Part shown: positions 1-64,000 of the stretch, piece after piece
How the letters are laid out: the number at the start of each line of letters is the position of its first letter
How positions within the stretch are numbered: position 1 is the first letter of the stretch
IMG/VR virus record: IMGVR_UViG_3300001687_001195
Span: 1 to 64,000 of that record
Reading direction: 5' to 3' (one strand)
Length of the DNA stretch: 64,000 nucleotides
From: a virus
Lineage: Duplodnaviria; Caudoviricetes
Notes under the pieces: model-generated
Told to the model about the DNA's origin: nothing
Databases searched by the model: none
Seen by the model: the letters and a program-made list of their open reading frames with translations, nothing else
Program-made: the position numbers and the translations under genes

Positions 1-897
1 ATGGCAATCACCTGGATTTTAGGAGACAATGAAGTTCTTCGTAGGAATGCCATTCGATCGATTTGTGAACGTTTCCGGAAGCAACATCCAGGTGCTTTAC
101 AGAAGGAATTGCGTCAACCCCGATCTAAGAAAAAAGTGATGCAATGGGCGAGTCAACCGGACTTAGTACCTGCGGTCTATATCATTGAGGGATTTTCTTT
201 TTTGAAGTCTTGGGAAACGATGGGGTATGACCTCAATGCATTGGGTAAAGAAATTATATTGATTACAACGGATCCTGCATGGAAAGCGAAAGAACGAATC
301 CATGCACGCATTAGACAAGTTGGTACAGTGATTGAGTGTCCTGTAATGAAGCATTTTGGCATCAATCCTGTTCAGTACATAGATGAGCGAGCGAAATTTT
401 ATGGCTTACGCATTACTCCAGCGTTGGCATGGGAAGTATTTGCATGTGCCGGGAGGGATTCATGGCGAGTGGAGATGGAGGTACTGAAGCTACGTTACCT
501 CGATCCAGAGAGCTATGATAAGGCGTATCCATTTGTCCTTTATCGCCATCCTGATAGAGATCCTGATTTCCAATCCTTTTTATATTCAGATGTAGTTAGC
601 TTTTCGCAGTCTTGTGATGGCGTGAATGCGTGGACATTGATATGGAAATTGATTGATTTCTGTTTTCGTATGTTTGATTACAGAGAAACGTACGATAAGC
701 AAGGAAATCTAAAGGGTAAGGTTGCTCGGCAACAACAAAGTCGTTTGGAAGGGCAAGTACTACTATTCAGTGAAGCGCAGCTAAATGATTTACTGGCTGA
801 ACTAGTAGGCATTTTTCCGATTGTTAAGGATCTCGAAATTGAGTCTCCTATTTATAATGCGATGTTGAATTGGCTATGTCGAATGAATCGAAAATAG
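1..897 (+). CDS. holA: DNA polymerase III delta (HolA)-like clamp-loader subunit
   Basis: N-terminal WILGDNEVLRRNAI resembles the delta YLxxGxE start; C-terminal RITPALAWEVFACAGRDSWRVEMEVLKLRYL matches the delta helical lid (xxxELxKL); no Walker A; dnaN and dnaX lie in the same module. Confidence 0.65.
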   Translation: MAITWILGDNEVLRRNAIRSICERFRKQHPGALQKELRQPRSKKKVMQWASQPDLVPAVYIIEGFSFLKSWETMGYDLNALGKEIILITTDPAWKAKERIHARIRQVGTVIECPVMKHFGINPVQYIDERAKFYGLRITPALAWEVFACAGRDSWRVEMEVLKLRYLDPESYDKAYPFVLYRHPDRDPDFQSFLYSDVVSFSQSCDGVNAWTLIWKLIDFCFRMFDYRETYDKQGNLKGKVARQQQSRLEGQVLLFSEAQLNDLLAELVGIFPIVKDLEIESPIYNAMLNWLCRMNRK

Positions 898-3260
898 CTA
901 GTGTGAGAGAAGATCGCACAGTTGTTTATCCAACTATGGCTGAATGGCAACGGATGCTTGATGCGATCCGAAGCAATGATTTAGTTATCGTTGATTTGGA
1001 AACGTCTTCATTGGATCCGCATACAGGGAAGATTGCAGGAGCCGCTATTCGTGTCGATGGACAAAGCTACTATATTCCAGTGGCGCATATGGGGCTGGAC
1101 TCAAGGAATGTCCCTGATGAAGCTTGGGAAGAATTTTGTGCATATCTGAATGGGGTACCTATCGTTAATCATTTTGTTAAGTTTGACATCAAGTTTCTAA
1201 TTGCTCAAGCGGGGGTTCGTCCTTTGATTCGATCAGATACAGCGTTATTGGCTCATTTTGTAAATTCTGATCAGGATCTTGGGTTGAAGAAGCTCTCTCG
1301 TCGTTGGTTGTCTACGCCTGATCGTAAAAGCTTTACTCAAGTTGCTGGAAAGAGGAATCGGAATGCTTGTAAGATTCCTATTCATCTTATTGCTCCATAC
1401 GCTTGTGATGATGTTGAAGAGGTAGAAACTCTTTTTCAGATGTGGGGACCACTATGGGAAGCTCATCCATTACATCGTCTTGAAATCGCTATTCTAGAAG
1501 ACTTCATTAATGTTGAACTATTTGGGGTGCGTGTTGATTTAGGTAAACTTAAGACGCTTGAACACGAATACAAAGAAAAGTGTGAGCAAGCCAGATTGAA
1601 AGCTCTTGCTGTCTTGGGTTCGGATGTCAATATTGATTCACATGCTCAAGTAGCTAAGGCATTCAAACGCATCGGCGTGGAATTACTATCTAAGACAGAA
1701 GGTGGAGAAGATTCAGTAGCAAGAGATGCGCTTAGTATGGTTGATGGTCCTGGTATTCGAGAATATTTGGAGTACACGGCCCTTGCAAAGATTTTTAATA
1801 CTTATGCAAAGGGTTTGTGGAAGGTTGTTAAAGATGGGATCATTCATCCAAATTTCAAACCATTTCATGCCAGCACAGGCAGGATGAGTTGTGAAGCGCC
1901 TAATCTACAGAATCAACCGAAAAAAGGGCCAATACGCAGTTGCTTCATTGCGCGCGAGGGATACTACCTTGCTGAGAGTGATTTGAAACAAGTGGAATTG
2001 CGCATATTGGCTTCAGAGGCGCAAGCGCCAGTGTTCATAAAAGCTTTTATGGAAGGGCTAGATTTACATCGCGTCATTGCTGGTTTGATGTTGCGCAAGC
2101 CATGGGTTGATGTAACGGACGATGAGAGGGATGCAGCGAAATCATGTAACTTTGGTGTAATCTATGGCATGAGTGCGCATGGATTATCTAAACGTCTTAA
2201 GATCAGTTTGGAGGAAGCGCGTACACTTCTGGACATATTCTTTTCTGTGGATCCTGCAATCTATCAATTTATTCAACGGATGATTTGGCAAGGGCGATAC
2301 AAGGGGATTATTTACACTAAGTTTGGTCGTCCGCGTATCATTCCTCCAGATGGGATTGCAAACACTGACCCAAAGAAAAGGGCATTTTGGGAACATACAT
2401 GTGTCAACACAATCATTCAAGGTACTGCTGCAGACATAAACAAGATCTGCTTTCATCGTATCTGTGAGATGGGCAAACGGCACGGATTTGTACCTTTGCT
2501 AACAGTGCATGACTCTGTTTTGATGGAAGTACCTAATGCGTTATCTCCCGCAGAACATGAGCAGATGGTTAGACAAGCAATGATCTTTCCTATAGATGGG
2601 TATGTTCCTCTCGACATCGATTATGAGTATGGGCAAAATTGGGCTGAACTTAGAAAGATCCATGAGGAACAAAAGGCAATCGACTTTGCAGAAGTACGTA
2701 ATTGTAGTGCTTGTATCATTCGGAAAGAGGCGTATGCTCCAGTACCCCCACAGCAAAATCTCAACGCAGTTGTCATGGTTGTAGGGAGAAATCCGGGCCG
2801 TCAAGAAGATCGACAAGGGTATCCATTTGTACATGAAGCGCCTGCTGGAGCTTTACTAGATCGTATCCTTGTTAATCTTGGACTAGATCGTTCCCAACTA
2901 CATGTAACAAATGTAGTGAAGTGTTTTACCACGATGAATCGACCCCCTACGCCGTACGAGTGTAAATTTTGTGCGGAAACCTGGTTGCATAGGGAAATTG
3001 AAAACATCAAACCGAAAATCATTTTGACATTTGGTAATGAGGCTATGCGAGAAGTTACTGGAATGGGGCATCTATCAATCACAGAAGCGCAGGGAACCCC
3101 CATTCAATTGAAGCATTGTATCGTAATACCGTTACCGCATCCTTCTTATTTATGCCGGAATGCCATGGAAAAGACGATGGTGTTTGATCATGTCTTGCCA
3201 CATGTAGCTTCTCTATTGCAGCAATTTGGGGTGCATGATGGAAGTTGTAAGAAGTTGTAA
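876..3260 (+). CDS. polA: Family A DNA polymerase (3'-5' exonuclease + polymerase) fused to a C-terminal family-4-like uracil-DNA glycosylase
   Basis: ExoI DLETSSLD, ExoII NHFVKFD, ExoIII YACDD; motif A SDLKQVELR, motif B RDAAKSCNFGVIYG, motif C TVHDS; after about nt 2690: CSAC, VMVVGRNPG, NVVKC, ECKFC, LPHPSY. Confidence 0.92.
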   Translation: MSNESKIASVREDRTVVYPTMAEWQRMLDAIRSNDLVIVDLETSSLDPHTGKIAGAAIRVDGQSYYIPVAHMGLDSRNVPDEAWEEFCAYLNGVPIVNHFVKFDIKFLIAQAGVRPLIRSDTALLAHFVNSDQDLGLKKLSRRWLSTPDRKSFTQVAGKRNRNACKIPIHLIAPYACDDVEEVETLFQMWGPLWEAHPLHRLEIAILEDFINVELFGVRVDLGKLKTLEHEYKEKCEQARLKALAVLGSDVNIDSHAQVAKAFKRIGVELLSKTEGGEDSVARDALSMVDGPGIREYLEYTALAKIFNTYAKGLWKVVKDGIIHPNFKPFHASTGRMSCEAPNLQNQPKKGPIRSCFIAREGYYLAESDLKQVELRILASEAQAPVFIKAFMEGLDLHRVIAGLMLRKPWVDVTDDERDAAKSCNFGVIYGMSAHGLSKRLKISLEEARTLLDIFFSVDPAIYQFIQRMIWQGRYKGIIYTKFGRPRIIPPDGIANTDPKKRAFWEHTCVNTIIQGTAADINKICFHRICEMGKRHGFVPLLTVHDSVLMEVPNALSPAEHEQMVRQAMIFPIDGYVPLDIDYEYGQNWAELRKIHEEQKAIDFAEVRNCSACIIRKEAYAPVPPQQNLNAVVMVVGRNPGRQEDRQGYPFVHEAPAGALLDRILVNLGLDRSQLHVTNVVKCFTTMNRPPTPYECKFCAETWLHREIENIKPKIILTFGNEAMREVTGMGHLSITEAQGTPIQLKHCIVIPLPHPSYLCRNAMEKTMVFDHVLPHVASLLQQFGVHDGSCKKL

Positions 3261-3522
3261 GTTAGCTACTGGTGGAATTTTCTTGTCACAAGGCTTTGAA
3301 GTGCGAATCAATGAGGGCGATTGCGTTCAGCATTTTGAGGCGTTTAGAAATCCTGATGGAACTTTGCAGAGCCTATCTATTGATAGACGCATAGCGATCC
3401 TAAATTGGGTCGCTGAATCCCTATTGTTTAGGAGTATAGCGGATACTGGATTTCTTACAGAAGCGCTTCGTAATGAATGGATTGAGTATATAGAACAATT
3501 GCGGTCTCGTGTGAATGGATGA
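3235..3522 (+). CDS. Hypothetical protein
   Basis: Fills the gap between polymerase and next gene, overlapping the polymerase stop; start uncertain. Confidence 0.55.
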   Translation: MMEVVRSCKLATGGIFLSQGFEVRINEGDCVQHFEAFRNPDGTLQSLSIDRRIAILNWVAESLLFRSIADTGFLTEALRNEWIEYIEQLRSRVNG

Positions 3523-4050
3523 ATGGAGTTTGTAATGACTACTCTGATAGAGCATGCGCAAAAGTTGGCGAAATTTTTGGCAGACGTTACTGCTTTCACC
3601 AATGACATGAAGGTGGAAGTTTGTACTGTTAATAACTGGACTGGTTCAGAAATCGCCATGCGCATTGCTCAGTGTAGAGCATACATCAATACCCTAAATG
3701 AATACTGGAAATGGTATCGACGACACGAAGACTTTGCAAGAATGACCTATGAAGTGGAGCGTCTTCGATTAGAGGAGTTGCGAGATCAAATATTGTACGA
3801 TCGTCAGGAAGAAGTTCAGGGGAAAACGAAAGAAGAGAGATTGTTCCGCGCACAGCAGCTTGTAGTTAATGGTGGCTTTGACATGGAAGGCATGAAGAAG
3901 AAAGAATTTTCTCATCATAGTTACAGAACTGCGTTGGATTTGATCGATCGAGATTTGAAGAATTTGGAACGTACGCGGCGCGATTTGGCGATCCAACTGG
4001 AATGTATAAAAGTTGATCGGGGTATGGTGGGTGATGAACTTGCTACTTGA
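3523..4050 (+). CDS. Helical coiled-coil protein, possibly a UvsY-like recombination mediator
   Basis: All-helical charged sequence directly before SSB and RecA; function inferred from position only. Confidence 0.35.
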   Translation: MEFVMTTLIEHAQKLAKFLADVTAFTNDMKVEVCTVNNWTGSEIAMRIAQCRAYINTLNEYWKWYRRHEDFARMTYEVERLRLEELRDQILYDRQEEVQGKTKEERLFRAQQLVVNGGFDMEGMKKKEFSHHSYRTALDLIDRDLKNLERTRRDLAIQLECIKVDRGMVGDELAT

Positions 4051-4060
4051 GGAGTGAATT

Positions 4061-5038
4061 ATGGCAAAACTTGGTGGATGGACCGAATCGCCGTCTGGAG
4101 CGCCTACGCGTTTTAAGTTAGGTGCCGGGCAAGCATGTCGCATTGCTATGCTTGATCAAAAGCCTGAAGTAGAACGTGCCCATTATATAGGCGGGCATTA
4201 TGCTTGCCTCGGGGAACAGTGCCCATTTTGTCATTCTGGTACTGAGGTAGCGGATTGGAAGCTTCGGTATGCAGCGTATATTTTAGTGTATACGCAAGAC
4301 ATGTCTGGGCGTCCGGTTCCTGGCGCTGATGGGCACTATGATGGAGTAATTACTGCCTTTTCGTATTCGCACGATAAGCATACGCAGTTTATCCAACTTG
4401 CTCGTATGTGCGGGGATCCTGTTAACTATGACATTGTTTTGATGTGTCAAGAAGAGCAGTTTCAACGTTATCAGATTTTTCCGGATAACTCTGGAGCCCC
4501 TTTGTGGACTAGAGATGACCAACTGAAAGCGAAGGTCATTGCGGAGTACGCAAAACTACCTAAAGATCTTTCTCAAAAGTGTGCGCGCAAAGTTGGTTTT
4601 GAAGAAGCACAAATGCTTTTGGCAAAGTCAGGTATGCGGCGTAGCATGACTCCTGGCATGATGGCACCTGGATTTGGTATGGGAGGGGGAGTTCCACAAG
4701 GCTTTCAACCTCCTGGAATGGCGGTTCCTGGGCATTTTAGTCCACCTGCTGTTCCTGCGACGATGCCTCCAGCGGTAGCTCCGCCAGCATCGCCACCGGC
4801 ACCGCCCGCGGCTAGTCCTGTTCCTGCAGCGCCAACACCAAATCTTTCTGAACCGGCTGCTACAACGCTTCCTGGGCCTATGGCAGCGCCTCCGGCTACT
4901 CCTGGGCCTGTCGCGGCACCTCCGGCTGCGGCACCTCCGGCTGCGGCACCTCCGGTTGCTCCTGCACAAACCCCGCAGCAAGCGAGGGCTGCTATTGACG
5001 CCTTAATGCATTTACCAACACCACCTTCTACGGAATAG
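4061..5038 (+). CDS. Putative single-stranded DNA-binding protein (gp32-like) with a Pro/Ala-rich disordered tail
   Basis: RFKLGAGQACRIAML..HY..HYACL..CPFC Zn-type N-terminal core, aromatic-rich; located in the replication module; C-terminal ~130 aa low complexity. Confidence 0.6.
   Translation: MAKLGGWTESPSGAPTRFKLGAGQACRIAMLDQKPEVERAHYIGGHYACLGEQCPFCHSGTEVADWKLRYAAYILVYTQDMSGRPVPGADGHYDGVITAFSYSHDKHTQFIQLARMCGDPVNYDIVLMCQEEQFQRYQIFPDNSGAPLWTRDDQLKAKVIAEYAKLPKDLSQKCARKVGFEEAQMLLAKSGMRRSMTPGMMAPGFGMGGGVPQGFQPPGMAVPGHFSPPAVPATMPPAVAPPASPPAPPAASPVPAAPTPNLSEPAATTLPGPMAAPPATPGPVAAPPAAAPPAAAPPVAPAQTPQQARAAIDALMHLPTPPSTE
4913..4957 (+). repeat. Three tandem 15-bp repeats GCGGCACCTCCGGCT (AAPPA)
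   Basis: Read directly; the third copy has one mismatch; a related 30-bp-period unit lies at 4871-4927. Confidence 0.9.
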
Positions 5039-5041
5039 AAA

Positions 5042-5782
5042 ATGTCAATTCGGGTGGTTGGGTTTGATATATCGTTCCGTACTGGATGGGCTATTTTAGT
5101 TCCAAGCGTTGAAGCCAAGTATGGTGCTTATGTGCTTGGTGCTGGAGTAATTGCTAAGGATCGTCCGCCAAAACTTCGGTACAAATTTACGAAGAACGGG
5201 GTACTAGCAGCGCATTACGTTGGAGTAGAGGAACCTTTTCCTACTAAGGGTTCCGGGTACATGATCGAAGTATCAAAACGTGTAGGAGAACTACGATCTT
5301 TGTGTTTGGAACACGAGCGTCCATTACTAGAGGTAGCATCAATTCGTATGCGTTCTTTTGTTCAACCCAGAAGGAACTTCTATATACGATGCTCCAAGTG
5401 TAAGACACGATTGAATCGTTATGGTTCTTCTAAAAAGGCTGAAGAAGCAAAAAAGCGGATGGCTACGTATGCGTTAAAGTGTCCGAATTGCGAATCTAAT
5501 TTTATTCCGAGAGTAGAGGCGGAAGGAAAAGAGCCAGTCATTGCTTTTGCACAATCCATAGAGCCCTGTCTATCTGTGCATGAAGATGATGCAGACGCCA
5601 TTGTGATTGCGTTGATGACAGGATTATATGCGAATGTTTTTCCTATCGAGAGGCTTGAACCATGGCGACGGGAATTAATCCTACGGATGCGGAGCCAAGC
5701 AATACAAAAGCGCCCCATAAAAAGGGTAAAAAGAAAAAAGCCCCGGCTGAATCCACAGGTGTTACTATTTCCCAAGAAATAG
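5042..5782 (+). CDS. RuvC-like Holliday junction resolvase with an inserted zinc ribbon
   Basis: VVGFDISFRTGWAIL, VGVEEPF and DDADAIVIA catalytic pattern; CSKC...CPNC insertion. Confidence 0.7.
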   Translation: MSIRVVGFDISFRTGWAILVPSVEAKYGAYVLGAGVIAKDRPPKLRYKFTKNGVLAAHYVGVEEPFPTKGSGYMIEVSKRVGELRSLCLEHERPLLEVASIRMRSFVQPRRNFYIRCSKCKTRLNRYGSSKKAEEAKKRMATYALKCPNCESNFIPRVEAEGKEPVIAFAQSIEPCLSVHEDDADAIVIALMTGLYANVFPIERLEPWRRELILRMRSQAIQKRPIKRVKRKKPRLNPQVLLFPKK

Positions 5783-6654
5783 TGCCAGTGTCTCAAGATA
5801 TAGATTTTCCCGATCCTGCAAAGCGCGTTACGCCGTTGTTCAATCTTGCTGCTGTTGTAGAAGCGATAAAACAGAAGCAGGGTTCGCAAGCTATAGCAGA
5901 TTTTCGTGGTGGACACATTCAATGGCCAGCTTTTCCATTTATGCTTTCTGCTTTGGATCGAGCAACCTTAATCAATGGTGTTCCTCGTGGGAGGATCGTT
6001 GAAATATTTGGCGAAGAGCATGTAGGGAAAACAACGCTTTGTATGCGATTGGCTGCTGCTGTACAGTCACAAGGCATTCCTGTACTGTGGCAAGACTATG
6101 AGCATGCGCTGGATGTGAATTTTGCACAACGCATGGGCGTTTCTTTTCATGAGCAATTCATGGCCTTTTGTCAGCCAGAATCATTGGAAGAAGGATGTGC
6201 ATTAATCGAGATGGCATTACAGGGCGGATTTCCTGGTTTGATTGTTGTTGATTCTGTCCCTGCTATGCAACCTACGGAAATTTTATCAGCAGCGATTGAT
6301 GACACAGATCGTATTGCGGCGAAAGCGAATGCATTATCTCGTGCTTTGGTGCGAATCATTCGACCATTGGCAGCAACATGGGCAACAATCGTATATGTGA
6401 ATCAACTTCGCACTAAAATTGGAGCGATGGTAAGTAAGTTTACTCCGGAATTTGAAAAGTACACTACGACAGGCGGACTTGCTTTGAAGTTTTACGCATC
6501 AATGCGGTTGCATATGAAGCTGAAACATACAGAGTCATGGGAAAAGAAACATCAACGGTCGCATATTTTAGTGACGACCATTAAGAATAAATTGGGGTGC
6601 CCGTACCAAGAATGTGAATTGGTATTATACCCAGGACAAGGGTTTGCCGGTTAA
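5782..6654 (+). CDS. recA: RecA recombinase (no C-terminal domain)
   Basis: LINGVPRGRIVEIFGEEHVGKTT (Walker A), LIVVDSVPA (Walker B), VNQLRTKIG, TGGLALKFYASMR; GTG start overlaps the upstream TAG. Confidence 0.93.
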   Translation: MPVSQDIDFPDPAKRVTPLFNLAAVVEAIKQKQGSQAIADFRGGHIQWPAFPFMLSALDRATLINGVPRGRIVEIFGEEHVGKTTLCMRLAAAVQSQGIPVLWQDYEHALDVNFAQRMGVSFHEQFMAFCQPESLEEGCALIEMALQGGFPGLIVVDSVPAMQPTEILSAAIDDTDRIAAKANALSRALVRIIRPLAATWATIVYVNQLRTKIGAMVSKFTPEFEKYTTTGGLALKFYASMRLHMKLKHTESWEKKHQRSHILVTTIKNKLGCPYQECELVLYPGQGFAG

Positions 6655-7718
6655 TGCGTTTACAAAGACTTCGCATAATCAATGTCCAGGCTCACATAGA
6701 CTCTGTAATTGAAATCGGTGCAGTAACAACTCTTGTTGGTAATACTAACGCGGGCAAAACTTCGGTATTACGGGCTCTTCGCGGTCTCATAGATAATGCA
6801 CCTATCCGTACATTATTGCGTGATGGCTGCGATCACATGATTGTAGAAGTCACACTTATTTCAGACGAAGATAAAGTGGCGTTAATTTCGTGGAAAAAAG
6901 GTACCAAAGCGAATGAGTATCATGTGGTTGTGGGGCATGATCACGTTGCTTTGCGATCTGTAGGAGCGAAGGCGCCCGATATTGTAGAATCTTTACTACA
7001 GATGGGGGAGAAAGGGGCAAGTCAAGGGGAGCGGTATTATCCTAATTTCCGTACTCAAATTGATCCCCCTCCATTTATCTATACGTCTGAAAGCGAACGA
7101 CTTAATAGACTCACACAAATAAGCGGTATTGGTCGTCTTCAAGCAGCAATGCGTTCATTGCAGAAAGACCTAAAGTCTGTTCATCATGATGTCGAAACCA
7201 CGAGAGCGCAGGAAGAGCAGGAACGAGAAGACTTGAAAGCGTTTCAGGACGTAGAAGCGCGTCTTCGTGGATTAGCTTCTATTAGGGAGTATGTCTCAAA
7301 GGTTTTGCAGCGCTTGCGCATTCAGAAGGATTTGGAACGGTTGTCTGCTTTTCGTCAATCTGTGAAGTCTTTACTTTGGATTGATGAGGAAATGGGCATG
7401 ATCGAAGCTTTAAGAAGATCGCTTAATCTACTGACGCGCGCTGCTTTCTACCGAGATTTATTGATCAAGATTCCAAAAGATTTGAGCGATTGGCATCTGT
7501 ACTTGCTTGGTCTTCTTGAAAAAGTGGCTACTTTACGGAATATGCTGGCTCTAAAAGAGCTTCGGAATAAGGCAGGAATAGCAGAAACCGAGGAAAATAA
7601 CTTGTCGAATTTGCTTGCAGAGCGAATCAAAGAGAGAACTGAGTGGCTTGAAGTCACGAAAACATGTCCTCTTTGTGGGCAGCCCACGACAGCTTTGCGA
7701 GAAAGGGTTTCTGCATGA
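6654..7718 (+). CDS. SbcC/Rad50-like ATPase, N-terminal half (Walker A, coiled coil, zinc hook)
   Basis: MRLQRLRIINVQAHIDSVIE..LVGNTNAGKTSVLRAL; Q-loop region; ends in CPLCGQ; no Walker B. Confidence 0.8.
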   Translation: MRLQRLRIINVQAHIDSVIEIGAVTTLVGNTNAGKTSVLRALRGLIDNAPIRTLLRDGCDHMIVEVTLISDEDKVALISWKKGTKANEYHVVVGHDHVALRSVGAKAPDIVESLLQMGEKGASQGERYYPNFRTQIDPPPFIYTSESERLNRLTQISGIGRLQAAMRSLQKDLKSVHHDVETTRAQEEQEREDLKAFQDVEARLRGLASIREYVSKVLQRLRIQKDLERLSAFRQSVKSLLWIDEEMGMIEALRRSLNLLTRAAFYRDLLIKIPKDLSDWHLYLLGLLEKVATLRNMLALKELRNKAGIAETEENNLSNLLAERIKERTEWLEVTKTCPLCGQPTTALRERVSA

Positions 7719-8740
7719 ATACTGCAGTATCTTGGGAAGAGAAGATGAAGACTCCTACTGTAGCGGAGGAGTTCATTCATCGAACTGAAGGAATGTTCAG
7801 CTATCGTCCTGAAATTTTGACTCCGGATCGTTTTTCCTGGTCGGATGAAGAGAAAGTCATGATGATGGCAATCGACGACCAGAACAAGCTTCCAGTATCG
7901 GAGTCATTCTACAAAACGTTTGGTCTTTCTTTTCGTACTATTGGCAAGCTCTCTTCTAGAGCCCAGGAATTTGTCTGTCGTGATCTAGTATCTGATACCG
8001 GCCTGGAAATGGTTCCGGTACGTTTCGGGGAGCGAGTGATTGGGTTCAATCGTACGCTCACGGAACCAAGATTCACATTTTGGCAGGAATGCAATCATAT
8101 TGCTTCGCAATGGCCGGGTGAGTGGCGATTCGATCGTTTTTCATCCCCGTCTTTACGAGACCCTACTTTCGGGTTTTGGATGCTCAACATTGGAGAGAAC
8201 CTGAACACAGAGGAGTTGCCGCATTACCCCGGTGTTCAGCTTTTTTTTGATCCTACTAGTATGACACATATCGCTAAACGTACAGTTCTTTTTTGCTTGT
8301 CGTGTACAAATGGTCTTGTCCACGTCAAGGGCGCCAAGAGTTTGACGGGTCGTTTTTCTATAGGAGATCCGCATTCTGTTCAGGGGGCTTTCGGAAGGCT
8401 GCGAGAATCCGTGCTTGCCAATGCCAGGCAGATGATGCAAAATGTTCGTCAAGGCGAACACATCATCGTAGATGATTTTGAAGAGAAGCGAGATCCGCTC
8501 ATGCGCATGTTCGGTGTGCGTGATGATACTTCTCTTGAATTGGCGGCTGATCGTCTTCCGGAAAACCGCTATTCTGCGTATGATCTTCAGTACGGCTTGA
8601 CAGAGGTTGCTCAGAGGCTTTCTCGTCGAGACGAAGAACGGGTCAATATGGGCGTGGAACGCATGCTGCAGGAGTTGGTGAACAGTTCAGGGAAACCGTT
8701 CACGCGATTGTTGAAACCTTCTAAGATCAGCAGCAATTAA
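7715..8740 (+). CDS. DUF932-like protein
   Basis: VLFCLSCTNGLV resembles the R-x-x-C-x-N-G motif of DUF932-type phage proteins; C-terminal YDLQYGLTEVAQ. Confidence 0.5.
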   Translation: MNTAVSWEEKMKTPTVAEEFIHRTEGMFSYRPEILTPDRFSWSDEEKVMMMAIDDQNKLPVSESFYKTFGLSFRTIGKLSSRAQEFVCRDLVSDTGLEMVPVRFGERVIGFNRTLTEPRFTFWQECNHIASQWPGEWRFDRFSSPSLRDPTFGFWMLNIGENLNTEELPHYPGVQLFFDPTSMTHIAKRTVLFCLSCTNGLVHVKGAKSLTGRFSIGDPHSVQGAFGRLRESVLANARQMMQNVRQGEHIIVDDFEEKRDPLMRMFGVRDDTSLELAADRLPENRYSAYDLQYGLTEVAQRLSRRDEERVNMGVERMLQELVNSSGKPFTRLLKPSKISSN

Positions 8741-8961
8741 TGCCTTTTCTCGGATCCGAAAACGTCCAGATCGAGGGCGAGCGGATGGTCATAGGTCCGC
8801 TTGCCCGCGGTTTGTACATTTGGGTTCCAGTAGCTTCTGTGTTGAAAGCAATGGAGACTGCAGGGTTTCATCTTGTACCGAGAGAAATGGTACAGTTGAT
8901 TGCGAATCTTGCACAGCAAATGGAAAACGCTGATGACTCTTCGTCTCCTGCTAGTGGCTGA
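8740..8961 (+). CDS. Hypothetical protein
   Basis: TAATG-coupled to the upstream gene. Confidence 0.55.
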   Translation: MPFLGSENVQIEGERMVIGPLARGLYIWVPVASVLKAMETAGFHLVPREMVQLIANLAQQMENADDSSSPASG

Positions 8962-9868
8962 TCCACATATTTCAGACATTCCTCCGGCATCTAGAAATGA
9001 CCAGTATCCTTTGGAGGTATTGGGAAAACTTCATTATGTAATTGGGTATGCAGCACAGCGAGCAGATGGAATAGTGTTTACAGGAGACATTTTCCATCGA
9101 CGGTCGTTCAATGATTACGGGTTGTTAGTAGCAATCATAAATATGTTGAACGAGGCGCGCAGGCAGAAACTAGGGTTTACTGCTTTTTCCATTGTAGGCA
9201 ATCATGATGTCAGTTTGCGCCACTCAGAGTTGAATAAGCAGCCATTTGGATTGTTGGTAGCTTCTGGAGCACTAGTACGCATTCCTAGTACCGGATTGCT
9301 ATTCGGGAATGTTCTTCTTGTAGGTAAAGATTTTGAACGAGTCCCTACGCCTGAGTACTTTTCGGTTTCTGAGCAGTTGGATGCTTTAGTGGCGCAAGAG
9401 GTGAAATGGTCTGTTTTGGTTACTCATGGAAATCTCGTTCCAACGGGTTTTTCAGCACATGGAGATTTCTATCAATATGCGCAGTTAAACCCGCGAGCGG
9501 ATGTTCTTTTGAACGGGCATCTGCATTCTGGGTTTCCAACGATGCGTCATGGAAGAACTTTGTTCATAAACCCAGGAAGCATTGCACGAATCTCCCGCGA
9601 TGATCATCGTGATGAGTTACGAGTGATCTTAGCAACGTTTACCAATGAAGAAATCTTAGTAGAAGATGTGGCGGTGCCGTGTGCTCCATACCAACAGGCA
9701 TTTACAGATACAGTGGCGCTTGTGGACACGGCACCCCACATTGTTGATGTTGACCGTATTGTGTCGCAGTTAAAGTTGGATGTGGGGCACGATACACTGG
9801 AATCTATGGATTTGGATCCAGATGTAAAGCGTGTCGCTATGTACTATCTTGACCAAGCAAAAACGTAA
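8933..9868 (+). CDS. SbcD/Mre11-like metallophosphoesterase nuclease
   Basis: ADPH, TGDIFH, VGNHD, TH and GHLH metallophosphoesterase motifs; FINPGSIAR. Confidence 0.9.
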   Translation: MTLRLLLVADPHISDIPPASRNDQYPLEVLGKLHYVIGYAAQRADGIVFTGDIFHRRSFNDYGLLVAIINMLNEARRQKLGFTAFSIVGNHDVSLRHSELNKQPFGLLVASGALVRIPSTGLLFGNVLLVGKDFERVPTPEYFSVSEQLDALVAQEVKWSVLVTHGNLVPTGFSAHGDFYQYAQLNPRADVLLNGHLHSGFPTMRHGRTLFINPGSIARISRDDHRDELRVILATFTNEEILVEDVAVPCAPYQQAFTDTVALVDTAPHIVDVDRIVSQLKLDVGHDTLESMDLDPDVKRVAMYYLDQAKT

Positions 9869-10598
9869 ACCATTCAATGCTGTTGCTCCTACGTATTTGG
9901 CGATGTATGAACGGTGTCCTCGCCAATTCCGATACGCGCGCCTGGATGGTGAAGAAGATCGGAGTGTTGAAACAGAGCCACAAGTATTTGGTAATTTCGT
10001 TCACTATGCGATGGATTTTTACTTGGGGCAACGTATGGAAGTTCATGCGGCTTTCTTGCGTGCGTACCAGGAACGTATGATCGTAGAGCACACAGCAGCG
10101 TTAGTTGGGCGGGTTTTGGCTAAAGCTAGAAAAGCATTTGAGTGGACAGCGGCTCAAATGTATCGAGCAATAACCAAAGAGCCAAATACCATCTATATTC
10201 CTGAATTTTATTACACAGGACAAGGATTAGAAGGTGAACCGATTTCAGGGCGAATCGATTTGTTAGTCTTCTTTCCCTCGACCAGAAGTTTTCATGTATA
10301 TGACTACAAGGGAGGCCGCCGAATACCTGACGCAGACCAATTAGTGTTTTACAAATGGGGGGTACAACATTACTGGCCTTCTGCGAAACAGGTAGGAGCA
10401 TCATTCGTTTGGTTTTGGAAAGAGTATATAAAGACTGTGCGGTTTACAGAATCCCTAGAACGACATGTAAGTGAGCGGATCAAAAAGATGTTGGCTGGAG
10501 TAGCCGCAGAGCAATTTCCCACAGATAAGGGTACACATTGTAGATGGTGTGGGTTTAGACATCTTTGCCCTGAATTTGGAGGGAGAGATGACGGTTGA
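9831..10598 (+). CDS. PD-(D/E)XK nuclease, Cas4/AddB-like with an Fe-S staple
   Basis: YERCPRQF, FGNFVH, GRIDLL, DYKGG, QLVFY, CRWCGFRHLCP. Confidence 0.85.
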   Translation: MSLCTILTKQKRKPFNAVAPTYLAMYERCPRQFRYARLDGEEDRSVETEPQVFGNFVHYAMDFYLGQRMEVHAAFLRAYQERMIVEHTAALVGRVLAKARKAFEWTAAQMYRAITKEPNTIYIPEFYYTGQGLEGEPISGRIDLLVFFPSTRSFHVYDYKGGRRIPDADQLVFYKWGVQHYWPSAKQVGASFVWFWKEYIKTVRFTESLERHVSERIKKMLAGVAAEQFPTDKGTHCRWCGFRHLCPEFGGRDDG

Positions 10599-10851
10599 AG
10601 ATATGATGCGAATGAATCGAGAGCTTGAGGAGCTACGGACGCGCATTCTTCGCAAACAGGGAGAACGTGAATCCCTATCTCAACAAGCAACTGTATTAGA
10701 AGCGGAATTGAGGAGACAAGGATTTGATGTTGATAACTTAGATACATCGATTCAGAATTTATATATGGAATTGAATAGTGCTACTGAGGAAGCAAAGAAG
10801 AGATTGGCAACATTAGGAATTTCTTTGCATGGAATTGCACATTCACAGTGA
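10588..10851 (+). CDS. Small coiled-coil protein (possible middle segment of split SbcC)
   Basis: Heptad-rich, 87 aa, SD GGAG before ATG. Confidence 0.6.
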   Translation: MTVEDMMRMNRELEELRTRILRKQGERESLSQQATVLEAELRRQGFDVDNLDTSIQNLYMELNSATEEAKKRLATLGISLHGIAHSQ

Positions 10852-11869
10852 TGTGTTGCGCAGTCTTGCGAGACGGATTTCTGGCGCTATCCGTAAGAAA
10901 GACGATCCGCGATTCGGGCGTATATTTTTGTACACGATGAATGATAGCGCATGCATAGGTGCCGGAGATCTTGAGTACTTTACTGTTGTCAATACTCGGA
11001 AAGCGCAGGTTATTGAACATGGGGCGGTAGTAGTGTCTGCGGAGAAGTTCTTAGCGATTAGTGGTGGGACACTAAATGGGATGATCTGTATTAAAGCGAA
11101 GGAATCGATGGTTTCGATGCAACAAGGGAGAAGTCGTTATCGTCTTCCTATTCTCGGTCAGTGTGGTCTGGAAAATCTACCGACGATTGAGTGGAAAATA
11201 TCTATTTCAGCACATGGATTTTTGCAGCAGTTGAAGCGTTGTACATCTATTGCATCAAACGATTATTATCCATTCATAGAAATTCATGATGGACGTTTAT
11301 CAGTTACGGATAACACAAAGGCAGCGGTATTTCAGTTTTCATCCAATCCCGTAGAGCGCATTCATTTATCGAATCGAGGCGCAGAACAACTTGTAACTTC
11401 TTTGCGAGGTATAGATGTTAACGAGGTACTGCATTTTGGATGGGATGAGGCTTGGCTTGGTGCTTGTGTAACGGATCAATGGTTTTGGATTCGTTTCGTT
11501 GGAGGAGAGTTCCCGAACATAGCTTCATTTTTTTCTGGGCAACCGCAAACATCGTTTAGAGTGGAGGCGGAGCTTCTTAAGGATGCGTTAGGTAGAGTAT
11601 CTGCGATTGGTAAAGAAGATGTTGTACTGACATTGAAGGTACAAAATGGATTGATTGGACTTCAGGCGGCGGATTACGAAGGTGGCATGGCTTCGGATGC
11701 GATCGAAGCAGATACCGAAGGTGAGATGGTCTGTCGATGTTTATTATCGGACTTTCTTACTTCTGTTACCCTTGCAGGCGCAGAAAAAAGGGTAATCGTG
11801 AGTATTACAGATAGAGTAATTCTTTTTTATGGACACCAAGCGGCAGTAGCGTTGGCAAGGATGATTTGA
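10829..11869 (+). CDS. dnaN: DNA polymerase III beta sliding clamp
   Basis: 346 aa, three-domain beta-clamp pattern: AGDLEY..V, GAVVVSAEKFLAI, SRYRLP, VTDN, GEFPNIASF, LKDALGRVS. Confidence 0.8.
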   Translation: MELHIHSDVLRSLARRISGAIRKKDDPRFGRIFLYTMNDSACIGAGDLEYFTVVNTRKAQVIEHGAVVVSAEKFLAISGGTLNGMICIKAKESMVSMQQGRSRYRLPILGQCGLENLPTIEWKISISAHGFLQQLKRCTSIASNDYYPFIEIHDGRLSVTDNTKAAVFQFSSNPVERIHLSNRGAEQLVTSLRGIDVNEVLHFGWDEAWLGACVTDQWFWIRFVGGEFPNIASFFSGQPQTSFRVEAELLKDALGRVSAIGKEDVVLTLKVQNGLIGLQAADYEGGMASDAIEADTEGEMVCRCLLSDFLTSVTLAGAEKRVIVSITDRVILFYGHQAAVALARMI

Positions 11870-12504
11870 TGGAACAGATCGAAGAAATTAATGCTGCGTT
11901 GAATACAGCTTGGGATGAGCAACAACAGCGCCTTGGCGAAAAGCGTAGTCGAGAGGTACGTCTTGCATCTCTTGTCGAGAGGCGTATTGATTTAGAAGCG
12001 AAAGAACGTCTTCTTCGATGTGTACAGGAAGTGTTTAAGCGCCTTTTGGATGAAGGTCAAGAGAAGATTCTTCGTATGATTGAGAACGTATCTTCAGCCA
12101 TGTTAACCGAAGTATTTTGTAAACCAATTCGCGTATATTGCGAAATCATTGTAAAGAGGGGGTTGCAATGTCTTTCGATTGAAGTTGAGATTGATGGAGT
12201 GCGTCGAGATCCTCGATACAGTTTGGGAGGAGGAATTTCAGATGTGCTTGGGTTCGTGCTTCAATTTGTAATCGTCAAATTGACTAAAAACGTGGCGCCA
12301 GTGTTGGTACTGGATGAGCCATTTAAGAATGTGGCAAAACAGTATCATGAAACACTTGGGGACATGATTGAACGATTAACTGAAGCAACGAAAATGCAAG
12401 TGGTCATGATTACTCATGAATCAGGACTTGTAGTAGGAGATAAGAAGTACTACATTCATCATGATGGAACAAAGTCAGTTGTCCAGGAAATGAGACAATC
12501 ATGA
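11869..12504 (+). CDS. SbcC/Rad50-like ATPase, C-terminal half (signature + Walker B)
   Basis: Coiled coil then SLGGGISDVLGFVL (ABC signature), VLVLDEPF (Walker B/D-loop), VMITH (H-loop). Confidence 0.85.
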   Translation: MEQIEEINAALNTAWDEQQQRLGEKRSREVRLASLVERRIDLEAKERLLRCVQEVFKRLLDEGQEKILRMIENVSSAMLTEVFCKPIRVYCEIIVKRGLQCLSIEVEIDGVRRDPRYSLGGGISDVLGFVLQFVIVKLTKNVAPVLVLDEPFKNVAKQYHETLGDMIERLTEATKMQVVMITHESGLVVGDKKYYIHHDGTKSVVQEMRQS

Positions 12505-12869
12505 TCAGATGTGATTTTGGATGTGGGACGGATTTACGATGTGAACATTTTTCTCCTGATCAGGAGCCAGTGCGAATCGTTCAGAAAGGATTATGGAAAA
12601 TACCCATATTCTTATGTGCGTTTCACAGAAGGCAATTAAGTCTGAATGATGCCACTACCGAGTTTCAAATATTACTCGGATCGGAAAGATTTGCTCCTGG
12701 TTGGGTTTTTGACGATCGTACGATCATTCATGAAGATGTTCTGAAGACATTGGAGGAGACCGGCAAATCAGTGGTATGGCATGGCCCGAACGTATCTCAT
12801 TCACAGCCCTATGCCCCTCCCGACGATGAGCCGGTCTCCCGTTTTACGCTATTGGATCGTCGTGAATAG
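12501..12869 (+). CDS. Hypothetical protein (Cys/His-containing)
   Basis: ATGA-coupled ORF; C-x3-C...C-x2-H. Confidence 0.55.
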   Translation: MIRCDFGCGTDLRCEHFSPDQEPVRIVQKGLWKIPIFLCAFHRRQLSLNDATTEFQILLGSERFAPGWVFDDRTIIHEDVLKTLEETGKSVVWHGPNVSHSQPYAPPDDEPVSRFTLLDRRE

Positions 12870-13842
12870 CAATTGGCCTGTACAGTATCGTCCGAAAGCA
12901 TTTTCTGAAGTTGTTGGACACGAAATACTGATTGGCATGCTTCAGAAAATAGCATTTGATGGCCAGATTCCAGCCATCATGTTGTGTGGTCCATCTGGAG
13001 TTGGTAAGACGACGCTATTGCGTCTGTACGCTAATGCATTAAGTACAGGCAGTATGGAAGCGCGAGAAACGACTTCAGATCTATTGGAAGTAGATGGAGC
13101 TACGCATGGAAATGTAGAGACATTGCGCTCGTTTGTACATTGGTGTCAATTGGTGCCTCAGCATGGACGCTATCGAGTTGTTTTGATTGACGAAGTGCAT
13201 GCAATGTCTCGGGAAGCCTTCACCGTTTTATTGCGCTTGGTGGAAGAGCCTCCAGAGCGAGCGCGATTCTGTTTTGCTACAACCAATCCGGATAAGGTAC
13301 CTGCTACGATCTCTGGGCGATCGATGGTTTTTGTCTTGCGTCCGGTTGGATTGCAGGAATGTCAACAGCGCTTGGAGCAGATCATGGCGATGGAGAACAT
13401 TGATCTTCCCGCTGATGTGCTTCAGGAGATCCTTCGCATCACTCATGGGCATGTTCGTAATGCTATTAAATTGCTCCAGCAAGTTTGTCAGGCTACATCC
13501 CCGACAGTCTCTTTAGTAAGAAGTCTAGAGGGGTTTGCTGGAGCGTTTACTGAGCGAGACTTTTTAGATGCTGTGTTTAAGGGTGATCAGGATCGATTAA
13601 TGGAGTACTGTGAGATCGTTCAGGAGCAAAACATAGATTTAGCGAAATTCTTGAAGTCAACGCTTTTGGTGTTTGATCAGTTTATTGCAGATTTGCTAAA
13701 GGGAAATCAAGAGTTACAGTTCACACGTTTTTACGTTTGGATGGAAGCGCTGATTCAGCTTTACCAGGAAGTGCAACAATTTCCGGGAATTGCTGGATCA
13801 ATATTTCGAGCCTGGTGTGCGAAAATTTTGCAACTGGCTTGA
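12862..13842 (+). CDS. dnaX: DNA polymerase III gamma/tau (DnaX)-like clamp-loader ATPase
   Basis: QYRPKAFSEVVGHE, GPSGVGKTT, EVDGAT..VETLR, VVLIDEVHAMS..AFTVLLRLVEEPP, GHVRNAIKLL. Confidence 0.92.
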   Translation: MNSNWPVQYRPKAFSEVVGHEILIGMLQKIAFDGQIPAIMLCGPSGVGKTTLLRLYANALSTGSMEARETTSDLLEVDGATHGNVETLRSFVHWCQLVPQHGRYRVVLIDEVHAMSREAFTVLLRLVEEPPERARFCFATTNPDKVPATISGRSMVFVLRPVGLQECQQRLEQIMAMENIDLPADVLQEILRITHGHVRNAIKLLQQVCQATSPTVSLVRSLEGFAGAFTERDFLDAVFKGDQDRLMEYCEIVQEQNIDLAKFLKSTLLVFDQFIADLLKGNQELQFTRFYVWMEALIQLYQEVQQFPGIAGSIFRAWCAKILQLA

Positions 13843-13856
13843 GTTTCGAGTATGAT
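13828..13856 (+). promoter_or_regulatory. sigma70/sigmaA-like promoter TTGCAA-N17-TATGAT
   Basis: -35 TTGCAA at 13828-13833, 17-nt spacer, -10 TATGAT at 13851-13856, at the replication-to-packaging module boundary. Confidence 0.65.
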
Positions 13857-13891
13857 CTTCCTGGTTCCTATCTGGAAGGATCGGGAAGATG
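13855..13891 (+). promoter_or_regulatory. Hairpin sequestering the SD and start codon of the putative terS
   Basis: ATCTTCCTG (13855-13863) pairs with CGGGAAGAT (13882-13890); inner TTCC/GGAA stem. Confidence 0.55.
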
Positions 13892-14305
13892 GATCCGAAA
13901 ACGTTTCTTCAGCAGTACTCTTCAGAATCTCCTGTGGAGACGCCGCCCTCTGCGGCGTCGGAAGAGCCCTCCAGCCCTTCAGAGCCCTTTGTACAGCGCT
14001 TTGAGGAGTTGATCCATGCTCGGAATGTCCCTTCCAAGGATGAGATCTTCGAGCTTCTCTGGGCCATTCTACGTGTGCAGGGTAGCCGGGCTGCGCAGTT
14101 CGCCCGGTTGGAGGCTTCGCAACAACTCAAGAGGTCAACATTGACTGCGGATGCTTCCAGGGAGATTCGACAGTTTATGCAAGGGCTGCGTCTCTACTAC
14201 GAAATGACTGGCGGAAAGAAGCGACTATCTGTATTAGACGATCGAGAGGTAGAACGATCTCCGCGCGGCAGGATGATTAACCATTTCGCGCGTACAGGTT
14301 CCTAA
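13889..14305 (+). CDS. Putative terminase small subunit
   Basis: Helical 138-aa protein directly upstream of TerL; positional inference. Confidence 0.45.
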   Translation: MDPKTFLQQYSSESPVETPPSAASEEPSSPSEPFVQRFEELIHARNVPSKDEIFELLWAILRVQGSRAAQFARLEASQQLKRSTLTADASREIRQFMQGLRLYYEMTGGKKRLSVLDDREVERSPRGRMINHFARTGS

Positions 14306-14328
14306 TAGCATACGAACGGATTCCTAAC

Positions 14329-15138
14329 GTGCTGAAAGCGTACGAAGGAATAGGAGTTCCTGCCGAAGTCTTGGAGTACTTATCTCACTACCCAGAAAAA
14401 GATCATTTTGACATTTTGACAGACATCGTATACCGAGAAGTTCCGGTATCGATGGAGCAATTTGTTCTAGATGATGCCTACCTTGGCCTAAACCGTTCGA
14501 TTTTTCCTAATCTTGTTCCTCTACTTACTTACTTAGATCAGTTTAGTCTACAAGAGATTTACATGCTGATCGGGCGTGGTGGAGGAAAATCGACCGTCTC
14601 TGCAATTTTGATGGCGCGCGGGACGTATCGTCTGATGTGTTATCGAGATGCAAGAGCTTTTTTGGGATCCATTCCAAATAAGGAAATCGTTTGTTTGAAT
14701 GTAAGTGTATCTGAGACTCAAGCCAAAAAGGGTGTGTTCACTACGTTAACGGCTATTTTGCAGAATAGTCCCTGGTTCAGCGGTCGTTATGATGCCCAGA
14801 CGCTTCGTATTAGCTTTGATGGTGGTTTTGAAGTACTTTGTGGGCATTCAAAAGCTACTACTTGGCTTGGTATGGATATTTTTGTAGGAGTGCTTGACGA
14901 AGCAAACTTTTTGGTTGATCGCTCTGACCGTTCTAATGCGGATGAATTGTGGGATGCTATTCAAGATTCTGGGCAAACTCGCTTTCCGCACCACTATAAG
15001 ATCATCTCTATCTCTTCGTCACTTGAAGACAAAGATTTTATGACTCGAAAGATTGAGCCTATTAAAGAGGCACGCGCTTCAAGGATTGTTATTCCTGGTC
15101 TAGAACATCTTTTGTCCTATCGAAAGCGTTCAGCATGA
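14329..15138 (+). CDS. Terminase large subunit, N-terminal ATPase part
   Basis: IGRGGGKST (Walker A), VSVSETQAK, VGVLDEAN (Walker B), IISISS (motif III). Confidence 0.85.
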   Translation: MLKAYEGIGVPAEVLEYLSHYPEKDHFDILTDIVYREVPVSMEQFVLDDAYLGLNRSIFPNLVPLLTYLDQFSLQEIYMLIGRGGGKSTVSAILMARGTYRLMCYRDARAFLGSIPNKEIVCLNVSVSETQAKKGVFTTLTAILQNSPWFSGRYDAQTLRISFDGGFEVLCGHSKATTWLGMDIFVGVLDEANFLVDRSDRSNADELWDAIQDSGQTRFPHHYKIISISSSLEDKDFMTRKIEPIKEARASRIVIPGLEHLLSYRKRSA

Positions 15139-16019
15139 GTAAACGGAGGGCTTCTAGACAAACGCTCCAAAGACAGCGTATGAAACCTCCAGAGTTGGTG
15201 TACAAAAAGCTCCCTGCTCGATTGACTAGGGAGAATTTCCCTACTGAGTTTTTTCAAAGGGGCATTGAGTTTGCCGTAATTGGCCCAACGTGGGATTTCA
15301 ACCCAAAAAGAACGATAGAAAGTTACCGGGACGAATATGCGAAGAAGCCAGAAAAAGTAGCTCGAAATATCGGGTGTCGTCCTACATTAAGTGCCGGGGA
15401 GAAGTTTTGTCGTAATCCTAATCTCATTACTGAACGAGCAAACCATGATCGACCGTCTCCATTGATTATAAATGGAGATGGTGGGCCTTATCATGAATGG
15501 TTCCGCCCGAGCGATTATGAGTATGTGGCAGCCTATGATCTAGGGCTACGTCGGGATGCGGCTGGTTTTTGCTTGGCACACGGGGACTATGAAGAGGGTA
15601 AGATAGTCGTTGACTTGATGATCCGGAGAGAAGTAGAAGAAGGCGCGGAAATTTCGTTTGCTGAACTTCGGGGGATCACGTATGATTTGTGGGATCGCGG
15701 ATTCTACGTAGCTTGTGTAGTCTCCGATACTTGGCAATCCGAAGAAACACGACAGGAATTTGAAAGTCGAGGATTCACATTTCGGTTCATCTCGACTGTG
15801 CGTAACTCGGCTCCCTATGAGACCCTATTGGATCTGTTGGTAGACGACAAACTGGATTTCTACTATGATCCAATTTTTGATGAAGAGTTTAGCAATCTGA
15901 TTCGGAATGGAAGGAAGATTGATCATCCGGATCACGGGCACAAAGACTTGGCGGACGCTGTGGCGGCAGCGGTATATGTGATTTCGGAGACGTTTAGCGC
16001 CTCACCTATGATTGGGTGA
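15135..16019 (+). CDS. Terminase large subunit, lid + C-terminal nuclease part
   Basis: PTWDFNP..RNIGCRP lid-type segment, YVAAYDLGLRRDAAG, VVSDTWQS, KIDHP..GHKDLADAVA. Confidence 0.85.
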   Translation: MSKRRASRQTLQRQRMKPPELVYKKLPARLTRENFPTEFFQRGIEFAVIGPTWDFNPKRTIESYRDEYAKKPEKVARNIGCRPTLSAGEKFCRNPNLITERANHDRPSPLIINGDGGPYHEWFRPSDYEYVAAYDLGLRRDAAGFCLAHGDYEEGKIVVDLMIRREVEEGAEISFAELRGITYDLWDRGFYVACVVSDTWQSEETRQEFESRGFTFRFISTVRNSAPYETLLDLLVDDKLDFYYDPIFDEEFSNLIRNGRKIDHPDHGHKDLADAVAAAVYVISETFSASPMIG

Positions 16020-18435
16020 GCGTTTGACTCGACGGGGAGGGCGGCGCGGGCGTAAACACCGCGCAGAGACAGTCCGAGAAGCAGAGATCATTGAGAAGGC
16101 GGAGCCTGCCTTTGCCGTCTACTCTCATTCTGCGCAACTGTACGATCCTACCTATTGGGAATCAGAGCGCCAGCACGGTTCAGTTTACAAAGACTCTATT
16201 TGGGCTTTTGTAACGATCCGAGCTATCGCTACCGTGGGCGCTACTGTTCGATGGGCCTTGATGCGAAAGACTCCAGGCACAGGGCCAGATGAAGAAGTTG
16301 CCGAGCATCCTTTACTTGATCTCATCGAACGACCTAACCCACATACCAGCAGATTCGATTTGTTGGAAGAGATTTTTTGGCAGTACTTGCTGGAAGGAAC
16401 CAGTTATGTAGAGATGGTAGCGCATGATCCTGTGTTACCTGACATCAATCGGAAGTACCTGCCCATCGGTCTTTATGCTCTGAAATCAGCATTTGTCGAT
16501 CCTCTTCCAGATCCTAAAACGCGTGTCAAGGGATACGTGTATTCTCCGAACGGCGAAAACATTGTTTACAAGCCGTGGGAGATCATACAGATTCGAGCGT
16601 ACAATCCGGAAAACGATCTGGAAGGGTACACGGCATACGATACCGCTCAATCTGCAATTGAAGTTGATCGAGATACTCAACTTTATTCGCGCAATTTTTT
16701 CAAGCGAGGGGCTTTCCCAAGCGCTGCCTTGGAAACTGACCGCATTCTTCCGAAGTCTATACAAACGCGCGTTAAGTCTGAGTGGAAGAATCAATTTGGT
16801 CTACGCAGAAATGCTCATGAAGTCGCGCTCTTGATGGCAGGGCTGAAATACAAGCCCATCGCTTTCACGTTCCGCGATATGGATTTCGAGCGTTTGCGTA
16901 AACTTGCACGAGAAGAAATTCTATCTGCCGGAGATGTCCCGCCAATTGTCGTTGGCCTAACAGAAGGATCTTCTTGGGCTAACGCACATCAACAGATGTC
17001 GGACTTTGTTACACATACGATTGGTCCGATTCTGATTAAGATCATCGATCGTTTCAATCTCGATCTTGTGGCTCGCTTTGACGATAGCCTTTACTTCAAA
17101 CCTGATTACGTTTCCTACTTAAAGTCTCCTGAGCAGGATGAAGCCAATGAGCGCCGTGCCCGTGCATTGTGGAAGGACGGACTCGTAACTAGGAATGAAG
17201 CTCGTGGAATGGCAGGGTTTGGACCTGCGAATGAAGACGGTGATGTATTCATCGATGCTCTGCGAGATCTACGTAACACTGGAAGTACTATAAGGCCAAC
17301 TTCAAGCGGATCCCAAGATCGGGATGGGGAGGAAAGAGATCCTGGCACTCTTCCGGATTCTCCGGATCGTGCGCGTGAGATAGAAGTACGGCCTCGTAAT
17401 CGCCTGGATCGTGTAGTCACTGAAGAATTGCGCGAGAATCAAATGATTTTACGCAATTCTGTAAGGAAACTGCGTGAGCGGTATCGCATTGATCTTCTGA
17501 CATGCATAACGGATATGTTTGCTGCTCAGAGTCGTCACTGTATGGCGAAATTGGCAAGCGAAAGCAATGGTTTCTGTACAATTGAAAAGACGGCTCCTGC
17601 TGAACTGACAGGCTTTCTTACGAATGTATCGATGGAGTTTACCAACAGTTTTGTTGGCCTTTTGATGCCTCTCGCTAAGGAAGCTTCTGAGTTAGTCATT
17701 TCTACACTTCTTGGGTACGAGACTGTCCCAGACAGTGATTTATATGATGCTGTAGCCAATGCTGTAACTTTGATGTTCTCTCAAGTGAATGAGACGACGG
17801 GTTTACGTTTGGCTAAGGAACTAGAGGGGCATTCAGAACGGCTCACAAAGGGCGAAGCAGAGCGCATCATCATCAGTGTGTTTGAAGACAGTATTGTAGA
17901 CAAGCACAGAGCGAACACAACTGTAGAAACAGAAATGACACGAGCCATTAGTTTCGGCATGCAAAAAGCGCTCGATATGAATGGATGGATGGCGAAAACT
18001 TGGTTGTGTGAATCAGGCAATAGTCGAGATGGGCATGCTCATGCGGATGGTCAGACGGTACCGACACAGGAGCCTTTTTTGGTTGGTGGAGAAGCGCTGA
18101 TGTACCCTGGAGATCCAGAAGGATCTCCCAATAATGTTTGCGGTTGCCAATGCATGATAGTTCCGGGGGCGCCAAGTGCTTTGCATGCATCTGTTGGCAA
18201 GGATGCGAAGACGCCGATTCAGAAACCATATTCCGGAGCAGGAGATTCATCGCTTCCTTCAGATATTAAAAGCTTGCCCAAGAAAAGACGCGAGATCTTT
18301 GTTTCTGTATTCAATCGTGTTCTCAGAGAAACCGGAGATGAAGGGAAAGCGTTTGCGCAAGCACGGGCTGCGGCTAAACGTGGATTGAAAAAAGAATCAG
18401 TAGTTGATCCTAATGGGCAAGATCTGGAGGAATGA
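16012..18435 (+). CDS. Portal protein fused to a MuF/SPP1-gp7 head morphogenesis domain and a C-terminal ChaB-like domain
   Basis: HPLLDLIERPNP, FFKRGAFPS, LVTRNEARGMAG (HK97-type portal); KTWL..RDGHAHADGQTVP..EPF..GEALMYPGDP..NVCGCQC (MuF); LPSDIKSLPKKRREIFVSVFN..DEGKAFAQARAAAK (ChaB); start uncertain. Confidence 0.85.
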   Translation: MGERLTRRGGRRGRKHRAETVREAEIIEKAEPAFAVYSHSAQLYDPTYWESERQHGSVYKDSIWAFVTIRAIATVGATVRWALMRKTPGTGPDEEVAEHPLLDLIERPNPHTSRFDLLEEIFWQYLLEGTSYVEMVAHDPVLPDINRKYLPIGLYALKSAFVDPLPDPKTRVKGYVYSPNGENIVYKPWEIIQIRAYNPENDLEGYTAYDTAQSAIEVDRDTQLYSRNFFKRGAFPSAALETDRILPKSIQTRVKSEWKNQFGLRRNAHEVALLMAGLKYKPIAFTFRDMDFERLRKLAREEILSAGDVPPIVVGLTEGSSWANAHQQMSDFVTHTIGPILIKIIDRFNLDLVARFDDSLYFKPDYVSYLKSPEQDEANERRARALWKDGLVTRNEARGMAGFGPANEDGDVFIDALRDLRNTGSTIRPTSSGSQDRDGEERDPGTLPDSPDRAREIEVRPRNRLDRVVTEELRENQMILRNSVRKLRERYRIDLLTCITDMFAAQSRHCMAKLASESNGFCTIEKTAPAELTGFLTNVSMEFTNSFVGLLMPLAKEASELVISTLLGYETVPDSDLYDAVANAVTLMFSQVNETTGLRLAKELEGHSERLTKGEAERIIISVFEDSIVDKHRANTTVETEMTRAISFGMQKALDMNGWMAKTWLCESGNSRDGHAHADGQTVPTQEPFLVGGEALMYPGDPEGSPNNVCGCQCMIVPGAPSALHASVGKDAKTPIQKPYSGAGDSSLPSDIKSLPKKRREIFVSVFNRVLRETGDEGKAFAQARAAAKRGLKKESVVDPNGQDLEE

Positions 18436-18438
18436 TTG

Positions 18439-18993
18439 ATGGCCATGAGTCGTGCCAGCGATGGCAAGAACTTAGCTCCAGAAAAGCTCGGTAAACCGCC
18501 GAAGAAAAGGAACAGTCCAAAGGTTCGTAAGAACCGTGGGGTTATCAAAAAGGATCTTGTGAAACAATCAGCTACAGTAGGTATACCGCAGGAACGAATT
18601 GAACATATCTGTCGCTTTGTAAAGCAGGATGAGGAACAACGGCTCGTTTATGGCATTGTCTATGAGCCAGATGTTCGAGACGCAGATGATGACTTTTCGG
18701 ATAAAGGCGAAATCCTGAAAGCGGCACATTTGTTCTTGGCTGAATTTCGGACAATGAAAATTCAGCATTTGGTTCCTAATAGTGGAGTAGTAATTGTTGA
18801 AAGCTACATTGCTCCAGTTGAATTTGAGATGAATGGAGAGATGGTTAAGCTGGGTACTTGGGTTTTGGTGACAAAGATCTTTGATGAAGAAATTTGGAAA
18901 TTGGTGCAGAGTGGTGAATTGACTGGATACAGCATGGGCGGATTCGCCACCCGTGAATTTGAAGAAGATTCGGATTCTCGGGGAGGGAGTTAA
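18439..18993 (+). CDS. XkdF-like prohead serine protease
   Basis: EEQRLVYGIVYEPDVRDADDDF..EILKAAHLFL, QH, ESYIAP..GTWVL, GELTGYSMGG. Confidence 0.85.
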   Translation: MAMSRASDGKNLAPEKLGKPPKKRNSPKVRKNRGVIKKDLVKQSATVGIPQERIEHICRFVKQDEEQRLVYGIVYEPDVRDADDDFSDKGEILKAAHLFLAEFRTMKIQHLVPNSGVVIVESYIAPVEFEMNGEMVKLGTWVLVTKIFDEEIWKLVQSGELTGYSMGGFATREFEEDSDSRGGS

Positions 18994-18995
18994 CA

Positions 18996-19514
18996 ATGCC
19001 CAGGTTGACGGACATCGTTGTGACTGAAGTTTCTTTGGTCACACGGGCCGCGAACAAGCGGAAGTTCCTTTTGTTCAAAAGTGACCCGGAGGAAAACCAT
19101 ATGGATTCCGCGAAGCTGGAAGCAATCCATACGGCAGTCAAAGATCTGGGTACCAGCGTGAATGCCTTCCTTGAGAAGACTGGTGCCAAGGTTGATGTGC
19201 CGAAGAGTGCCGAAGTTTCTGAATTGGTGAAATCAGTTGGGGGACTTACGGCAGCGATCGAGACCGCGTTCAAGAAGCATAGCGAAGATCAACAGAATGC
19301 AGAGAAGAAGATCGGGGAGCAAGCGGAGGAACTTCGCAAGCTCACTGAGGAGTGTGATGACCTGAAGAAGAAGCTGGAAGTGGCGCAAAATGAGATCCCT
19401 GATGAGGTTTTCGATCTGTTGGAAGAAGTTAAGAATGGACTTCCTACAGACGAAACTCTCAAAGATCTTCTCGAAAAAGTGTTGAACGAGAAGTTGGGCC
19501 TGAAGCCCGTGTAA
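18996..19514 (+). CDS. Capsid scaffold-like protein with an N-terminal protease-fold segment
   Basis: Begins MPRLTDIVVTEVSLVTRAANKRKFLLFKS, then a long coiled coil; lies between protease and capsid genes. Confidence 0.7.
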   Translation: MPRLTDIVVTEVSLVTRAANKRKFLLFKSDPEENHMDSAKLEAIHTAVKDLGTSVNAFLEKTGAKVDVPKSAEVSELVKSVGGLTAAIETAFKKHSEDQQNAEKKIGEQAEELRKLTEECDDLKKKLEVAQNEIPDEVFDLLEEVKNGLPTDETLKDLLEKVLNEKLGLKPV

Positions 19515-19578
19515 CGGGCGCCATCGCCAGTCAATTATTTGCTGGTAGGTACGTTCAAACGACTTTGGAGATTTCAAT

Positions 19579-20943
19579 ATGAGAACGGTTGAAGACCTGA
19601 AGAAAACGGTAGCGGGCATCAGAGACGCTGCCGGAAGGGTTTCAAGCCGTGAGAACGTGGAGAAGATGGCGCACGACCTTCTCGCGGCTTCAAGAACCCA
19701 TGCTGATGAACTTCGTAAAGGCCAGTACGCGGCCATGGATAGTCATGAGGAAATCTTCAAGAGCGCCAACGATCCTGAAGAATTTCTGACGACTGTTCCG
19801 ATGGAGCAGGAGGCGAAAGAGTTCCACAAGTGGCAGGATGACGTGCTCATCATGACCGCTCTTCTCACGAAGACGCACCCCATTGTGGAACGTCCAGATC
19901 CAAGATCATTGAAGACGTGGCGACGTGGTGAGAGACGATTCGCAAAGTTCATTAAGGCGATGAGCGATACAGCCGGATCCGGGCAAGATTGGATTCCGAC
20001 TCTGTTCTCTTCGCAGTTGATCGACACCTTCCATCTTGCGCAGCGAGTTGAAGGCTTGTTCGATGCGATTGACCCGATGCCGAGTGATCCTTTCAAGATT
20101 CCGATCGTTTCTGCGGACGGGTCGATCAAGATCATCCCGGAATCTACCATTGACAATGCGACCAAGATTTCGGCTGCTACGCCGGGTACCAGCAACATTA
20201 CGCTGGAAACGACCAAGCTCGGTATTCGGATGGTGTTCTCGGAGGAATTGAACGAGGATTCCATCATTCCGATCATGCCATTCTTGCGTAGGAAGCTTGC
20301 GCAGAACATGGCGATCGGCGTGGAAGATGCATTGCTCAATGGCGATCTTTCGACAACGCACATGGATACGGACGTGACCGACAGTGTTGACCCACGGAAA
20401 TCGTGGAATGGGCTTCGTGCTTTGTCGTGGGATGTCAACGCGGCCGGTACTACTACGTGTCTGGACATAGGTGGCGCACAGCTTCAACTTGTGCATGTGC
20501 GTACGGTTCGCGGATACCTCGGCAAGTACGGTGCCGATCCGATGAATCTTGTCTATATCACGTCTCCTACAGGCGCTCTTCAGTTCATGACGCTGGACGA
20601 AGTGCGTACGGTTGACAAGTATGGCCCGAATGCCACCATCCTGACTGGCGAGATCGGGAAGGTGGATAACATTCCGGTGCTCCTCTCCGAAAAGATTCGT
20701 GAAGATCTGAATGGCAGCGGTTTCTATGACAGCACCGCCACGGATAAGACGATGTTCCTTTGTCTTCTTCGTACGGCGTTTGCTGTCGGAACCCGCCGTC
20801 GCATGACTCTCAAGACTTTCACGGATATTCAGACGGATCAGCAAATCTTGGTGGGGCTTACCCGGAAAGATTTCAAAACCTACTATCCGGGTGAACCTGT
20901 CGTGGCCCAGGGATATGACGTGCCGAACGCTCTCACGTCGTAG
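19579..20943 (+). CDS. Major capsid protein (HK97 fold)
   Basis: SGQDWIPTLFSSQLID, TLETTKLG..FSEELNEDSII, EDALLNGD, VDNIPVLLSE; strongly biased codon usage; position. Confidence 0.9.
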   Translation: MRTVEDLKKTVAGIRDAAGRVSSRENVEKMAHDLLAASRTHADELRKGQYAAMDSHEEIFKSANDPEEFLTTVPMEQEAKEFHKWQDDVLIMTALLTKTHPIVERPDPRSLKTWRRGERRFAKFIKAMSDTAGSGQDWIPTLFSSQLIDTFHLAQRVEGLFDAIDPMPSDPFKIPIVSADGSIKIIPESTIDNATKISAATPGTSNITLETTKLGIRMVFSEELNEDSIIPIMPFLRRKLAQNMAIGVEDALLNGDLSTTHMDTDVTDSVDPRKSWNGLRALSWDVNAAGTTTCLDIGGAQLQLVHVRTVRGYLGKYGADPMNLVYITSPTGALQFMTLDEVRTVDKYGPNATILTGEIGKVDNIPVLLSEKIREDLNGSGFYDSTATDKTMFLCLLRTAFAVGTRRRMTLKTFTDIQTDQQILVGLTRKDFKTYYPGEPVVAQGYDVPNALTS

Positions 20944-20955
20944 GTGAACTGAATG

Positions 20956-20990
20956 GGAGAGGGCGAAGCGGCAGTCGCCCTCTCCTCTTT
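20956..20990 (+). terminator. Probable intrinsic terminator after the capsid gene
   Basis: 11-bp stem GGAGAGGGCGA/TCGCCCTCTCC followed by TCTTT. Confidence 0.65.
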
Positions 20991-21012
20991 GACATAATGT
21001 TGCGACGAAGAG

Positions 21013-21642
21013 ATGACACTGTGGTTATGTTTTTCTATCTACAACGAAGCTCCACATATACGCGATTATTTACTACGGTGTAAATGTGCAGCACCACATG
21101 CAAAAGTCATTGTTGTAGACGGACGATATGATCCTTTTCCTGGAGAAAGCTTTCATTCTGATGATGGTACTTTAGAGATCGCACGCGAGTTGGCTGATGT
21201 GGTGATCGAATGCCCGAATGGACGACCATGGCCGAATGAAGAAGTAAAACGAACTGCTTACTTCAAGGTTGGGGAGAATGGCGATGAGTATCTGGTCGTT
21301 GATGGGGATGAGGAAATCATAGGTTCCGTATCACCGCAATTGCCATCGGCATTGGATGCAAATGTCCAATTGCACCGGGATACGGGACAAAAGCCGTACC
21401 CGGTGTTTCGCTATCATAAGCATGATGATGATCTGAAAGTTCATGGGCATCACAATGCGATTTGGAGACGCGGAATACACATTCCACGTAAGAAAAGCCC
21501 GGTATTTTTACAGCGTGATGTAGGATTTGCTCTTCTTCATCATACGCGTATTCGAGAACCTGAAAGACAGCAGAGGAAGAGTCATTACTATCGGTGGCTA
21601 TCGGACAGGGAACGCAGTTTTAGAGCTATTGTTGGAGAATGA
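21013..21642 (+). CDS. GT2/GT-A glycosyltransferase
   Basis: SIYNEAPHI, VIVVDG..SDDGTLEIA, NEEVKR, YLVVDGDEEI (DxD), later HN and HH. Confidence 0.75.
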   Translation: MTLWLCFSIYNEAPHIRDYLLRCKCAAPHAKVIVVDGRYDPFPGESFHSDDGTLEIARELADVVIECPNGRPWPNEEVKRTAYFKVGENGDEYLVVDGDEEIIGSVSPQLPSALDANVQLHRDTGQKPYPVFRYHKHDDDLKVHGHHNAIWRRGIHIPRKKSPVFLQRDVGFALLHHTRIREPERQQRKSHYYRWLSDRERSFRAIVGE

Positions 21643-21643
21643 A

Positions 21644-22051
21644 ATGTCTTGTGTAATCGAAATCAAAGCATTGATGAATTATGTGGGTCCGCTCGGTCAG
21701 TATACGCGCGGTCAAACGTTTGAACGTCCAGAGGGAATGCGAGGTTCGTTTGAGGCAAAGCCGCAGCATTTCAAGATCTTGCGTACAATCGATCTGGAAC
21801 GCGTTGCGTTAACACCGCCGCCGGAGGGTGTTCGACGTATCGATCTGACAGCGAAACCAGGATTTCAGTGCCCCGCGGAAGAAAAGCGTCTTGTGAAGTG
21901 GTCTGGGAATCATGTAGTTACGTACGCTGGAGAAAGGGTGGTTCCTGGTACAGAATTGATTATTCCGAAATCTTGGTTAGGTGCGCTGCTAGAGACTGAC
22001 GGCTTCATTCAACTCAGAGGAAAGATTGCTCCGGCTACCGAAGTTGCGTAG
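21644..22051 (+). CDS. Hypothetical head-module protein
   Basis: Between capsid and head-tail connector genes. Confidence 0.6.
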   Translation: MSCVIEIKALMNYVGPLGQYTRGQTFERPEGMRGSFEAKPQHFKILRTIDLERVALTPPPEGVRRIDLTAKPGFQCPAEEKRLVKWSGNHVVTYAGERVVPGTELIIPKSWLGALLETDGFIQLRGKIAPATEVA

Positions 22052-22053
22052 CC

Positions 22054-22683
22054 ATGGCTTCAATTTCTCAATATGCCTTAGTCACGTACGAAGAAGCAAT
22101 TGATTGGTTGGGCGATACTACGATTTTAACAAAGACGATAACGCCGATCATCAATCGTGCTTCCGAAATCGTTGAACGAATCACAAGTAGACATTTCGTA
22201 CAGCGTGCGAAAACCGTGTACTATGATGGTAATGGCGAGCGGGATCTGAATTTATTTCATTATCCGATTGTTGTCGTGTACACGGTTCACGTCGATAACG
22301 ATCGTGAATTTGGGGATGACGAGCAATGGGCAGAGGGCCGAGATTTCATTGTCTATAAACAGGACGGAATCTTAGCTGCTGTAGCATTGAATGATCCTAC
22401 GCATGGACTTGGGTATTGGCCTATCGGAGTACAAAACGTCAAGATTTCACTGACGTATGGGTATAGCGCGGTTCCTGAAGACATTAAGCAAGCTGTTTTG
22501 GAGATCATTCAAGATTTGTACAGTCGTATTGGGGCGAATCGTGCAATCACGGAAGAGCAAGTTTTGAATTACCGTGTGAAGTATGCGGAGACGGCGTATG
22601 GACCAATACCGAGATCTGCTTATGACGTATTGATGTCTTATGCAGATCCACTTGGGTATATGCCGCGCTTTACGGAGGAGTAA
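22054..22683 (+). CDS. Head-tail connector/adaptor (gp6/gp15-like)
   Basis: LVTYEEA..IINRASEIVE..T.R.F, NVKISLTYGYSAVPEDIKQAVLEII. Confidence 0.8.
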   Translation: MASISQYALVTYEEAIDWLGDTTILTKTITPIINRASEIVERITSRHFVQRAKTVYYDGNGERDLNLFHYPIVVVYTVHVDNDREFGDDEQWAEGRDFIVYKQDGILAAVALNDPTHGLGYWPIGVQNVKISLTYGYSAVPEDIKQAVLEIIQDLYSRIGANRAITEEQVLNYRVKYAETAYGPIPRSAYDVLMSYADPLGYMPRFTEE

Positions 22684-22684
22684 A

Positions 22685-23026
22685 GTGTCTTTTCAAAGTC
22701 TCCTCATCCATAGATGCACGATCACGAAGCCTGTCACATACACAGACCCGTACTACTATGTTGTTCAAGAAGAAGTTGGAGAAGACATTTCTTGTCGCTT
22801 GGTAGCGATTGACGCCACCTTGATCCGAACCGTATTGGGGAGAACGCCGCGGGGAACCCATATTCTGTATTTGCAGGGAAACCAGGAGATTGATCAGAAT
22901 TACGTGGTGACTCTTGATCACATTACAGGACGCGAATTTCGAGTAGTGGAGGATCTGCCAGCGTACACGACAAGCAGCGTTCCGCATCATAAGGAATGCT
23001 TGGTCGAAGAAAAGACGCAGATGTAA
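22685..23026 (+). CDS. Head closure protein (SPP1 gp16-like)
   Basis: SFQSLLIHRCTI..DPY..ISCRL..HILYL..H.E; position. Confidence 0.65.
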   Translation: MSFQSLLIHRCTITKPVTYTDPYYYVVQEEVGEDISCRLVAIDATLIRTVLGRTPRGTHILYLQGNQEIDQNYVVTLDHITGREFRVVEDLPAYTTSSVPHHKECLVEEKTQM

Positions 23027-23517
23027 TGGCTACTAGAGCGATTCGTGGTTCTTTCTTCTTTTGGACGCAAGTGAGGCGTCCTAAAAAGATGGAAGCAACC
23101 ATCAGAAGTTTTCAGAAAGGGGGTGCTTTCTGGCATCGTGTTAAAGAGACGTACATCCAGATTGGAAAGTTCATGGTGCGTATGTCTCGTCAAAGAGCAC
23201 CAGAGTTCACGGGTGCCTTAAAGGCGAGCTTGAATTACCGTGTTCGAGGTCCGTTGGAAGAGCCTGAGATGCGTTTTGCAGCGGACATTTTCTATGCTGC
23301 GCCAGTAGAGGAAGGAAGTCGAAAGCATGTTACGTTTTCGCCACGAGTACGCTTGTGGGCGGAAGCTAAAGGCTACAATCCATGGATCATCTATCGGATG
23401 ATACGTCTTGAAGGAACTGCAGCACATCCGTTTTTTTGGCCCACTGTTGATGATGGAGAACGTGGTTTACGATTGCGGTTGTATAAACTATTGAATCGTG
23501 TTGTTAGAGGGCAATGA
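23026..23517 (+). CDS. HK97 gp10-like tail completion/neck protein
   Basis: RAPEFTGALKASL, YAAPVEEGS, GTAAHPFFWPT. Confidence 0.75.
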   Translation: MATRAIRGSFFFWTQVRRPKKMEATIRSFQKGGAFWHRVKETYIQIGKFMVRMSRQRAPEFTGALKASLNYRVRGPLEEPEMRFAADIFYAAPVEEGSRKHVTFSPRVRLWAEAKGYNPWIIYRMIRLEGTAAHPFFWPTVDDGERGLRLRLYKLLNRVVRGQ

Positions 23518-23520
23518 CCC

Positions 23521-24030
23521 GTGGCTTACATTCATGCAAAAGTAATTTGTGAGCATCTTCGGGATGTGTCGTTAATTGGCATGAAATCAGCCGCCCCGAC
23601 AGGCGTTGGCGCCAAGATCATTCAGCTTGGAGATCTAACATATTTTGCTGCGGGCATTAGCAACACGGTTATTCCCATCATTTTGATTAAGCCTATTCGG
23701 GCACCTTTTGATGAGAGCGAAGCCGGGTTGCTTAAAGCCGCGTACACATTATTAATTCGTATTGTGTACGTTCGATCGTACTCGGAAGCGTCGGGGGCTG
23801 TGTCATTAAAAATTCAAGATACAGAGAAGATCGTTGAAGCGCTTTGGAGTGATTGGTTGTTTGAAGGGATTACGCTTGATGCGGTAGGTAGTCAGATTTC
23901 ATCTTCCATGGTGACAGATGTTGATTTTGAACCGGAAGAAGATCTTTTTGCGTCAGCGTTGGATGAATCGTTGCAAGCCAGTGCGATAGAAGTTGAGACC
24001 ATGGTGCATGTGAATAGGAAACAATCATGA
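23521..24030 (+). CDS. Putative tail terminator
   Basis: Position before the tube gene; size; PIILIKP..IRIVY. Confidence 0.5.
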   Translation: MAYIHAKVICEHLRDVSLIGMKSAAPTGVGAKIIQLGDLTYFAAGISNTVIPIILIKPIRAPFDESEAGLLKAAYTLLIRIVYVRSYSEASGAVSLKIQDTEKIVEALWSDWLFEGITLDAVGSQISSSMVTDVDFEPEEDLFASALDESLQASAIEVETMVHVNRKQS

Positions 24031-24278
24031 AAATCGTAATTGAAACTGACGGACTTTCTGACAATACGCATATCCAAATCAACGGTGACGATTACAAAGA
24101 CATCATCTCATTTGGATTTTTTATCAAGGAACGTACTGATAAGTGTAAGTTGCAGATCAAACGTGCGGTGCCAGGAGCGCCGGATGCCTGGACGAACCTC
24201 TTTGGTCCAGAGATTTCCCGCTTCGATAATGATACAGCCAATAGAAGAGCCGCAGCGCCGCCTGCAACCGGAAAGTAA
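24027..24278 (+). CDS. Hypothetical protein
   Basis: ATGA-coupled small ORF. Confidence 0.55.
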   Translation: MKIVIETDGLSDNTHIQINGDDYKDIISFGFFIKERTDKCKLQIKRAVPGAPDAWTNLFGPEISRFDNDTANRRAAAPPATGK

Positions 24279-24298
24279 AGGCGTGAGGAGTAATCGCC

Positions 24299-25366
24299 AT
24301 GCCGGATGCCGGACTTGGAAACAAATCATACGCCGGTCTCAACTTTGAGACAGCTTGGGGAACGAAAAATACCGATCTTACGCAATTTGAAGGTGTGGCT
24401 ACGGGGTTAAAACCCTGGATCGACATCAACAGTGAAACATTGACGGTGGAAGAACGTCCGCTGCGTAGTGCTTCGTTGACTGGTATTGGCCCGCTATACA
24501 ACAAGATCGCACCAGGACCGAGAGGGATTACTGGAGATATTGTTTGGACACCGAATTACGATTCGGAAACCATTCAACGTTTGTTCCGAGCAGCGATGGG
24601 GTTTTATCTCAATGTAGGTAACAATGAGATTCAGTACCGTCCAGATGACAAACTTCCAGCGGTGACTGCAGAAGTCCATCTCGACAAAACGGCCGTGCGT
24701 TTCTATGGTGGTTCAGTTTCTCAGCTTCGCGGAACCGTATCTCCTGATAGTTTCTTCGATATTACGGCAAGTTTCATCTTCAAAGATTTTGATGAAATTG
24801 CCTATGTCGATTGGAAGACAGTCTCATTCGATGGCACAAACAGGGATACGTTGATTCGCTCTGATCATCTTTCGATTGCGCGATTCACACCCGAAGGTGG
24901 AAGCAATATCGACATTGCCAGTGTACGTGATTTCGAGTTCTTCTATGACAATCGATTGAACCCAGATCGTCGCGTTCTCGGGTCACGGTTGATCAAAGAA
25001 CCTGACCGTACTGATCGATTGGCTACTGGTGGTCGCGCTGTACTTGAGTTTGACGATGCAACGCTGTTCTATCAATTCTATACACAGACTGTGGGACAAA
25101 TGATTTTCAAGTTCGACTCTGGAGAAGGAACAGCTTCCAGCGGTACGAACTTCAGCATCATTTTCGATTGGCCGCGTGCGCGAATTGCCACGGGCACCCC
25201 CACGGTAAACGCTTTCGGTATCATCACTCTCGAAGTGGAATGGGAAGGATTGCAGGGAGTAGATGGTGATTTCGGGACAGATGCAGCGTTGATTGCTACG
25301 ATCATTAACAATTCTCAACTTGCTGCGAATGCACAGCCTGCTAACTATACGTCCTGGACTCCATAG
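24299..25366 (+). CDS. Tail tube protein paralogue 1 (probable major tail protein)
   Basis: GLNFETAWGT, ETLTVE, ITGDI, DDKLPAVTAEV, DNRLNPDRRVLGSRLIKEP, GTPTVNAFGIITLEVEW. Confidence 0.75.
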   Translation: MPDAGLGNKSYAGLNFETAWGTKNTDLTQFEGVATGLKPWIDINSETLTVEERPLRSASLTGIGPLYNKIAPGPRGITGDIVWTPNYDSETIQRLFRAAMGFYLNVGNNEIQYRPDDKLPAVTAEVHLDKTAVRFYGGSVSQLRGTVSPDSFFDITASFIFKDFDEIAYVDWKTVSFDGTNRDTLIRSDHLSIARFTPEGGSNIDIASVRDFEFFYDNRLNPDRRVLGSRLIKEPDRTDRLATGGRAVLEFDDATLFYQFYTQTVGQMIFKFDSGEGTASSGTNFSIIFDWPRARIATGTPTVNAFGIITLEVEWEGLQGVDGDFGTDAALIATIINNSQLAANAQPANYTSWTP

Positions 25367-25392
25367 TGATCTTGGTTTGATGGAGATGGTCG

Positions 25393-26526
25393 ATGACGCT
25401 CGATCCTCTGTCTGGTCGCTCGACATACGCATTGATTGAATTGGAGACCGAGTACGGTCAGCGACCATCTCCATTCCCCGGTACTACACACCAATACGTT
25501 CATTTTACGAGTGAAGATTTCGATAAGCGAATGGATAATCTTGTTTCTCCGAGGTTATCATCTGAACGAGTACCATGGACGCGAGTATACAGAACGAATC
25601 AATATGTTGAAGGAACGTTGATTTTTGAATTGGGGTATAAGGGTGCTGAATTACTTCTACAAGCCGCGTGGGGAGAACGCAAGACTACGAACTTTGCGAG
25701 AAACCAAGCTCCTGAAGTTTACAATCATCTTTTTTTGACGGCTGCTGATTTGCCTTCTTTCACGATGGAGGTTGGGTTTGGCAAAAGAGCATTGCAATTG
25801 TATGGTTGCGTGATTAACACGATTACCTTAACAGCATTGTCGATGGGATTCGTGGTTTGCAAATTAACGGTTGTGGCGCAACGTGCGGAATTGTTTAGAG
25901 TACCAAGTGCTGAAGTGCCGGTACGCACTCCTGTAATACACGATCAAATGATTACGGGTACACATCATGGCGGGATGATTCTGATTTGGTACTCTGAATC
26001 GCCTGGTACGGAAACATACATTCCTTCGCTATCTTCCTTTGAAGCTACACTAGATAATAAACTTCGTATTGCTTATCCGCTTGGTAGCGATTTGATGAAG
26101 AAGCCTGCGCGCGGAGACTATCGGCAAGTCTCTGGACGATTTGTTGGGGAGTTCAATGACCCGGCATTCGATGCATTTCGTCATTATTCATCTGCACAGA
26201 AATGTGTGTGGATACAGTATGCGACGAATGGCGTGAATGTACCTATCCCAACTGGCCCTGGATCTAATCCAAATGGAAATGTTCCTGGCTATGATTTCAC
26301 GATTGAATATAGAGGCAATAAATTAGATCTTCGTTCGGCTACTCCGAAGATCATGGATACGGGTGTAGTCATTTTGGATGTTCCGTTTGAAGGGTACTAT
26401 GATGTAAGCGGAACGCAAAGCCCGCCGAACCCTCCGGAATTGTTGTGGAATGATGAACCATTCATTTTTAGGACGCAGAATGATTTGAATGGTCTTCTGT
26501 TGTCCGCTTTGCAGAGAAGTACTTAG
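25393..26526 (+). CDS. Tail tube protein paralogue 2
   Basis: LIELETEYG, VEGTL, ADLPSFTMEVG, LYGCVINTITL, LDNKL..LGSDLMKKP, ATPKIMDTG..LDVPF. Confidence 0.75.
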   Translation: MTLDPLSGRSTYALIELETEYGQRPSPFPGTTHQYVHFTSEDFDKRMDNLVSPRLSSERVPWTRVYRTNQYVEGTLIFELGYKGAELLLQAAWGERKTTNFARNQAPEVYNHLFLTAADLPSFTMEVGFGKRALQLYGCVINTITLTALSMGFVVCKLTVVAQRAELFRVPSAEVPVRTPVIHDQMITGTHHGGMILIWYSESPGTETYIPSLSSFEATLDNKLRIAYPLGSDLMKKPARGDYRQVSGRFVGEFNDPAFDAFRHYSSAQKCVWIQYATNGVNVPIPTGPGSNPNGNVPGYDFTIEYRGNKLDLRSATPKIMDTGVVILDVPFEGYYDVSGTQSPPNPPELLWNDEPFIFRTQNDLNGLLLSALQRST

Positions 26527-26536
26527 GAGTGATGTC

Positions 26537-27127
26537 ATGGAGCGTAAACCATCCCCAAAGCCCGAAGGAATTGAATCGGATGCACAAGCATCCATGATGC
26601 AGCAGTTGCGGGAAGTTGATCCGGAGATCGCAAAGAAGGGAATGCCGCTTAAGCCAGTTGCCGAGGCGGCAAGGCCACCGGAAAAACCTGTGGAACAGAA
26701 ATCAGAATTGGCGGTTTTAACAGGGCGATGCGTTTGGGATACCGAAACAGAAATGTGGACGGATCGCTTTGGCAAGAAACATGGAATCCATGTCTTAGAC
26801 TTTGGGGATCTTGGTGAGTTTGAGCGGCGCCATGGTGAGTTGAATAAAGCATTTGAAGACAAAGACAATCAGTTGAATCTGATGCTTACCCTAACTTGGC
26901 TGGCCATTCGTAAGGAAGGATGTTCGGATGATGATTTGGATCATGAACGATTCAAATACACACGTCCGGCTGTTGGCCGCATGTTTGGGATTAATGATGG
27001 AGCCGTTCTGGTACGTGTTGCCATGAATGTTCTCAAGGCAAGTGGGATGGACATCGATGTAGATGACCTGGGAAACCAACTGGAGGCGGGCGAAGAGGAA
27101 GAGCAAGCGCCCGCCGAGGACTCCTGA
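26537..27127 (+). CDS. Tail assembly chaperone (gpG-like)
   Basis: SD AGGAG; acidic C-terminus; slippery site near the end; tail-module position. Confidence 0.65.
   Translation: MERKPSPKPEGIESDAQASMMQQLREVDPEIAKKGMPLKPVAEAARPPEKPVEQKSELAVLTGRCVWDTETEMWTDRFGKKHGIHVLDFGDLGEFERRHGELNKAFEDKDNQLNLMLTLTWLAIRKEGCSDDDLDHERFKYTRPAVGRMFGINDGAVLVRVAMNVLKASGMDIDVDDLGNQLEAGEEEEQAPAEDS
27070..27076 (+). promoter_or_regulatory. -1 ribosomal frameshift slippery heptamer G GGA AAC
   Basis: X XXY YYZ in the correct frame of the chaperone; the -1 frame stays open to 27267. Confidence 0.75.
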
Positions 27128-27135
27128 TCAAAGGA

Positions 27136-27267
27136 ATGTGGGCGAGCATCTTTTTGCTGATGAAAGAAAAAGGGTTTTCCATGCGCGAAATCCGTCGTAT
27201 GACGCTGCCTCAGCTTCAGTGGTGGATGAAAGCGATGGACATTGCGCGCGAGGCATCCAAGCGATAA
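27136..27267 (+). CDS. gpT-like chaperone extension (missing from the ORF track), probably made as a G-T fusion
   Basis: MWASIFLLMKEKGFSMREIRRMTLPQLQWWMKAMDIAREASKR, a typical gpT-like EIxxMTLxQL motif. Confidence 0.7.
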   Translation: MWASIFLLMKEKGFSMREIRRMTLPQLQWWMKAMDIAREASKR

Positions 27268-27279
27268 TGGGAGGGTTCG

Positions 27280-28383
27280 ATGGGGCTCGGCACGCCAACT
27301 ACAGTGACGCCGCGCCAAGGCCGCGATCTTTATGTAATTATCAAAAGGGAAGAAGAGTATGGGGTAGTTCCCGATGATTTTTACATAGATGCGGTGTACT
27401 TGGATGCATCTGGAGAAACGATTCAACTTGCCCGCGAAAATCTGTACTCATCAGGAGTTCGCGGGCATGGTCATAAATACAATAGGGTCGTAAGCGGAGC
27501 AGCAGGTATTTCAGTTGGCGGGGACTTTCTATCTGACATACAGTACAAAGGTCTTGAAACACTTTTGTACGGTGCGCTCGGTGGATGGGCCTACGCACAG
27601 CCTGATCCAACCAATTCTCCTACCGTGTATAGTCATGCCTTTTACCCGGTAGATGATTTACCATCGTTCACAATTGAGATTGGTAAGGGGAAACAAGTAG
27701 GCGCCGGATTCCGCTATACAGGGATTATGGTCAATTCATTGACTCTTGGTGTCTCTGCAGATGGATTTTTGACAGGAACGTTCGGTCTGATCGGAAAAGA
27801 TGTCGAAGCGATTAACCCTACTACGGGGTATGCGATCACGTATGAACAACTTGTAAATTCTACTCATTTGGTGACGATACGATTCATTGATATTACTCAA
27901 ATTGTGAAAGACATCAGTGCAATTGTTGGGTACGCGGTGTCGATTGACAATCAACTTTCAAACGATCGTCGTTTTTTGGGAAGTGCCAATATTCAGAAGC
28001 CACAGCGTACAGACAAACGCAAAGTCAATGGCCGTATTGTGATGGAAGTTGGAGATGAAATTGTAGATGCGTTTACATCTTTCTATTATGGCTACCGACA
28101 TGACATCTTACTGAATTTTTTGGGTACTACTATTGATGGCATCTTTAACAAGAGTTTCAGCATTCGTACATTCCGTACTGAGTTTCGTGGTGGAACGCCT
28201 TCTGTGGTAAGTGCAGGGCGCCAACATGCTGATGTTCCGTTTGATTGCTTCTCCGATACGATTGAACCAATCCCTCCTAACTTTACCTTTGATGGGGAAA
28301 TTCTTTTGGGCATGACGAATGATCAAGTGCCGCCTGCTTATGCAACGAGCATAGGTGATTTTGACGAAGACTTTGCTTTCTAA
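27280..28383 (+). CDS. Tail tube protein paralogue 3
   Basis: IIKREEEYG, VGGDF, DDLPSFTIEIG, YTGIMVNSLTL, IDNQLSNDRRFLGSANIQKP, GTPSVVSAG..DVPF. Confidence 0.75.
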   Translation: MGLGTPTTVTPRQGRDLYVIIKREEEYGVVPDDFYIDAVYLDASGETIQLARENLYSSGVRGHGHKYNRVVSGAAGISVGGDFLSDIQYKGLETLLYGALGGWAYAQPDPTNSPTVYSHAFYPVDDLPSFTIEIGKGKQVGAGFRYTGIMVNSLTLGVSADGFLTGTFGLIGKDVEAINPTTGYAITYEQLVNSTHLVTIRFIDITQIVKDISAIVGYAVSIDNQLSNDRRFLGSANIQKPQRTDKRKVNGRIVMEVGDEIVDAFTSFYYGYRHDILLNFLGTTIDGIFNKSFSIRTFRTEFRGGTPSVVSAGRQHADVPFDCFSDTIEPIPPNFTFDGEILLGMTNDQVPPAYATSIGDFDEDFAF

Positions 28384-28392
28384 GGTAAACAA

Positions 28393-31300
28393 ATGGCGCG
28401 TCGTACCGGGCAAATGAATGTTATCTTCAAAGGCGAAGATAAGCTTTCTGCCGTCGCGCAAAAGGTAACATTAGCGCTCGGAGAGGTTGCGCGTGCGGGG
28501 CAACTTTCTCGTGCTGCTTTAGGATCTCTTGGCATTGGCGTTGCTGCTGCATTTCCAGAACGGAGTGTACGTAGAGCCAGGCAATTTTCAACGGCTACTG
28601 GACAAGTCAGAAGTAAAGTTGGGGAAGCCAGCCGTGCCGTAGCGCGCATGAACAGTATCATGGGCGCTGCTGGACGCCGCGTAGGATTTGCTACGAAGGC
28701 GATGGCTGGCTTTTTTGCGGTGTTCACGGGTATTCGAGCATTACGGGCGACAACGACGCTGTTGGCTGAGTTTGATGACACGATGGCGCAGGTAGGAGCC
28801 ATCTCTAGAGCAACTGCACGAGAGTTCGAGTACTTGACGAAGACTGCTCGTGCTCTTGGCGCCACGACAAAGTTTACTGCGAAAGAGTCTGCTGAAGGTC
28901 TTCTCTATCTTGCGCGTACCGGGTTTAGTGTTCAGCAATCGATTGCTGCCGTTCGGGCGACATTGGACTTAGCTACGATCGGCTTCATGGATCTTGGAGA
29001 GGCAGCCGATTACGCATCTAATATCGTTCAGCAATTTGCTCTTCGAGCGGAAGATACACGGCGCGTTGTGGATGCAATGGTCGTCGTATCGAACAACGCC
29101 AACACCAATATTCAGCAGCTAGCTCAGGCGTTGAAATTCGCTGGACCCCTTGCGGGCGCTCTTGGGCAAGAAGTAGAAGCTACGTCAGCCGCAATTGGCG
29201 TATTGGGAGATCGCGGTCTTCAAGCAACTCTTGCTGGACGTGGTTTGCGCGGAGTGATGGCTTCTTTGTTGAAGCCAACTGATGAAGCCCGCACTGTATT
29301 GACACAGATGGGCATTGCGCTGGATAAGATCAATCCAGAAGCGCATAATCTTGTTTCCATCTTCAAGACATTGCGCGGCGCAAATCTTAGCGCTAGCCAG
29401 GCATTGCGTATATTCAATCGTGAATCGGTGAACCAGGCATTGATTCTGATTCGCAATGTCGAATCAATGGAGGATCTTATCGATCTTCAGAAAGAATTGG
29501 CGGGGGAATCGAAACGCATCTCTGACGTGATGCAGAGTACGCTTGGCGGGCAATTCAAACAACTTCGTTCCGCAATGGAAGAATTTGGACAGTCGCTTGG
29601 AGAAGCAGGACTGACCAAATTCTTGAAAGACAGTACACAAGTTCTTACTGAAGCCATTCGTATTCTTGCGGGCTTTGAAGGCGCCGCACAAGAAGCTAGT
29701 GAAGGGGGTCTACGTCTTGCGCATGTGATTAAAGTTGTTACGGCGGGATTAGCAGCTTTTGTTGCTATGCATATTGGTGCATTTTTGATTAATCTCGGAC
29801 GGATGTTGGTTGTTACAGGTATTTCATTTTTACGACTTGGTAACAATATTCGGTTGGCTACGGCAGCTTTGTTCCGGTACAACCGTATATCTACAGGAGC
29901 AGCCGTTGCGACAAGGATCCTTGCGCGAAGTGTGCGTGCATCAGGCATTTCTTTTACCAGCATTGCATCATTAGTAGCAACTGCGGTAATTGTTTTCGCA
30001 TCGTTCAGTAGCAAAGCAAGTCTCGTTGACGAAGCGATGCGAAAGCTCCCGAACCGTTTTCATGAGTTTGCATTAGCTGCCGAAGAAGCAATCAAAATAA
30101 AAGTCCGCTTTGACAAGGCAATGGTGTCTGGGGATCAAGAGAAAGCGCTCCGTAGATTAACTGAACTTCAACATAATGCTAATGAGCGTGCGATAGAAAT
30201 TGAAGCACGTATCCGGAAACTTGGGGAAGCTAAAGTTCAAATTCCGATTGAAGAGATTGAACAAGTAATTCCTGTTATTCCCGAAATTCGGTTTTTTCCT
30301 CATCATCGTGCTGCTGCCATCAGAGAACTTGAACCAGTACTGCAAGAAATCGCTAAAAAGCTGCGGCTGGAAATTGAAATTGCTCCTGGCATCGTAGATA
30401 CACGAGCACTTCTGATGCTGATTCGTCAGTTTGATGATTTGAGGGAAGCGATTCGTGAAGCAGAAAAGAGAGGACAGGATTTTGATCTTACGTCGCTGAT
30501 TACGAAGTTTGATAGAGTCACTTCGATAATTGGCGAATATATTGTGAATCTAAAGGATAAAACCCGCATAAAACTTATTGATCTTCTTGCTCCTCTACTG
30601 ATGGAGATATATGCTGCGCAAGTCGAGCTTGAAAAAGTAACGCGTTTATATGGAGCACGGGGAGTTCAAGTACCTGCTGAAGAAGCTGCAGCGTTACGCA
30701 GGCGCATTCAGGATGCGACAAAGAAGGCAACAGAGGAATTACAAAAATTCGCTAAGAATGCAGATGCGCTATCAGGGAAAGCCGCAAAGAAATTTATTGA
30801 TGATTTTAACAAAGCTGTAATTGGGAGATTTCGAGAGCTTGGAAAAGAAGCGCCGAAGGGCAAGCCACCTGTTTACGATCCGGTGGAGATGGACAAAGCG
30901 ACAATCGCTTTGGAACGCTTGATAAAGGCTACACAATTTGAAACTCAGCTTATAGGAGAATCGGCATCTAAAAAACGGATTCTAACGGCTTTACGGGAAG
31001 CAGAAGCACATGCTCTCAAGATTGAAGAGACAGAGCGTAAGAAGCTCATTGCGCGGTATCGAGAAGCGTTAGAGCTTCAAGAACGGGAACTTGCTAATTG
31101 GGAACGGCAAGAGGGCGAAAGAAAAGCATCTAAAACAATTGGAGACATCATTCAGCAATTGGATCGCCGCATCGCTTTGATGAAGGTAGATGCAAGTATT
31201 GCTGAGACGATGCGGCAAGTTTGGGATGCAAATGATAAGGTAAATACGAAAAATATATTTACATTCTTGAAGTTCAACGCCGTCTTGATGGCTCGTCTTT

Positions 31301-34026
31301 TGATTTTGCGAGCTTTGGAGCGAAAGGAAGAAGAACGAAGAAAGAAGCAAGCAGAGGAAGAGCGTAGAGAGGAGCGACGTAAAGCTGGTGGGGAAGACAT
31401 CAAGCGCCGTATTCGAGATCTTGAGTTCGAGGTTTCGTTAATAGGTAAGGGGACGATTGAACGTGTTCGCGCGATTGCACAGCAAGAGCTTCTCAATATC
31501 GCTATGGAGACCGGCGCTGAGGTTTCCCAGAGGATGCTCGATCATGTAGCTGCGCTTGCAGAGACTCTCGAACGGGCTGCGCAAGGGTCTCAGAATCTTG
31601 CTCAAGATTTCAAGGAAGCGCTGGCGGAGGGCGGAGTCTCTCAGGCGACGAATGTTGTTTTCGACAACTTGAAGAGACAGATTCGCGGAACGGAAGAGGA
31701 AGTTACAGTTTTCAGCGCGGCGCTTGGGGATGCCTTTGAAGATGCTGCACGAGCGGGAATGGATGCCTTTACCGATGCTTTATTGGATCCTCTTGTAAAA
31801 GAGTTCCAGCGAGTTTTCGGTGACAATGGTGTTTTGACAAAGATTCTCAGTGCATTTTTCGATACATTCCTGCGGATGATGATGCAGGGGCTTGTTTCGC
31901 AACTTTTTGCTGGACTTGGGATCCCAGGACTCGGCGGAGCGAAACCTGGACCGTTTTCGGTTTCATTGGCGCCTAGCACAAATTATGACATTGTAGGCGG
32001 CGGCGGTGGCGGAACATCGCAATTTACGGGCGGCGGTGGAGATTTTGGCACAGCCGCGCCTGAAGGGGCTGCTCCGCTAGGCATTCCGGATAAGCAAGGA
32101 AAACAGCCTCCATTAACTCCCATCATTCCGTTTGTGTTGCCTCCTCCAACGGCGCCAAGACCCAAACCTGTTCCTATCCCGCGTAGAAAGCCTTTTCCGG
32201 CCCCTCCGCTACCGAAACCACCGGAAGGGGGCGCACCCCTTGGTGGTGGTGCTGCGGGGCCTCCTGTGCCTCCAAGGCCCCCTAGAAGGCCATTCGCACC
32301 CTCTCCCATGGGAATCCTGCGACCGATTTTTGCTCGACTTTCGCAAGCATTCCCGAAGGCCCGGCGTGGGCAGCAGTTTCCGACATTCGGAGCATTTGCA
32401 CAGGCGCTTCAGGCGGGCAAGGTGGTTTCTGCACCACGTCCGCTTGCTACAGGACTGCCGGGAGGGTTAGACCGCTACTTAGCGGCGCCAGAACCAGCGC
32501 CCGGAGGTGGAGGGGATTACGGATCAGCCGCCGCTCCTCCAATGCCAGAGGCCATAACGCCTTCGAGAACAAGGGGAGAAGGGGCTGCTCCTATTCCTGG
32601 GCGTTCGCCTTTCGGGATTCGTGGACAAGCACCAGGATTATCGAACATTGATTTTAGTTACTTAGGTGCGCAGATTGGGCAAGTTCTGCCACCGAAGGGA
32701 GCCCAAGTTGCGACATCGTTGGCGGGTTTGGGAGGAGCCGTTTCGAGTGGATTAGCGGGCATTCTTGGCCCATCGAGTGCGCTGGCTGGAGTACTTGGGC
32801 CTATCGGAGCAGCGTTAAGCTTGGCAACGATCGGAGCTACGCTAGGGATTGAGAGTTACACGCAAGGCAAGCAACTTGATGAGATTATCAAAAGCGGATC
32901 ATTGAAAGATGTGGACAAAGCGTTTGGTCGAATGGAACGTCGTTCGATGTATACGCTTTGGAATCCTTTCCTTTGGTCTGCGGCGAATCTTCCAGGTCTA
33001 TTTACTTCAAAAGCATTCAAACCAGGAGAGAAGATAAGTGCTGCTGGTCTTGGAATGTTGGCAGCAGCGCCGCTTTCTATCTTGGCTTTCGGCCCTTTGG
33101 GTATCATTGCGGCGATTGCAGGTATCGGTCATATCTTCAGTAGAGCGCGTAAACGTGCAAGACGGAGGTTGAAACGAGAACTGCGGCGGTTGACAAATCT
33201 TTTGCGGGATCAAGTCAAGGCGGCATTACCAGACACGGTTACACCTGACTATCTTGCAAAGTTGGATCGCATTTTTACAGCGGATTACCTTTCGAGAGAT
33301 GAGTTAAATCGAATTGCTTCGGAAGGTTTGGATCCATATCGGGATCTTGAACTTAATATTCTACAGCGCAATCCAGCTTTCCAAGCGTATCGTCGTGCAT
33401 CTGGGGCACCATACTTAGCGCCTGGCGGTTCTGCTCCTCTTGGCATTCCTGCCATCAACCAGCCACCTATGGCTGAAGACTCGGTAACGCGTTTAGTGAA
33501 TCCGGATGGCTTGGAATCCGGTTTGAAAGCTATACAAAGATACCTTGTTCCTCTAATTGAAGATGTACGTGTATCGGAAGGTATTCGTGAGTCAATGGAT
33601 TTGTCAGTGCCATTGGCTCAATTGATTCCACATAGATTCACTAAGCAAGCTCTTTCAAGGCATCCGGAAGTCTTTCCTGAAGTTGAAACGCATGAAGGCG
33701 CCAAAGATTCCCCCTGGATGTTTCGTCCACTTACTGATGGGCTCTTGACTAAACTGACTAAGGCAATACGCCCAACTCAAACACTTGGGGACGTGACCTT
33801 TTCTCGTGGGGCAGAACAAGCACTTCTTTCTGCACGCGAAATCTATCTTGGTCAGATGCAACGATTGGGATCTAGAGGACAAACAGTCGTGCAAGTGGGA
33901 GCACCACAACTGAGCGTAAATGCCAAGCTTTCTGGAGGTTATTCTGTAGAGATGTTGGCGCGCGATTTGAGCTTCCACACAGCCAAGAGTATTGGAGCGT
34001 CGTTGGGTACTCTTTCTAATGTGTAG
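28393..34026 (+). CDS. Tape measure protein (TP901-type core)
   Basis: EFDDTMAQVGAIS, ARALGATTKFTAKESAEGLLYLARTG, NTNIQQLAQALKFAGP, GLQATLAGRGLR; long helical middle; hydrophobic segments. Confidence 0.93.
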   Translation: MARRTGQMNVIFKGEDKLSAVAQKVTLALGEVARAGQLSRAALGSLGIGVAAAFPERSVRRARQFSTATGQVRSKVGEASRAVARMNSIMGAAGRRVGFATKAMAGFFAVFTGIRALRATTTLLAEFDDTMAQVGAISRATAREFEYLTKTARALGATTKFTAKESAEGLLYLARTGFSVQQSIAAVRATLDLATIGFMDLGEAADYASNIVQQFALRAEDTRRVVDAMVVVSNNANTNIQQLAQALKFAGPLAGALGQEVEATSAAIGVLGDRGLQATLAGRGLRGVMASLLKPTDEARTVLTQMGIALDKINPEAHNLVSIFKTLRGANLSASQALRIFNRESVNQALILIRNVESMEDLIDLQKELAGESKRISDVMQSTLGGQFKQLRSAMEEFGQSLGEAGLTKFLKDSTQVLTEAIRILAGFEGAAQEASEGGLRLAHVIKVVTAGLAAFVAMHIGAFLINLGRMLVVTGISFLRLGNNIRLATAALFRYNRISTGAAVATRILARSVRASGISFTSIASLVATAVIVFASFSSKASLVDEAMRKLPNRFHEFALAAEEAIKIKVRFDKAMVSGDQEKALRRLTELQHNANERAIEIEARIRKLGEAKVQIPIEEIEQVIPVIPEIRFFPHHRAAAIRELEPVLQEIAKKLRLEIEIAPGIVDTRALLMLIRQFDDLREAIREAEKRGQDFDLTSLITKFDRVTSIIGEYIVNLKDKTRIKLIDLLAPLLMEIYAAQVELEKVTRLYGARGVQVPAEEAAALRRRIQDATKKATEELQKFAKNADALSGKAAKKFIDDFNKAVIGRFRELGKEAPKGKPPVYDPVEMDKATIALERLIKATQFETQLIGESASKKRILTALREAEAHALKIEETERKKLIARYREALELQERELANWERQEGERKASKTIGDIIQQLDRRIALMKVDASIAETMRQVWDANDKVNTKNIFTFLKFNAVLMARLLILRALERKEEERRKKQAEEERREERRKAGGEDIKRRIRDLEFEVSLIGKGTIERVRAIAQQELLNIAMETGAEVSQRMLDHVAALAETLERAAQGSQNLAQDFKEALAEGGVSQATNVVFDNLKRQIRGTEEEVTVFSAALGDAFEDAARAGMDAFTDALLDPLVKEFQRVFGDNGVLTKILSAFFDTFLRMMMQGLVSQLFAGLGIPGLGGAKPGPFSVSLAPSTNYDIVGGGGGGTSQFTGGGGDFGTAAPEGAAPLGIPDKQGKQPPLTPIIPFVLPPPTAPRPKPVPIPRRKPFPAPPLPKPPEGGAPLGGGAAGPPVPPRPPRRPFAPSPMGILRPIFARLSQAFPKARRGQQFPTFGAFAQALQAGKVVSAPRPLATGLPGGLDRYLAAPEPAPGGGGDYGSAAAPPMPEAITPSRTRGEGAAPIPGRSPFGIRGQAPGLSNIDFSYLGAQIGQVLPPKGAQVATSLAGLGGAVSSGLAGILGPSSALAGVLGPIGAALSLATIGATLGIESYTQGKQLDEIIKSGSLKDVDKAFGRMERRSMYTLWNPFLWSAANLPGLFTSKAFKPGEKISAAGLGMLAAAPLSILAFGPLGIIAAIAGIGHIFSRARKRARRRLKRELRRLTNLLRDQVKAALPDTVTPDYLAKLDRIFTADYLSRDELNRIASEGLDPYRDLELNILQRNPAFQAYRRASGAPYLAPGGSAPLGIPAINQPPMAEDSVTRLVNPDGLESGLKAIQRYLVPLIEDVRVSEGIRESMDLSVPLAQLIPHRFTKQALSRHPEVFPEVETHEGAKDSPWMFRPLTDGLLTKLTKAIRPTQTLGDVTFSRGAEQALLSAREIYLGQMQRLGSRGQTVVQVGAPQLSVNAKLSGGYSVEMLARDLSFHTAKSIGASLGTLSNV

Positions 34027-34034
34027 GAGCCATC

Positions 34035-34403
34035 ATGCCGAAATCCGATACCGTTCAAACCGTTGTAGACGGGGTTGCAGTTGCTTCTGGAGCCGGATAC
34101 ACGACTACGGCTACGCTTGACATCAGTGCATCCTACGAGACCGTCTATCACATCAGTATCCAGAATGATACGACAAACGGCCCAACGACCGTTGGCGAAG
34201 TAATCATCGAAACCAGTCCTGATCAAAATAACTGGTTTGAGTACGGAAGCCCCGTAAAAGGCATTACGACCGCGAACGATGGCCGAGAAACTTCTGTGAT
34301 CGTGCCTATGGGGCATAAGTACTCGCGTATTAAGTACGGCGGTAACTCTGGTGGCGGGGATGTTACATATACGGTGATCGAGACTAAAGTGATTTCGATC
34401 TAA
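34035..34403 (+). CDS. Small Thr-rich beta-sandwich tail protein
   Basis: Composition and position after the tape measure gene. Confidence 0.55.
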   Translation: MPKSDTVQTVVDGVAVASGAGYTTTATLDISASYETVYHISIQNDTTNGPTTVGEVIIETSPDQNNWFEYGSPVKGITTANDGRETSVIVPMGHKYSRIKYGGNSGGGDVTYTVIETKVISI

Positions 34404-36040
34404 TGAGTTATCTTGTTAAGCCAGCAACTCCAATATTGAACGAGAGACATTCATTAGCGCACATGTTAGCAGGCGCTTGGATGTTTCCGGAGGGGGGAGG
34501 TCGTATTGCTACAGACTTCTCGCGGCTGGCAGCGCACGGAACGGTCAACCTAAGTAACGGATTTTATCCTGGATGGAGCCCGCAATTAATGGGTTATGTG
34601 ATGGACTTTCCATATGGAGGGTACATCAATGTTCCGAATTGTGAGCTTTACAATCAGGATGAGATGAGTGTTGAGTTACTTGTAACATTTAATCAACTGC
34701 CAAGCGTAGCAGCAAGTATTTTTGACATTGCTAAAGTAATTCACAGTTCATCTCCTAGTAAGTCATGGAAGCTATCGGCCGGACCTACGGACATTATTGC
34801 ATTGGTCGTTGAAGACGATACAGGATCAAGCTTTGTAACGCTTGTGCAAGGATCTTCTTTCAGTATCAATACTTGGTACCATGTTATCTGGACTTTAGAC
34901 GGAGCGGGGAATGTTACGCTCTATATTGATACAGTCGTCGAAGATACGGATACTCTTGGGTCTGGGAAGATCTACAAAGCGGATGGAGTTTTGCGTTTTG
35001 GGGACGATACAAACTACTTTGATGGCGAGATAGCTCACCTTCAGATTTGGGGGCGGTGTTTAACGTCGGATGAAGTTGCTCAACTATTTCATGACGGCTA
35101 TCAAGCATATCGAGAACCGCTCACAAAACATCTATTCATTTCGAGTGAGTACTACACAGCAGTATCCGGAGGAGGGGAAGATTTAGTTGATCCTGTTTTT
35201 CTTGCTCGATATGCAGGAAAACAAGGGTTGGATCTTCGCAATGATTATGGTTTGGAGGAGATGGAGTGGGTTCAAGAATCAAATCTTAATCCAAGTATGA
35301 TTAAGGGGGTGCATGGAGCATCGGTAACAGCAGGAGCATTAGGTGCGAAAGTGTTTGGCTTACGGGGGGTGATCCGAGAAAGTAATGCACAACTTTGTTA
35401 CTTTAGGCTGAACAGACTCTCCGCCCATCTAAAGTTACTGGATCAAGCAACGTTTTGGATTTGGGAAGACCGCATGATCTACGCGATGGGCGGAGACTTG
35501 AAATGGAATTTCTTACCAGGGACAGGCGGAAAAGCAGCATCTTGGACGGCACAGATACTTGCTTTAGATCCGTTTTTCTCTGATCAAGCTGGCGGCGAAT
35601 GGCTAACACCGACGATTATCACAACGATAGAAAATCCGTACTTGGCGCGCAACAAGGGTACGGCGCCTACGTGGCCTATCTTCATTGTTGAGGTTGGAGC
35701 AGCGAATGGAATTTCTAATTTCATCAAAATCACCAACCACACGGTTGATCCGCCATGGATGTTTCATTTGGGACTCCCATTTACCCTTCCATATCACGCT
35801 GGAGGTCCACAAGAGCAGATTATTATCGACGGATCCATACGTGAAGTTGTATGGATTCCAGCGGCGGGTGCGAGTGCGGGAAAACAACTCAATGTCACAG
35901 GTTGGCACAATGCGGGCGATTTCGTTTGGCTAGAAGGTGGACCCGAAAATGGTAAATGGAATGATCTTCGCTTTCAATGCGGAGGAGCATCGCCTTCTGG
36001 TGGAAGTGTCAAAATGCTTGTAAGACATCAGTGGTACTAA
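34403..36040 (+). CDS. LamG/ConA-like lectin domain fused to a distal tail (Dit)-like domain
   Basis: N-terminus: WYHVIWT..LYID..FDGEIAHLQIW; C-terminus: FWIWEDRMIY, LALDPFF, NKGTAPTWPIF. Confidence 0.65.
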   Translation: MSYLVKPATPILNERHSLAHMLAGAWMFPEGGGRIATDFSRLAAHGTVNLSNGFYPGWSPQLMGYVMDFPYGGYINVPNCELYNQDEMSVELLVTFNQLPSVAASIFDIAKVIHSSSPSKSWKLSAGPTDIIALVVEDDTGSSFVTLVQGSSFSINTWYHVIWTLDGAGNVTLYIDTVVEDTDTLGSGKIYKADGVLRFGDDTNYFDGEIAHLQIWGRCLTSDEVAQLFHDGYQAYREPLTKHLFISSEYYTAVSGGGEDLVDPVFLARYAGKQGLDLRNDYGLEEMEWVQESNLNPSMIKGVHGASVTAGALGAKVFGLRGVIRESNAQLCYFRLNRLSAHLKLLDQATFWIWEDRMIYAMGGDLKWNFLPGTGGKAASWTAQILALDPFFSDQAGGEWLTPTIITTIENPYLARNKGTAPTWPIFIVEVGAANGISNFIKITNHTVDPPWMFHLGLPFTLPYHAGGPQEQIIIDGSIREVVWIPAAGASAGKQLNVTGWHNAGDFVWLEGGPENGKWNDLRFQCGGASPSGGSVKMLVRHQWY

Positions 36041-36041
36041 C

Positions 36042-36959
36042 ATGGGTACTGTATTTCCAACAAAAATGCTTTTTCGTCTGGGAGAACTACAGACGAATCA
36101 AGGCTATGGTCTTGATGAAGATGATTACACAATTCCTGGAGTAAAGTTACTTAGGAACCCGATCTCAGTTATCGATTTTGAAGATAATTGCCCAGAGCAT
36201 ATTGAACGAGAAACAACACCAAGCATTAGCGGATCAGCAATAAAGGATGTTGTGACTCGTGCTCCGAGGCAAATGCGATTGAAATTAGGAGTTCATGCAG
36301 GGCGAGATGACTTTGCAAACAAAACGAAAATCTCAGGCCGTTCAGCGTACGATGCTTTGCAGTACTGGCTATACCAGAATCTTCAAGAAGCTAAAATGCA
36401 TATCTGGGATACGCGTTATGTGAAATATTTCGTTGGCGAACAGAAATGTCAATTCATTCCAGGCATGAGTCATGACAATATGGAAGTTGATTGTAGCTTG
36501 TTTGGAGCAGATCCATTTGTCTATTCAACTGTGAATGAAGGCGGTCGCCATCCGTGGCTGTACGATAACATCAGTGATCTTGAATGGGCAGGTACGACAT
36601 CTGGGCGCAATGCCGGAGATGAAGTTGCTTATCCTTTAATGTCAATTAAGAATACGCATTCAACGCGTACATGGACAACGGGCTATAAGTTGACGCATCT
36701 TGGTTTGCAAAGAGATATAGTTTGTACTGTGCATATTGCTCCTGGCCAAACTCATTTACTTGAATTAGGAAGAGTGCGAGGTTGGCTTGATGGACAAGCA
36801 GTAACAATAGGTATAGGTGGAGTACCTCTTTGGTTGCGTCCTGACGGTATCAATGATGAGTTTCGCATACAGCAATTGTTTCCACAATCAGTAGGAACAC
36901 GTCCGCCTGAAGACAATATTGTGATTCTATTCTCCTGGGTACCGAGGTATCAAATCTAA
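36042..36959 (+). CDS. Second Dit-like protein
   Basis: PRQMRLK, MHIWDTRYV, FGADPFVYS, NAGDEVAYPLM parallel the motifs of the upstream Dit-like domain. Confidence 0.6.
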   Translation: MGTVFPTKMLFRLGELQTNQGYGLDEDDYTIPGVKLLRNPISVIDFEDNCPEHIERETTPSISGSAIKDVVTRAPRQMRLKLGVHAGRDDFANKTKISGRSAYDALQYWLYQNLQEAKMHIWDTRYVKYFVGEQKCQFIPGMSHDNMEVDCSLFGADPFVYSTVNEGGRHPWLYDNISDLEWAGTTSGRNAGDEVAYPLMSIKNTHSTRTWTTGYKLTHLGLQRDIVCTVHIAPGQTHLLELGRVRGWLDGQAVTIGIGGVPLWLRPDGINDEFRIQQLFPQSVGTRPPEDNIVILFSWVPRYQI

Positions 36960-39280
36960 TGGGCTTTCCTCGCGGACTACCACCGGGCAATCTCATACGA
37001 CCAAGAGCACGTTGCTGGTTTGTGAGAGTTAGCCCCTCTGTTGTAGGTACTCTTGCGTTTGGAAGTCTTACGCCAAATCAAACAGGAACGATTACTGGAG
37101 AACGATTGACGGCAGTATCGAATCCGGAAAACGAGTTGGCTTCTGTTGCTGCATTCGATCGAGATCGTATTTACATGTTGGATGGCCGCATTCAACATCT
37201 CTCATGGGAATGGAATCGTATTGGAGGATGTGGTGCTTTCAGTTTAATTTTTACTTTAGATAGGTATCGTAAATCATGGGGTGTTGAACGTACATATGTA
37301 GAACCACCTTCTGAACTTCCGGAGCAAGACGCTGCTTCAGGTAGCGAAGATTCAGCGTTAATGCCGGATTTACTGCAAACGAATTTACTTACTGGAGTTC
37401 TTTTTTTAGATGATGAAGGAAATCCAGTAACACTTGCCCGCATGTTAAAGGAACGATGGGAAGTAGAGATTGAAGTCGATCTTTCTACATTGGAACCGGC
37501 AACGCCTGTTTGGCGAACGGTATACAGAGGCACACTTCATAAAGCGCGCGTACTTGGGTCTTCACATGGCGGCATTGCGTACTATGCTTCTGGGTTTGGG
37601 TTGATTGACGAATTGCGTCGAATAACAGTTAGCTATAATTACGATTACGATGTATTGGGCACTGAATATACGGTGGAAAAATTAGTAGCCCAAGCGATTG
37701 TAAATCATACAGTCGCGCGAACGCGCGTCTTGTGGAATCCTGAATTAATCGAAACGATTTCTACGGATACGATTCGACGTTTCGATGCACAAGGCTCAGT
37801 TCTGAGAACTATACAAACGCTGGCTTTTTATCATGGCGGTATTGAATGGGGCGTGAATCAAAACGGTGAATTTTACTTCATGCCTGAGAGTACGATAGCT
37901 CCTCCAGCGGGTGTAGGGATACATTTGATTACGCGAAGTGCTGTTGGAGTTGATCTTGAACAGGAGAATGAGCAGGCCCCAACGCATGTAATAGCTATCG
38001 GAAAGGATCTTGGCGGAAGAGTAGCTCAGGGGGAGGCGATTGATTTAGACAAAATAGCCAAGAACGCAGGTACATCTGAACGGTGGATCCAAGTGCCTGA
38101 GTTCATTGATGAAACGGATTTGAATCAAGTTGCTTATCGATACATTCAAGCAGCTTGGGCAGGACAAGATTCAGCACAGATGAATTTAGCAATGCGGATC
38201 ATCAAACATGAAGTATTGGATCTGCTTGAAACTGATTTGCCTCTTAAGAAAGTTTCGTTCAGTGACGATTTGCATGGTTTCTCTATCATTGCTTATCCTG
38301 AGAAGATTCAATATCAGGCTGGTTTTGATACTGACCAGATATTGCGGGCAGAAGGTTTGACGATTGACGAAGTACAAGACATGAAGTTACGCGCTTCTTA
38401 TGTCTTGGGTCGCGGGTATCGTACTCTTGCAGATGAGTTTGAACGTCGAGATCAACCAATCCAATCATTGATTACACGAAACCGGCAACGAGAATACCCA
38501 AGGTATACCCGGCGTCATGCAGATTTGCCGGATGGGCAATACCCTGGTGAATTATTTTGTCGTGAAACAGGTGCTTTAACAGGTATCTATGCCTGGTTAG
38601 AAAATCCCGACAATCAATTAAGAGGCTGGTGGCCTCTGATTTCATTGATGGCGAACGTGGATTTCACTCCTGTTGGAAGAAATGCATCATCGACTACGGA
38701 TGCTGGTAGTTCTTCTAATCCATCGACAAAGAGTAATGATGTTGCGTATTTTGCTCATGGGAATGCAGCGAATAATTTTCTTCATTTTTCTGCCGGATTT
38801 CCTGGTACTGGTGAAATGAGCGACATGGCAATTACCATGGTTCCTCGTTTTGCTTTAACGAATGCTTTGTCTCTTGGGGAATCTATCGAGCTTGTATTTC
38901 GCTATGCAATGATTGCTGTTGGCGCCAATGTGAATACTGCTCAGTTTGAAGAACGTAGGATGACTTTAGAGTATGAGCATCTGAAAGATTATGCAGCAGG
39001 AGATTTGATTGAGCGATTTGGATGGGTTTTGTTTGCGCGCGACTTGACACAAAATTCTGAACTACAGATGTACTTTGGTAGATTTGGACTGGACCCGCGA
39101 GACTACCATCCTTATGATCTGGAAGTCTACAGTCCAAAGATCATGATGGGTCCGTTTCGAGCGATCGATTTGTCAGGACAGGCGTTTGTGGACGCCAGCC
39201 GTCTCGGAGTTGGAACTTCTGTCGAGGCGTACTTTACAGACTTTGCTTCGCTGCTGGCGCTCCCGAGTCGGAGAGCATAG
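36959..39280 (+). CDS. Baseplate hub/Tal-like protein with a C-terminal beta domain
   Basis: VYRGTL, ASGFGLIDEL, IEWGVNQNGEFYF, THVIAIG; position after Dit. Confidence 0.6.
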   Translation: MGFPRGLPPGNLIRPRARCWFVRVSPSVVGTLAFGSLTPNQTGTITGERLTAVSNPENELASVAAFDRDRIYMLDGRIQHLSWEWNRIGGCGAFSLIFTLDRYRKSWGVERTYVEPPSELPEQDAASGSEDSALMPDLLQTNLLTGVLFLDDEGNPVTLARMLKERWEVEIEVDLSTLEPATPVWRTVYRGTLHKARVLGSSHGGIAYYASGFGLIDELRRITVSYNYDYDVLGTEYTVEKLVAQAIVNHTVARTRVLWNPELIETISTDTIRRFDAQGSVLRTIQTLAFYHGGIEWGVNQNGEFYFMPESTIAPPAGVGIHLITRSAVGVDLEQENEQAPTHVIAIGKDLGGRVAQGEAIDLDKIAKNAGTSERWIQVPEFIDETDLNQVAYRYIQAAWAGQDSAQMNLAMRIIKHEVLDLLETDLPLKKVSFSDDLHGFSIIAYPEKIQYQAGFDTDQILRAEGLTIDEVQDMKLRASYVLGRGYRTLADEFERRDQPIQSLITRNRQREYPRYTRRHADLPDGQYPGELFCRETGALTGIYAWLENPDNQLRGWWPLISLMANVDFTPVGRNASSTTDAGSSSNPSTKSNDVAYFAHGNAANNFLHFSAGFPGTGEMSDMAITMVPRFALTNALSLGESIELVFRYAMIAVGANVNTAQFEERRMTLEYEHLKDYAAGDLIERFGWVLFARDLTQNSELQMYFGRFGLDPRDYHPYDLEVYSPKIMMGPFRAIDLSGQAFVDASRLGVGTSVEAYFTDFASLLALPSRRA

Positions 39281-39282
39281 CT

Positions 39283-39897
39283 ATGTCTGATAACATTCCA
39301 ATCCGTGACTACTCAGGGAGTGAACAGAAGATCGATGTAGATCCTGCTACTGAAGGATCGGACACTGTACATCGACAAGCAGTATCGTTGTATGCGAAGA
39401 ATGCAGCGGCAGCCGATACAGTGTTGAAGGCAGAGTCAGATGGTTCTCTTTGGGTAAAGATTACAGCAGGATCAATTCAGCTTGCCGCAGGTACCGCGGC
39501 AATTGGAAAATTGGGGTCAAACCCAGGAGTCAATATCGGGGAAGTATCGATCAGCGACGTAATCACGATATTGACCCAAGGTACAAGTCGGACTGTCGCC
39601 ACAAAGGCAGTCGATGAAAACTCAAGCGGCACTACAACACTCATTCCGGCACCGGGCGCTTCCAACAAGCTTTATATTCTTGGATGGTATATTCGTGCAG
39701 AAGGCGCTGTAGATGTAACTTTCAAGGGAGATGGAGCGACAGGTAATCTCACAGGCCCGGTAGAAATGGCGGATGGGGAAGCATATTCGCAATTCTTTGG
39801 AGACTATGCGATCCCGCTTGCTAACAATGAAGCTTTCCAAATAGTACTGAGTGCTGCGGTTCAAGTATCCGGATTGATTGTCTACTACACAGCATGA
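39283..39897 (+). CDS. Tail-associated/fibre protein
   Basis: Ala/Gly/Thr-rich, AIGKLGSN spacer, C-terminal beta sandwich. Confidence 0.55.
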   Translation: MSDNIPIRDYSGSEQKIDVDPATEGSDTVHRQAVSLYAKNAAAADTVLKAESDGSLWVKITAGSIQLAAGTAAIGKLGSNPGVNIGEVSISDVITILTQGTSRTVATKAVDENSSGTTTLIPAPGASNKLYILGWYIRAEGAVDVTFKGDGATGNLTGPVEMADGEAYSQFFGDYAIPLANNEAFQIVLSAAVQVSGLIVYYTA

Positions 39898-39906
39898 GTG
39901 TGAATT

Positions 39907-40884
39907 ATGGGTAGCTATAATACAACCTATGATCCGTGGGTAAGTGGCGAGCGCATTATCCCTGAACGGTTGAATGCATTTCGACGCGGAATACGAAACC
40001 ACGTACTTACTGGATTTGTTGTTCAGGTTGGTAGTGGACTTAATCTGGAAGTTGGAGAAGCAGGAGTCAATGCAGCGTACATCAATGGCTACGAGGTTTA
40101 TTCTGCAACGGCTTTAGATATTACACTTGATGGGAATATGATCTATGACATCTATCTGGTATTTACATATACTGAAGATAGCGTGTCTGGTTCAGTCAGT
40201 ACAATCACACCTTCGCTTGAAGCAATTCTTACGACCCAGACACCAGAAGCAGAGAACTATCTGAAAATTGCTCAAGTAACGACGGGCGCTACACAAATCA
40301 CAGATATTGAACCATATTGGAGAGCCTACTTTCAATTACCTCAAGCGATGTTTGCTGCGGAGCGAATGCCGATCTATGGTTGGGTAATCCCAGATACGAA
40401 TCCTGCTGAGATAGTAAAGATTGCATCGAGCGGCACACGTCCCTTTGAGTTTTACGAAGCACGATTTTCAAATGGAGCTTCAGTTACGCAGTTGTTCCGT
40501 CCATGGGAAGTTCCATTTGGTTATGCGACAACTCAGCCGGAAGGATTTCCAAGGCTTCGTATTTTCTGGAAATGCAATTCTACCAGTACTTCACTTGCTG
40601 CGCGCATGGAAGTAGCGATGGCCGCGTATACGCCTGCAGTGGATTCCGGTAGTTACAATGCCAAAGGACTTGGATCTTGGGATGGAGTTGCTGTCTCTCC
40701 ATTGGGGACGACTGCGCGAAGACTCAATTACGCATTCATCGAGTTTACGGATGTGGATTCATTGGTAGCAGAAGATATGGTGAATCTTGGTTTACGAAGA
40801 GATCCAACACATTCGGACGACAATTTGACGAGCGTAGATGTCGAAGTTGTGGGGACAGCCATAGAATACCAGATTGGCGATTAG
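39907..40884 (+). CDS. Tail fibre/adaptor protein
   Basis: N-terminal GFVVQVGSGLNLEV..AYINGY attachment-type motif; C-terminal beta domain similar to that of the hub. Confidence 0.55.
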   Translation: MGSYNTTYDPWVSGERIIPERLNAFRRGIRNHVLTGFVVQVGSGLNLEVGEAGVNAAYINGYEVYSATALDITLDGNMIYDIYLVFTYTEDSVSGSVSTITPSLEAILTTQTPEAENYLKIAQVTTGATQITDIEPYWRAYFQLPQAMFAAERMPIYGWVIPDTNPAEIVKIASSGTRPFEFYEARFSNGASVTQLFRPWEVPFGYATTQPEGFPRLRIFWKCNSTSTSLAARMEVAMAAYTPAVDSGSYNAKGLGSWDGVAVSPLGTTARRLNYAFIEFTDVDSLVAEDMVNLGLRRDPTHSDDNLTSVDVEVVGTAIEYQIGD

Positions 40885-40885
40885 T

Positions 40886-41137
40886 ATGGGCGTGCTTACC
40901 TTTATTCAGGCAAACGCACAAACGATCAGAGCAAGTGTACCACTTATTGAGATTCTATCATGGCAGCAAGTAGGAGATGAAATTCGAATAGACATGAGAT
41001 GGGTACCTACTAATGAACGAAAAACGTTAGTATGGAAAAATCTCAGTAAGTATGATCTTCGGATAACGAACGATCCTACTTTTTCTTTGGTACGGCTTCG
41101 AGATCGTTTGATTCATTTTTTCACATTTAAGCCATGA
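40886..41137 (+). CDS. Hypothetical protein
   Basis: Coupled small ORF. Confidence 0.5.
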   Translation: MGVLTFIQANAQTIRASVPLIEILSWQQVGDEIRIDMRWVPTNERKTLVWKNLSKYDLRITNDPTFSLVRLRDRLIHFFTFKP

Positions 41138-41841
41138 CCAAGATATGTGATAGCGATTCTCACGCTAATTGTGGCGGCGCATTGGGGGGAGTACCGCTTA
41201 CAATTGAAGCATGGGTAAAGATGTCCACGAATGCTCCTAGTACGAGTACATGGCAAACTCTCTTTGCTTGGGAAGCATCTGGTTCTGTCAAGATCATGTA
41301 TTTTGTTACGCTTCAATTCGGTATTAATTATTCAATCGAGATATGGGATGAAGGTGAATATCAAGCTAACTCAGTTTGGAACTTTGGTAGTACTTGGAGC
41401 AATCATCCGCTATCTGACGGAGCGTGGCATCATATAGCATTTGTTCATTATCAAGATGGTTCTCAATCACTTTGCTATATAGATGGAACTAGTCTTGGAT
41501 CGCCAGATACGTCTAATTCAACTTCTTCCGATTTGGGTAGTCCTGATATGTTGCGCCTGTTTGGTAATTGTGTTTATGGCGATTATCTCGGCGCGGCGGG
41601 GAATGCTTATGTTGAAGAATTGAGAGTATGGTCAGATGCGCGTACTGAAGCAGAGATCAATGTTTTTAAGGATGTGCGTTTGCATGGACATGGTTTTGAG
41701 AATTTAGCGTATTTAATGCATCTTGATGAAGTAGATGATGCTGTGATCGATTCAGGCCCGGATGCTGAGGAATACAGTGTATCGGGATTTCCTGCAGTAG
41801 CCATTGCAGGGCATTGCTTGCCTGTAGGAGCAGGGGTATGA
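41134..41841 (+). CDS. LamG/ConA-like lectin-fold protein
   Basis: LTIEAWVK, DGAWHHIAFVH, YIDGT, VEELRVWSDART.AEI. Confidence 0.85.
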   Translation: MTKICDSDSHANCGGALGGVPLTIEAWVKMSTNAPSTSTWQTLFAWEASGSVKIMYFVTLQFGINYSIEIWDEGEYQANSVWNFGSTWSNHPLSDGAWHHIAFVHYQDGSQSLCYIDGTSLGSPDTSNSTSSDLGSPDMLRLFGNCVYGDYLGAAGNAYVEELRVWSDARTEAEINVFKDVRLHGHGFENLAYLMHLDEVDDAVIDSGPDAEEYSVSGFPAVAIAGHCLPVGAGV

Positions 41842-41930
41842 AATTTTGTAGCCTCCCTATAGTCACGGACGAAGCGCTCGGTGACGGAGGCGCCTTGGCT
41901 ATGGCGACTTGTTTGGCGGAGAAAAGAAGA

Positions 41931-42284
41931 ATGGCAGGGGAGACGAAGAATGGACCGCCTAAAAAGATGGATAATCCAGATGTGATTATCACTGAGCGCA
42001 CAAAAACGAATTTTGCTACGCTTGTTACTGTAGTAGCGGCATCTCTGGCACTTTTTGCGTGGATCATGAACGAGAATGCGAAAACGCGCCAAGAGATTCA
42101 GTCTGTACACACGGAATTGGTTAAAGTGCGTTTTGAAATCGAAAGATTGAAAGATCGTTCCGCTGAACGATTTTCGATTATAGATATGCGGTGCTGGACA
42201 AAAGATCTACAAAAAGCGATGACTGAAGCAGGAGTTAAAGTGAACATTCCGGATCCGGAATGTGTTGGGGTTGACAAGAAGTAG
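41931..42284 (+). CDS. Single-TM coiled-coil membrane protein (holin/XhlA-like candidate)
   Basis: FATLVTVVAASLALFAWIM then a heptad stretch; start uncertain. Confidence 0.5.
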   Translation: MAGETKNGPPKKMDNPDVIITERTKTNFATLVTVVAASLALFAWIMNENAKTRQEIQSVHTELVKVRFEIERLKDRSAERFSIIDMRCWTKDLQKAMTEAGVKVNIPDPECVGVDKK

Positions 42285-42307
42285 TCTAATTTTTCAAGAA
42301 TTTTGCC

Positions 42308-43855
42308 ATGGCAACGCCGACGCTTAATCTGCTCAACCACACAGAGCTAGATGATGCGGATGATAGTACGAACTGGACTGACTTGACGACGGCTGACACC
42401 GACATCAAGAAGGAAGGTTCAGCGTCGATGAGTGGTATCCTTCGTTCTGATGGTGAGGAAGGATACTACACGGCTGCATCAGCCCCCGTAACAGCCGCAG
42501 GTAAGACGTTTCGCGGCTGGTTCTATACTACCAATCTCCCTTATATGCAGCCCGAATCGGCCAATGGCTACCAGCTTTTGATGTATGATGGCAGCACGAC
42601 AGAATATAAAGTCATTTTTGGCTCAGATACTTACAAAGGTGGGTTCTTCTACATTGTATGGGATTGCGATGACTTCACGACGCTGACGCTTGCGAACGTT
42701 CGTCGGTGGGGTGTGCGCGCGAACCACACAGGCAACGCCAAGAACGTCGTCAACTCATGGATTGACGTTCTCCGTTACCTCGACGGCTACTCGATGACCG
42801 GCGGCTCGGAAGGGGACTGGATCTCGCTCGCAGAGATTGCCGCTGCCGATGAAGGGTCGAGCCCGTTGCTCGGTTACGGCATCGTCATCGAGTACGAAAG
42901 CGTCTACTACGCGTCGGGAACGATTCAGGCCGGAACGGGCGCGACCACGACCTATTTCGGGATGTATGGCGACATCCTGATCTTCATCGACAAGCCGGTC
43001 GCGGCTGGACTCTATTCGCTCTCCGGTGTCGGCTCCGGCACGGACATCGAAATCAAGGACTCGGTCATCCGGTCAGCCGGAACGACAGACGCGACGCGTT
43101 TCATTCTCGATTTCACCGACTCCGGCCTCGCGGCCTGCGTCTTCACTGACAATCTGGTCGTGCGAGCAAGCACGGTCGGTTTCAAGTCCGGCCAGACGGC
43201 AACCGGAAACATCTTCGACAACTGTGGTCAGATCACGCACGGCGGCGCGGACCTGAGCGAAAGTGTGGTTAAGAATTATGAAGGAACAGCAAATACTTCT
43301 GCTTTGATTTATAATGTGGCTGCTGATCCAGCAGGTGAAATGGACGACATGACGTTCATCAAAGGTACAGCAGCAACGCACGCGATTGAGTTCGGGCTTT
43401 CTTCACCTACAACGATCAATCTTTCAGGCTGCACGTTCTCTGGTTATAACGTTTTAGATGGGCAGAATGATTCAACATTTCATGTTAAGCGCACTAGTGG
43501 AACAGTCACGATAAACTTATCAGGGTGTACTGGGAATTTTACATACAGGTCTGATGGAGCAACGGTTGTAATCTCAGCATCGGTTACAGTAACGTTTGAC
43601 AAACTGAAAGATAATACTGAAGTTCGAGTGTACAAGACATCAGATGATTCTGTAGTGGGTGGAACTGAAAATGCTACTGATGGTACTCCTGATAATAGAA
43701 ACTTTGCTTGGTCGGCTCCTGCCGGAACGAATGTTTATTATCATCTCATCAATGTTCAGTATGAACAGATTACGGTTTATGGGTACACAGTTCCATCAAC
43801 GAATGTAACAATAGATTTTCAGCAGCAGTTTGATCGGAACTATGATAACCCGTAG
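42308..43855 (+). CDS. Thr/Gly-rich putative virion protein with a beta-helix-like middle
   Basis: Composition; position among fibre genes; ends FDRNYDNP. Confidence 0.55.
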   Translation: MATPTLNLLNHTELDDADDSTNWTDLTTADTDIKKEGSASMSGILRSDGEEGYYTAASAPVTAAGKTFRGWFYTTNLPYMQPESANGYQLLMYDGSTTEYKVIFGSDTYKGGFFYIVWDCDDFTTLTLANVRRWGVRANHTGNAKNVVNSWIDVLRYLDGYSMTGGSEGDWISLAEIAAADEGSSPLLGYGIVIEYESVYYASGTIQAGTGATTTYFGMYGDILIFIDKPVAAGLYSLSGVGSGTDIEIKDSVIRSAGTTDATRFILDFTDSGLAACVFTDNLVVRASTVGFKSGQTATGNIFDNCGQITHGGADLSESVVKNYEGTANTSALIYNVAADPAGEMDDMTFIKGTAATHAIEFGLSSPTTINLSGCTFSGYNVLDGQNDSTFHVKRTSGTVTINLSGCTGNFTYRSDGATVVISASVTVTFDKLKDNTEVRVYKTSDDSVVGGTENATDGTPDNRNFAWSAPAGTNVYYHLINVQYEQITVYGYTVPSTNVTIDFQQQFDRNYDNP

Positions 43856-43866
43856 GGAGGAATTGA

Positions 43867-46284
43867 ATGACACTTATCGTTGATCCCGATTCCTTAAGCC
43901 AAGGAACGGAAACAGCGGTTCCGGGTTGCATCTTCGCTACGGGGACCGGAGCCGATATTCGGATTCATACTAGTGGTTCAAACAATTTACCTGCGCTTGC
44001 AGTTGGTGAGTTCTTTGAGGTCAGAGATCATTCTGTTGCTGTCAACAATGGACTTTATGTCGTGGTGACTGTTACGACTAGTACCGACGATTATGAATGC
44101 GACAAGATCACTGGTAGTGCTCCGACAACAGCCGGTGCCGAAGCAATAACTACGCTTGGCGCGACAGGGACTTCGACAGAAAAATCCGTACACTTTGATA
44201 CAGATACAAAACTCTTATATCTGCTTGAACAGGGTAACTTGTCGGCTGATGGAGTGACCATGCTCGCGCTCCACTCCTTCATCAAGGAGGAATGGAAGGG
44301 TGACGACGCGTTGCCGATGCACCCGTTCCCAATGATCGGTATTGACTTTGATGCCGGTAAGTGGGAGTTCGGTGTGGATCCATCTGGCAACTATTCTGGA
44401 TGGAAGCCAGCCGAAGACGATGCTGGAAATAGTATCTACACGCGGCGACTTGTGCGCAACGCGGGTTGGAACGAGTACGATAATGCGGGTGTGCTTCAGA
44501 AGCGATTTGCAAATATCACAACCCTTGGTTCGTTCGAGGATGAGGCGAACGATAAAGCATATTATGCGCTTGGGGATGATCCTACGGATACAGGAGCGGC
44601 AGTTGATTTTGTGTACGCTGGTCCAGTAAATGAAGTTGTTAAGTTTTATGAAGAGATAGGCGATCTATCTGGGGATACGCCGAGTTTTGCAACAACTTCG
44701 ACGATCACGAGTTCAACAGGGTCATTCATTACTGATGGTTTTGTGGTTGGTGGGCAGGTGACGGTTCAGGATTCTACATCGAATGACGGTACTTATGTAT
44801 TGACTGGAGTTACTGCGACTACGTTGACCGTAGAAGGAACACCGCTCACTGTAGAAGCGTGGGGTACTAGCCGAATTGCGGTTAACAACGATAATGTTTT
44901 TAATGCCTATTTGCGCATTCGTGATGCGGATCCGAATGGGAAGACATTTTCGCAAGCTGGCTTAGCTGATGGTGGTGAAACGGCACTGGTGAATAAGGTG
45001 ATCAAGCTTCCGCTTGCTAATGCAACGGACTTGAACATCGAAGAGACTGATGCCAATATTGCATCATCTTCGCCTTATACCGAAATCGTGGTTCGGTACT
45101 TTGATCAGGCGTTCAGCCGGGAAGTAGATTCAGCAACGAACCGCGAGTTTGGAATTGTTATCGATGTTGGTACACATTCAGGTGTAGACGGATCAGCACC
45201 CGGAGCCGGTTCAGTATTGACGACCGCTGAAGGCGGCATGGGTGTAAATGCCTATGCAGGCGGTACGCTTCGTATCCATGAGGGTACTGATGAAAATACT
45301 GAATTTCCTATTGTCTCGAATACCGCTACGACAATCACGGTAACAGGTACTCTTTCTTCGGGAACTAATATCTCGTTTACTGCACAACGCGCAACTCCGA
45401 TTGTGGCGACTAAGAATGAGATTTACGAGAAAGTTCAGTACTTGCTTCGCCAAGCAGCAGACATCGATTCCACAGATCAGACTGTAAATGGTAAGACGGC
45501 AGATGAGTTGCTCCGTTTCGTTGGCTCGGATCTGGAATGTGGTTCGGGGGCGCCATCGAATCCGAACGGTGGCGGTTCTGGCGTGATTATCGAAGGATTT
45601 TCGGCTAACGATACCAATAACCTATTCTTCTATGATAATGGTGGTACGAAACGAAACTATCCGTTTGTGGCCGCAGGAAACTTATTGTTTAACGCAAACT
45701 TGGTTGGAGATACCAGTCCGTACTATTGGTTGTTCTTCGAGTATACTAAGCGAACGAGTCCTACGGATGGTGCGATCGTTTCTCCAACTGGAAATACAGG
45801 GGATCTTGAATCGCCTACTAGCGCCTTGCCAACATTGTCGGTGGATGATTTTATCGCGGTATCGGGCTTCTCGAATCCAGAGAATAACGGTATTTACATT
45901 GTTACGGCTGTTAATACAGTGAACCAGGACTATTCGGTTCGCAAGCTGGATGGAGCAACGCTAGTAGCGGAATCTGGGGCAACGATCAATGTGGATGAGC
46001 ATCCATTCGAGTCAGACGGTGCAATCATAGTGGATAACAATAGCGGGTCTGACATCAAAGGCGTGATTGGTGCTGGAACGATTGGTTTCGATTTCGATTA
46101 TGATAACAATGTCCAAGGTGGACGCGGTTCTGGTACCGATGCTAAAGTGATCTTGGTTGCGGTTGGACTCGAATTGGGTCAATACGTGCGAAGTGCAGGT
46201 GGCGCCCAGGCATTTACGATTACGCGGGCGACTGGACTCAGTTTCTCGGTTACGGCGGCCCTTGAGCGGAACTACAGCACGTAG
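43867..46284 (+). CDS. Large Thr/Gly-rich putative virion/fibre protein
   Basis: 805 aa beta-rich; internal repeats (FEVRDHSVAVNNGLY / VQDSTSNDGTY / GFSNPENNGIY); ends LERNYST. Confidence 0.55.
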   Translation: MTLIVDPDSLSQGTETAVPGCIFATGTGADIRIHTSGSNNLPALAVGEFFEVRDHSVAVNNGLYVVVTVTTSTDDYECDKITGSAPTTAGAEAITTLGATGTSTEKSVHFDTDTKLLYLLEQGNLSADGVTMLALHSFIKEEWKGDDALPMHPFPMIGIDFDAGKWEFGVDPSGNYSGWKPAEDDAGNSIYTRRLVRNAGWNEYDNAGVLQKRFANITTLGSFEDEANDKAYYALGDDPTDTGAAVDFVYAGPVNEVVKFYEEIGDLSGDTPSFATTSTITSSTGSFITDGFVVGGQVTVQDSTSNDGTYVLTGVTATTLTVEGTPLTVEAWGTSRIAVNNDNVFNAYLRIRDADPNGKTFSQAGLADGGETALVNKVIKLPLANATDLNIEETDANIASSSPYTEIVVRYFDQAFSREVDSATNREFGIVIDVGTHSGVDGSAPGAGSVLTTAEGGMGVNAYAGGTLRIHEGTDENTEFPIVSNTATTITVTGTLSSGTNISFTAQRATPIVATKNEIYEKVQYLLRQAADIDSTDQTVNGKTADELLRFVGSDLECGSGAPSNPNGGGSGVIIEGFSANDTNNLFFYDNGGTKRNYPFVAAGNLLFNANLVGDTSPYYWLFFEYTKRTSPTDGAIVSPTGNTGDLESPTSALPTLSVDDFIAVSGFSNPENNGIYIVTAVNTVNQDYSVRKLDGATLVAESGATINVDEHPFESDGAIIVDNNSGSDIKGVIGAGTIGFDFDYDNNVQGGRGSGTDAKVILVAVGLELGQYVRSAGGAQAFTITRATGLSFSVTAALERNYST

Positions 46285-46293
46285 GAAAGATCG

Positions 46294-46866
46294 ATGGGTG
46301 CTAAAGTCACTTTTGATAGTTTGAATAGACTGATTATTGTTACTACTGCGCCGGTAGATGGTCTGATTACGCTGGATGTCCAAGTAGATCTTTATTCCGA
46401 CATGAAGGAAGACATTCGAGCGAGCGCGACATTAGCAGCAAACCCAACCGCATTTCTTGCTTCCTTGGGGGGTGTTCCAACTCCAACAGGATACACCGGA
46501 CAGTATTACTTTCTGAATAATGCCGAGGGTTGGCGGCTTCAGCCGTATGACGCAGATCACGAATTGATGTTAGTTGGGAATATTCTTGTTGGGGATACAA
46601 GTGCGCCTTGGTTTGTGTCTCGACCAGGGCGCACGATCGTAATCTCGCGCGAATTTTCTAACTTAGCAGCGTTGGTAGAAAGTAATGCACAACAAGATGA
46701 GATTACATTCTTGTATAAAGTAGCAAGGAACAAGAAACGGTTGCACAAGGTCAGTGATACGGAATATCAAGTTACGGTGTATGATGACGACAATGTAACA
46801 CCACTTGTTCAATGGACACTTGAACAGGAAGCGGTGACGGAAGACGAAATTCGTACTTTGGTGTAG
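46294..46866 (+). CDS. Conserved-looking hypothetical virion protein
   Basis: VTFDSLNRLI..DLYSDMKE..GG..YYFL..GWRL, resembling a domain in 43867-46284. Confidence 0.55.
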   Translation: MGAKVTFDSLNRLIIVTTAPVDGLITLDVQVDLYSDMKEDIRASATLAANPTAFLASLGGVPTPTGYTGQYYFLNNAEGWRLQPYDADHELMLVGNILVGDTSAPWFVSRPGRTIVISREFSNLAALVESNAQQDEITFLYKVARNKKRLHKVSDTEYQVTVYDDDNVTPLVQWTLEQEAVTEDEIRTLV

Positions 46867-46867
46867 C

Positions 46868-47089
46868 ATGGCCATAGCCGATCACATTTTACTTTTGACG
46901 GATGGCCAGCTTGGTATTTTTTCGATTGTAGGTACAGGGAATGGTGGTGGTCCTGATGAGCCTGGCGGAGATATTTATTATTTTACGGTACCGTTAACGT
47001 TACAAATTGATACAGAAATATTGGAAATTGATGTTAGTACAGACAATTTAGTGATAGATCGAAAGACCGAATTTGAAGGTTGGGAATGA
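46868..47089 (+). CDS. Hypothetical protein
   Basis: Coupled small ORF. Confidence 0.5.
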   Translation: MAIADHILLLTDGQLGIFSIVGTGNGGGPDEPGGDIYYFTVPLTLQIDTEILEIDVSTDNLVIDRKTEFEGWE

Positions 47090-48609
47090 GCAATCTCATT
47101 CAAAATGGCAATTTCGATAACTGGACGCCAGCGAATCCGACTGAGCTTCTGACCGACGGCGGGATGGAGTTGTGGACGCCGGACAGCACGCCGGAGTTGC
47201 TGACCGATCCGGGGCTGGGGGCGTGGAACGACCCGCACGATCTGACGAATTACGACGAGCAGGTCTTTGGAACCAGTACGGTCAACCGGGAATCCTTGGT
47301 TACTCGCGGCGGGGCGCCCTTTAGCGCACGGCTCGATATTGATGCGGCTAACGATGCCGCGCGTTTCTACAAGCCAATCACTCTCCCCGCCGCTACCCGG
47401 TATTGTGTGTCGATGTGGCACAAGGAAACGGGCACAGCAACCGCTGGCTTCATCATCTACGACGGGATCGGTAATTACCTTAAGGCTGACTACACCTGGG
47501 CACCAGGATACTATGTTCATCCGCTGCCGCACGCGGACGATTGGACCTTGAGTAGGCTGTTCTTCACTACATTGGGCAACACCAATTATGGCATCTTCTG
47601 GACGAGCGCCTCCGCCGCCTCCCAATCGATCTACATCGACGACGTGTCGCTCAAGCTCGTGCCGACCAACCTGACGAACTGGACGGAGAGCGTTTCCGGG
47701 TCGAGCACCGTCAACCGGGACGGTGACGTGCAGCGTAGCGGGCAGTATGCGTGTCGGCTGGATGTGGTGGCGGGGGCATTTGCGCAGATCCTCCAGGCCG
47801 TTGCCCTCTCCGCCGTAACCAGGTACCGCTTTGCGGTTTTTGGTAGGACATCAATCGACAAGGTTGTCGTGGCCCAGATCACGGATGTCGCCACCTCAAA
47901 AACCTGGCGGCCGGTCGAACAGAGTTGGGATGCCGGGACCATCGGTATTCCCAAGAGTTCCGTGGGAGCATTCTCCTCCTACATACAGGAAGTCATTACG
48001 GTCGGCGCTAATGACTACCAATTCGTGATGAAGCGCCTCAGTATCGGCGGCACCGACAACTACTCCGGCTGGTGGGACGATGCGTCGCTGATTGCCATCC
48101 CCACCAACGCCGACAGTTGGACCGAATCAATTTCCGGTAATTCTGTTGTTTTGCGCGATCAGGATAAAGGCGCATATTCTGGGCTTTATTGCTGTCGGTT
48201 GCAGGTAGATGATGCCGGTTCAGCGGTATCTGTGTCTCAAAGCCCTTTGTTGCAGCCGTATCTTTGGTACAGATTGACCTATAAGTACCAGACAAGTAAT
48301 AATGCTCAGATTGCTTTTTCGATTCAGAACAATGTGACAGGGCACTATTTGCAATCTGATTTTACATGGGCCGCGACTCTATATGTATTCGAACCTGCTG
48401 CGGCTTCTGATTGGACTAATGTGCAGATGTATTTCAAACCATCGTGTGCAGCTTTGCATACTATTAAATTTGCTAATGGGCAAAACTCCGCAGGGGAAAT
48501 GTTGTGGCTAGATGCGGTATCCTTATACGATAGCCACTACTTTGTTGCGCCATTGAGTATGGAAATCAATGCAGATGAGCTTGAGTTGGTTCTATCTACA
48601 GAACCATAA
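47086..48609 (+). CDS. Multi-CBM (CBM4/9-like) carbohydrate-binding protein
   Basis: NLIQNGNFDNW start; three repeats (TSTVNRE / SSTVNRD / NSVVLRD..CRL) ending YIDDVSL, WWDDASL, WLDAVSL. Confidence 0.75.
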   Translation: MSNLIQNGNFDNWTPANPTELLTDGGMELWTPDSTPELLTDPGLGAWNDPHDLTNYDEQVFGTSTVNRESLVTRGGAPFSARLDIDAANDAARFYKPITLPAATRYCVSMWHKETGTATAGFIIYDGIGNYLKADYTWAPGYYVHPLPHADDWTLSRLFFTTLGNTNYGIFWTSASAASQSIYIDDVSLKLVPTNLTNWTESVSGSSTVNRDGDVQRSGQYACRLDVVAGAFAQILQAVALSAVTRYRFAVFGRTSIDKVVVAQITDVATSKTWRPVEQSWDAGTIGIPKSSVGAFSSYIQEVITVGANDYQFVMKRLSIGGTDNYSGWWDDASLIAIPTNADSWTESISGNSVVLRDQDKGAYSGLYCCRLQVDDAGSAVSVSQSPLLQPYLWYRLTYKYQTSNNAQIAFSIQNNVTGHYLQSDFTWAATLYVFEPAAASDWTNVQMYFKPSCAALHTIKFANGQNSAGEMLWLDAVSLYDSHYFVAPLSMEINADELELVLSTEP

Positions 48610-48629
48610 CTCGATGCTTGGAGAACGCC

Positions 48630-48983
48630 ATGTCAGACCGTATTACGATTTTGCGGGGCAATAAAAAAGATTTTGTTCTTTCATTAAAACAAAACGGTGT
48701 TGCCTATACAGGGTTGTCTGGCGTGGAGAAGGTAACGGTAGCTATTGGACCCTCCGGTAGTAAAACTACAAATGCCATATTGTACAATAATATAGATCAT
48801 CCGACAAAGGTTGAAATAGATATACCGGAAGTGGGAGATGTATTTGTTCACCTGTCTTCGTTAGATACAGATTTGGAGTTAACTGAGTATGATGTAGCTG
48901 TACAGTGTAAATTGGATCAGACAAATAATGAGGAATGGGAAAAAGAGAGCGCTATTTTAGTGAAACAAGATCGAATAGTGTAA
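48630..48983 (+). CDS. BppU-N-like adaptor protein
   Basis: ILRGNKKDFVLSLKQNG..LSG pattern. Confidence 0.5.
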   Translation: MSDRITILRGNKKDFVLSLKQNGVAYTGLSGVEKVTVAIGPSGSKTTNAILYNNIDHPTKVEIDIPEVGDVFVHLSSLDTDLELTEYDVAVQCKLDQTNNEEWEKESAILVKQDRIV

Positions 48984-48994
48984 TGGAGAAGAAC

Positions 48995-49234
48995 ATGAAA
49001 AAGCTATCTGTTGTTTTGTTGCTCATGATCGCTCTGACAGGATGTACATCTTGTACTAAGGGGTACGTAAAGGCAAGCGAGATCGAACCGATGGTAGACG
49101 CTGTGGTAGAGCGTCACAATGGATATATCGACAAGGGGAGTGAAACGGATCCGGCGCGTGCCGAGACATTCAAGAACGAAGCGAATGTGCTGAAGGCGGC
49201 TGTGAATACGGCTGCGAAGGGAGGCAATAAGTAA
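48995..49234 (+). CDS. Lipoprotein
   Basis: MKKLSVVLLLMIALTG-C lipobox. Confidence 0.7.
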   Translation: MKKLSVVLLLMIALTGCTSCTKGYVKASEIEPMVDAVVERHNGYIDKGSETDPARAETFKNEANVLKAAVNTAAKGGNK

Positions 49235-49575
49235 TGCCTCCTCCTGGAGTACCTACAGTTGAGAACATCATGGAAGGCTTCAAAGATGTGTTTGACGAAC
49301 AGATCATGAAGTTTTTCCAGAGCGAACAGCCAGAACAACTACAGCAATTTTCCGAGATTCTTTTGCGGAGTACCGCCGCAGGAATCCGGAGCGGTGATGA
49401 GGAGATCATCGCTTCGGTAAAACGGACAGCACGCGGAATGGTGGAATTGGCCCGAGTTATTGCTGTCAATGCAGCCTGGGACATCATTGACGCGGCTTTA
49501 GATTATCTCATTAAGATCGGGAAGGCAGCGCTGCAAGCTGTACTGAAAGCTTACATTCCGATCCCAACACCTTGA
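49234..49575 (+). CDS. Helical hypothetical protein
   Basis: TAATG-coupled to the lipoprotein. Confidence 0.55.
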   Translation: MPPPGVPTVENIMEGFKDVFDEQIMKFFQSEQPEQLQQFSEILLRSTAAGIRSGDEEIIASVKRTARGMVELARVIAVNAAWDIIDAALDYLIKIGKAALQAVLKAYIPIPTP

Positions 49576-49585
49576 GAGTAAAACG

Positions 49586-49786
49586 ATGAATGCAGCAGCA
49601 TATGTTGACATCATCAAATGGAGTATCTTAGGCGTTTTGGTGGTCGGAACCATTGTTCTGATTGCAATGGAACGCCTTAGTGTGGAGGGCGCGATTGCTT
49701 TGGTCACGGGTATTGCTGCCATCTTCATCGGCGGTAATGTGTTGAGCAGCAGACTTCGCAATGGTGCGCAGCCGCCCAAGCCATGA
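49586..49786 (+). CDS. Two-TM small membrane protein (holin candidate)
   Basis: Two hydrophobic helices and a basic C-terminus. Confidence 0.5.
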   Translation: MNAAAYVDIIKWSILGVLVVGTIVLIAMERLSVEGAIALVTGIAAIFIGGNVLSSRLRNGAQPPKP

Positions 49787-49819
49787 TTTCTGAACAGCGC
49801 TCACTCGGGCGCGAATAAG

Positions 49820-49891
49820 GCAGGGGCGGAGTCTATTTGGTCTGAACCGCCGTGTGGTTCCCTGCGGCGTTCGCTCTGCCCCTGCTGTTTT
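49820..49891 (+). promoter_or_regulatory. Long imperfect intergenic hairpin followed by TGTTTT
   Basis: GCAGGGGCGGAG (49820-49831) pairs with CTCTGCCCCTGC (49874-49885); inner GAA-C-CGCCG/CGGCG-TTC stem. Confidence 0.55.
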
Positions 49892-49904
49892 CGTGGAGAG
49901 ACGC

Positions 49905-50585
49905 ATGAATGAGCTAACGCCACCTGTTCTCGATTGGACCACGGCGCCCGCCTTCGGTCGTACAGAAGCCCTTAAAAAGACTCTGGCACTTTTGTCGGAG
50001 CGCCTTCCTCAAGAGCGCGATTTCAACATTGTCGAAGTGGGTACTGCCTATCGGTACGACCTGAATGAATTAGGCAATGCCATTTTGGCGTTTGCCTGGT
50101 TTGCTTCCACTTTTGGCGGTAAAGTGTACATCTTTGATCCGCTTCAGCCATCCATAAAGAGTGCTCAGGACATTTTGAGGCAGCATGGGAAGCCACATGC
50201 ATGCATAGATCATTGTTTCTGGTTTCAGATGAGCGGATGGAAGATCAGGGAAGTTTTGCCACCGAATTTGCGGATTCCGATCGACTTAATCTATCTGGAT
50301 GCCTTTATTGGCCCAACAAATCACAACGTTTGTAAAGAGCCGAATACTGACAAAAACGAGTGGTATGACGAGTTGTACACACGGATCAAACATCTTTTTG
50401 TGCCGGGGTCGCTACTTCTCATTGATGATACCAATCCGACAAACTTTGACGGCAAGGGCTGCACATTGATCCCGAGGCTACTGCGGGATGGGGACTGGCG
50501 CAGGATCGGCCCAGAAGAGGGCTTCCCGGCGGCTGCAGCCATGGTTCTCATGGAGAAGCGATCCCATGGAGAAGGGGGAGATTGA
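49905..50585 (+). CDS. Class I SAM-dependent methyltransferase-like protein
   Basis: IVEVGT, GKVYIFD, IDLIYLDA, LLLIDDT..GKG. Confidence 0.7.
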   Translation: MNELTPPVLDWTTAPAFGRTEALKKTLALLSERLPQERDFNIVEVGTAYRYDLNELGNAILAFAWFASTFGGKVYIFDPLQPSIKSAQDILRQHGKPHACIDHCFWFQMSGWKIREVLPPNLRIPIDLIYLDAFIGPTNHNVCKEPNTDKNEWYDELYTRIKHLFVPGSLLLIDDTNPTNFDGKGCTLIPRLLRDGDWRRIGPEEGFPAAAAMVLMEKRSHGEGGD

Positions 50586-50760
50586 ACGGCTCCTGACGGA
50601 CGCAGACTTCGTGTTGGTGATCCGGACGCGGAGAGGGAATTTGGTTTTACAGGGAGAGCTATCGAAAAGTTTGTGGGATACCTATGGGGATCAAGTTGGA
50701 GTGGATCATGTGATTCGACAGCTTCGGGCAAGTTTGCTATCGAAGGTAAACATAAAGTGA
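50566..50760 (+). CDS. Hypothetical protein
   Basis: Overlaps both neighbours in coupled fashion. Confidence 0.5.
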   Translation: MEKGEIERLLTDADFVLVIRTRRGNLVLQGELSKSLWDTYGDQVGVDHVIRQLRASLLSKVNIK

Positions 50761-51605
50761 CTGTTCCATATAAACCGATTTTCTTCGTTGGTAACAAGCG
50801 ATCTGGTACGACGCTACTTACATATATGTTGAATCGGCATCGAAAGATTTTCATTCTGAATGAGGGAGGGATTCTATGGCGGCTAATCAATCCAGAACGC
50901 ACGTATCAAGTAAATCATACTGATGTGCGCGAAAAATGGATGTGTAGCCGCTTTCATGATCTGCCAGAAGATATTCGTGAAGCATGGTTCATCGTTTTGC
51001 TTCGATTCTTGACGCCAGCAATTGTAGGCATTACCGAAGACTATGCAGAAAAAGATCCTACTAATCTCGAATATATTGGGGACAAAGTACCAGATCTACA
51101 TTTGAACCCTACAATGCTAGAAGCAATGCAGGAGTACTTTCCGGATGCGTACTATATCCATATGGTTCGACATCCAGTGAGATGTGTTGCGTCGATGTGG
51201 GGTACGTTTTGGAAAGGTGTGTATAAGTACGCTGCGTATGGTGGTGAACGAGAAGATAATATTATACGGGGATTAAATTCAATCGCAGATGTGGCGCGGC
51301 ATTGGGTTAACTTGGAACAAAGAACGCTGCATTTCTTGTCTGCTATACCGGAAGAGAGAGTAATATTCTGCCGATATGAAGATCTTTGCGATGATCCTGT
51401 AGGACAAATAAGCAAACTATTTGTTCAATTGAAATTAGATCCAGAAAATTTGGATGAACAAAAACGCGGTGGTACTGGTACGCCTGAATATGCGAGACAA
51501 TTTCGTTGGAAATCTGCTCAAGTTCCTGCGGTAGACGGTCTGAGAGAGCTTGCTGAAGCATATGGGTACGTAGATCCACTGTTGGAAAAAATGGTAACAG
51601 GATAA
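50757..51605 (+). CDS. PAPS-dependent sulfotransferase
   Basis: PIFFVGNKRSGTTLL (5'-PSB loop), IGDKVP, IHMVRHPVRCVASM (3'-PB), RYEDLCDDP. Confidence 0.9.
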   Translation: MTVPYKPIFFVGNKRSGTTLLTYMLNRHRKIFILNEGGILWRLINPERTYQVNHTDVREKWMCSRFHDLPEDIREAWFIVLLRFLTPAIVGITEDYAEKDPTNLEYIGDKVPDLHLNPTMLEAMQEYFPDAYYIHMVRHPVRCVASMWGTFWKGVYKYAAYGGEREDNIIRGLNSIADVARHWVNLEQRTLHFLSAIPEERVIFCRYEDLCDDPVGQISKLFVQLKLDPENLDEQKRGGTGTPEYARQFRWKSAQVPAVDGLRELAEAYGYVDPLLEKMVTG

Positions 51606-52054
51606 TGAGACTCAATCTTGGGTGTTCAGATCGTCATTTGGCGGGATTTGTAAATGTAGACATTGTTCCACCTGCCGATGAACTTGTGGATTTGACGAAG
51701 CCGTGGCCTTGGGGGGATGATTCGGTATCATTGATTGAGGCGGAAGATATTATTGAACACCTGCCGGATAAAATTCACACGATGAATGAAATCTGGCGTG
51801 TGCTTTGTCCAGGGGGAGATGTAAGGATCAGCGTTCCGACTACGGATGGTCCGGGCGCTTGGCAGGATCCCGGTCATGTCAGCTATTGGAATCGGAACAG
51901 CTTTTTGTACTACACCGATGGAGACCCGCATTTCACGCGCTTTCATGCAGGATACGGGATCAAGGCACACTTCGCTGTAGTATCGGAGAGAAAATGGGTC
52001 GGAGCGAATCAAGTGCCAAAGCTCGATATTTGTTTGCGCGCAGTCAAGCCGTAA
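51605..52054 (+). CDS. Class I SAM-dependent methyltransferase (type 11-like)
   Basis: RLNLGCS..FVNVD, DLTKPWPW.DDSV, IEHL, EIWRVLCPGG, DPGHVSYW. Confidence 0.85.
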   Translation: MRLNLGCSDRHLAGFVNVDIVPPADELVDLTKPWPWGDDSVSLIEAEDIIEHLPDKIHTMNEIWRVLCPGGDVRISVPTTDGPGAWQDPGHVSYWNRNSFLYYTDGDPHFTRFHAGYGIKAHFAVVSERKWVGANQVPKLDICLRAVKP

Positions 52055-52257
52055 TCGAGGTTGATTTCTTCCAAGGCGAGTTTGAACCTATCAAACCGCA
52101 AGGAAGAGAAGCAGCACGGTTGTTTAAGACGGTACCAAAACAATCGCGTAAATGCTATGGGGCAGACGCGGAATTGCGTGAGCAAGCATTACAGGCGCAC
52201 ACAAAGCGCATACAGCGGGAATTGAAAAATCGAAAAAGAAGAAAACGCAAAAAGTGA
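51994..52257 (+). CDS. Small basic hypothetical protein
   Basis: Fills the gap; Lys/Arg-rich C-terminus; start uncertain. Confidence 0.4.
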   Translation: MGRSESSAKARYLFARSQAVIEVDFFQGEFEPIKPQGREAARLFKTVPKQSRKCYGADAELREQALQAHTKRIQRELKNRKRRKRKK

Positions 52258-52258
52258 C

Positions 52259-52873
52259 ATGTCGAATCTTTCTTTAAGTTTTCGAGAAGCTCCAGAGCAC
52301 GGACGGCAAAGAACGATCCATGAGACATTGCATATGCTTTATGGACAAACGAAAAGTCCAGTGATTCTGGAAATTGGATCTTCGATTGAGCATAATCCTA
52401 GAAATTTAGGCAATCTCACATTGTTATTCAGTTGGGTATGCGATCAGTATGGCGGAGATTTCATTACTTGTGATGTGAGAACTGATACTTGTCTTTTTGT
52501 ATCCGCTTTAATAGAAAAATACCTTGGTAAAGTTCCAACGTCAACGCGTATTTTTCAAATGAGCGGTTTGCAAATTGCTAATGTGTTACAGCAGAAAGTT
52601 GATCTTCTTTATCTGGATGCGATGGATGAAGATTACGCGGATTATCTGCAAGAGAACGACCATAACAATTTTTGGTATTTACGTGTATTCCAGATTTTGA
52701 AAGATCATTTGTCAAGTAACGCTATGGTGCTTATCGATGATACATGGAAAGGAAAGCTTCGTTTTGAAGGGAAAGGAAAGCTGTTAACTCCATTCCTTAT
52801 CAACATGGGGTGGAAAATGTATTTTGGAACTTTGGATAATCCATATCCGCAAGTGCTTTTGGTAGCACCGTAA
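52259..52873 (+). CDS. Class I SAM-dependent methyltransferase-like protein, paralogue of 49905-50585
   Basis: ILEIGS..LGN..LF.W, VDLLYLDA, VLIDDT..FEGKG. Confidence 0.7.
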   Translation: MSNLSLSFREAPEHGRQRTIHETLHMLYGQTKSPVILEIGSSIEHNPRNLGNLTLLFSWVCDQYGGDFITCDVRTDTCLFVSALIEKYLGKVPTSTRIFQMSGLQIANVLQQKVDLLYLDAMDEDYADYLQENDHNNFWYLRVFQILKDHLSSNAMVLIDDTWKGKLRFEGKGKLLTPFLINMGWKMYFGTLDNPYPQVLLVAP

Positions 52874-53637
52874 TGAATGAATTTGCGATAGTAATTCCCT
52901 CTAAGTATGCGATGAACTTAGTTGGATGTATGCAAGCTATCTGCGATTTTGAAGTCAACGTAGTAGAGTCGGAAAAGATCATTGTAGTAGACGATGGCGC
53001 TAGAGCGGAACTGGAGCGCGATGGGTTTGGAGTACCGTTATGGTTTGAGAGGCTTCAATGGATTTCAGGAGCGGAGCCTTTCAGTTTTCCGCGTAATGTG
53101 AATTTGGGTGTAGCGGCAGCAGGTACGCGGGATGTATTGCTACTGAACGACGATTGCATGTTACGCACGCCTGCTGGTTTCTATCGAATGCAGGAAGCGG
53201 CGTATTCAGACCCCGATATTATGATGTGCGCGGCAATTGTTAGTTTTTCTGGGAATCGAACGCAGCAAGCTACTCCTGCTCAAGCAACTGCAGCGATGAA
53301 TCATGCGAACGATGAGATCATCCCGCAGGAAATGGTTTGTTTCATTTGTGTGTACTTTAAGCGGGAATGCTTCGATCGTTTTGGCTTATTTGATGAAGCA
53401 TTCGATGGGTATGGTTGGGATGACGACATCTATTGTGCGCGTGTGAGAACAGGTGGAGGTAAGATTGTAGTGTATCGAGGTACTTATCTCGATCATACTC
53501 ATTTGCAATCGAGCTATCGGGTACGTGAACGGGATACTTTAGGGCCGCGCAGTCGTCAGAATCGTGTGAAGTATGATGCTTTGATGAAACAACATCCGGA
53601 GTATTTGGAATGGCTATCACGCAGGAAAAACCATTGA
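52873..53637 (+). CDS. GT2 glycosyltransferase
   Basis: AIVIPS, IIVVDDG, FSFPRNVNLG, LLLNDD, FDRFGLFDEAFDGYGWDDD. Confidence 0.88.
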   Translation: MNEFAIVIPSKYAMNLVGCMQAICDFEVNVVESEKIIVVDDGARAELERDGFGVPLWFERLQWISGAEPFSFPRNVNLGVAAAGTRDVLLLNDDCMLRTPAGFYRMQEAAYSDPDIMMCAAIVSFSGNRTQQATPAQATAAMNHANDEIIPQEMVCFICVYFKRECFDRFGLFDEAFDGYGWDDDIYCARVRTGGGKIVVYRGTYLDHTHLQSSYRVRERDTLGPRSRQNRVKYDALMKQHPEYLEWLSRRKNH

Positions 53638-55340
53638 GAGTTCTGATTTTTGGCGCTTCGGGGATCATTGGGCAGCACATGATGCTGACTCTTCCATGGA
53701 ACGTGAAGCCATTGTATGCGCGATTTAGACTTAGCGATTCATTTCGAGGAAGATTTACTATTCTTGATGTAACGAATTTTGAATGGGTGGAAGCAATCAT
53801 TAAATCATTTAATCCAGATGTGATTGTGAATTTAGCTGGTGAGAATAATGTTGATACAGTCGAGCGAGAGCCAGAACGGTGGCGGGCGGTAAATGTAGAA
53901 TTTCCATCACGTCTTGCCGAATATTGTTGTTTAGCACCGCGCATTGATTTGATTCATGTCAGCACGCAGGGAATCTTTGATGGTAAAGAACCTCCGTATG
54001 CGCCTTGTGTTTATCACGGCGATCCGGTTAATGCATACGGATGCCAGAAATTGCTAGCCGAGCACCGTGTAATGAGCGCAAACCCACAAGCGGTAATCGT
54101 TCGTCCGACATTTGTTCTCGGGGTACGCCCAATGGTTACTTGTGGGCGCCATAATCCTCTTGAGCAAATGTTTGAAATGGATGAACAACTTCAAGTAAAT
54201 GATCGGTACTTTTCGCCTGTCATGGCTATCGATGTTGCCGAAGAGATTTGGAATCTGTGCTTTGTTTTAGGTAATGTAGGGTATGGGCATCCTAATGACT
54301 ATGTAAGGGGCGCGATCTTTCATGCTGGATTGCCGATACGGACTACGCGTTATGACTTAGCTATCAGAGTAGATGCGTTGGAAGAATCCGTATACCGTAA
54401 GATCGAAGCAGTACCTCATTCGCACTTCAAAGGGATTGCAGAACGCCCAAAAGACACAACATATGTCGATGATGGTAAGGATTCCAGTGGGGTATCAACT
54501 TCTCTGCATATGAATCATGAGAATGCTTTGCAGATAGGACTATTGCACGCTATGGACCAGATGGACGCGCGTAATGATCTATTTTCTGAAGTGGGCTTTG
54601 CGGAAGACATTGCTTTGTTTCTTGGCCATTCGTACGATTGGGTGCTACATGAATTGAAAAATGGGTTTCAACACTTTCATGCGGAAGTAGCCAACGATTT
54701 CAGGGAGTACGTATTAGATTACACTCAAGAAGAGATCTTGGCATGGTATAAGCGAACAGAAGCATACATTTGGGAATTGGCTTGCTTTCAGCAAGATTGT
54801 TCTGGTTTTAATTACCGAGGTATGTGTAGGGGTATCATGGAAACTCTTTCTGCACATCTTCGGGGGGATTCTTCGACATTCAAAGATGTGCTAGTTCTTG
54901 GGGATGGAATTGGTACACTTTCATTATATCTGATCCAAAACGGATTTGATGCGCACTACCATGATCTTCGGGAAAGCAGGACCGCAGCGTTTGCGAGTTT
55001 CCGAGCAAAGCGTAGAGGCATTGGTCTTCGATACTTTTGGGCGAAGGAAGGAACATTCATTCCTGCTTTTGATGGTGCTAAAAAGTTCGATTGCATTCTT
55101 GCTCTCGATTACTTTGAGCATTTGCCCAATGTTGTCGAATGGTTACATGCTGTCTATGCCATGCTGAAGGATGGGGGTAGATTCATGGCGCGCAATGCTT
55201 TTGCTCAAGGTAGTGGAATTACTGGATCTATTCCATGTCATTTACCTGAAACCGATCATTTTGTATCTGATTGGGATGCAGCGTGTAAAAGAGTGGGATT
55301 TCAACACGAAATCAATGAATGGTACATAAAGAAATCGTGA
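53610..55340 (+). CDS. rmlD: RmlD-like NDP-sugar reductase (SDR) fused to a C-terminal class I methyltransferase
   Basis: GASGIIG, VIVNLAG..VD, HVST..FDG, YGCQK (YxxxK); C-terminus VLVLGDGIG, FDCILALDYFEHL, LKDGG. Confidence 0.85.
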   Translation: MAITQEKPLRVLIFGASGIIGQHMMLTLPWNVKPLYARFRLSDSFRGRFTILDVTNFEWVEAIIKSFNPDVIVNLAGENNVDTVEREPERWRAVNVEFPSRLAEYCCLAPRIDLIHVSTQGIFDGKEPPYAPCVYHGDPVNAYGCQKLLAEHRVMSANPQAVIVRPTFVLGVRPMVTCGRHNPLEQMFEMDEQLQVNDRYFSPVMAIDVAEEIWNLCFVLGNVGYGHPNDYVRGAIFHAGLPIRTTRYDLAIRVDALEESVYRKIEAVPHSHFKGIAERPKDTTYVDDGKDSSGVSTSLHMNHENALQIGLLHAMDQMDARNDLFSEVGFAEDIALFLGHSYDWVLHELKNGFQHFHAEVANDFREYVLDYTQEEILAWYKRTEAYIWELACFQQDCSGFNYRGMCRGIMETLSAHLRGDSSTFKDVLVLGDGIGTLSLYLIQNGFDAHYHDLRESRTAAFASFRAKRRGIGLRYFWAKEGTFIPAFDGAKKFDCILALDYFEHLPNVVEWLHAVYAMLKDGGRFMARNAFAQGSGITGSIPCHLPETDHFVSDWDAACKRVGFQHEINEWYIKKS

Positions 55341-55341
55341 C

Positions 55342-55797
55342 ATGGGTTATGACCCTCAGTATCGCATTACGATTGCTCATTCGCGGATAGGCACCAAAGG
55401 ATCGGATGGGAAGCCAAACGGATTTTTGGTACCCATTTGGAATGAGCATGAACCTTGGGAAGCGTTGTCTCCAAAGCAGGTGTACTTAACAGTTGTTGCT
55501 CCGCATACGCATAAGGGACCGCATCTTCATTACAAGCGTAATGGTGCTTTTACATGTATTAAAGGGAATGTGCTCGTCGTTCAACAGAGAGGTTTGGGAA
55601 AGATCGTCTATGTGGAGACATGGACAGGCGAAGATCACCTTTATCAGACGATTTTTGTTCCAGCGGGTATTGCAGCAGCAATGTATAACCTCGGTGATGA
55701 AGATGCTTATGTATTGAACATGCCGTGTCGTGGGTACTGTGCTGAAGACAAAGATGAATGTGTACCGGAGAAATGGGATTATGCCCCGTCGTTTTGA
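55342..55797 (+). CDS. RmlC/WxcM-like cupin sugar epimerase/isomerase
   Basis: QVYLTVV..KGPHLH..FTCIKG, IFVPAGIA..YNL. Confidence 0.75.
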   Translation: MGYDPQYRITIAHSRIGTKGSDGKPNGFLVPIWNEHEPWEALSPKQVYLTVVAPHTHKGPHLHYKRNGAFTCIKGNVLVVQQRGLGKIVYVETWTGEDHLYQTIFVPAGIAAAMYNLGDEDAYVLNMPCRGYCAEDKDECVPEKWDYAPSF

Positions 55798-56647
55798 TCT
55801 TGGCATTGCCAGTTACGCTAACTTTGAGAAGCTGCATAGAACAGTAGCCACTATCCGAAGGCAATGTGTCACGGATTGGCGTTTGTTAATCGTAGATAAT
55901 CCAAGTCCGCAATCGGACCAGATTCGTAAATGGATCTGTGCGCAGGGAGATCAAGAACCTCGTATCAGCGTGGTAATGAACGAGGAAAATCGCGGATATG
56001 CAGGCGCAGTAAATCAGATTCTTGAATGGGCAGAGACAGAGTACATTGGTTATTGCGATAATGATGTAATGATCGATACGAGGGCGTGGGATGAATCTCT
56101 CTGTTCATTGCTTGATAGGCATCATGAGGTAGGAATGGTGTTTCCAAATGGAGGCGCCTTTCCAATTCATCGCGGAACATACACAGAAGTCTTGTGGGGC
56201 ATTGGTTTCTGTTGGGTAATAAATCGCATGGCATTTCGGCGTGTGGGGGGTTTTGATGAAGCGATTGGGCATCAAGAAGAAGCAGACTATTGTATGCGTA
56301 TGCGGATGAAAGGATACCGCTGTGCTTCTCTTGGCGATGTGCGGGTACGTCATGACGCAACGGCTACAAAAGATCCGAAGGCTCTAGAACGCATCAATGC
56401 TGGAGTAGAGCGTTTTGTAACCAAATGGAATCGGTACTTTAATGGAGAGGAATACCACTATCATCATCCGTATGTAACTCGATGGGAAGACTGGCCTCCG
56501 AATGCATTGTATTTGGAGCAATTCTATCGAACACATCTTGGCGATAAGTTTAACGAGAATCCTGAACTGATTACGCTTGCAGGGCGCAAGTTGGATTTGA
56601 TCAAGGTTCCTCGATTTTTCCAGATGTACAGAAATAGAATCATCTGA
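55781..56647 (+). CDS. GT2 glycosyltransferase (rhamnosyltransferase-like)
   Basis: LLIVDNPS, EENRGYAGAVN, YCDNDV, VGGFDE..EEADYCMR. Confidence 0.88.
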   Translation: MPRRFDLGIASYANFEKLHRTVATIRRQCVTDWRLLIVDNPSPQSDQIRKWICAQGDQEPRISVVMNEENRGYAGAVNQILEWAETEYIGYCDNDVMIDTRAWDESLCSLLDRHHEVGMVFPNGGAFPIHRGTYTEVLWGIGFCWVINRMAFRRVGGFDEAIGHQEEADYCMRMRMKGYRCASLGDVRVRHDATATKDPKALERINAGVERFVTKWNRYFNGEEYHYHHPYVTRWEDWPPNALYLEQFYRTHLGDKFNENPELITLAGRKLDLIKVPRFFQMYRNRII

Positions 56648-57420
56648 TGAAAACTGAATCATTAGAAGGTCTTGATGTCATTGTAGTGTATGTGGGCATC
56701 TTGGCTGGCGATCTCTGGATGAGTCTTACAGGTCTTCGTGATTTCCTGAAGAAAGATCTATCTGTAGGACTTGTTGTAGGAACTTACACACGTCCTATAT
56801 GGGACTTTGCATTGGAGCATGTGAAGGGATTGGATGGAGTACGCATCATTGGTCAAATTGCGGATCCAGACGAGCATAACCATCCATTTTGTCCGGGTAA
56901 AGGCTTTCATGCATTAGTTCCAGCGTACGATTATGTGAAGACACAACTAAAAGAGCGTTTTGACGAAGAGAAAATTCTTCGTTTTGATACACCTGGCAAT
57001 AGCTATGGAACAAAGCGGGACAAATTAGAGTTGAAGTCAGGTGCCTTGCGCAACGATGACCGTGTAACTCTACATGGGTATACACGGCATGGTTGGAAGA
57101 ATTGCGATTTCGTTGTATACCGTGCTGAGTACAATTTACCCACGTTTCAAGTGGGTTTTGCAGATGAGCCTGCATGGCCTTCAGGGCGCCTCCCGGCAAG
57201 ACCGTATAGTGAGATGGTTTTGAGTATGTTGCATGGAAGGGGTCTTGCTACTGTGCTGTCTTCCTTTAATTGTATAGCAACCGTGTTTCACAAGCCTGCA
57301 GTTGTAGCTTCCTATACCTCAGATTGTAAATGGGTGAATTACACAAACCCAAACGCACTTGTAATGGTTACACCTTCGATACGCCAATTCCAAGACGCAG
57401 TAAGTACGATGGGATGGTAA
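56647..57420 (+). CDS. GT9-like (GT-B) glycosyltransferase
   Basis: N-terminal GILAGDLWM (GxGD-like); C-terminal SSFNCIATVFHKPAVV resembling DSGxxHxAxAxxxPxV. Confidence 0.5.
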   Translation: MKTESLEGLDVIVVYVGILAGDLWMSLTGLRDFLKKDLSVGLVVGTYTRPIWDFALEHVKGLDGVRIIGQIADPDEHNHPFCPGKGFHALVPAYDYVKTQLKERFDEEKILRFDTPGNSYGTKRDKLELKSGALRNDDRVTLHGYTRHGWKNCDFVVYRAEYNLPTFQVGFADEPAWPSGRLPARPYSEMVLSMLHGRGLATVLSSFNCIATVFHKPAVVASYTSDCKWVNYTNPNALVMVTPSIRQFQDAVSTMGW

Positions 57421-57424
57421 AGTA

Positions 57425-58156
57425 ATGCGATTTCTGGCAATGCTCAGGATTCGTAATGAGGAACGCTGGATAAAGCGAGTCATAGATTCTTTGCTTCCCA
57501 TTTGCGCAGAGTTGTATGTAATGGATGACCATTCTTCAGATACAACGGCAGACATTGTATTGGCTTTTGACAAAGAACGTGTTCACTATATACCGTCCCC
57601 TTTTGCTAAAGACGATTTGGATGAATCTAGGGATAAGAATTTTCTATTGGATTACGTGATTTCTGGCAAACCAGATTGGGTTTTATGTATTGACGGAGAT
57701 GAAGAACTTGAAGAGATGGGACCGGACATCATTCGAGAAACCGTAAAAACTCCGCAATGGCATAGCTATTCGTTTAGAGTCATTTATCTATGGAATAGTG
57801 AGCAAACGATTAGAGTAGATGGCGTGTACAAAACGTTTGCACGTCCTTCAATGTTTCGGATGGTGAACCCTGCATTTCGGTTCAAGACAACGCCATGGGG
57901 CGGTAATTTACATTGTTCTTCAATTCCACAAGAACTTCTTCATGGATACCAGCGTTGTTCAGTTCGTTTGAAGCATTATGGTTACATTGATCCTGAGTTA
58001 CGTCGGAAGAAATTTGATTGGTATAACAAGGTTGACCCAGACAATACAGGAGAAGATTGCTACCGCCATATTATTCAAGGGGATCCAGGCGGTCCTACTC
58101 CGGATGTAAAGTTGAAATGGGCCGGACCCTTAAAGCTTGAATCTTGGGTAGAGTGA
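57425..58156 (+). CDS. GT2 glycosyltransferase (SunS/SpsA-like subtype)
   Basis: RIRNEERWI, VMDDHSSDTTADI, DESRDKN, WVLCIDGDEEL, RLKHYGY. Confidence 0.88.
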   Translation: MRFLAMLRIRNEERWIKRVIDSLLPICAELYVMDDHSSDTTADIVLAFDKERVHYIPSPFAKDDLDESRDKNFLLDYVISGKPDWVLCIDGDEELEEMGPDIIRETVKTPQWHSYSFRVIYLWNSEQTIRVDGVYKTFARPSMFRMVNPAFRFKTTPWGGNLHCSSIPQELLHGYQRCSVRLKHYGYIDPELRRKKFDWYNKVDPDNTGEDCYRHIIQGDPGGPTPDVKLKWAGPLKLESWVE

Positions 58157-58458
58157 TGCATGCTCGGATTCAGATTCGCGCGGTAGTAGAATTACCTTTT
58201 GAGGCAACCCCAGAGATTGCAAAGCGTGGTAAGCATACAGGAAAAAAGAAAGTTGATGTGACATGGTATTTGCGTCGATGTTTGAATAAACTTTGGTTGC
58301 CGAAGGCGCCATGTCACTTAGGCGGTTTACATGTTAAGTCATGGGAAGTGACTCGGGCGGTTCCTCTGCGCGGCGTGTCATTGAATATAAGTAGCCGAGA
58401 TGTAGAGTTGGATGAGTTGCTCTTAGAACAATTAAAGGGATTGCTCGATGGACAATGA
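58156..58458 (+). CDS. Hypothetical protein
   Basis: TGATG-coupled. Confidence 0.5.
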   Translation: MHARIQIRAVVELPFEATPEIAKRGKHTGKKKVDVTWYLRRCLNKLWLPKAPCHLGGLHVKSWEVTRAVPLRGVSLNISSRDVELDELLLEQLKGLLDGQ

Positions 58459-58870
58459 ACACATTCTCGAAAAGGTATCGATAGATTTGGCTTTCCAATC
58501 GGCTATCAAGGCACTTGTCAGAAAAGCCAATCGAGCAGTACCCGGTAAACTTCGTTTTGAAACAGAACCGTGTTTGGCTACGGAACGTTCAGCAACGTTG
58601 ATCTGGGATTTCAAAGACAAGAAGCCAGGACAAGTTGTCGGAATGTATAAAGCTCAAGTAAAAATTCGGATTCCTCCTATGCCAGTTGGGCGAGTGAGCA
58701 ATCCCGAGGCGGAGGCATCCCTAGTATTCATCAATGCGCTTCGAGCGATCTGGAACGAGATGATTCAAACGATCGGGGGACTGGCTTCCGGAAAGATCAA
58801 AGAAGATGGAACGAAAGTACCGGATTCTAAAGATCAACCCGCATCAGGCCGGATTATTGTGCCGCGCTAA
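58448..58870 (+). CDS. Hypothetical protein
   Basis: Overlapping ORF in the gene string. Confidence 0.55.
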   Translation: MDNEHILEKVSIDLAFQSAIKALVRKANRAVPGKLRFETEPCLATERSATLIWDFKDKKPGQVVGMYKAQVKIRIPPMPVGRVSNPEAEASLVFINALRAIWNEMIQTIGGLASGKIKEDGTKVPDSKDQPASGRIIVPR

Positions 58871-58954
58871 TGAGGCGCATGCCGCGGTGCGACGAATCAC
58901 TTCCGCTAAGGTGATTCGATATTCGGTATTGGGTAACGGGAGCCAGTCTCTTCT

Positions 58955-59593
58955 ATGCGCGTAATCAATGGTGTGACAGTCTACGAGGGTAGTGAGCGTC
59001 TCAAGGAACGAGTGCTGCGGATCAAAGCATGTTTGACAGTGCCTCAAGTTCTACAGGCTTTTGGGATCTACATGCAGGAAGATTTCGGTGGACGTGTTCA
59101 ATGTCCCTTCCATGGAGATGCAAACCCTTCAGCCAAACTCTTTGATGATGGACAAGTGTTGCATTGCTTTGCTGGTCAATGTGCGTTTCATGGGGATGTG
59201 ATTGATGTCGCTCAGAGGGCTTCAGGACAAAATGTAATCAGTACTGTAGGATTTTTGGAAGCACAATTTGATCTTTGGAAAGAGGCTCTTCCGGAAGTGC
59301 CGACAGGCATCTCGTTACACGGATTTCGGAGCCAGTGTGAAGAAGCGGTATTGCGGTACTACGAAACGATCAGGGACCGGCTATCGGATCGCTGGAAGGG
59401 GCCGTTTCAGGAGAGTTTTGAAGAGGCGTTTTCACAGAGACATGAGCTAAGTGCTTGGAATAAAAGGGGTTTTGCTGAGAACGGCAAGGAAGTTTCCCAA
59501 ATACAGTTGTGGCTAAAGGGCATCAGGGACGATCTCTACAAATGGGAACAAATCCTTAAAAGTGAACAAGTTGCGCCGTCAGGCGAACCATAA
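58955..59593 (+). CDS. CHC2 zinc-finger (DnaG zinc-binding domain) protein without TOPRIM
   Basis: CPFHGDANPSA..LHCFAGQC..HGDVID. Confidence 0.8.
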   Translation: MRVINGVTVYEGSERLKERVLRIKACLTVPQVLQAFGIYMQEDFGGRVQCPFHGDANPSAKLFDDGQVLHCFAGQCAFHGDVIDVAQRASGQNVISTVGFLEAQFDLWKEALPEVPTGISLHGFRSQCEEAVLRYYETIRDRLSDRWKGPFQESFEEAFSQRHELSAWNKRGFAENGKEVSQIQLWLKGIRDDLYKWEQILKSEQVAPSGEP

Positions 59594-59605
59594 GAGGAGA
59601 CTGAA

Positions 59606-60016
59606 ATGATCAGATATGTCTACCTATTTCGCAGCGGCGGCGCCATAGTGAAACACGGTGCGCCTTCCTCTGCGGAAAAACATGCTGTTTCTGCTGGAGA
59701 TCTTTTTGTGGTAAAAATATCTCCAGACAGTTTGGAATACCTAAGTGCTGGCGGGATGTGGGGCGTGGTGCCCGAGGAGAAGCTTCCGGTACCCGTATCA
59801 GAGGCGCCTCCCATGACAGGAGAAAAATCGGATGTCGCACAAGCACCGGCTGAAGAAGCAGCAGAAGCGCCGAGAGAAGCATCGGCTGCAGAAAGCCCAA
59901 GCGAGAGCGCGTCCGAGACCGAAAGTTCGGGGGGTTCTCCGTCAATGGCTGGCGATGAAGGATCTCCCGCCAGCACGCCCTTCAATGCGATCTATGAAAC
60001 CCCGCAAGGGAACTGA
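59606..60016 (+). CDS. Hypothetical protein with an acidic Ala/Ser/Glu-rich tail
   Basis: SD AGAGGAG; low-complexity C-terminal half. Confidence 0.6.
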   Translation: MIRYVYLFRSGGAIVKHGAPSSAEKHAVSAGDLFVVKISPDSLEYLSAGGMWGVVPEEKLPVPVSEAPPMTGEKSDVAQAPAEEAAEAPREASAAESPSESASETESSGGSPSMAGDEGSPASTPFNAIYETPQGN

Positions 60017-60041
60017 TGGCCCGGAGAACGTTGACTTGGAA

Positions 60042-60133
60042 GAGTAGTTGCGCATTACTTCGACGGAAGCAATGCGGGTGTTGCGTCAGCGCATGTGCTG
60101 AGGAGCCTGGTGGGGTTAACAGGCCAACTACTC
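60042..60133. ncRNA. Candidate structured intergenic element (four-way junction)
   Basis: Perfect 9-bp closing stem plus three internal hairpins; family not recognised. Confidence 0.4.
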
Positions 60134-60148
60134 GGTTAGGGTGCTTGA

Positions 60149-60397
60149 ATGTCAAAGCTTGGCACAATATCTGAATTGAAATTTAGTGCTAGTCCTGGAC
60201 GATGGAGAGCAGTTGGACGTAAAGTTTACACAGTTATTGATCATTCGAGTAAACTTGTAGCCGTATTTCAAACACCGCAGGATGCGGACTATGTAGCTTC
60301 TTTGGTAAATGCGTGGCCAAAGTTTGAAGAAGCATTTGGTAAGATACAAACAATCGAGGAATGTCTGGCAGCAATAACTGCATTGCTGCAAGAGTGA
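60149..60397 (+). CDS. Small phage hypothetical protein
   Basis: SPGRWRAV...DADYVASLVNAWP, a pattern common in small phage early proteins. Confidence 0.6.
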   Translation: MSKLGTISELKFSASPGRWRAVGRKVYTVIDHSSKLVAVFQTPQDADYVASLVNAWPKFEEAFGKIQTIEECLAAITALLQE

Positions 60398-60443
60398 TGG
60401 GCTTATGGGGAGTAGACCTTTTTCCAAAGTTGGAGTGGTGATT

Positions 60444-60884
60444 ATGTTGAAGTCGGAACTTGATGCTCTGATTGAGGCGATCGAGCAGGAAAAGCGTGAG
60501 AAGATCCAGGAAGTGAGCGCTTCGTACGACGCACGAATCCGTTCACTTCGAGAGACGGCGAAGATCTACGACGAGTACGAGTTCGTCGATGGGGATTCGC
60601 AAGACGAAGCGCCTACTCGCAAGCGCAGAAAGCGTGGATCAATTCCGAAAGTGGCTGAAGCCATTGCGGAAGCCCTTGGCAAGAAGATCAACGGTACTTT
60701 CACATGGGAGACCGTGAGAGAAAAGCTGCCGAAGTTCGACGACAATTCCGTGAAGGCTGCTTTGCGGAAACTGGTTGTCGATGGCGCTATCAAGGTCAAG
60801 GTGCCCGGCCGGGGCCGGAAGATGGCGGTGTACGCCTTGCTGCCGAAGAAGGCTCCGAAGAAGCCTGCTAAGAAGGCATCTTGA
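60444..60884 (+). CDS. Putative DNA-binding protein (coiled coil + winged helix + Lys-rich tail)
   Basis: Helical N-terminus, TRKRRKRG linker, SVKAALRKLVVDGAIKV..GRG, KKAPKKPAKK. Confidence 0.55.
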   Translation: MLKSELDALIEAIEQEKREKIQEVSASYDARIRSLRETAKIYDEYEFVDGDSQDEAPTRKRRKRGSIPKVAEAIAEALGKKINGTFTWETVREKLPKFDDNSVKAALRKLVVDGAIKVKVPGRGRKMAVYALLPKKAPKKPAKKAS

Positions 60885-60886
60885 TC

Positions 60887-61546
60887 ATGGCAGAGAAGCA
60901 CGTCTTTATTTCGGATGCGGCGTTACGCGCGGTAGCAGAGAACTACTACATGAAGTTGGCTCTTCAGGGAGCCGGTTGGGATAAGCCTGACTACATTGAG
61001 TTCTTTATGGAGTTTGCACGATCTGTTATCCGTGAAAACGATTATGACTTCCAAAAGCATGTCAAGGATGCGCTAAAATCTGCTGAAGGCGTGCCAGCCA
61101 ATTCTGTTTTACCTACAGAGACCGGAGAGCAAGGGGAGCGTGTAGTCAGGATTCCTTTTAAGAAGCTGGTTCAATTGATTCGTTCTCGTCCGGAAGATGG
61201 AGTTAAGTCCAGCATTCCGGCAGATGTTAAGGTGGTAAAGGGAGTATGCGTTCCCCAACTGCAAGAGTTTGTGCTGGTTCTACACAGTCAAGAGGAATGG
61301 AGCGGGGTAGCGAAAACCAAGTTTGTTCCGGAAGACTTCACGGTTTTGATAGTCGAACCGGACCATGCTTTGAATGCGACAGACGCCCTGTACGTGTTTG
61401 TCCGTTTTCTATATCGGCAGTTTGCGGGGCAAGGGCTGGACGCTACGCTGCAAGCGATTTCTCAGTGGATTGAAGTTTTCCGTAAGAAAGCAAGGTGGGC
61501 GCCTGGCGACCCAAAACGAATCGAGCGGTATGATCGGATTGACTGA
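60887..61546 (+). CDS. Hypothetical protein
   Basis: Long coupled ORF. Confidence 0.55.
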   Translation: MAEKHVFISDAALRAVAENYYMKLALQGAGWDKPDYIEFFMEFARSVIRENDYDFQKHVKDALKSAEGVPANSVLPTETGEQGERVVRIPFKKLVQLIRSRPEDGVKSSIPADVKVVKGVCVPQLQEFVLVLHSQEEWSGVAKTKFVPEDFTVLIVEPDHALNATDALYVFVRFLYRQFAGQGLDATLQAISQWIEVFRKKARWAPGDPKRIERYDRID

Positions 61547-61830
61547 TGCCGAAAGTGAACTTGCGGCGCGTGGCTCAGAAGATCATGATTGCTGGACCAA
61601 CGCGCGTTGTGATTGATCAAGAAGGAACTGGAGTTACTTGTCAACGCGCTAAGAAGCTTGGGGTCAAACCGCAAATCATTTTTATTCGAGACGATGGTTG
61701 GTCAATCGGGTGTCGTCGAGAACATGAAGACGTTACAGAATCGCTTTGGACAGAACGATGGATTGGAGTGATCATCGCCCCTTCATCAGAAGCACAACCA
61801 TACATTCCGAAAGACAAGAAAGATGGATGA
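61546..61830 (+). CDS. Hypothetical protein
   Basis: TGATG-coupled. Confidence 0.55.
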   Translation: MPKVNLRRVAQKIMIAGPTRVVIDQEGTGVTCQRAKKLGVKPQIIFIRDDGWSIGCRREHEDVTESLWTERWIGVIIAPSSEAQPYIPKDKKDG

Positions 61831-62050
61831 AGGCAGTTCGGGATCTGGTAGTGGACCGAACGTAAACATGAATGCTTACAAGGTGGCTATGGAGCAAATG
61901 TTTGCTGCTTTGAACAACGAAGTGCCCACAGGCTTGTTTGGGTTTTATGCGCGGTGTAGAAGTGAAGGCTTCGATGAAGATAGTGCGATGAATCTAACAG
62001 AGCAAGTGCTTGAGAAATTGCTCTTGGTACTATTTCCGAATGCAACGTGA
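61823..62050 (+). CDS. Hypothetical protein
   Basis: Overlap-coupled small ORF. Confidence 0.55.
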   Translation: MDEGSSGSGSGPNVNMNAYKVAMEQMFAALNNEVPTGLFGFYARCRSEGFDEDSAMNLTEQVLEKLLLVLFPNAT

Positions 62051-62131
62051 GGGGACACGCACGCCTATTCCTTTCTAATTAACAAACCAAGCCAATACCT
62101 GTTAACAGTGCTGTCCCCTCACCTTTTTTAT
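62047..62131 (+). terminator. Large-loop stem followed by a T-tract (terminator or sRNA-like)
   Basis: GTGAGGGGACA-C-GCAC pairs with GTGC-TGTCCCCTCAC, 45-nt loop, then CTTTTTTATTT. Confidence 0.45.
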
Positions 62132-62154
62132 TTGTACCTCTGAGGAGGCCAACG

Positions 62155-62424
62155 ATGAATCCAGAGACAAATCGGTTTGAGCCATTACACGAAGAGTTTG
62201 ACGAAAGATTCGGCAAGCTGGCAAAAGAAGCAGCATTGTTGCGCCCGGATGGCACTCCGGTACCAAAGCACTGGTCTATTTTCACAGTAGGCGAAGAGGT
62301 AGTGATCAAAGACTATACATTCAAAGTTGCATACGTTGGAGAAACGTCAATCTTATTTGAGCCTGTCGGGCTTCCGGTAATCGGAACAATGGAGACGGGG
62401 TGTGTGGGTAAACTGAAAGGGTAG
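62155..62424 (+). CDS. Hypothetical protein
   Basis: Strong SD GAGGAGG. Confidence 0.65.
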   Translation: MNPETNRFEPLHEEFDERFGKLAKEAALLRPDGTPVPKHWSIFTVGEEVVIKDYTFKVAYVGETSILFEPVGLPVIGTMETGCVGKLKG

Positions 62425-62428
62425 TTTC

Positions 62429-63004
62429 ATGGTGCTGCGAGGTTTCTTGGTTGTTCTGCTTCTGTTCAGCATGATCTTGATGTCGGGAAGCGCTACTCCA
62501 GTTTCGGATGCAATGCTTCTCAATGCTTACGCTTCCATCTACATGCCTTGGGGCATTGGCATTGTCCCCCAACCCTGTGTACCTGGAGTTCCGGCAAAGA
62601 TCATTGGTTTTTCCAACAACGGACCTTCCCTGTTGGACATACCAAATTTCATGACGAGTTCAATAACTGTCGATCCTGGGGGAGACCCGAATATTCCTTG
62701 TGATTACAATATTCAGGCGACGGTTTCTTGGCGTTCAGCGCACAATGGATGGCCTCAAAGCTCAGAGGGAGAATGGGCTGTCTACGTGAATGGGGTACAA
62801 AGACCAGGTTTGGTTGTGATTTCAAACGCTATCCCATCCAATAGTACGGATCTGTGGGTATGTAGTATCACAGGTTTGTGTACTCTATATCCGATGGATG
62901 TAGTTGAACTTTATTTCACACAAAGATTTCCTATAACCCCTGTAACAAATTGGACAGTTGAGTACGGAGCGGTTCATTTGTCCATACTTCGTTTGATGCC
63001 GTGA
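62429..63004 (+). CDS. Secreted beta-sandwich protein (C1q/BclA-C-like), paralogue A
   Basis: Signal peptide; YASIY, DYNIQATVS, AVYVNG, DVVEL, HLSILRL. Confidence 0.5.
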   Translation: MVLRGFLVVLLLFSMILMSGSATPVSDAMLLNAYASIYMPWGIGIVPQPCVPGVPAKIIGFSNNGPSLLDIPNFMTSSITVDPGGDPNIPCDYNIQATVSWRSAHNGWPQSSEGEWAVYVNGVQRPGLVVISNAIPSNSTDLWVCSITGLCTLYPMDVVELYFTQRFPITPVTNWTVEYGAVHLSILRLMP

Positions 63005-63014
63005 GGAGGTTGTT

Positions 63015-63629
63015 ATGCAAGCTCTAAAGCGGATCACTATTAGTATTTTACTGGTTTGCTCTGTTCTCATTGGTATCGGAATGTTGCATTCGGTTGCGAC
63101 CGATTCCTCTTTGGCATTGGGCGGTTTTGCCTCTATATATCGTCCAAGTACAGCGGGATCATTTTCGATTGGTCCTACTCCCTTGGGCGTGCCTGTACAA
63201 GTAACAGGGTTTACTGCGAATGGACCTTCTCTATCCGATATTCCGAATTTTGCCACAAGCTCCATTCAAGTTTGCCCTGGACCCGTTGGCGGAGAAGTAT
63301 ACGATTACAATGTGCAATGCACGATTTCATATGACATCTGTACACCTTTAATGATCCCTCCTACTTGTTGGAACGGTGGGGTGCAGTTTGTCATATATGT
63401 AAATGGTGTCGCTGTTCCGTCTTTGTGGCATTCGGATTATGTATGTCCATTGATTTTGGGTCTCTTCAACAATGCGGATGAAGTGACTCTTACGGGGTTG
63501 GTCAGTTTAACGGAAAGCGACATCGTGACAGTGTGGGCGATATGGGTTGGTCCTCCATGGGGTTGGATGGGGGTACCTGAAATACGCATACACAATGCGC
63601 ATCTGTCGATTCTTCGTCTAAATCCTTAA
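63015..63629 (+). CDS. Secreted beta-sandwich protein (C1q/BclA-C-like), paralogue B
   Basis: Signal peptide; FASIY, NGPSLSDIPNF, DYNVQCTIS, VIYVNG, GLVSLTESDIV, HLSILRL. Confidence 0.5.
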   Translation: MQALKRITISILLVCSVLIGIGMLHSVATDSSLALGGFASIYRPSTAGSFSIGPTPLGVPVQVTGFTANGPSLSDIPNFATSSIQVCPGPVGGEVYDYNVQCTISYDICTPLMIPPTCWNGGVQFVIYVNGVAVPSLWHSDYVCPLILGLFNNADEVTLTGLVSLTESDIVTVWAIWVGPPWGWMGVPEIRIHNAHLSILRLNP

Positions 63630-63645
63630 CCGAGAAGGAACGATC

Positions 63646-64000
63646 ATGGGCGGAACCGTGTACGGCATTCTCGTGGATGGTCCTGAAGTCTGTAAGAACA
63701 GGATAATTTCATGGCCGATTGAGGAAGATGTTCGTCGCATTGAAGCGCATGTTCACGGAACAGTCCATGCGTATCATCGGGCGAAGAATCGATTCCATCA
63801 AGGCGCCAACGCATACATGTTTTACTTGTATACGGATGCCAACAGGAATCGTCTTCAGTTTGAGATGCGTACTGGGGATGATGCGCAACGAGACATCAAA
63901 CTGGATTTAGTGAAGATAGCAACGGCTCCGTATTGGAGTGAAAAAGCGAACAAGATCATGCGCGTAAGTACACCGGATGAACTGCGTTCTCGAATGCGCT
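63646..64000 (+). CDS. Hypothetical protein, truncated by the window end
   Basis: SD GAAGGA; frame MGGTVYGILVDGPE... is open to the end of the window. Confidence 0.55.
   Translation, partial: MGGTVYGILVDGPEVCKNRIISWPIEEDVRRIEAHVHGTVHAYHRAKNRFHQGANAYMFYLYTDANRNRLQFEMRTGDDAQRDIKLDLVKIATAPYWSEKANKIMRVSTPDELRSRMR

Follow-up and report, generated by a model that had tools for sequence, protein, structure and literature searches.

Three full-length tail tube paralogues in one siphovirus tail module, candidate subunits of a heterotrimeric tube ring

The tail module of a Caudoviricetes phage known from a metagenomic record (IMGVR_UViG_3300001687_001195) carries three genes for real, full-length paralogues of the P74-26-type tail tube protein, here called A, B and C, with the tube fold predicted by structure models for A and B and by sequence comparison for C. 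The stretch analysed, here the window, comprises positions 1 to 64,000 of that record. It is tentatively proposed that the three proteins are non-redundant tube subunits, perhaps most likely joined as A-B-C heterotrimeric rings, in which case all three would be present in the virion and would co-assemble within one ring. Mixed tube rings of this kind have not been described for any phage.

All three genes lie on the plus strand, A at 24299-25366 (355 aa), B at 25393-26526 (377 aa) and C at 27280-28383 (367 aa), the last of them between the chaperone and tape measure genes. In pairwise BLASTP, A and B are 24% identical (E 7e-12), A and C 28% (E 2e-21) and B and C 25% over 371 columns (E 2e-31). 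Each protein scores above the curated gathering cut-off of 27 bits for Pfam family PF18906 (Phage_tube_2), with C highest at 68.7 bits followed by A (43 bits) and B (31.8 bits), and phrog_290 is matched by all three alike; across the whole 80-kb record they are the only PF18906 matches. An earlier note on this DNA had described three full-length paralogues sharing a set of ordered motifs, and both points hold: the open reading frames lie exactly where it had placed them, and ExxWG/ExxYG, LPSFTxEV (LPAVTAEV in A), DNxL..(DR)..LGS and TPxVxxxG occur as claimed, with the family DR absent from the Loop2 motif of B. Its account of the stretch as three tube genes is right in that three are present, but the interval between B and C also holds a chaperone gene and its frameshift extension. 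Pseudogene-like decay, which would have spoken against functional copies, is ruled out by reading frames that are intact and conserved in all relatives.

AF2 models of A (pLDDT 91.4, pTM 0.89) and B (pLDDT 90.7, pTM 0.90) predict two tandem β-sandwich tube domains per chain that can be superposed on gp93 of phage P74-26 and pb6 of phage T5. The best Foldseek match of both models is the P74-26 tail tube, 8ed0_A (TM 0.76/0.78 and E 3e-19 for A; TM 0.71/0.77 and E 1e-18 for B), while 8xan_A and T5 pb6/p140 are also among the top matches. For C, the same two-domain fold is suggested by its full-length alignment to B, a profile match over positions 3-317 and a match to 8xan_B, the SH-Ab15497 major tail protein (E 2.5e-4), which is the sole direct PDB sequence match; the family profile itself matches gp93 at 7e-29 and 8xan at 3e-35. 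The family core and both ring-to-ring hairpins are retained in A, B and C, Loop1 and Loop2 are positively charged in each, and the pattern of positive loops on an acidic body is kept. In their deviation from family-conserved positions the three stand at the 68th-92nd percentile, which is no more than is seen for bona fide single-copy tube proteins, and none of them is more canonical than the other two. C differs from the others in having a longer arm at its N-terminus and a strongly acidic tail at its C-terminus.

The subunits of gp93 have two domains and form trimeric, pseudo-hexameric rings (PMC10034513; PDB 8ED0; Agnello et al. 2023), and T5 pb6 and p140 are likewise two-domain, trimer-forming tube proteins (PMC10038345). 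By analogy with these solved relatives, the rings of the window phage are probably trimeric as well. This family type and its trimeric ring had been overlooked in the earlier note. Since a PF18906 ring closes from three chains, each with two tube domains, a heterotrimeric ring becomes an obvious additional hypothesis, and there are as many paralogues as subunits in a ring of this type.

The surrounding genes place A, B and C in an otherwise ordinary siphovirus tail module, running from neck and terminator to tape measure beside G/GT, as in phages Ab18 and TIN2. Two conserved plus-strand genes (23521-24278) for proteins of 169 and 83 aa lie between a Neck1-like gene and A; both proteins are conserved in contigs L010 and L005 (40-42% and 51-56% identity, respectively) and neither has a Pfam or PHROG match. 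Comparison with Ab18 puts the 169-aa protein (23521-24030) at the position of a putative tail terminator. The tail assembly chaperone G (26537-27127, plus strand; 196 aa from the ATG at 26537, within a longer listed frame that starts at 26489) is assigned from its acidic C-terminus, a conserved slippery site and its place in the tail module, where C is the one gene between it and the downstream tape measure gene; it has no Pfam or PHROG match and shares about 47-49% identity with its L001 and L010 orthologues. The -1 slippery heptamer G GGA AAC lies at 27070-27076 on the plus strand, and the -1 frame that follows translates without a stop to the TAA at 27266-27268, giving a G-T extension of 65 aa. 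In L001, L002, L003, L006, L007 and L010 the same heptamer occurs, with frame and relative position unchanged. The tape measure gene (28393-34026, plus strand) encodes 1877 aa and matches many PHROG tape measure families (best E 7e-66). A promoter and terminator scan found fewer sites than in shuffled sequence and no internal signals. By hhalign the neighbouring 169-, 305- and 545-aa proteins are unrelated to the tube family, and no collar or Ig-type match could be recognised among the neighbouring genes, several of which lack any match.

At least three further metagenomic phages (L010, L005, L001/L006) share the gene order A-B-G/GT-C-tape measure. Both the window and L010 show the full set of A, B and C; the remaining contigs are truncated, and each holds the copies that its length permits. 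A, B and C form a single clade, (A,(B,C)), with SH-aLRT support of 95-100, inside a family that is otherwise single-copy: one tube gene was found at 24 of 24 other loci, a survey made up of 22 viral-contig loci of other subfamilies together with Ab18 and TIN2, so that the nearest sister lineages (P0012, P0024 and P0007) lie outside it. The consistent single copy at these loci indicates that there was no pre-existing second role for PF18906 proteins that needed filling. Orthologues are 53-65% identical for A, 33-53% for B and 53-64% for C, so that B evolves faster than the other two, while A (62%) and C (57%) are conserved at the level of the major capsid protein (57%). Sequence comparison indicates that the duplications are ancient and long predate the clade. 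Close relatives in phage collections were found neither by megablast of 10 kb nor by tblastn with A, tblastn with C returned single-copy phages only (25-30% identity), and a scan of viral contigs with single proteins gave no match. To our knowledge, the clade has no cultured member.

This history bears on whether one or two of the copies might act outside the virion, as an assembly factor, a decoy against host defence or a redundant spare that is being lost. The tube protein SPR bound by DSR2 is among the distant Foldseek matches of A and B, and DSR2-type sensing of a tube protein is documented (PDB 8ygm/8ygc), which shows only that tube proteins can trigger defence; no other observation speaks for such a role. 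Against this, all three copies are intact in the relatives found, with orthologue identities of 33-65% and an origin far older than the clade, and each keeps the polymerisation loops and the conserved core; redundant genes would not be retained in a phage genome over such a span. A non-virion role is thus considered very improbable. The alternative tail types suggested in the earlier note were rejected as unlikely, because the chaperone set, the tape measure and the tip module are each present once, and because there is a single, tightly packed operon that is conserved as a block in relatives.

According to the heterotrimer proposal, a homotrimer-forming ancestor would have passed through two duplications, with the ring-to-ring hairpins kept in each copy while the lateral faces diverged until each copy fitted a different neighbour. 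A, B and C would then co-assemble into the tube in roughly equal amounts, and A-B-C rings would stack around a trimeric tape measure, about 70 of them for 1877 aa at a rise of about 40 Å. Some residues at the lateral faces agree with this. The pair that matches the gp93 intra-ring contact F123/A253 is basic plus acidic in 59 of 148 family members, and at profile positions 123/235 C keeps the K, A keeps the D/E and B has neither. Furthermore, C has a conserved Q at position 290 on the D2 face, where the family is 96% hydrophobic. The split of the basic/acidic pair and Q290 hint at specialised lateral interfaces, as read from a few interface positions that were mapped by sequence alignment to gp93 and not by coordinates. 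Two further lines were set aside. Covariation between D1 and D2 edges, scored for the nine D1-D2 pairings over 148 family members, was rejected as evidence because homomeric and heteromeric cycles were indistinguishable and the window and L010 disagreed. Shine-Dalgarno strength in the window is equal to or above that of the capsid gene for A, B and C, but across relatives it is not consistently high for these genes and the C start in L001 is GTG; since the ranking is not kept, it is unusable as a proxy for abundance.

The arrangement so far found in every solved tail with tube paralogues is a different one, and its chance of applying here is substantial, if somewhat less than even, and about equal to that of the hetero-ring. 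In this arrangement, of which the specialised initiator or terminal rings of the earlier note are a form, a single major tube protein is accompanied by two specialised paralogues that form homotrimers, each present as one or a few rings at a defined place, whether beside the tip complex as initiator or adaptor, beside the terminator, or anchoring other parts as T5 p140 does the collar and side fibres. In T5 the p140 trimer sits between pb6 and Dit, in HFTV1 a BTC trimer forms a pseudo-hexameric ring, and in T4 gp48 and gp54 accompany gp19, all of them as separate homomeric rings, which counts against a hetero-ring. The faster evolution of B is not obviously expected of three equivalent ring members and speaks for specialised rings. 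So does C, which has the chaperone genes between it and the other two copies, lies directly before the tape measure gene and has the distinct arm and tail described above. On the other hand, no copy looks like a major protein left unchanged or like an adaptor that has diverged strongly, A and C are both conserved like the capsid protein, and the single-copy relatives manage without such rings. T5 p140 is 9% identical to pb6, whose Ig domain it lacks; its gene belongs to the baseplate cluster, after the tape measure gene, and the p132 collar wraps around the protein (PMC10038345). A, B and C depart from this layout of a diverged and simplified extra paralogue, being 24-28% identical, alike in size and architecture, and all encoded upstream of the tape measure gene.

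A tube of homotrimeric rings could also be segmented along its axis, with A3, B3 and C3 rings in repeating order or in long blocks. Loop1, Loop2 and the charge pattern that ring stacking requires are retained in all three proteins, and such a tube would allow a high stoichiometry for each, in keeping with the strong conservation of A and C. However, no known mechanism switches ring type along the tape measure, the tape measure has no repeats or zones as far as examined, and the derived residues that can be mapped fall at lateral, intra-ring positions and not at ring-to-ring positions. This arrangement is therefore judged unlikely.

Tail tubes are textbook homopolymers, and models of their assembly, with initiation at the tip, a tape measure as ruler and delivery by chaperones, assume one subunit. 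If the heterotrimer proposal is correct, this tail tube would be the first of its kind among siphoviruses, a heteromeric helical polymer that repeats a set of three different two-domain chains. Such a tube would lose its three-fold symmetry and gain a fixed rotational register, with three chemically different stripes on its outer face, and its assembly would call for an explanation of how the chaperones supply the three subunits in the right order. It would also provide a viral case in which duplication and the complementary loss of interfaces made a homomeric ring obligately heteromeric. If the paralogues instead form special rings, the clade would reveal how tubes of the P74-26 type are joined to tip and neck, junctions of which no description was found in the literature for PF18906 tails.

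Among known systems, P74-26 provides the closest structural comparison, since gp93 belongs to the same Pfam family and each of its chains has two β-sandwich tube domains, as predicted for A and B, and the hairpins Loop1 and Loop2. It differs in that P74-26 is described with one tube protein, which self-assembles in vitro and forms homotrimeric rings, whereas three genes are present in the window phage; their products share about 14-15% identity with gp93 and lack its 18-residue insertion. Acinetobacter phage SH-Ab15497 (8XAN) has a tube protein of the same PF18906 family. In T5, the major tube protein pb6 and p140, which forms one trimeric ring at the tip, are also products of gene duplication within one phage (PMC10038345, PDB 7QG9), with two copies there and three in the window phage. 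The Pseudomonas YuA-like phage Ab18 and the Tsukamurella phage TIN2 share PF18906 and the module logic of neck, terminator, tube, G/GT and tape measure, but each has one tube gene, placed before the chaperones, and no gene between chaperone and tape measure.

Several tube genes in one siphovirus tail operon are not unique to the window clade. Microbacterium phage Camille encodes gp17, gp19 and gp20, which are 42-48% identical over about 220 aa, and two or three major tail protein genes are annotated in actinophage clusters EL, AM, AU, AW, BI, CC and DJ, so the premise of the earlier note that siphoviruses have at most one specialised paralogue was too strong. These copies, left unexplained in the genome announcements, are much more alike than A, B and C and have different C-terminal extensions. 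The Camille proteins are not PF18906 members by sequence, as they have no Pfam match at E 0.1 or lower, and no evidence was found that they are of the trimer-forming type.

Beyond phages, the passage from a homomeric ring to an obligate hetero-ring has occurred in the Sulfolobus PCNA1-2-3 clamp and in the fungal V-ATPase c-ring (Vma3/11/16), where duplication was followed by complementary loss of interface halves and there are as many paralogues as ring positions. Those rings are built of cellular proteins, while the ring proposed for the window phage would be viral. The pattern at positions 123/235 in A, B and C hints at the same complementary interface loss.

The earlier note claimed three full-length paralogous tail-tube genes, and this is borne out: tubes A (355 aa, 24299-25366), B (377 aa, 25393-26526) and C (367 aa, 27280-28383) are 24-28% identical in pairwise BLASTP (A-B 24%, E 7e-12; A-C 28%, E 2e-21; B-C 25% across the full length, E 2e-31), exceed the curated cut-off of PF18906 (Phage_tube_2) and all match phrog_290. 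The window belongs to an uncultured tailed phage, and its whole source record in IMG/VR, which is 80 kb, classed as a provirus and ~62% complete, holds exactly three family copies. AlphaFold2 models of A (pLDDT 91.4, pTM 0.89) and B (pLDDT 90.7, pTM 0.90) have the tail tube of Thermus phage P74-26 as their top Foldseek match (TM 0.76/0.78 and 0.71/0.77, respectively), followed by 8xan and then by pb6 and p140 of T5 and DT57C. C can be assigned to the family from its sequence: it scores highest of the three against Pfam, matches the profile from position 3 to 317 (of 320), hits 8xan directly and aligns with B over the full length. When a family profile built from 122 members was searched against solved proteins, it matched 8xan, the major tail protein of Acinetobacter phage SH-Ab15497 (E 3e-35), and 8ed0, gp93 of P74-26 (E 7e-29). 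The tube protein is thus present in triplicate in a phage whose tube family, in its solved members, builds rings of three subunits, a point out of reach for the earlier note, which worked from sequence alone.

Each gp93 chain contains two beta-sandwich tube domains, and the rings are trimeric with pseudo-six-fold symmetry, a rise of 40 Å and a twist of -44.75 degrees, stacking by means of two long hairpins (Loop1 and Loop2), which insert into sockets on the adjoining ring (PMC10034513). T5 pb6 and p140 likewise have two domains per chain and form trimers (PMC10038345). Some single-copy PF18906 proteins are longer, at 436-448 aa (L017 2619-3926, L018 6787-8109, L019 9995-11311 and L021 9968-11311), with ~100-110 aa inserted in domain 1 after profile position ~95-107; this insertion, absent from P74-26, is presumably an outward decoration domain. 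An origin as fusions of two copies was rejected for these proteins, since each is encoded by one gene into which a domain of ~100 aa has been inserted.

All genes in the window lie on the + strand. The structural module comprises portal (from 16012), protease (18436), a scaffold-like gene (18996), major capsid protein (19579), head-tail adaptor (22054), a second adaptor-like gene (22640), Neck1/tail completion (22996) and, in the terminator position, a 169-aa gene (23521). The 1877-aa tape measure (28393-34026) follows tube C, and a scan for internal promoters and terminators found none above chance. Directly 5' of tube A is an 83-aa gene (24027-24278) without a family match, whose product is 51-56% identical in L010 and L005, two related contigs, near the 49-57% of the capsid protein in the same genome pairs. 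Because no gene occupies that place in single-copy relatives, for example Pseudomonas phage Ab18, the 83-aa gene may be associated with the additional tube genes. Downstream of the tape measure, 34035-39280 encodes proteins of 122, 545, 305 and 773 aa, of which the 545-aa protein has a Laminin_G_3 domain; no distal tail protein (Dit) is recognisable among them.

Between B and C lies a 196-aa gene (26537-27127) with a slippery heptamer, G GGA AAC, in its zero frame at 27070-27076. Read on from the heptamer in the -1 frame, the sequence has no stop for 65 codons and runs through a short ORF before terminating at 27266-27268. Orthologues of the 196-aa protein are only ~47-49% identical, and the same heptamer, frame and relative place recur in all related contigs (e.g. 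L001 1249, L010 11648, L006 2328). The slippery site and the position in the tail module identify the gene as a tail assembly chaperone in the G/G-T arrangement that is classic for long-tailed phages. Neither the chaperone nor its 65-aa extension has a Pfam or PHROG match; they therefore constitute an unannotated chaperone family. The chaperone genes (G/GT) thus follow tubes A and B and precede tube C and the tape measure. In the single-copy Ab18 and Tsukamurella phage TIN2 the tube gene stands between the terminator and the chaperones, with the tape measure last. The location of tube C, after the chaperones and ahead of the tape measure, is unusual for a tube gene.

A search among 1.8 billion representatives found 324 relatives, including separate orthologues of each of A, B and C. 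In a survey of relatives, as envisaged in the earlier note, the three-copy order recurs in related contigs. An HMM from the family alignment, scanned over all fetched loci, found a single copy in each of 24 other loci (22 on viral contigs from other subfamilies, plus Ab18 and TIN2) within the DNA available. L010 carries A, B, G, T and C in the same order, L005 A, B and G before the contig ends, L006 A (cut), B, G, T and C (cut), and L001 B (cut), G, T, C, the tape measure and tip genes; L016 is one further fragment of the clade. Orthologues are 53-65% (A), 33-53% (B) and 53-64% (C) identical, against 49-57% for the capsid protein and 33-50% for the portal in the same genome pairs, by which A and C rank with the most strongly conserved proteins in the module, while B is average. 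In a maximum-likelihood tree of the three paralogue groups and 70 other family members, each group forms one clade (support 99-100) on a long stem branch, and together they form another (support 95) with topology (A,(B,C)). Two duplications thus took place in the ancestor of the small clade, well before its members diverged.

None of the copies appears decayed. The comparison used ~100 positions at which 75% or more of the single-copy members share one residue class. Each of A, B and C departs from that class at ~12-15% of these positions, the 80th-92nd percentile of single-copy proteins (68th-92nd at a 90% threshold). By this measure all three fall within the range of certain major tube proteins, none clearly more canonical. 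Both hairpins are kept, with net positive charge on an acidic body, the scheme described for gp93 ring stacking (PMC10034513). B has a surface insertion and has lost, in all four orthologues, the DR of the N-L--DR--LGS motif in Loop2, the most conserved of the family, although the hairpin and its positive charge persist. C has an N-terminal arm of 13 residues, where A and B have 4-8, and its C-terminal tail is strongly acidic; A has glycine at positions 133 and 140, hydrophobic in 78% and 100% of relatives, respectively.

How the copies are used is a matter of two main readings, about equally credible and neither of them probable. A heterotrimeric A-B-C ring is slightly preferred, because copy number equals the ring's subunit number. 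The other is one major tube protein plus two specialised homotrimeric rings. Every solved tube paralogue (T5 p140, T4 gp48/gp54, HFTV1 BTC) forms its own homomeric ring, which counts against the heterotrimer. Against the specialised rings, A, B and C resemble one another in size, in architecture and in how well they are conserved, their genes are found upstream of the tape measure with none in the baseplate cluster, and single-copy relatives manage without extra PF18906 rings. T5 p140 differs in this respect, having lost one domain and sharing 9% identity with pb6 (PMC10038345).

Intra-ring contacts of gp93, namely Phe123 and Tyr130 in domain 1 and Ala253, Val322 and Ile328 in domain 2 (PMC10034513), were mapped to the family profile at the level of sequence, through a HMMER alignment. 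Profile positions 123 and 235 are basic and acidic in 59 of 148 family members, a pairing more frequent than expected, which fits a salt bridge across the subunit boundary. Within the clade its halves are split between paralogues: C has K/K/K with G/G/G, A has L/L/F with D/E/D, and B has F/F/M/Y with N/N/G/N. Position 290, hydrophobic in 96% of relatives, is a conserved Gln in C. C thus has an ancestral-looking domain-1 edge and a derived domain-2 edge, and A the reverse. Complementary interface loss in a heterotrimeric ring would look like this, with C(D1)-A(D2) as one predicted contact, but the case is thin: it rests on few positions and on a mapping by sequence, and A, B and C alike carry a lysine in the same turn, two residues on. 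A score from covarying domain-edge positions did not separate homomeric from heteromeric pairings, nor did ribosome-binding-site strength discriminate between the two readings, and the clade sample of only four or five phages is too small for coevolution tests. An axial or segmented arrangement of A, B and C rings is improbable, and non-structural roles for the copies are more improbable still.

Full-text literature searches turned up no account of a tail tube that is heteromeric or has three paralogues. A siphovirus with more than one tube paralogue is nevertheless not without precedent: genome announcements record a pair of major tail proteins for actinophage clusters EL, AM, AU, AW, BI, CC and DJ, and Microbacterium phage Camille (MH153800, 5907-9405) has three annotated major tail protein genes, gp17, gp19 and gp20. 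The literature searched offers no explanation for either case. The Camille proteins have ~220 N-terminal aa in common (42-48% identity) and different C-terminal parts and, having no Pfam match, lie outside PF18906 by sequence, unlike A, B and C. Camille is a cultured phage in which a set of multiple tube genes is amenable to bench study. The novelty of A, B and C lies in the way three ancient copies, a family that forms trimeric rings and a conserved, odd gene order come together.

Follow-up and report, generated by a model that had tools for sequence, protein, structure and literature searches.

Glycosylation of virion proteins has been described for the mycobacteriophages Che8 (gp110), Corndog (gp38) and Myrna (Freeman et al. 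2023, as cited in PMC12363180 and PMC12619734); these two articles state that capsid and tail-tube subunits were shown to be glycosylated by soluble, phage-encoded glycosyltransferases. In the chlorovirus PBCV-1, the cytoplasmic enzymes A064R and A061L add L-rhamnose and then 2-O- and 3-O-methyl groups on the major capsid protein, and the glycosylation clusters of Megavirinae include sulfate-metabolism genes (Ma457/Ma461 of Moumouvirus australiensis, R499 of Tupanvirus) (PMC9614988). Seroconverting phages modify the O-antigen by GtrABC or Oac, membrane proteins of temperate phages which act in the periplasm. The GT-A enzymes SunS, ThuS and Listeria flagellar GmaR glycosylate polypeptides directly in the cytoplasm (PMC3150276).

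The locus described here lies in a window of 64,000 nucleotides (positions 1 to 64,000 of IMG/VR record IMGVR_UViG_3300001687_001195) from an uncultured phage of the Caudoviricetes. Like the mycobacteriophage systems, its glycan-enzyme cassette relies on soluble phage glycosyltransferases and is an accessory trait of some lineages only, but the target shown there is putative here. A sequence relationship between the two was not detected, tblastn with the hallmark glycosyltransferase GT2b giving no match among 50,697 GenBank phage genomes, mycobacteriophages included. Beyond glycosyltransferases, the present block also encodes enzymes that finish a nucleotide sugar, a sulfotransferase and four methyltransferase domains. 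Where they can be placed, the hosts appear to be diderms and not Actinobacteria. The glycosyltransferase-methyltransferase fusion protein of PBCV-1 (PMC9614988) is comparable to the RmlD-methyltransferase fusion and the glycosyltransferase/methyltransferase pairing of the phage, although PBCV-1, a giant virus of eukaryotes, makes an N-linked glycan without sulfation, its proteins are unrelated in sequence to those of the phage, and its fusion architecture is different. As in Megavirinae, a viral glycan cluster is joined to sulfate-related genes, which suggests sulfated virion glycans, putative in both cases; the Megavirinae clusters encode sulfate activation (SAT/APS kinase), whereas the present phage encodes the transferase and no APS kinase. 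With GtrABC and Oac the block shares phage-encoded sugar-modifying enzymes, but the phage lacks polytopic membrane proteins, and searches for an integrase found none.

Organisation of the gene block

Domain, motif and fold assignment of the ORFs between positions 49905 and 58156 confirmed the glycan-enzyme block that a preliminary description had proposed. Ten genes, all on the plus strand, encode 11 catalytic domains: three GT2-type glycosyltransferases and one GT9-like protein, four SAM methyltransferases, a PAPS-type sulfotransferase, an FdtA/CapF-type cupin and an RmlD-like reductase, which is fused to one of the four methyltransferases (Table 1). At seven of the nine junctions, adjacent genes overlap or are separated by no more than 4 nt; the remaining two gaps measure 171 and 204 nt. 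The original count of about 12 genes was too high; an eleventh ORF (51805-52257), which overlaps MT11 in another frame and lacks a homologue in the related phage L021, is probably not a gene.

In the present phage, the main block is located between tail and putative lysis genes and the primase, adjoining replication genes and outside the head module. It had been placed behind a tail/lysis block; tape-measure protein (TMP) and fibre-like genes are indeed found upstream, while no lysis gene was confirmed there by any HMM. One lipobox protein and one small protein with two transmembrane segments were the only hints of lysis functions in this upstream region.

Table 1. Features assigned in the window.
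Feature	Position	Strand	Basis
capGT, GT-A glycosyltransferase directly after major capsid gene, outside the block	21013..21642	+	AF2 fold
MTa, class-I SAM-methyltransferase-fold protein	49905..50585	+	AF2 fold
PAPS-type sulfotransferase	50757..51605	+	Pfam, motifs
MT11, small SAM methyltransferase	51605..52054	+	Pfam (weak), PHROG
MTb, MTa paralogue, extra copy	52259..52873	+	sequence comparison, PHROG
GTw, GT-A/GT2-like glycosyltransferase	52873..53637	+	PHROG, sub-threshold Pfam
RmlD-like NDP-4-keto-6-deoxyhexose reductase fused to SAM methyltransferase MTc	53610..55340	+	Pfam, motifs
Cupin, FdtA/CapF-type NDP-4-keto-6-deoxyhexose epimerase or isomerase	55342..55797	+	Pfam
GT2a, GT2 glycosyltransferase, candidate 6-deoxyhexosyl transferase	55781..56647	+	Pfam
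GT9-like Rossmann protein, GT-B-like, putative function	56647..57420	+	ESM-Atlas features, structure
GT2b, hallmark cassette GT-A, candidate protein-priming glycosyltransferase	57425..58156	+	Pfam

Deoxysugar enzymes, methyltransferases and sulfotransferase

The RmlD-like reductase had been recognised correctly. It forms part of a protein of 576 aa with an RmlD_sub_bind domain (2.3e-33) and a C-terminal Methyltransf_12/23 part, MTc (Methyltransf_12 6.6e-8 at residues 430-525); solved dTDP-4-dehydrorhamnose reductases match the reductase domain, and the motifs GxxGxxG, STxxxFDG and YxxxK are readable in its sequence. In each of the 25 loci with RmlD, MTc is either fused to it or encoded next to it. 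The protein called an RmlC-like cupin is a cupin by its FdtA match (8.1e-6, 26.1 bits against a cut-off of 23), yet of the FdtA/CapF type and not canonical RmlC; it resembles the C-terminal cupin of Cap5F (0.011), and canonical RmlC (PF00908) takes its place in cassettes of the L002 type. As in the bacterial dTDP-L-rhamnose pathway (RmlA-D), where these are the last two 6-deoxyhexose steps, and as in the SDR-plus-cupin arrangement of CapF, a cupin accompanies the phage reductase, whose motifs for cofactor binding and catalysis are retained. The phage differs from the RmlA-D pathway in the absence of RmlA and RmlB, its sole SDR being RmlD-like, as well as in the type of cupin and the methyltransferase fusion. 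Of the "rhamnose-type" glycan initially suggested, the 6-deoxyhexose is retained, and this is the level to which the sugar can be assigned.

All four reported SAM-methyltransferase domains were recovered by Pfam or PHROG matches, paralogy or AF2 fold. MTa has no Pfam match; its AF2 model (pLDDT 75.6) shows a class-I methyltransferase fold with at least 500 methyltransferase matches in Foldseek (TM about 0.55), including MnmM, the sugar 3-O-methyltransferase MeT1 and COMT-type O-methyltransferases, and the protein is 57.6% identical to the first gene product of the L021 cluster. Its paralogue MTb (29% identity, E 8e-19), likewise without a Pfam match, matches phrog_24975 (4.8e-18) and is missing from L021, where only one MTa/MTb copy exists. 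The Methyltransf_11 match of MT11 is barely over the cut-off (3.6e-4) and is accompanied by a PHROG methyltransferase match (1.1e-7); homologues with 33-61% identity occur in 32 cassette loci.

The PAPS sulfotransferase was substantiated by its Pfam family (Sulfotransfer_3 2.1e-24, Sulfotransfer_1 1.3e-7) and by alignment of both PAPS-binding motifs with its nearest solved relative, the CurM sulfotransferase (1.7e-11). The GNKRSGT and VRxP...S motifs are invariant across its only three homologues, and the L021 orthologue (37% identity) has kept its position. None of 50 other cassette records contains the gene, which is a lineage-specific addition to the cassette.

Glycosyltransferases

Three GT2 enzymes were found as described, GT2a (Glycos_transf_2 4.9e-17) and GT2b (Glyco_tranf_2_4 1e-7) by Pfam, and GTw by a PHROG glycosyltransferase match (3.3e-5) together with a Glycos_transf_2 match below the cut-off (0.003). 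GTw is present in 51 of 62 loci, usually immediately upstream of GT2b, and these two are the universal members of the cassette. GT2a, whose L021 counterpart is 68.6% identical, is likely a 6-deoxyhexosyl transferase; in 25 of 25 loci it is accompanied by RmlD and MTc. The GT9-like assignment derives solely from ESM-Atlas features, with scores of 0.95-0.96 against viral clusters of which one is 32% PF01075, and from structure, with TM values of 0.68 for a GT9 cluster and 0.66 for a pyruvyl-transferase cluster. The sequence gave no match in Pfam, PHROG or PDB, and the function of the protein is putative. Orthologues are encoded by L021, L029, L032 and L069.

A fifth glycosyltransferase of the phage, the SunS-like capGT, follows the major capsid gene. 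The best PDB matches of its AF2 model (pLDDT 87.6) are the S-glycosyltransferases SunS and ThuS (E 4e-7, TMq 0.63-0.65), all 30 Atlas feature matches are viral GT2 sets, and the motifs VDG, S-DGT and D-DEE are invariant. Its position behind the capsid gene is kept in the relatives L010 (70% identity) and L011 (50%). GT2b, with at least 554 metagenomic homologues, is related to capGT with an hhalign probability of 91%. The GT2b family profile matched GmaR (1.9e-8), ThuS (1.2e-5), SpsA (3e-4) and SunS (1.7e-3) and is nearest to the protein/peptide glycosyltransferases GmaR, ThuS and SunS.

Distribution and genomic context of the cassette

The statement that no such tailed-phage cluster was recognised does not hold for the core, since cassettes for sugar synthesis, methylation and glycosyl transfer are widespread in uncultured phages. 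The core cassette, MT11-GTw-RmlD-MT-cupin-GT2a-GT2b, recurs in 55 IMG/VR contigs; 17 further loci show the order MT11-GTw-RmlD-MTc-(cupin)-GT2a-GT2b, and about 30 more have a minimal GTw-GT2b form. In a one-pattern scan of 185,579 bacterial species genomes, GT2b gave one match, in a prophage-like locus. The core is a widespread, phage-specific modular cassette, its homologues being phage-borne and not part of a bacterial LPS or capsule locus, and the present block is the richest version seen. As the divergent relative L021 carries the same genes in the same order (37-73% protein identity), the block is not a chimeric insert; the L021/L022 cluster, derived from other samples, is collinear with it over all nine shared genes.

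A search of viral contigs for this gene order near HK97 head genes showed that the cassette starts 0.6-2.8 kb downstream of the major capsid gene, on the same strand, in 15 of the 16 loci with a Pfam-detectable HK97-type capsid gene. In L024 it is inserted between the capsid gene and a head-completion gene, in L023 it directly precedes the tail chaperone and tape-measure genes, and L080 repeats the layout in a prophage. Highly expressed accessory genes are often located directly behind a capsid gene, so that the acceptor cannot be read from position alone. The neighbouring capsid proteins have short Ser/Thr-rich C-terminal tails, which are not discriminating because they are also seen in cassette-free relatives such as HK544 and PP9W2.

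Acceptor of the putative glycan

Finishing of a 6-deoxyhexose, several glycosyl transfers, methylation and sulfation are supported by domain, motif and fold evidence, which bears out the enzymology of the proposed methylated, sulfated deoxysugar glycan; its attachment to virion proteins is inferred. We consider it somewhat probable that virion proteins are the substrate of the block and receive a 6-deoxyhexose glycan that is methylated and possibly sulfated. A sugar coat on the virion is the most likely outcome because the core cassette is phage-only, widespread and usually located right behind the capsid gene. The original preference for soluble acceptors gained support: no polytopic membrane protein is encoded in the 80-kb record plus 10 kb upstream, and six-frame searches of the record revealed no thymidylate-synthase-type hydroxymethylase, Tet/JBP dioxygenase or cytosine-5 methylase, in agreement with the reported lack of a flippase, polymerase or base-activating enzyme; two glycosyltransferases most resemble protein/peptide glycosyltransferases, and homologous cassettes directly follow capsid genes. 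As IMG/VR estimates the record, labelled a provirus, to be 62% complete, absent genes could sit off-contig.

All enzymes of the block are soluble and produced within the infected cell. The host would supply NDP-4-keto-6-deoxyhexose (RmlA/RmlB-type steps) and PAPS, neither supply route being phage-encoded. The cupin would epimerise or isomerise the keto-sugar and the RmlD-like domain would reduce it to an NDP-6-deoxyhexose, presumably rhamnose, 6-deoxytalose or a similar sugar. A GmaR/SunS-like GT-A enzyme, for which GT2b and the separate capGT are candidates, would then attach the first sugar to a structural protein of the phage, with the capsid as the most likely acceptor and the tail-tube subunits as a further possibility. 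GTw, GT2a and the GT9-like protein may extend the chain, the four methyltransferase domains would O-methylate it, and the sulfotransferase would add sulfate, presumably to the glycan; this order of steps is a proposal.

Against this reading, the similarity to SunS, ThuS and GmaR, the solved proteins closest to capGT in fold and to the GT2b family in profile comparison, is remote (~15% identity, TMq 0.63-0.65, E 1e-8 to 1e-3), and the main block of the present phage lies outside the head module. GT-A enzymes switch acceptor class easily, and peripheral soluble glycosyltransferases can act on lipid-linked host glycans too. The phage proteins differ from SunS, ThuS and GmaR in being devoid of the TPR and other C-terminal substrate-recognition regions.

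It is rather unlikely that the enzymes remodel the host envelope, acting at the inner membrane face to place methylated or sulfated deoxyhexose on wall polymers or on lipid-linked intermediates of host LPS, EPS or capsule, which could block superinfection or prevent progeny virions from binding to cell debris after release. In bacteria, the glycosyltransferases for O-antigen and EPS are likewise mostly soluble or peripheral GT2 enzymes, JGI labels homologues as "involved in cell wall biosynthesis" or "O-antigen biosynthesis protein", capGT also resembles TarP and TarS, enzymes of wall teichoic acid, in fold, and the phage relies on host nucleotide-sugar and PAPS pools. However, an initiating phosphoglycosyl transferase, flippase, polymerase or Gtr-type membrane protein was found nowhere in the phage, and seroconversion is typically a trait of temperate phages, whereas this one lacks an integrase. 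Furthermore, the cassette is nearly absent from bacterial genomes and sits within head or tail modules of unrelated phages, and the best sequence matches of its hallmark glycosyltransferase are protein/peptide glycosyltransferases.

Another soluble acceptor, such as a non-virion phage or host protein (receptor, flagellin, defence protein), a small molecule or a free oligosaccharide, appears unlikely. The nearest solved relatives of the hallmark glycosyltransferases act on peptides and flagellin, CurM acts on a polyketide intermediate, and the block adjoins replication genes; but it contains no carrier-protein, PKS/NRPS or precursor-peptide gene, ten genes would be a heavy investment for a single regulatory target, and the recurrent placement behind capsid genes would be left unexplained.

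Decoration of hydroxymethylated bases of the phage genome is highly improbable, although the block borders the replication module and phage glycosyltransferases that attach diverse glycans to DNA are on record (bioRxiv 10.1101/2023.12.21.572611): the base-modifying enzymes named above are missing from the 80-kb record, the UDG domain carried by the phage polymerase suggests ordinary thymine DNA, and homologous cassettes reside in head modules.

That the block was captured as an LPS/capsule locus from bacteria, arose as an assembly chimera or is host DNA in a mis-trimmed provirus, for which the provirus label, the incompleteness and the GC content (block 44.8%, genome 48.1%) might speak, is largely refuted by the virtual absence of bacterial GT2b homologues, the collinear block in a second phage, the same-strand phage genes on both flanks, the trimmed 12 kb upstream, which contain only same-strand ORFs without Pfam matches, and the independent assembly of the same phage sequence by JGI, ENA and two Logan runs.

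Gene content of the glycan block

The glycan block comprises ten genes, which make up about 10% of the 80-kb record, and at 7 of their 9 junctions the genes overlap or lie ≤4 nt apart. In gene order, they encode a methyltransferase (MTa), a sulfotransferase (ST), two further methyltransferases (MT11, MTb), a glycosyltransferase (GTw), a reductase-methyltransferase (RmlD-MTc), a cupin, a GT2 glycosyltransferase (GT2a), a GT9-like protein and another GT2 enzyme (GT2b). Assignment of each ORF by profile, motif and fold confirmed the inventory of the preliminary description, namely three GT2 enzymes, one GT9-like protein, four methyltransferase domains and one each of sulfotransferase, cupin and RmlD-like reductase. 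Its estimate of about 12 genes was too high, and no profile verifies the lysis block that it had placed upstream.

Pfam matches above threshold were obtained for the sulfotransferase (Sulfotransfer_3, 2e-24), the reductase (RmlD_sub_bind, 2e-33), the cupin (FdtA-type, 8e-6), GT2a (Glycos_transf_2, 5e-17) and GT2b (Glyco_tranf_2_4, 1e-7). MT11 was borderline in Pfam and a methyltransferase by PHROGs (1e-7), and GTw gave a GT2 match below threshold together with a PHROG glycosyltransferase match. MTa and MTb, both without Pfam match, are paralogues (29% identity, 8e-19); the AF2 model of MTa (pLDDT 75.6) matches class-I methyltransferases only, among them MeT1, a sugar 3-O-methyltransferase, and enzymes of the COMT type. 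The GT9-like protein matched neither Glyco_transf_9 nor any other Pfam family and no PDB sequence. It was assigned by ESM-Atlas features and structure only (TM 0.68 to a 252-aa GT9 cluster, 0.66 to a pyruvyl-transferase cluster), and its 257 aa are short for a full GT-B enzyme. PDB sequence searches with 56647-57420, 49854-50585 and an MTa profile returned nothing meaningful, and at near-identity the DNA of the block had no match among GenBank phages. All five glycosyltransferases of the phage, including the one encoded outside the block (capGT), are soluble, as transmembrane helices are absent.

Features of the phage genome with their positions in the window (all genes on the + strand)
Feature	Position	Remarks
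Family-A DNA polymerase	870-3260	3'-5' exonuclease; C-terminal uracil-DNA-glycosylase-superfamily domain fused in frame (Pfam 9e-82, 3e-31)
capGT	21013-21642	directly after capsid gene (19579-20943); nine-member family
Tail-tube paralogue 1	24299-25366	full-length; Phage_tube_2 (PF18906) and phrog_290
Tail-tube paralogue 2	25393-26526	full-length; Phage_tube_2 (PF18906) and phrog_290
Tail-chaperone-like ORF	26489-27127	between second and third tube paralogues
Tail-tube paralogue 3	27280-28383	full-length; Phage_tube_2 (PF18906) and phrog_290
Small lipobox protein (LTGC)	48935-49234	just upstream of block
66-aa protein	49586-49786	two hydrophobic segments; just upstream of block
Glycan block	49905-58156	
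MTa	49905-50585	
Out-of-frame ORF	51805-52257	lysine/arginine-rich end; no counterpart in L021
Spacer before MTb	52055-52258	204 nt; overlain by tail of out-of-frame ORF
MTb	52259-52873	
GT9-like protein	56647-57420	

Deoxysugar and putative sulfation enzymes

The reductase and a C-terminal Methyltransf_12/23 domain are joined in one protein of 576 aa. The reductase scored 115.9 bits with RmlD_sub_bind (2.3e-33) against 34.9 bits with GDP_Man_Dehyd, and it is matched by solved RmlD structures. The motifs GxxGxxG, STxxxFDG and YxxxK are present, and the protein has the GxxGxxG motif and S/T-Y-K triad by which RmlD 4-reductases are recognised. The cupin matches FdtA and the Cap5F cupin, not RmlC (PF00908), which related cassettes carry at the same place. 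No PF00483 domain of RmlA was found in a six-frame search of the possibly incomplete record (control positive in 14/14 genomes), nor was there a second SDR to act as RmlB among its scanned ORFs. Compared with the dTDP-L-rhamnose pathway (RmlABCD), the block thus has an RmlD-like reductase without RmlA and RmlB, so that the host must supply NDP-4-keto-6-deoxyhexose. Likewise, it must supply PAPS, because APS kinase is absent from the phage, as far as the possibly incomplete record extends.

The sulfotransferase exceeded the Sulfotransfer_3 cut-off of 27 bits with 87.4 bits. Its KRSGTT and VRHP...S segments align to the CurM sulfotransferase and cover both PAPS-binding motifs (5'-phosphosulfate and 3'-phosphate), which are invariant in the only three known homologues of the enzyme. 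A large protein database held just two homologues, and tblastn against GenBank phages and IMG/VR gave no match.

A collinear relative and a modular cassette family

A divergent relative (L021/L022), found via the sulfotransferase, originates from other samples; its tail, primase and small genes are 30-58% identical to those of the phage. The L021 block is collinear, with identities of 58% for MTa, 37% for the sulfotransferase, 55% for MT11, 48% for GTw, 44% for RmlD-MT, 53% for the cupin, 69% for GT2a, 44% for the GT9-like protein and 73% for GT2b, and after GT2b the same small ORF and then the primase gene follow. The window phage differs by one extra gene, the duplicate MTb with the spacer before it, which resembles a scar left by duplication or insertion. 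As judged from sequence comparison, the block is a real, selected unit, and the collinear relative shows selection on the sulfotransferase.

Searches with the RmlD-MT protein and GT2b led to a larger family: at least 554 GT2b homologues have identities of about 50%, their contigs reaching about 93 kb, and 55 loci of the cassette family are in IMG/VR. A tblastn search of 62 loci with the window proteins revealed a modular cassette: 17 loci retain the order MT11-GTw-RmlD-MTc-(cupin)-GT2a-GT2b, about 30 carry the minimal version, GTw-GT2b either alone or together with MT11, and three contain the insert of MTa/b and the GT9-like gene. Certain lineages encode RmlD and MTc by two distinct genes and have canonical RmlC in place of the FdtA-like cupin. 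As RmlD, MTc and GT2a occur together in 25/25 loci, GT2a was assigned as the likely deoxyhexosyl transferase. A Sulfotransfer_3 gene is present in none of 50 cassette-bearing viral records; the putative sulfation is therefore an add-on of this lineage only. One variant cassette (L002, a 78-kb contig of JGI 3300042691) encodes RmlD, a methyltransferase, a GT2, canonical RmlC, a methyltransferase, an unknown protein and a Glyco_transf_17-like protein; an S-adenosylmethionine decarboxylase-family gene lies before the cassette and a VanY/PG-binding endolysin gene after it.

With GT2b, tblastn of 50,697 GenBank phage genomes yielded nothing at E≤1e-5, and GT2a gave 11 weak partial matches in GenBank phages, none of them a mycobacteriophage. 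When 185,579 bacterial and archaeal species genomes were scanned with one pattern, GT2b was detected at a single locus (L080), located terminally on a 193-kb Acidobacteriota contig of a Ca. Sulfopaludibacter MAG (CAMDED010000001.1, 174596-193089). This locus is a prophage-like array, TerL-portal-protease-capsid-MT11-GTw-GT2b-...-tape-measure, with the minimal cassette after the capsid gene; it provides one host link for the cassette family. Given that the sole bacterial locus of GT2b is prophage-like, the origin from a bacterial LPS or capsule locus, considered earlier as the counter-case, was not borne out. The core is part of an extended cassette family, of which every member seen comes from an uncultured phage.

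Position of the cassette and its capsid neighbours

Searching viral contigs for this gene order beside HK97 head genes, as previously suggested, revealed capsid-adjacent cassettes. Among the 16 loci whose fetched DNA includes a Pfam-detectable HK97-type capsid gene, the first cassette gene lies 0.6-2.8 kb downstream of the capsid gene on the same strand in 15. The gene order in L024 is TerL-portal-protease-capsid-[cassette]-head completion-tail, and in L023 the cassette immediately precedes the tail chaperone and tape-measure genes; it follows terminase in L031 and L033 and a helicase in L078. As the loci are partly non-independent (L039/L040 and L049/L050 are near-duplicates) and the post-capsid position is a known landing site for accessory genes, this position appears supportive of a virion acceptor, not decisive.

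Capsid proteins beside the minimal cassette carry a conserved tail, G[ST]F[STN][ST]SP(A) (L037, L039, L049, L057, L061, L068, L073, L077, L080). The Ser/Thr-rich C-terminal tail G[ST]F[ST][ST]SPA was rejected as a cassette marker, since similar, less Ser/Thr-rich ends in the cassette-free HK544, PP9W2 and phiL7 make it non-discriminating; at most, the tail is suggestive. The capsid and tube proteins of the window phage end in ...ALTS, ...TSWTP and ...QRST, from which no conclusion was drawn, and its three tube paralogues are possible extra glycan acceptors. In the cultured, D3-like Pseudomonas phage PP9W2 (NC_074662.1; L083 4037-4104), an annotated GT-B glycosyltransferase gene directly follows the head-closure gene and may be another head-module glycosylation gene.

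Likely priming enzymes and acceptor

The place of capGT is kept in the relatives L010 and L011. The best PDB matches of its model (pLDDT 87.6) were the glycocin S-glycosyltransferases SunS and ThuS (E 4e-7, TMq 0.63-0.65), and the GT2b family profile matched GmaR first (1.9e-8), followed by ThuS, SpsA and SunS. GmaR is a flagellar glycosyltransferase of Listeria (PMC3150276). On the basis of these matches, capGT and GT2b resemble enzymes which glycosylate polypeptides directly. BLASTP between them was not significant, and profile-profile comparison indicated distant kinship (hhalign probability 91%). A correspondence of capGT to the 204-aa GT2 encoded behind the capsid gene of L024 was rejected.

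We favour, with moderate confidence, the interpretation that the block modifies virion proteins with a methylated, possibly sulfated deoxyhexose glycan; beyond gene content, the following steps are those we infer. The cupin and RmlD domain would convert a keto-sugar of the host to an NDP-6-deoxyhexose, a SunS/GmaR-like glycosyltransferase (GT2b and/or capGT) would prime the virion protein, GTw, GT2a and the GT9-like protein would extend the chain, and the four methyltransferase domains and the sulfotransferase would decorate it. The preliminary observation is confirmed and its interpretation supported in part: glycosylation encoded by this block probably targets the virion, for which cassettes beside capsid genes and the resemblance of its glycosyltransferases to protein-glycosylating enzymes give indirect support.

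Remodelling of host envelope glycans by the block enzymes appears fairly unlikely, because the tape-measure protein was the sole ORF product with three or more hydrophobic segments in the 80 kb of the possibly incomplete record and 10 kb upstream. The lack of a polytopic membrane protein in these 90 kb excludes a flippase, ABC exporter, polymerase, initiating phosphoglycosyl transferase or Gtr-type protein, agrees with the earlier statement that neither flippase nor Wzy polymerase is visible, and distinguishes the phage from Wzx/Wzy- or ABC-dependent O-antigen, capsule and EPS loci. A soluble acceptor other than virion proteins is, in our judgement, unlikely. Glycosyl-hypermodification of DNA is highly improbable, since profiles of thymidylate-synthase-type hydroxymethylase (PF00303), Tet/JBP dioxygenase (PF12851) and C5 cytosine methylase (PF00145) were unmatched in the possibly incomplete record, in line with the first inspection, in which no base-activating enzyme was visible. 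That the block is an artefact is scarcely credible; the identical sequence was assembled independently by JGI, ENA and in two Logan runs.

Relation to known glycosylation systems

The nearest functional case is mycobacteriophage virion glycosylation of the Che8/Corndog/Myrna type, as summarised in PMC12363180 and PMC12619734, where the glycan is covalently bound to capsid and tail-tube subunits and soluble phage glycosyltransferases likewise form an accessory cassette, here in some lineages only. In contrast, sequence kinship to the characterised mycobacteriophage glycosyltransferases was not detected for GT2b and GT2a in GenBank phages. The block mirrors the combination of rhamnosyl transfer and O-methylation in chlorovirus A064R/A061L, and Megavirinae glycan clusters also contain sulfate-related genes (PMC9614988). 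We found no description in the literature of this cassette or of a phage sulfotransferase within a glycan cluster. To our knowledge, the phages in which virion glycosylation has been demonstrated are a few mycobacteriophages, whose glycosyltransferase sets are small; the enzyme set of the block is far more elaborate and evidently under selection.

New aspects are the split layout, with the block and a separate capsid-adjacent glycosyltransferase in one phage, a cassette family with a modular grammar, the selection on the sulfotransferase seen through a collinear relative, and the negative outcomes of tests for the rival readings. One can tentatively speculate, though we consider it rather doubtful, that this is a phage-only, Lego-like system absent from cultured phages. 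Its GTw-GT2b core, to which modules for deoxysugar synthesis, methylation and sulfation and a GT9-like module can be added, would then modify capsid and tail proteins, and the phages of this lineage would be the first bacterial viruses described with a glycoprotein coat of sulfated, O-methylated deoxyhexose. The family suggests that particle glycosylation may be common and chemically diverse (deoxy, methyl, possibly sulfate) in environmental phages. If real, such a coat would alter surface charge and interactions with receptors, defence or grazers, and would bear on phage adsorption, stability, recognition by hosts, grazers and immune systems, and the engineering of phage surfaces; it would also provide compact soluble enzymes for protein glycosylation, sugar methylation and sugar sulfation. 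The likely priming and deoxyhexosyl glycosyltransferases and the required host precursors offer experimental handles.

The phage and its record

The window covers the initial 64 kb of an IMG/VR virus record of 80,107 bp, which is labelled as provirus with 62% completeness. The parent 92-kb JGI contig has a further 12 kb upstream, trimmed from the record, with same-strand ORFs only and without Pfam matches, and neither a tyrosine/serine integrase nor a resolvase was found. For these reasons, the provirus label is doubtful; a lytic phage and artefactual trimming are probable. It is remote from all GenBank phages (portal identity ≤26%), and a portal search of IMG/VR found no close relative; relatives were reached via capGT, the capsid gene and the sulfotransferase. 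No tRNA genes were found, and a promoter/terminator scan of 41-60.5 kb performed no better than with shuffled sequence. Among the presumed lysis genes upstream of the block, neither PHROG nor Pfam profiles identified an endolysin or holin family; the lipobox and 66-aa proteins are plausible spanin-like and holin-like candidates, respectively, without profile support, and the former hints at a diderm host. The structural set comprises portal, S78 protease, HK97-type capsid protein, the three tube paralogues and a 1,877-aa tape-measure protein, and the replication set a PolA-UDG fusion, RecA, clamp and clamp loader.
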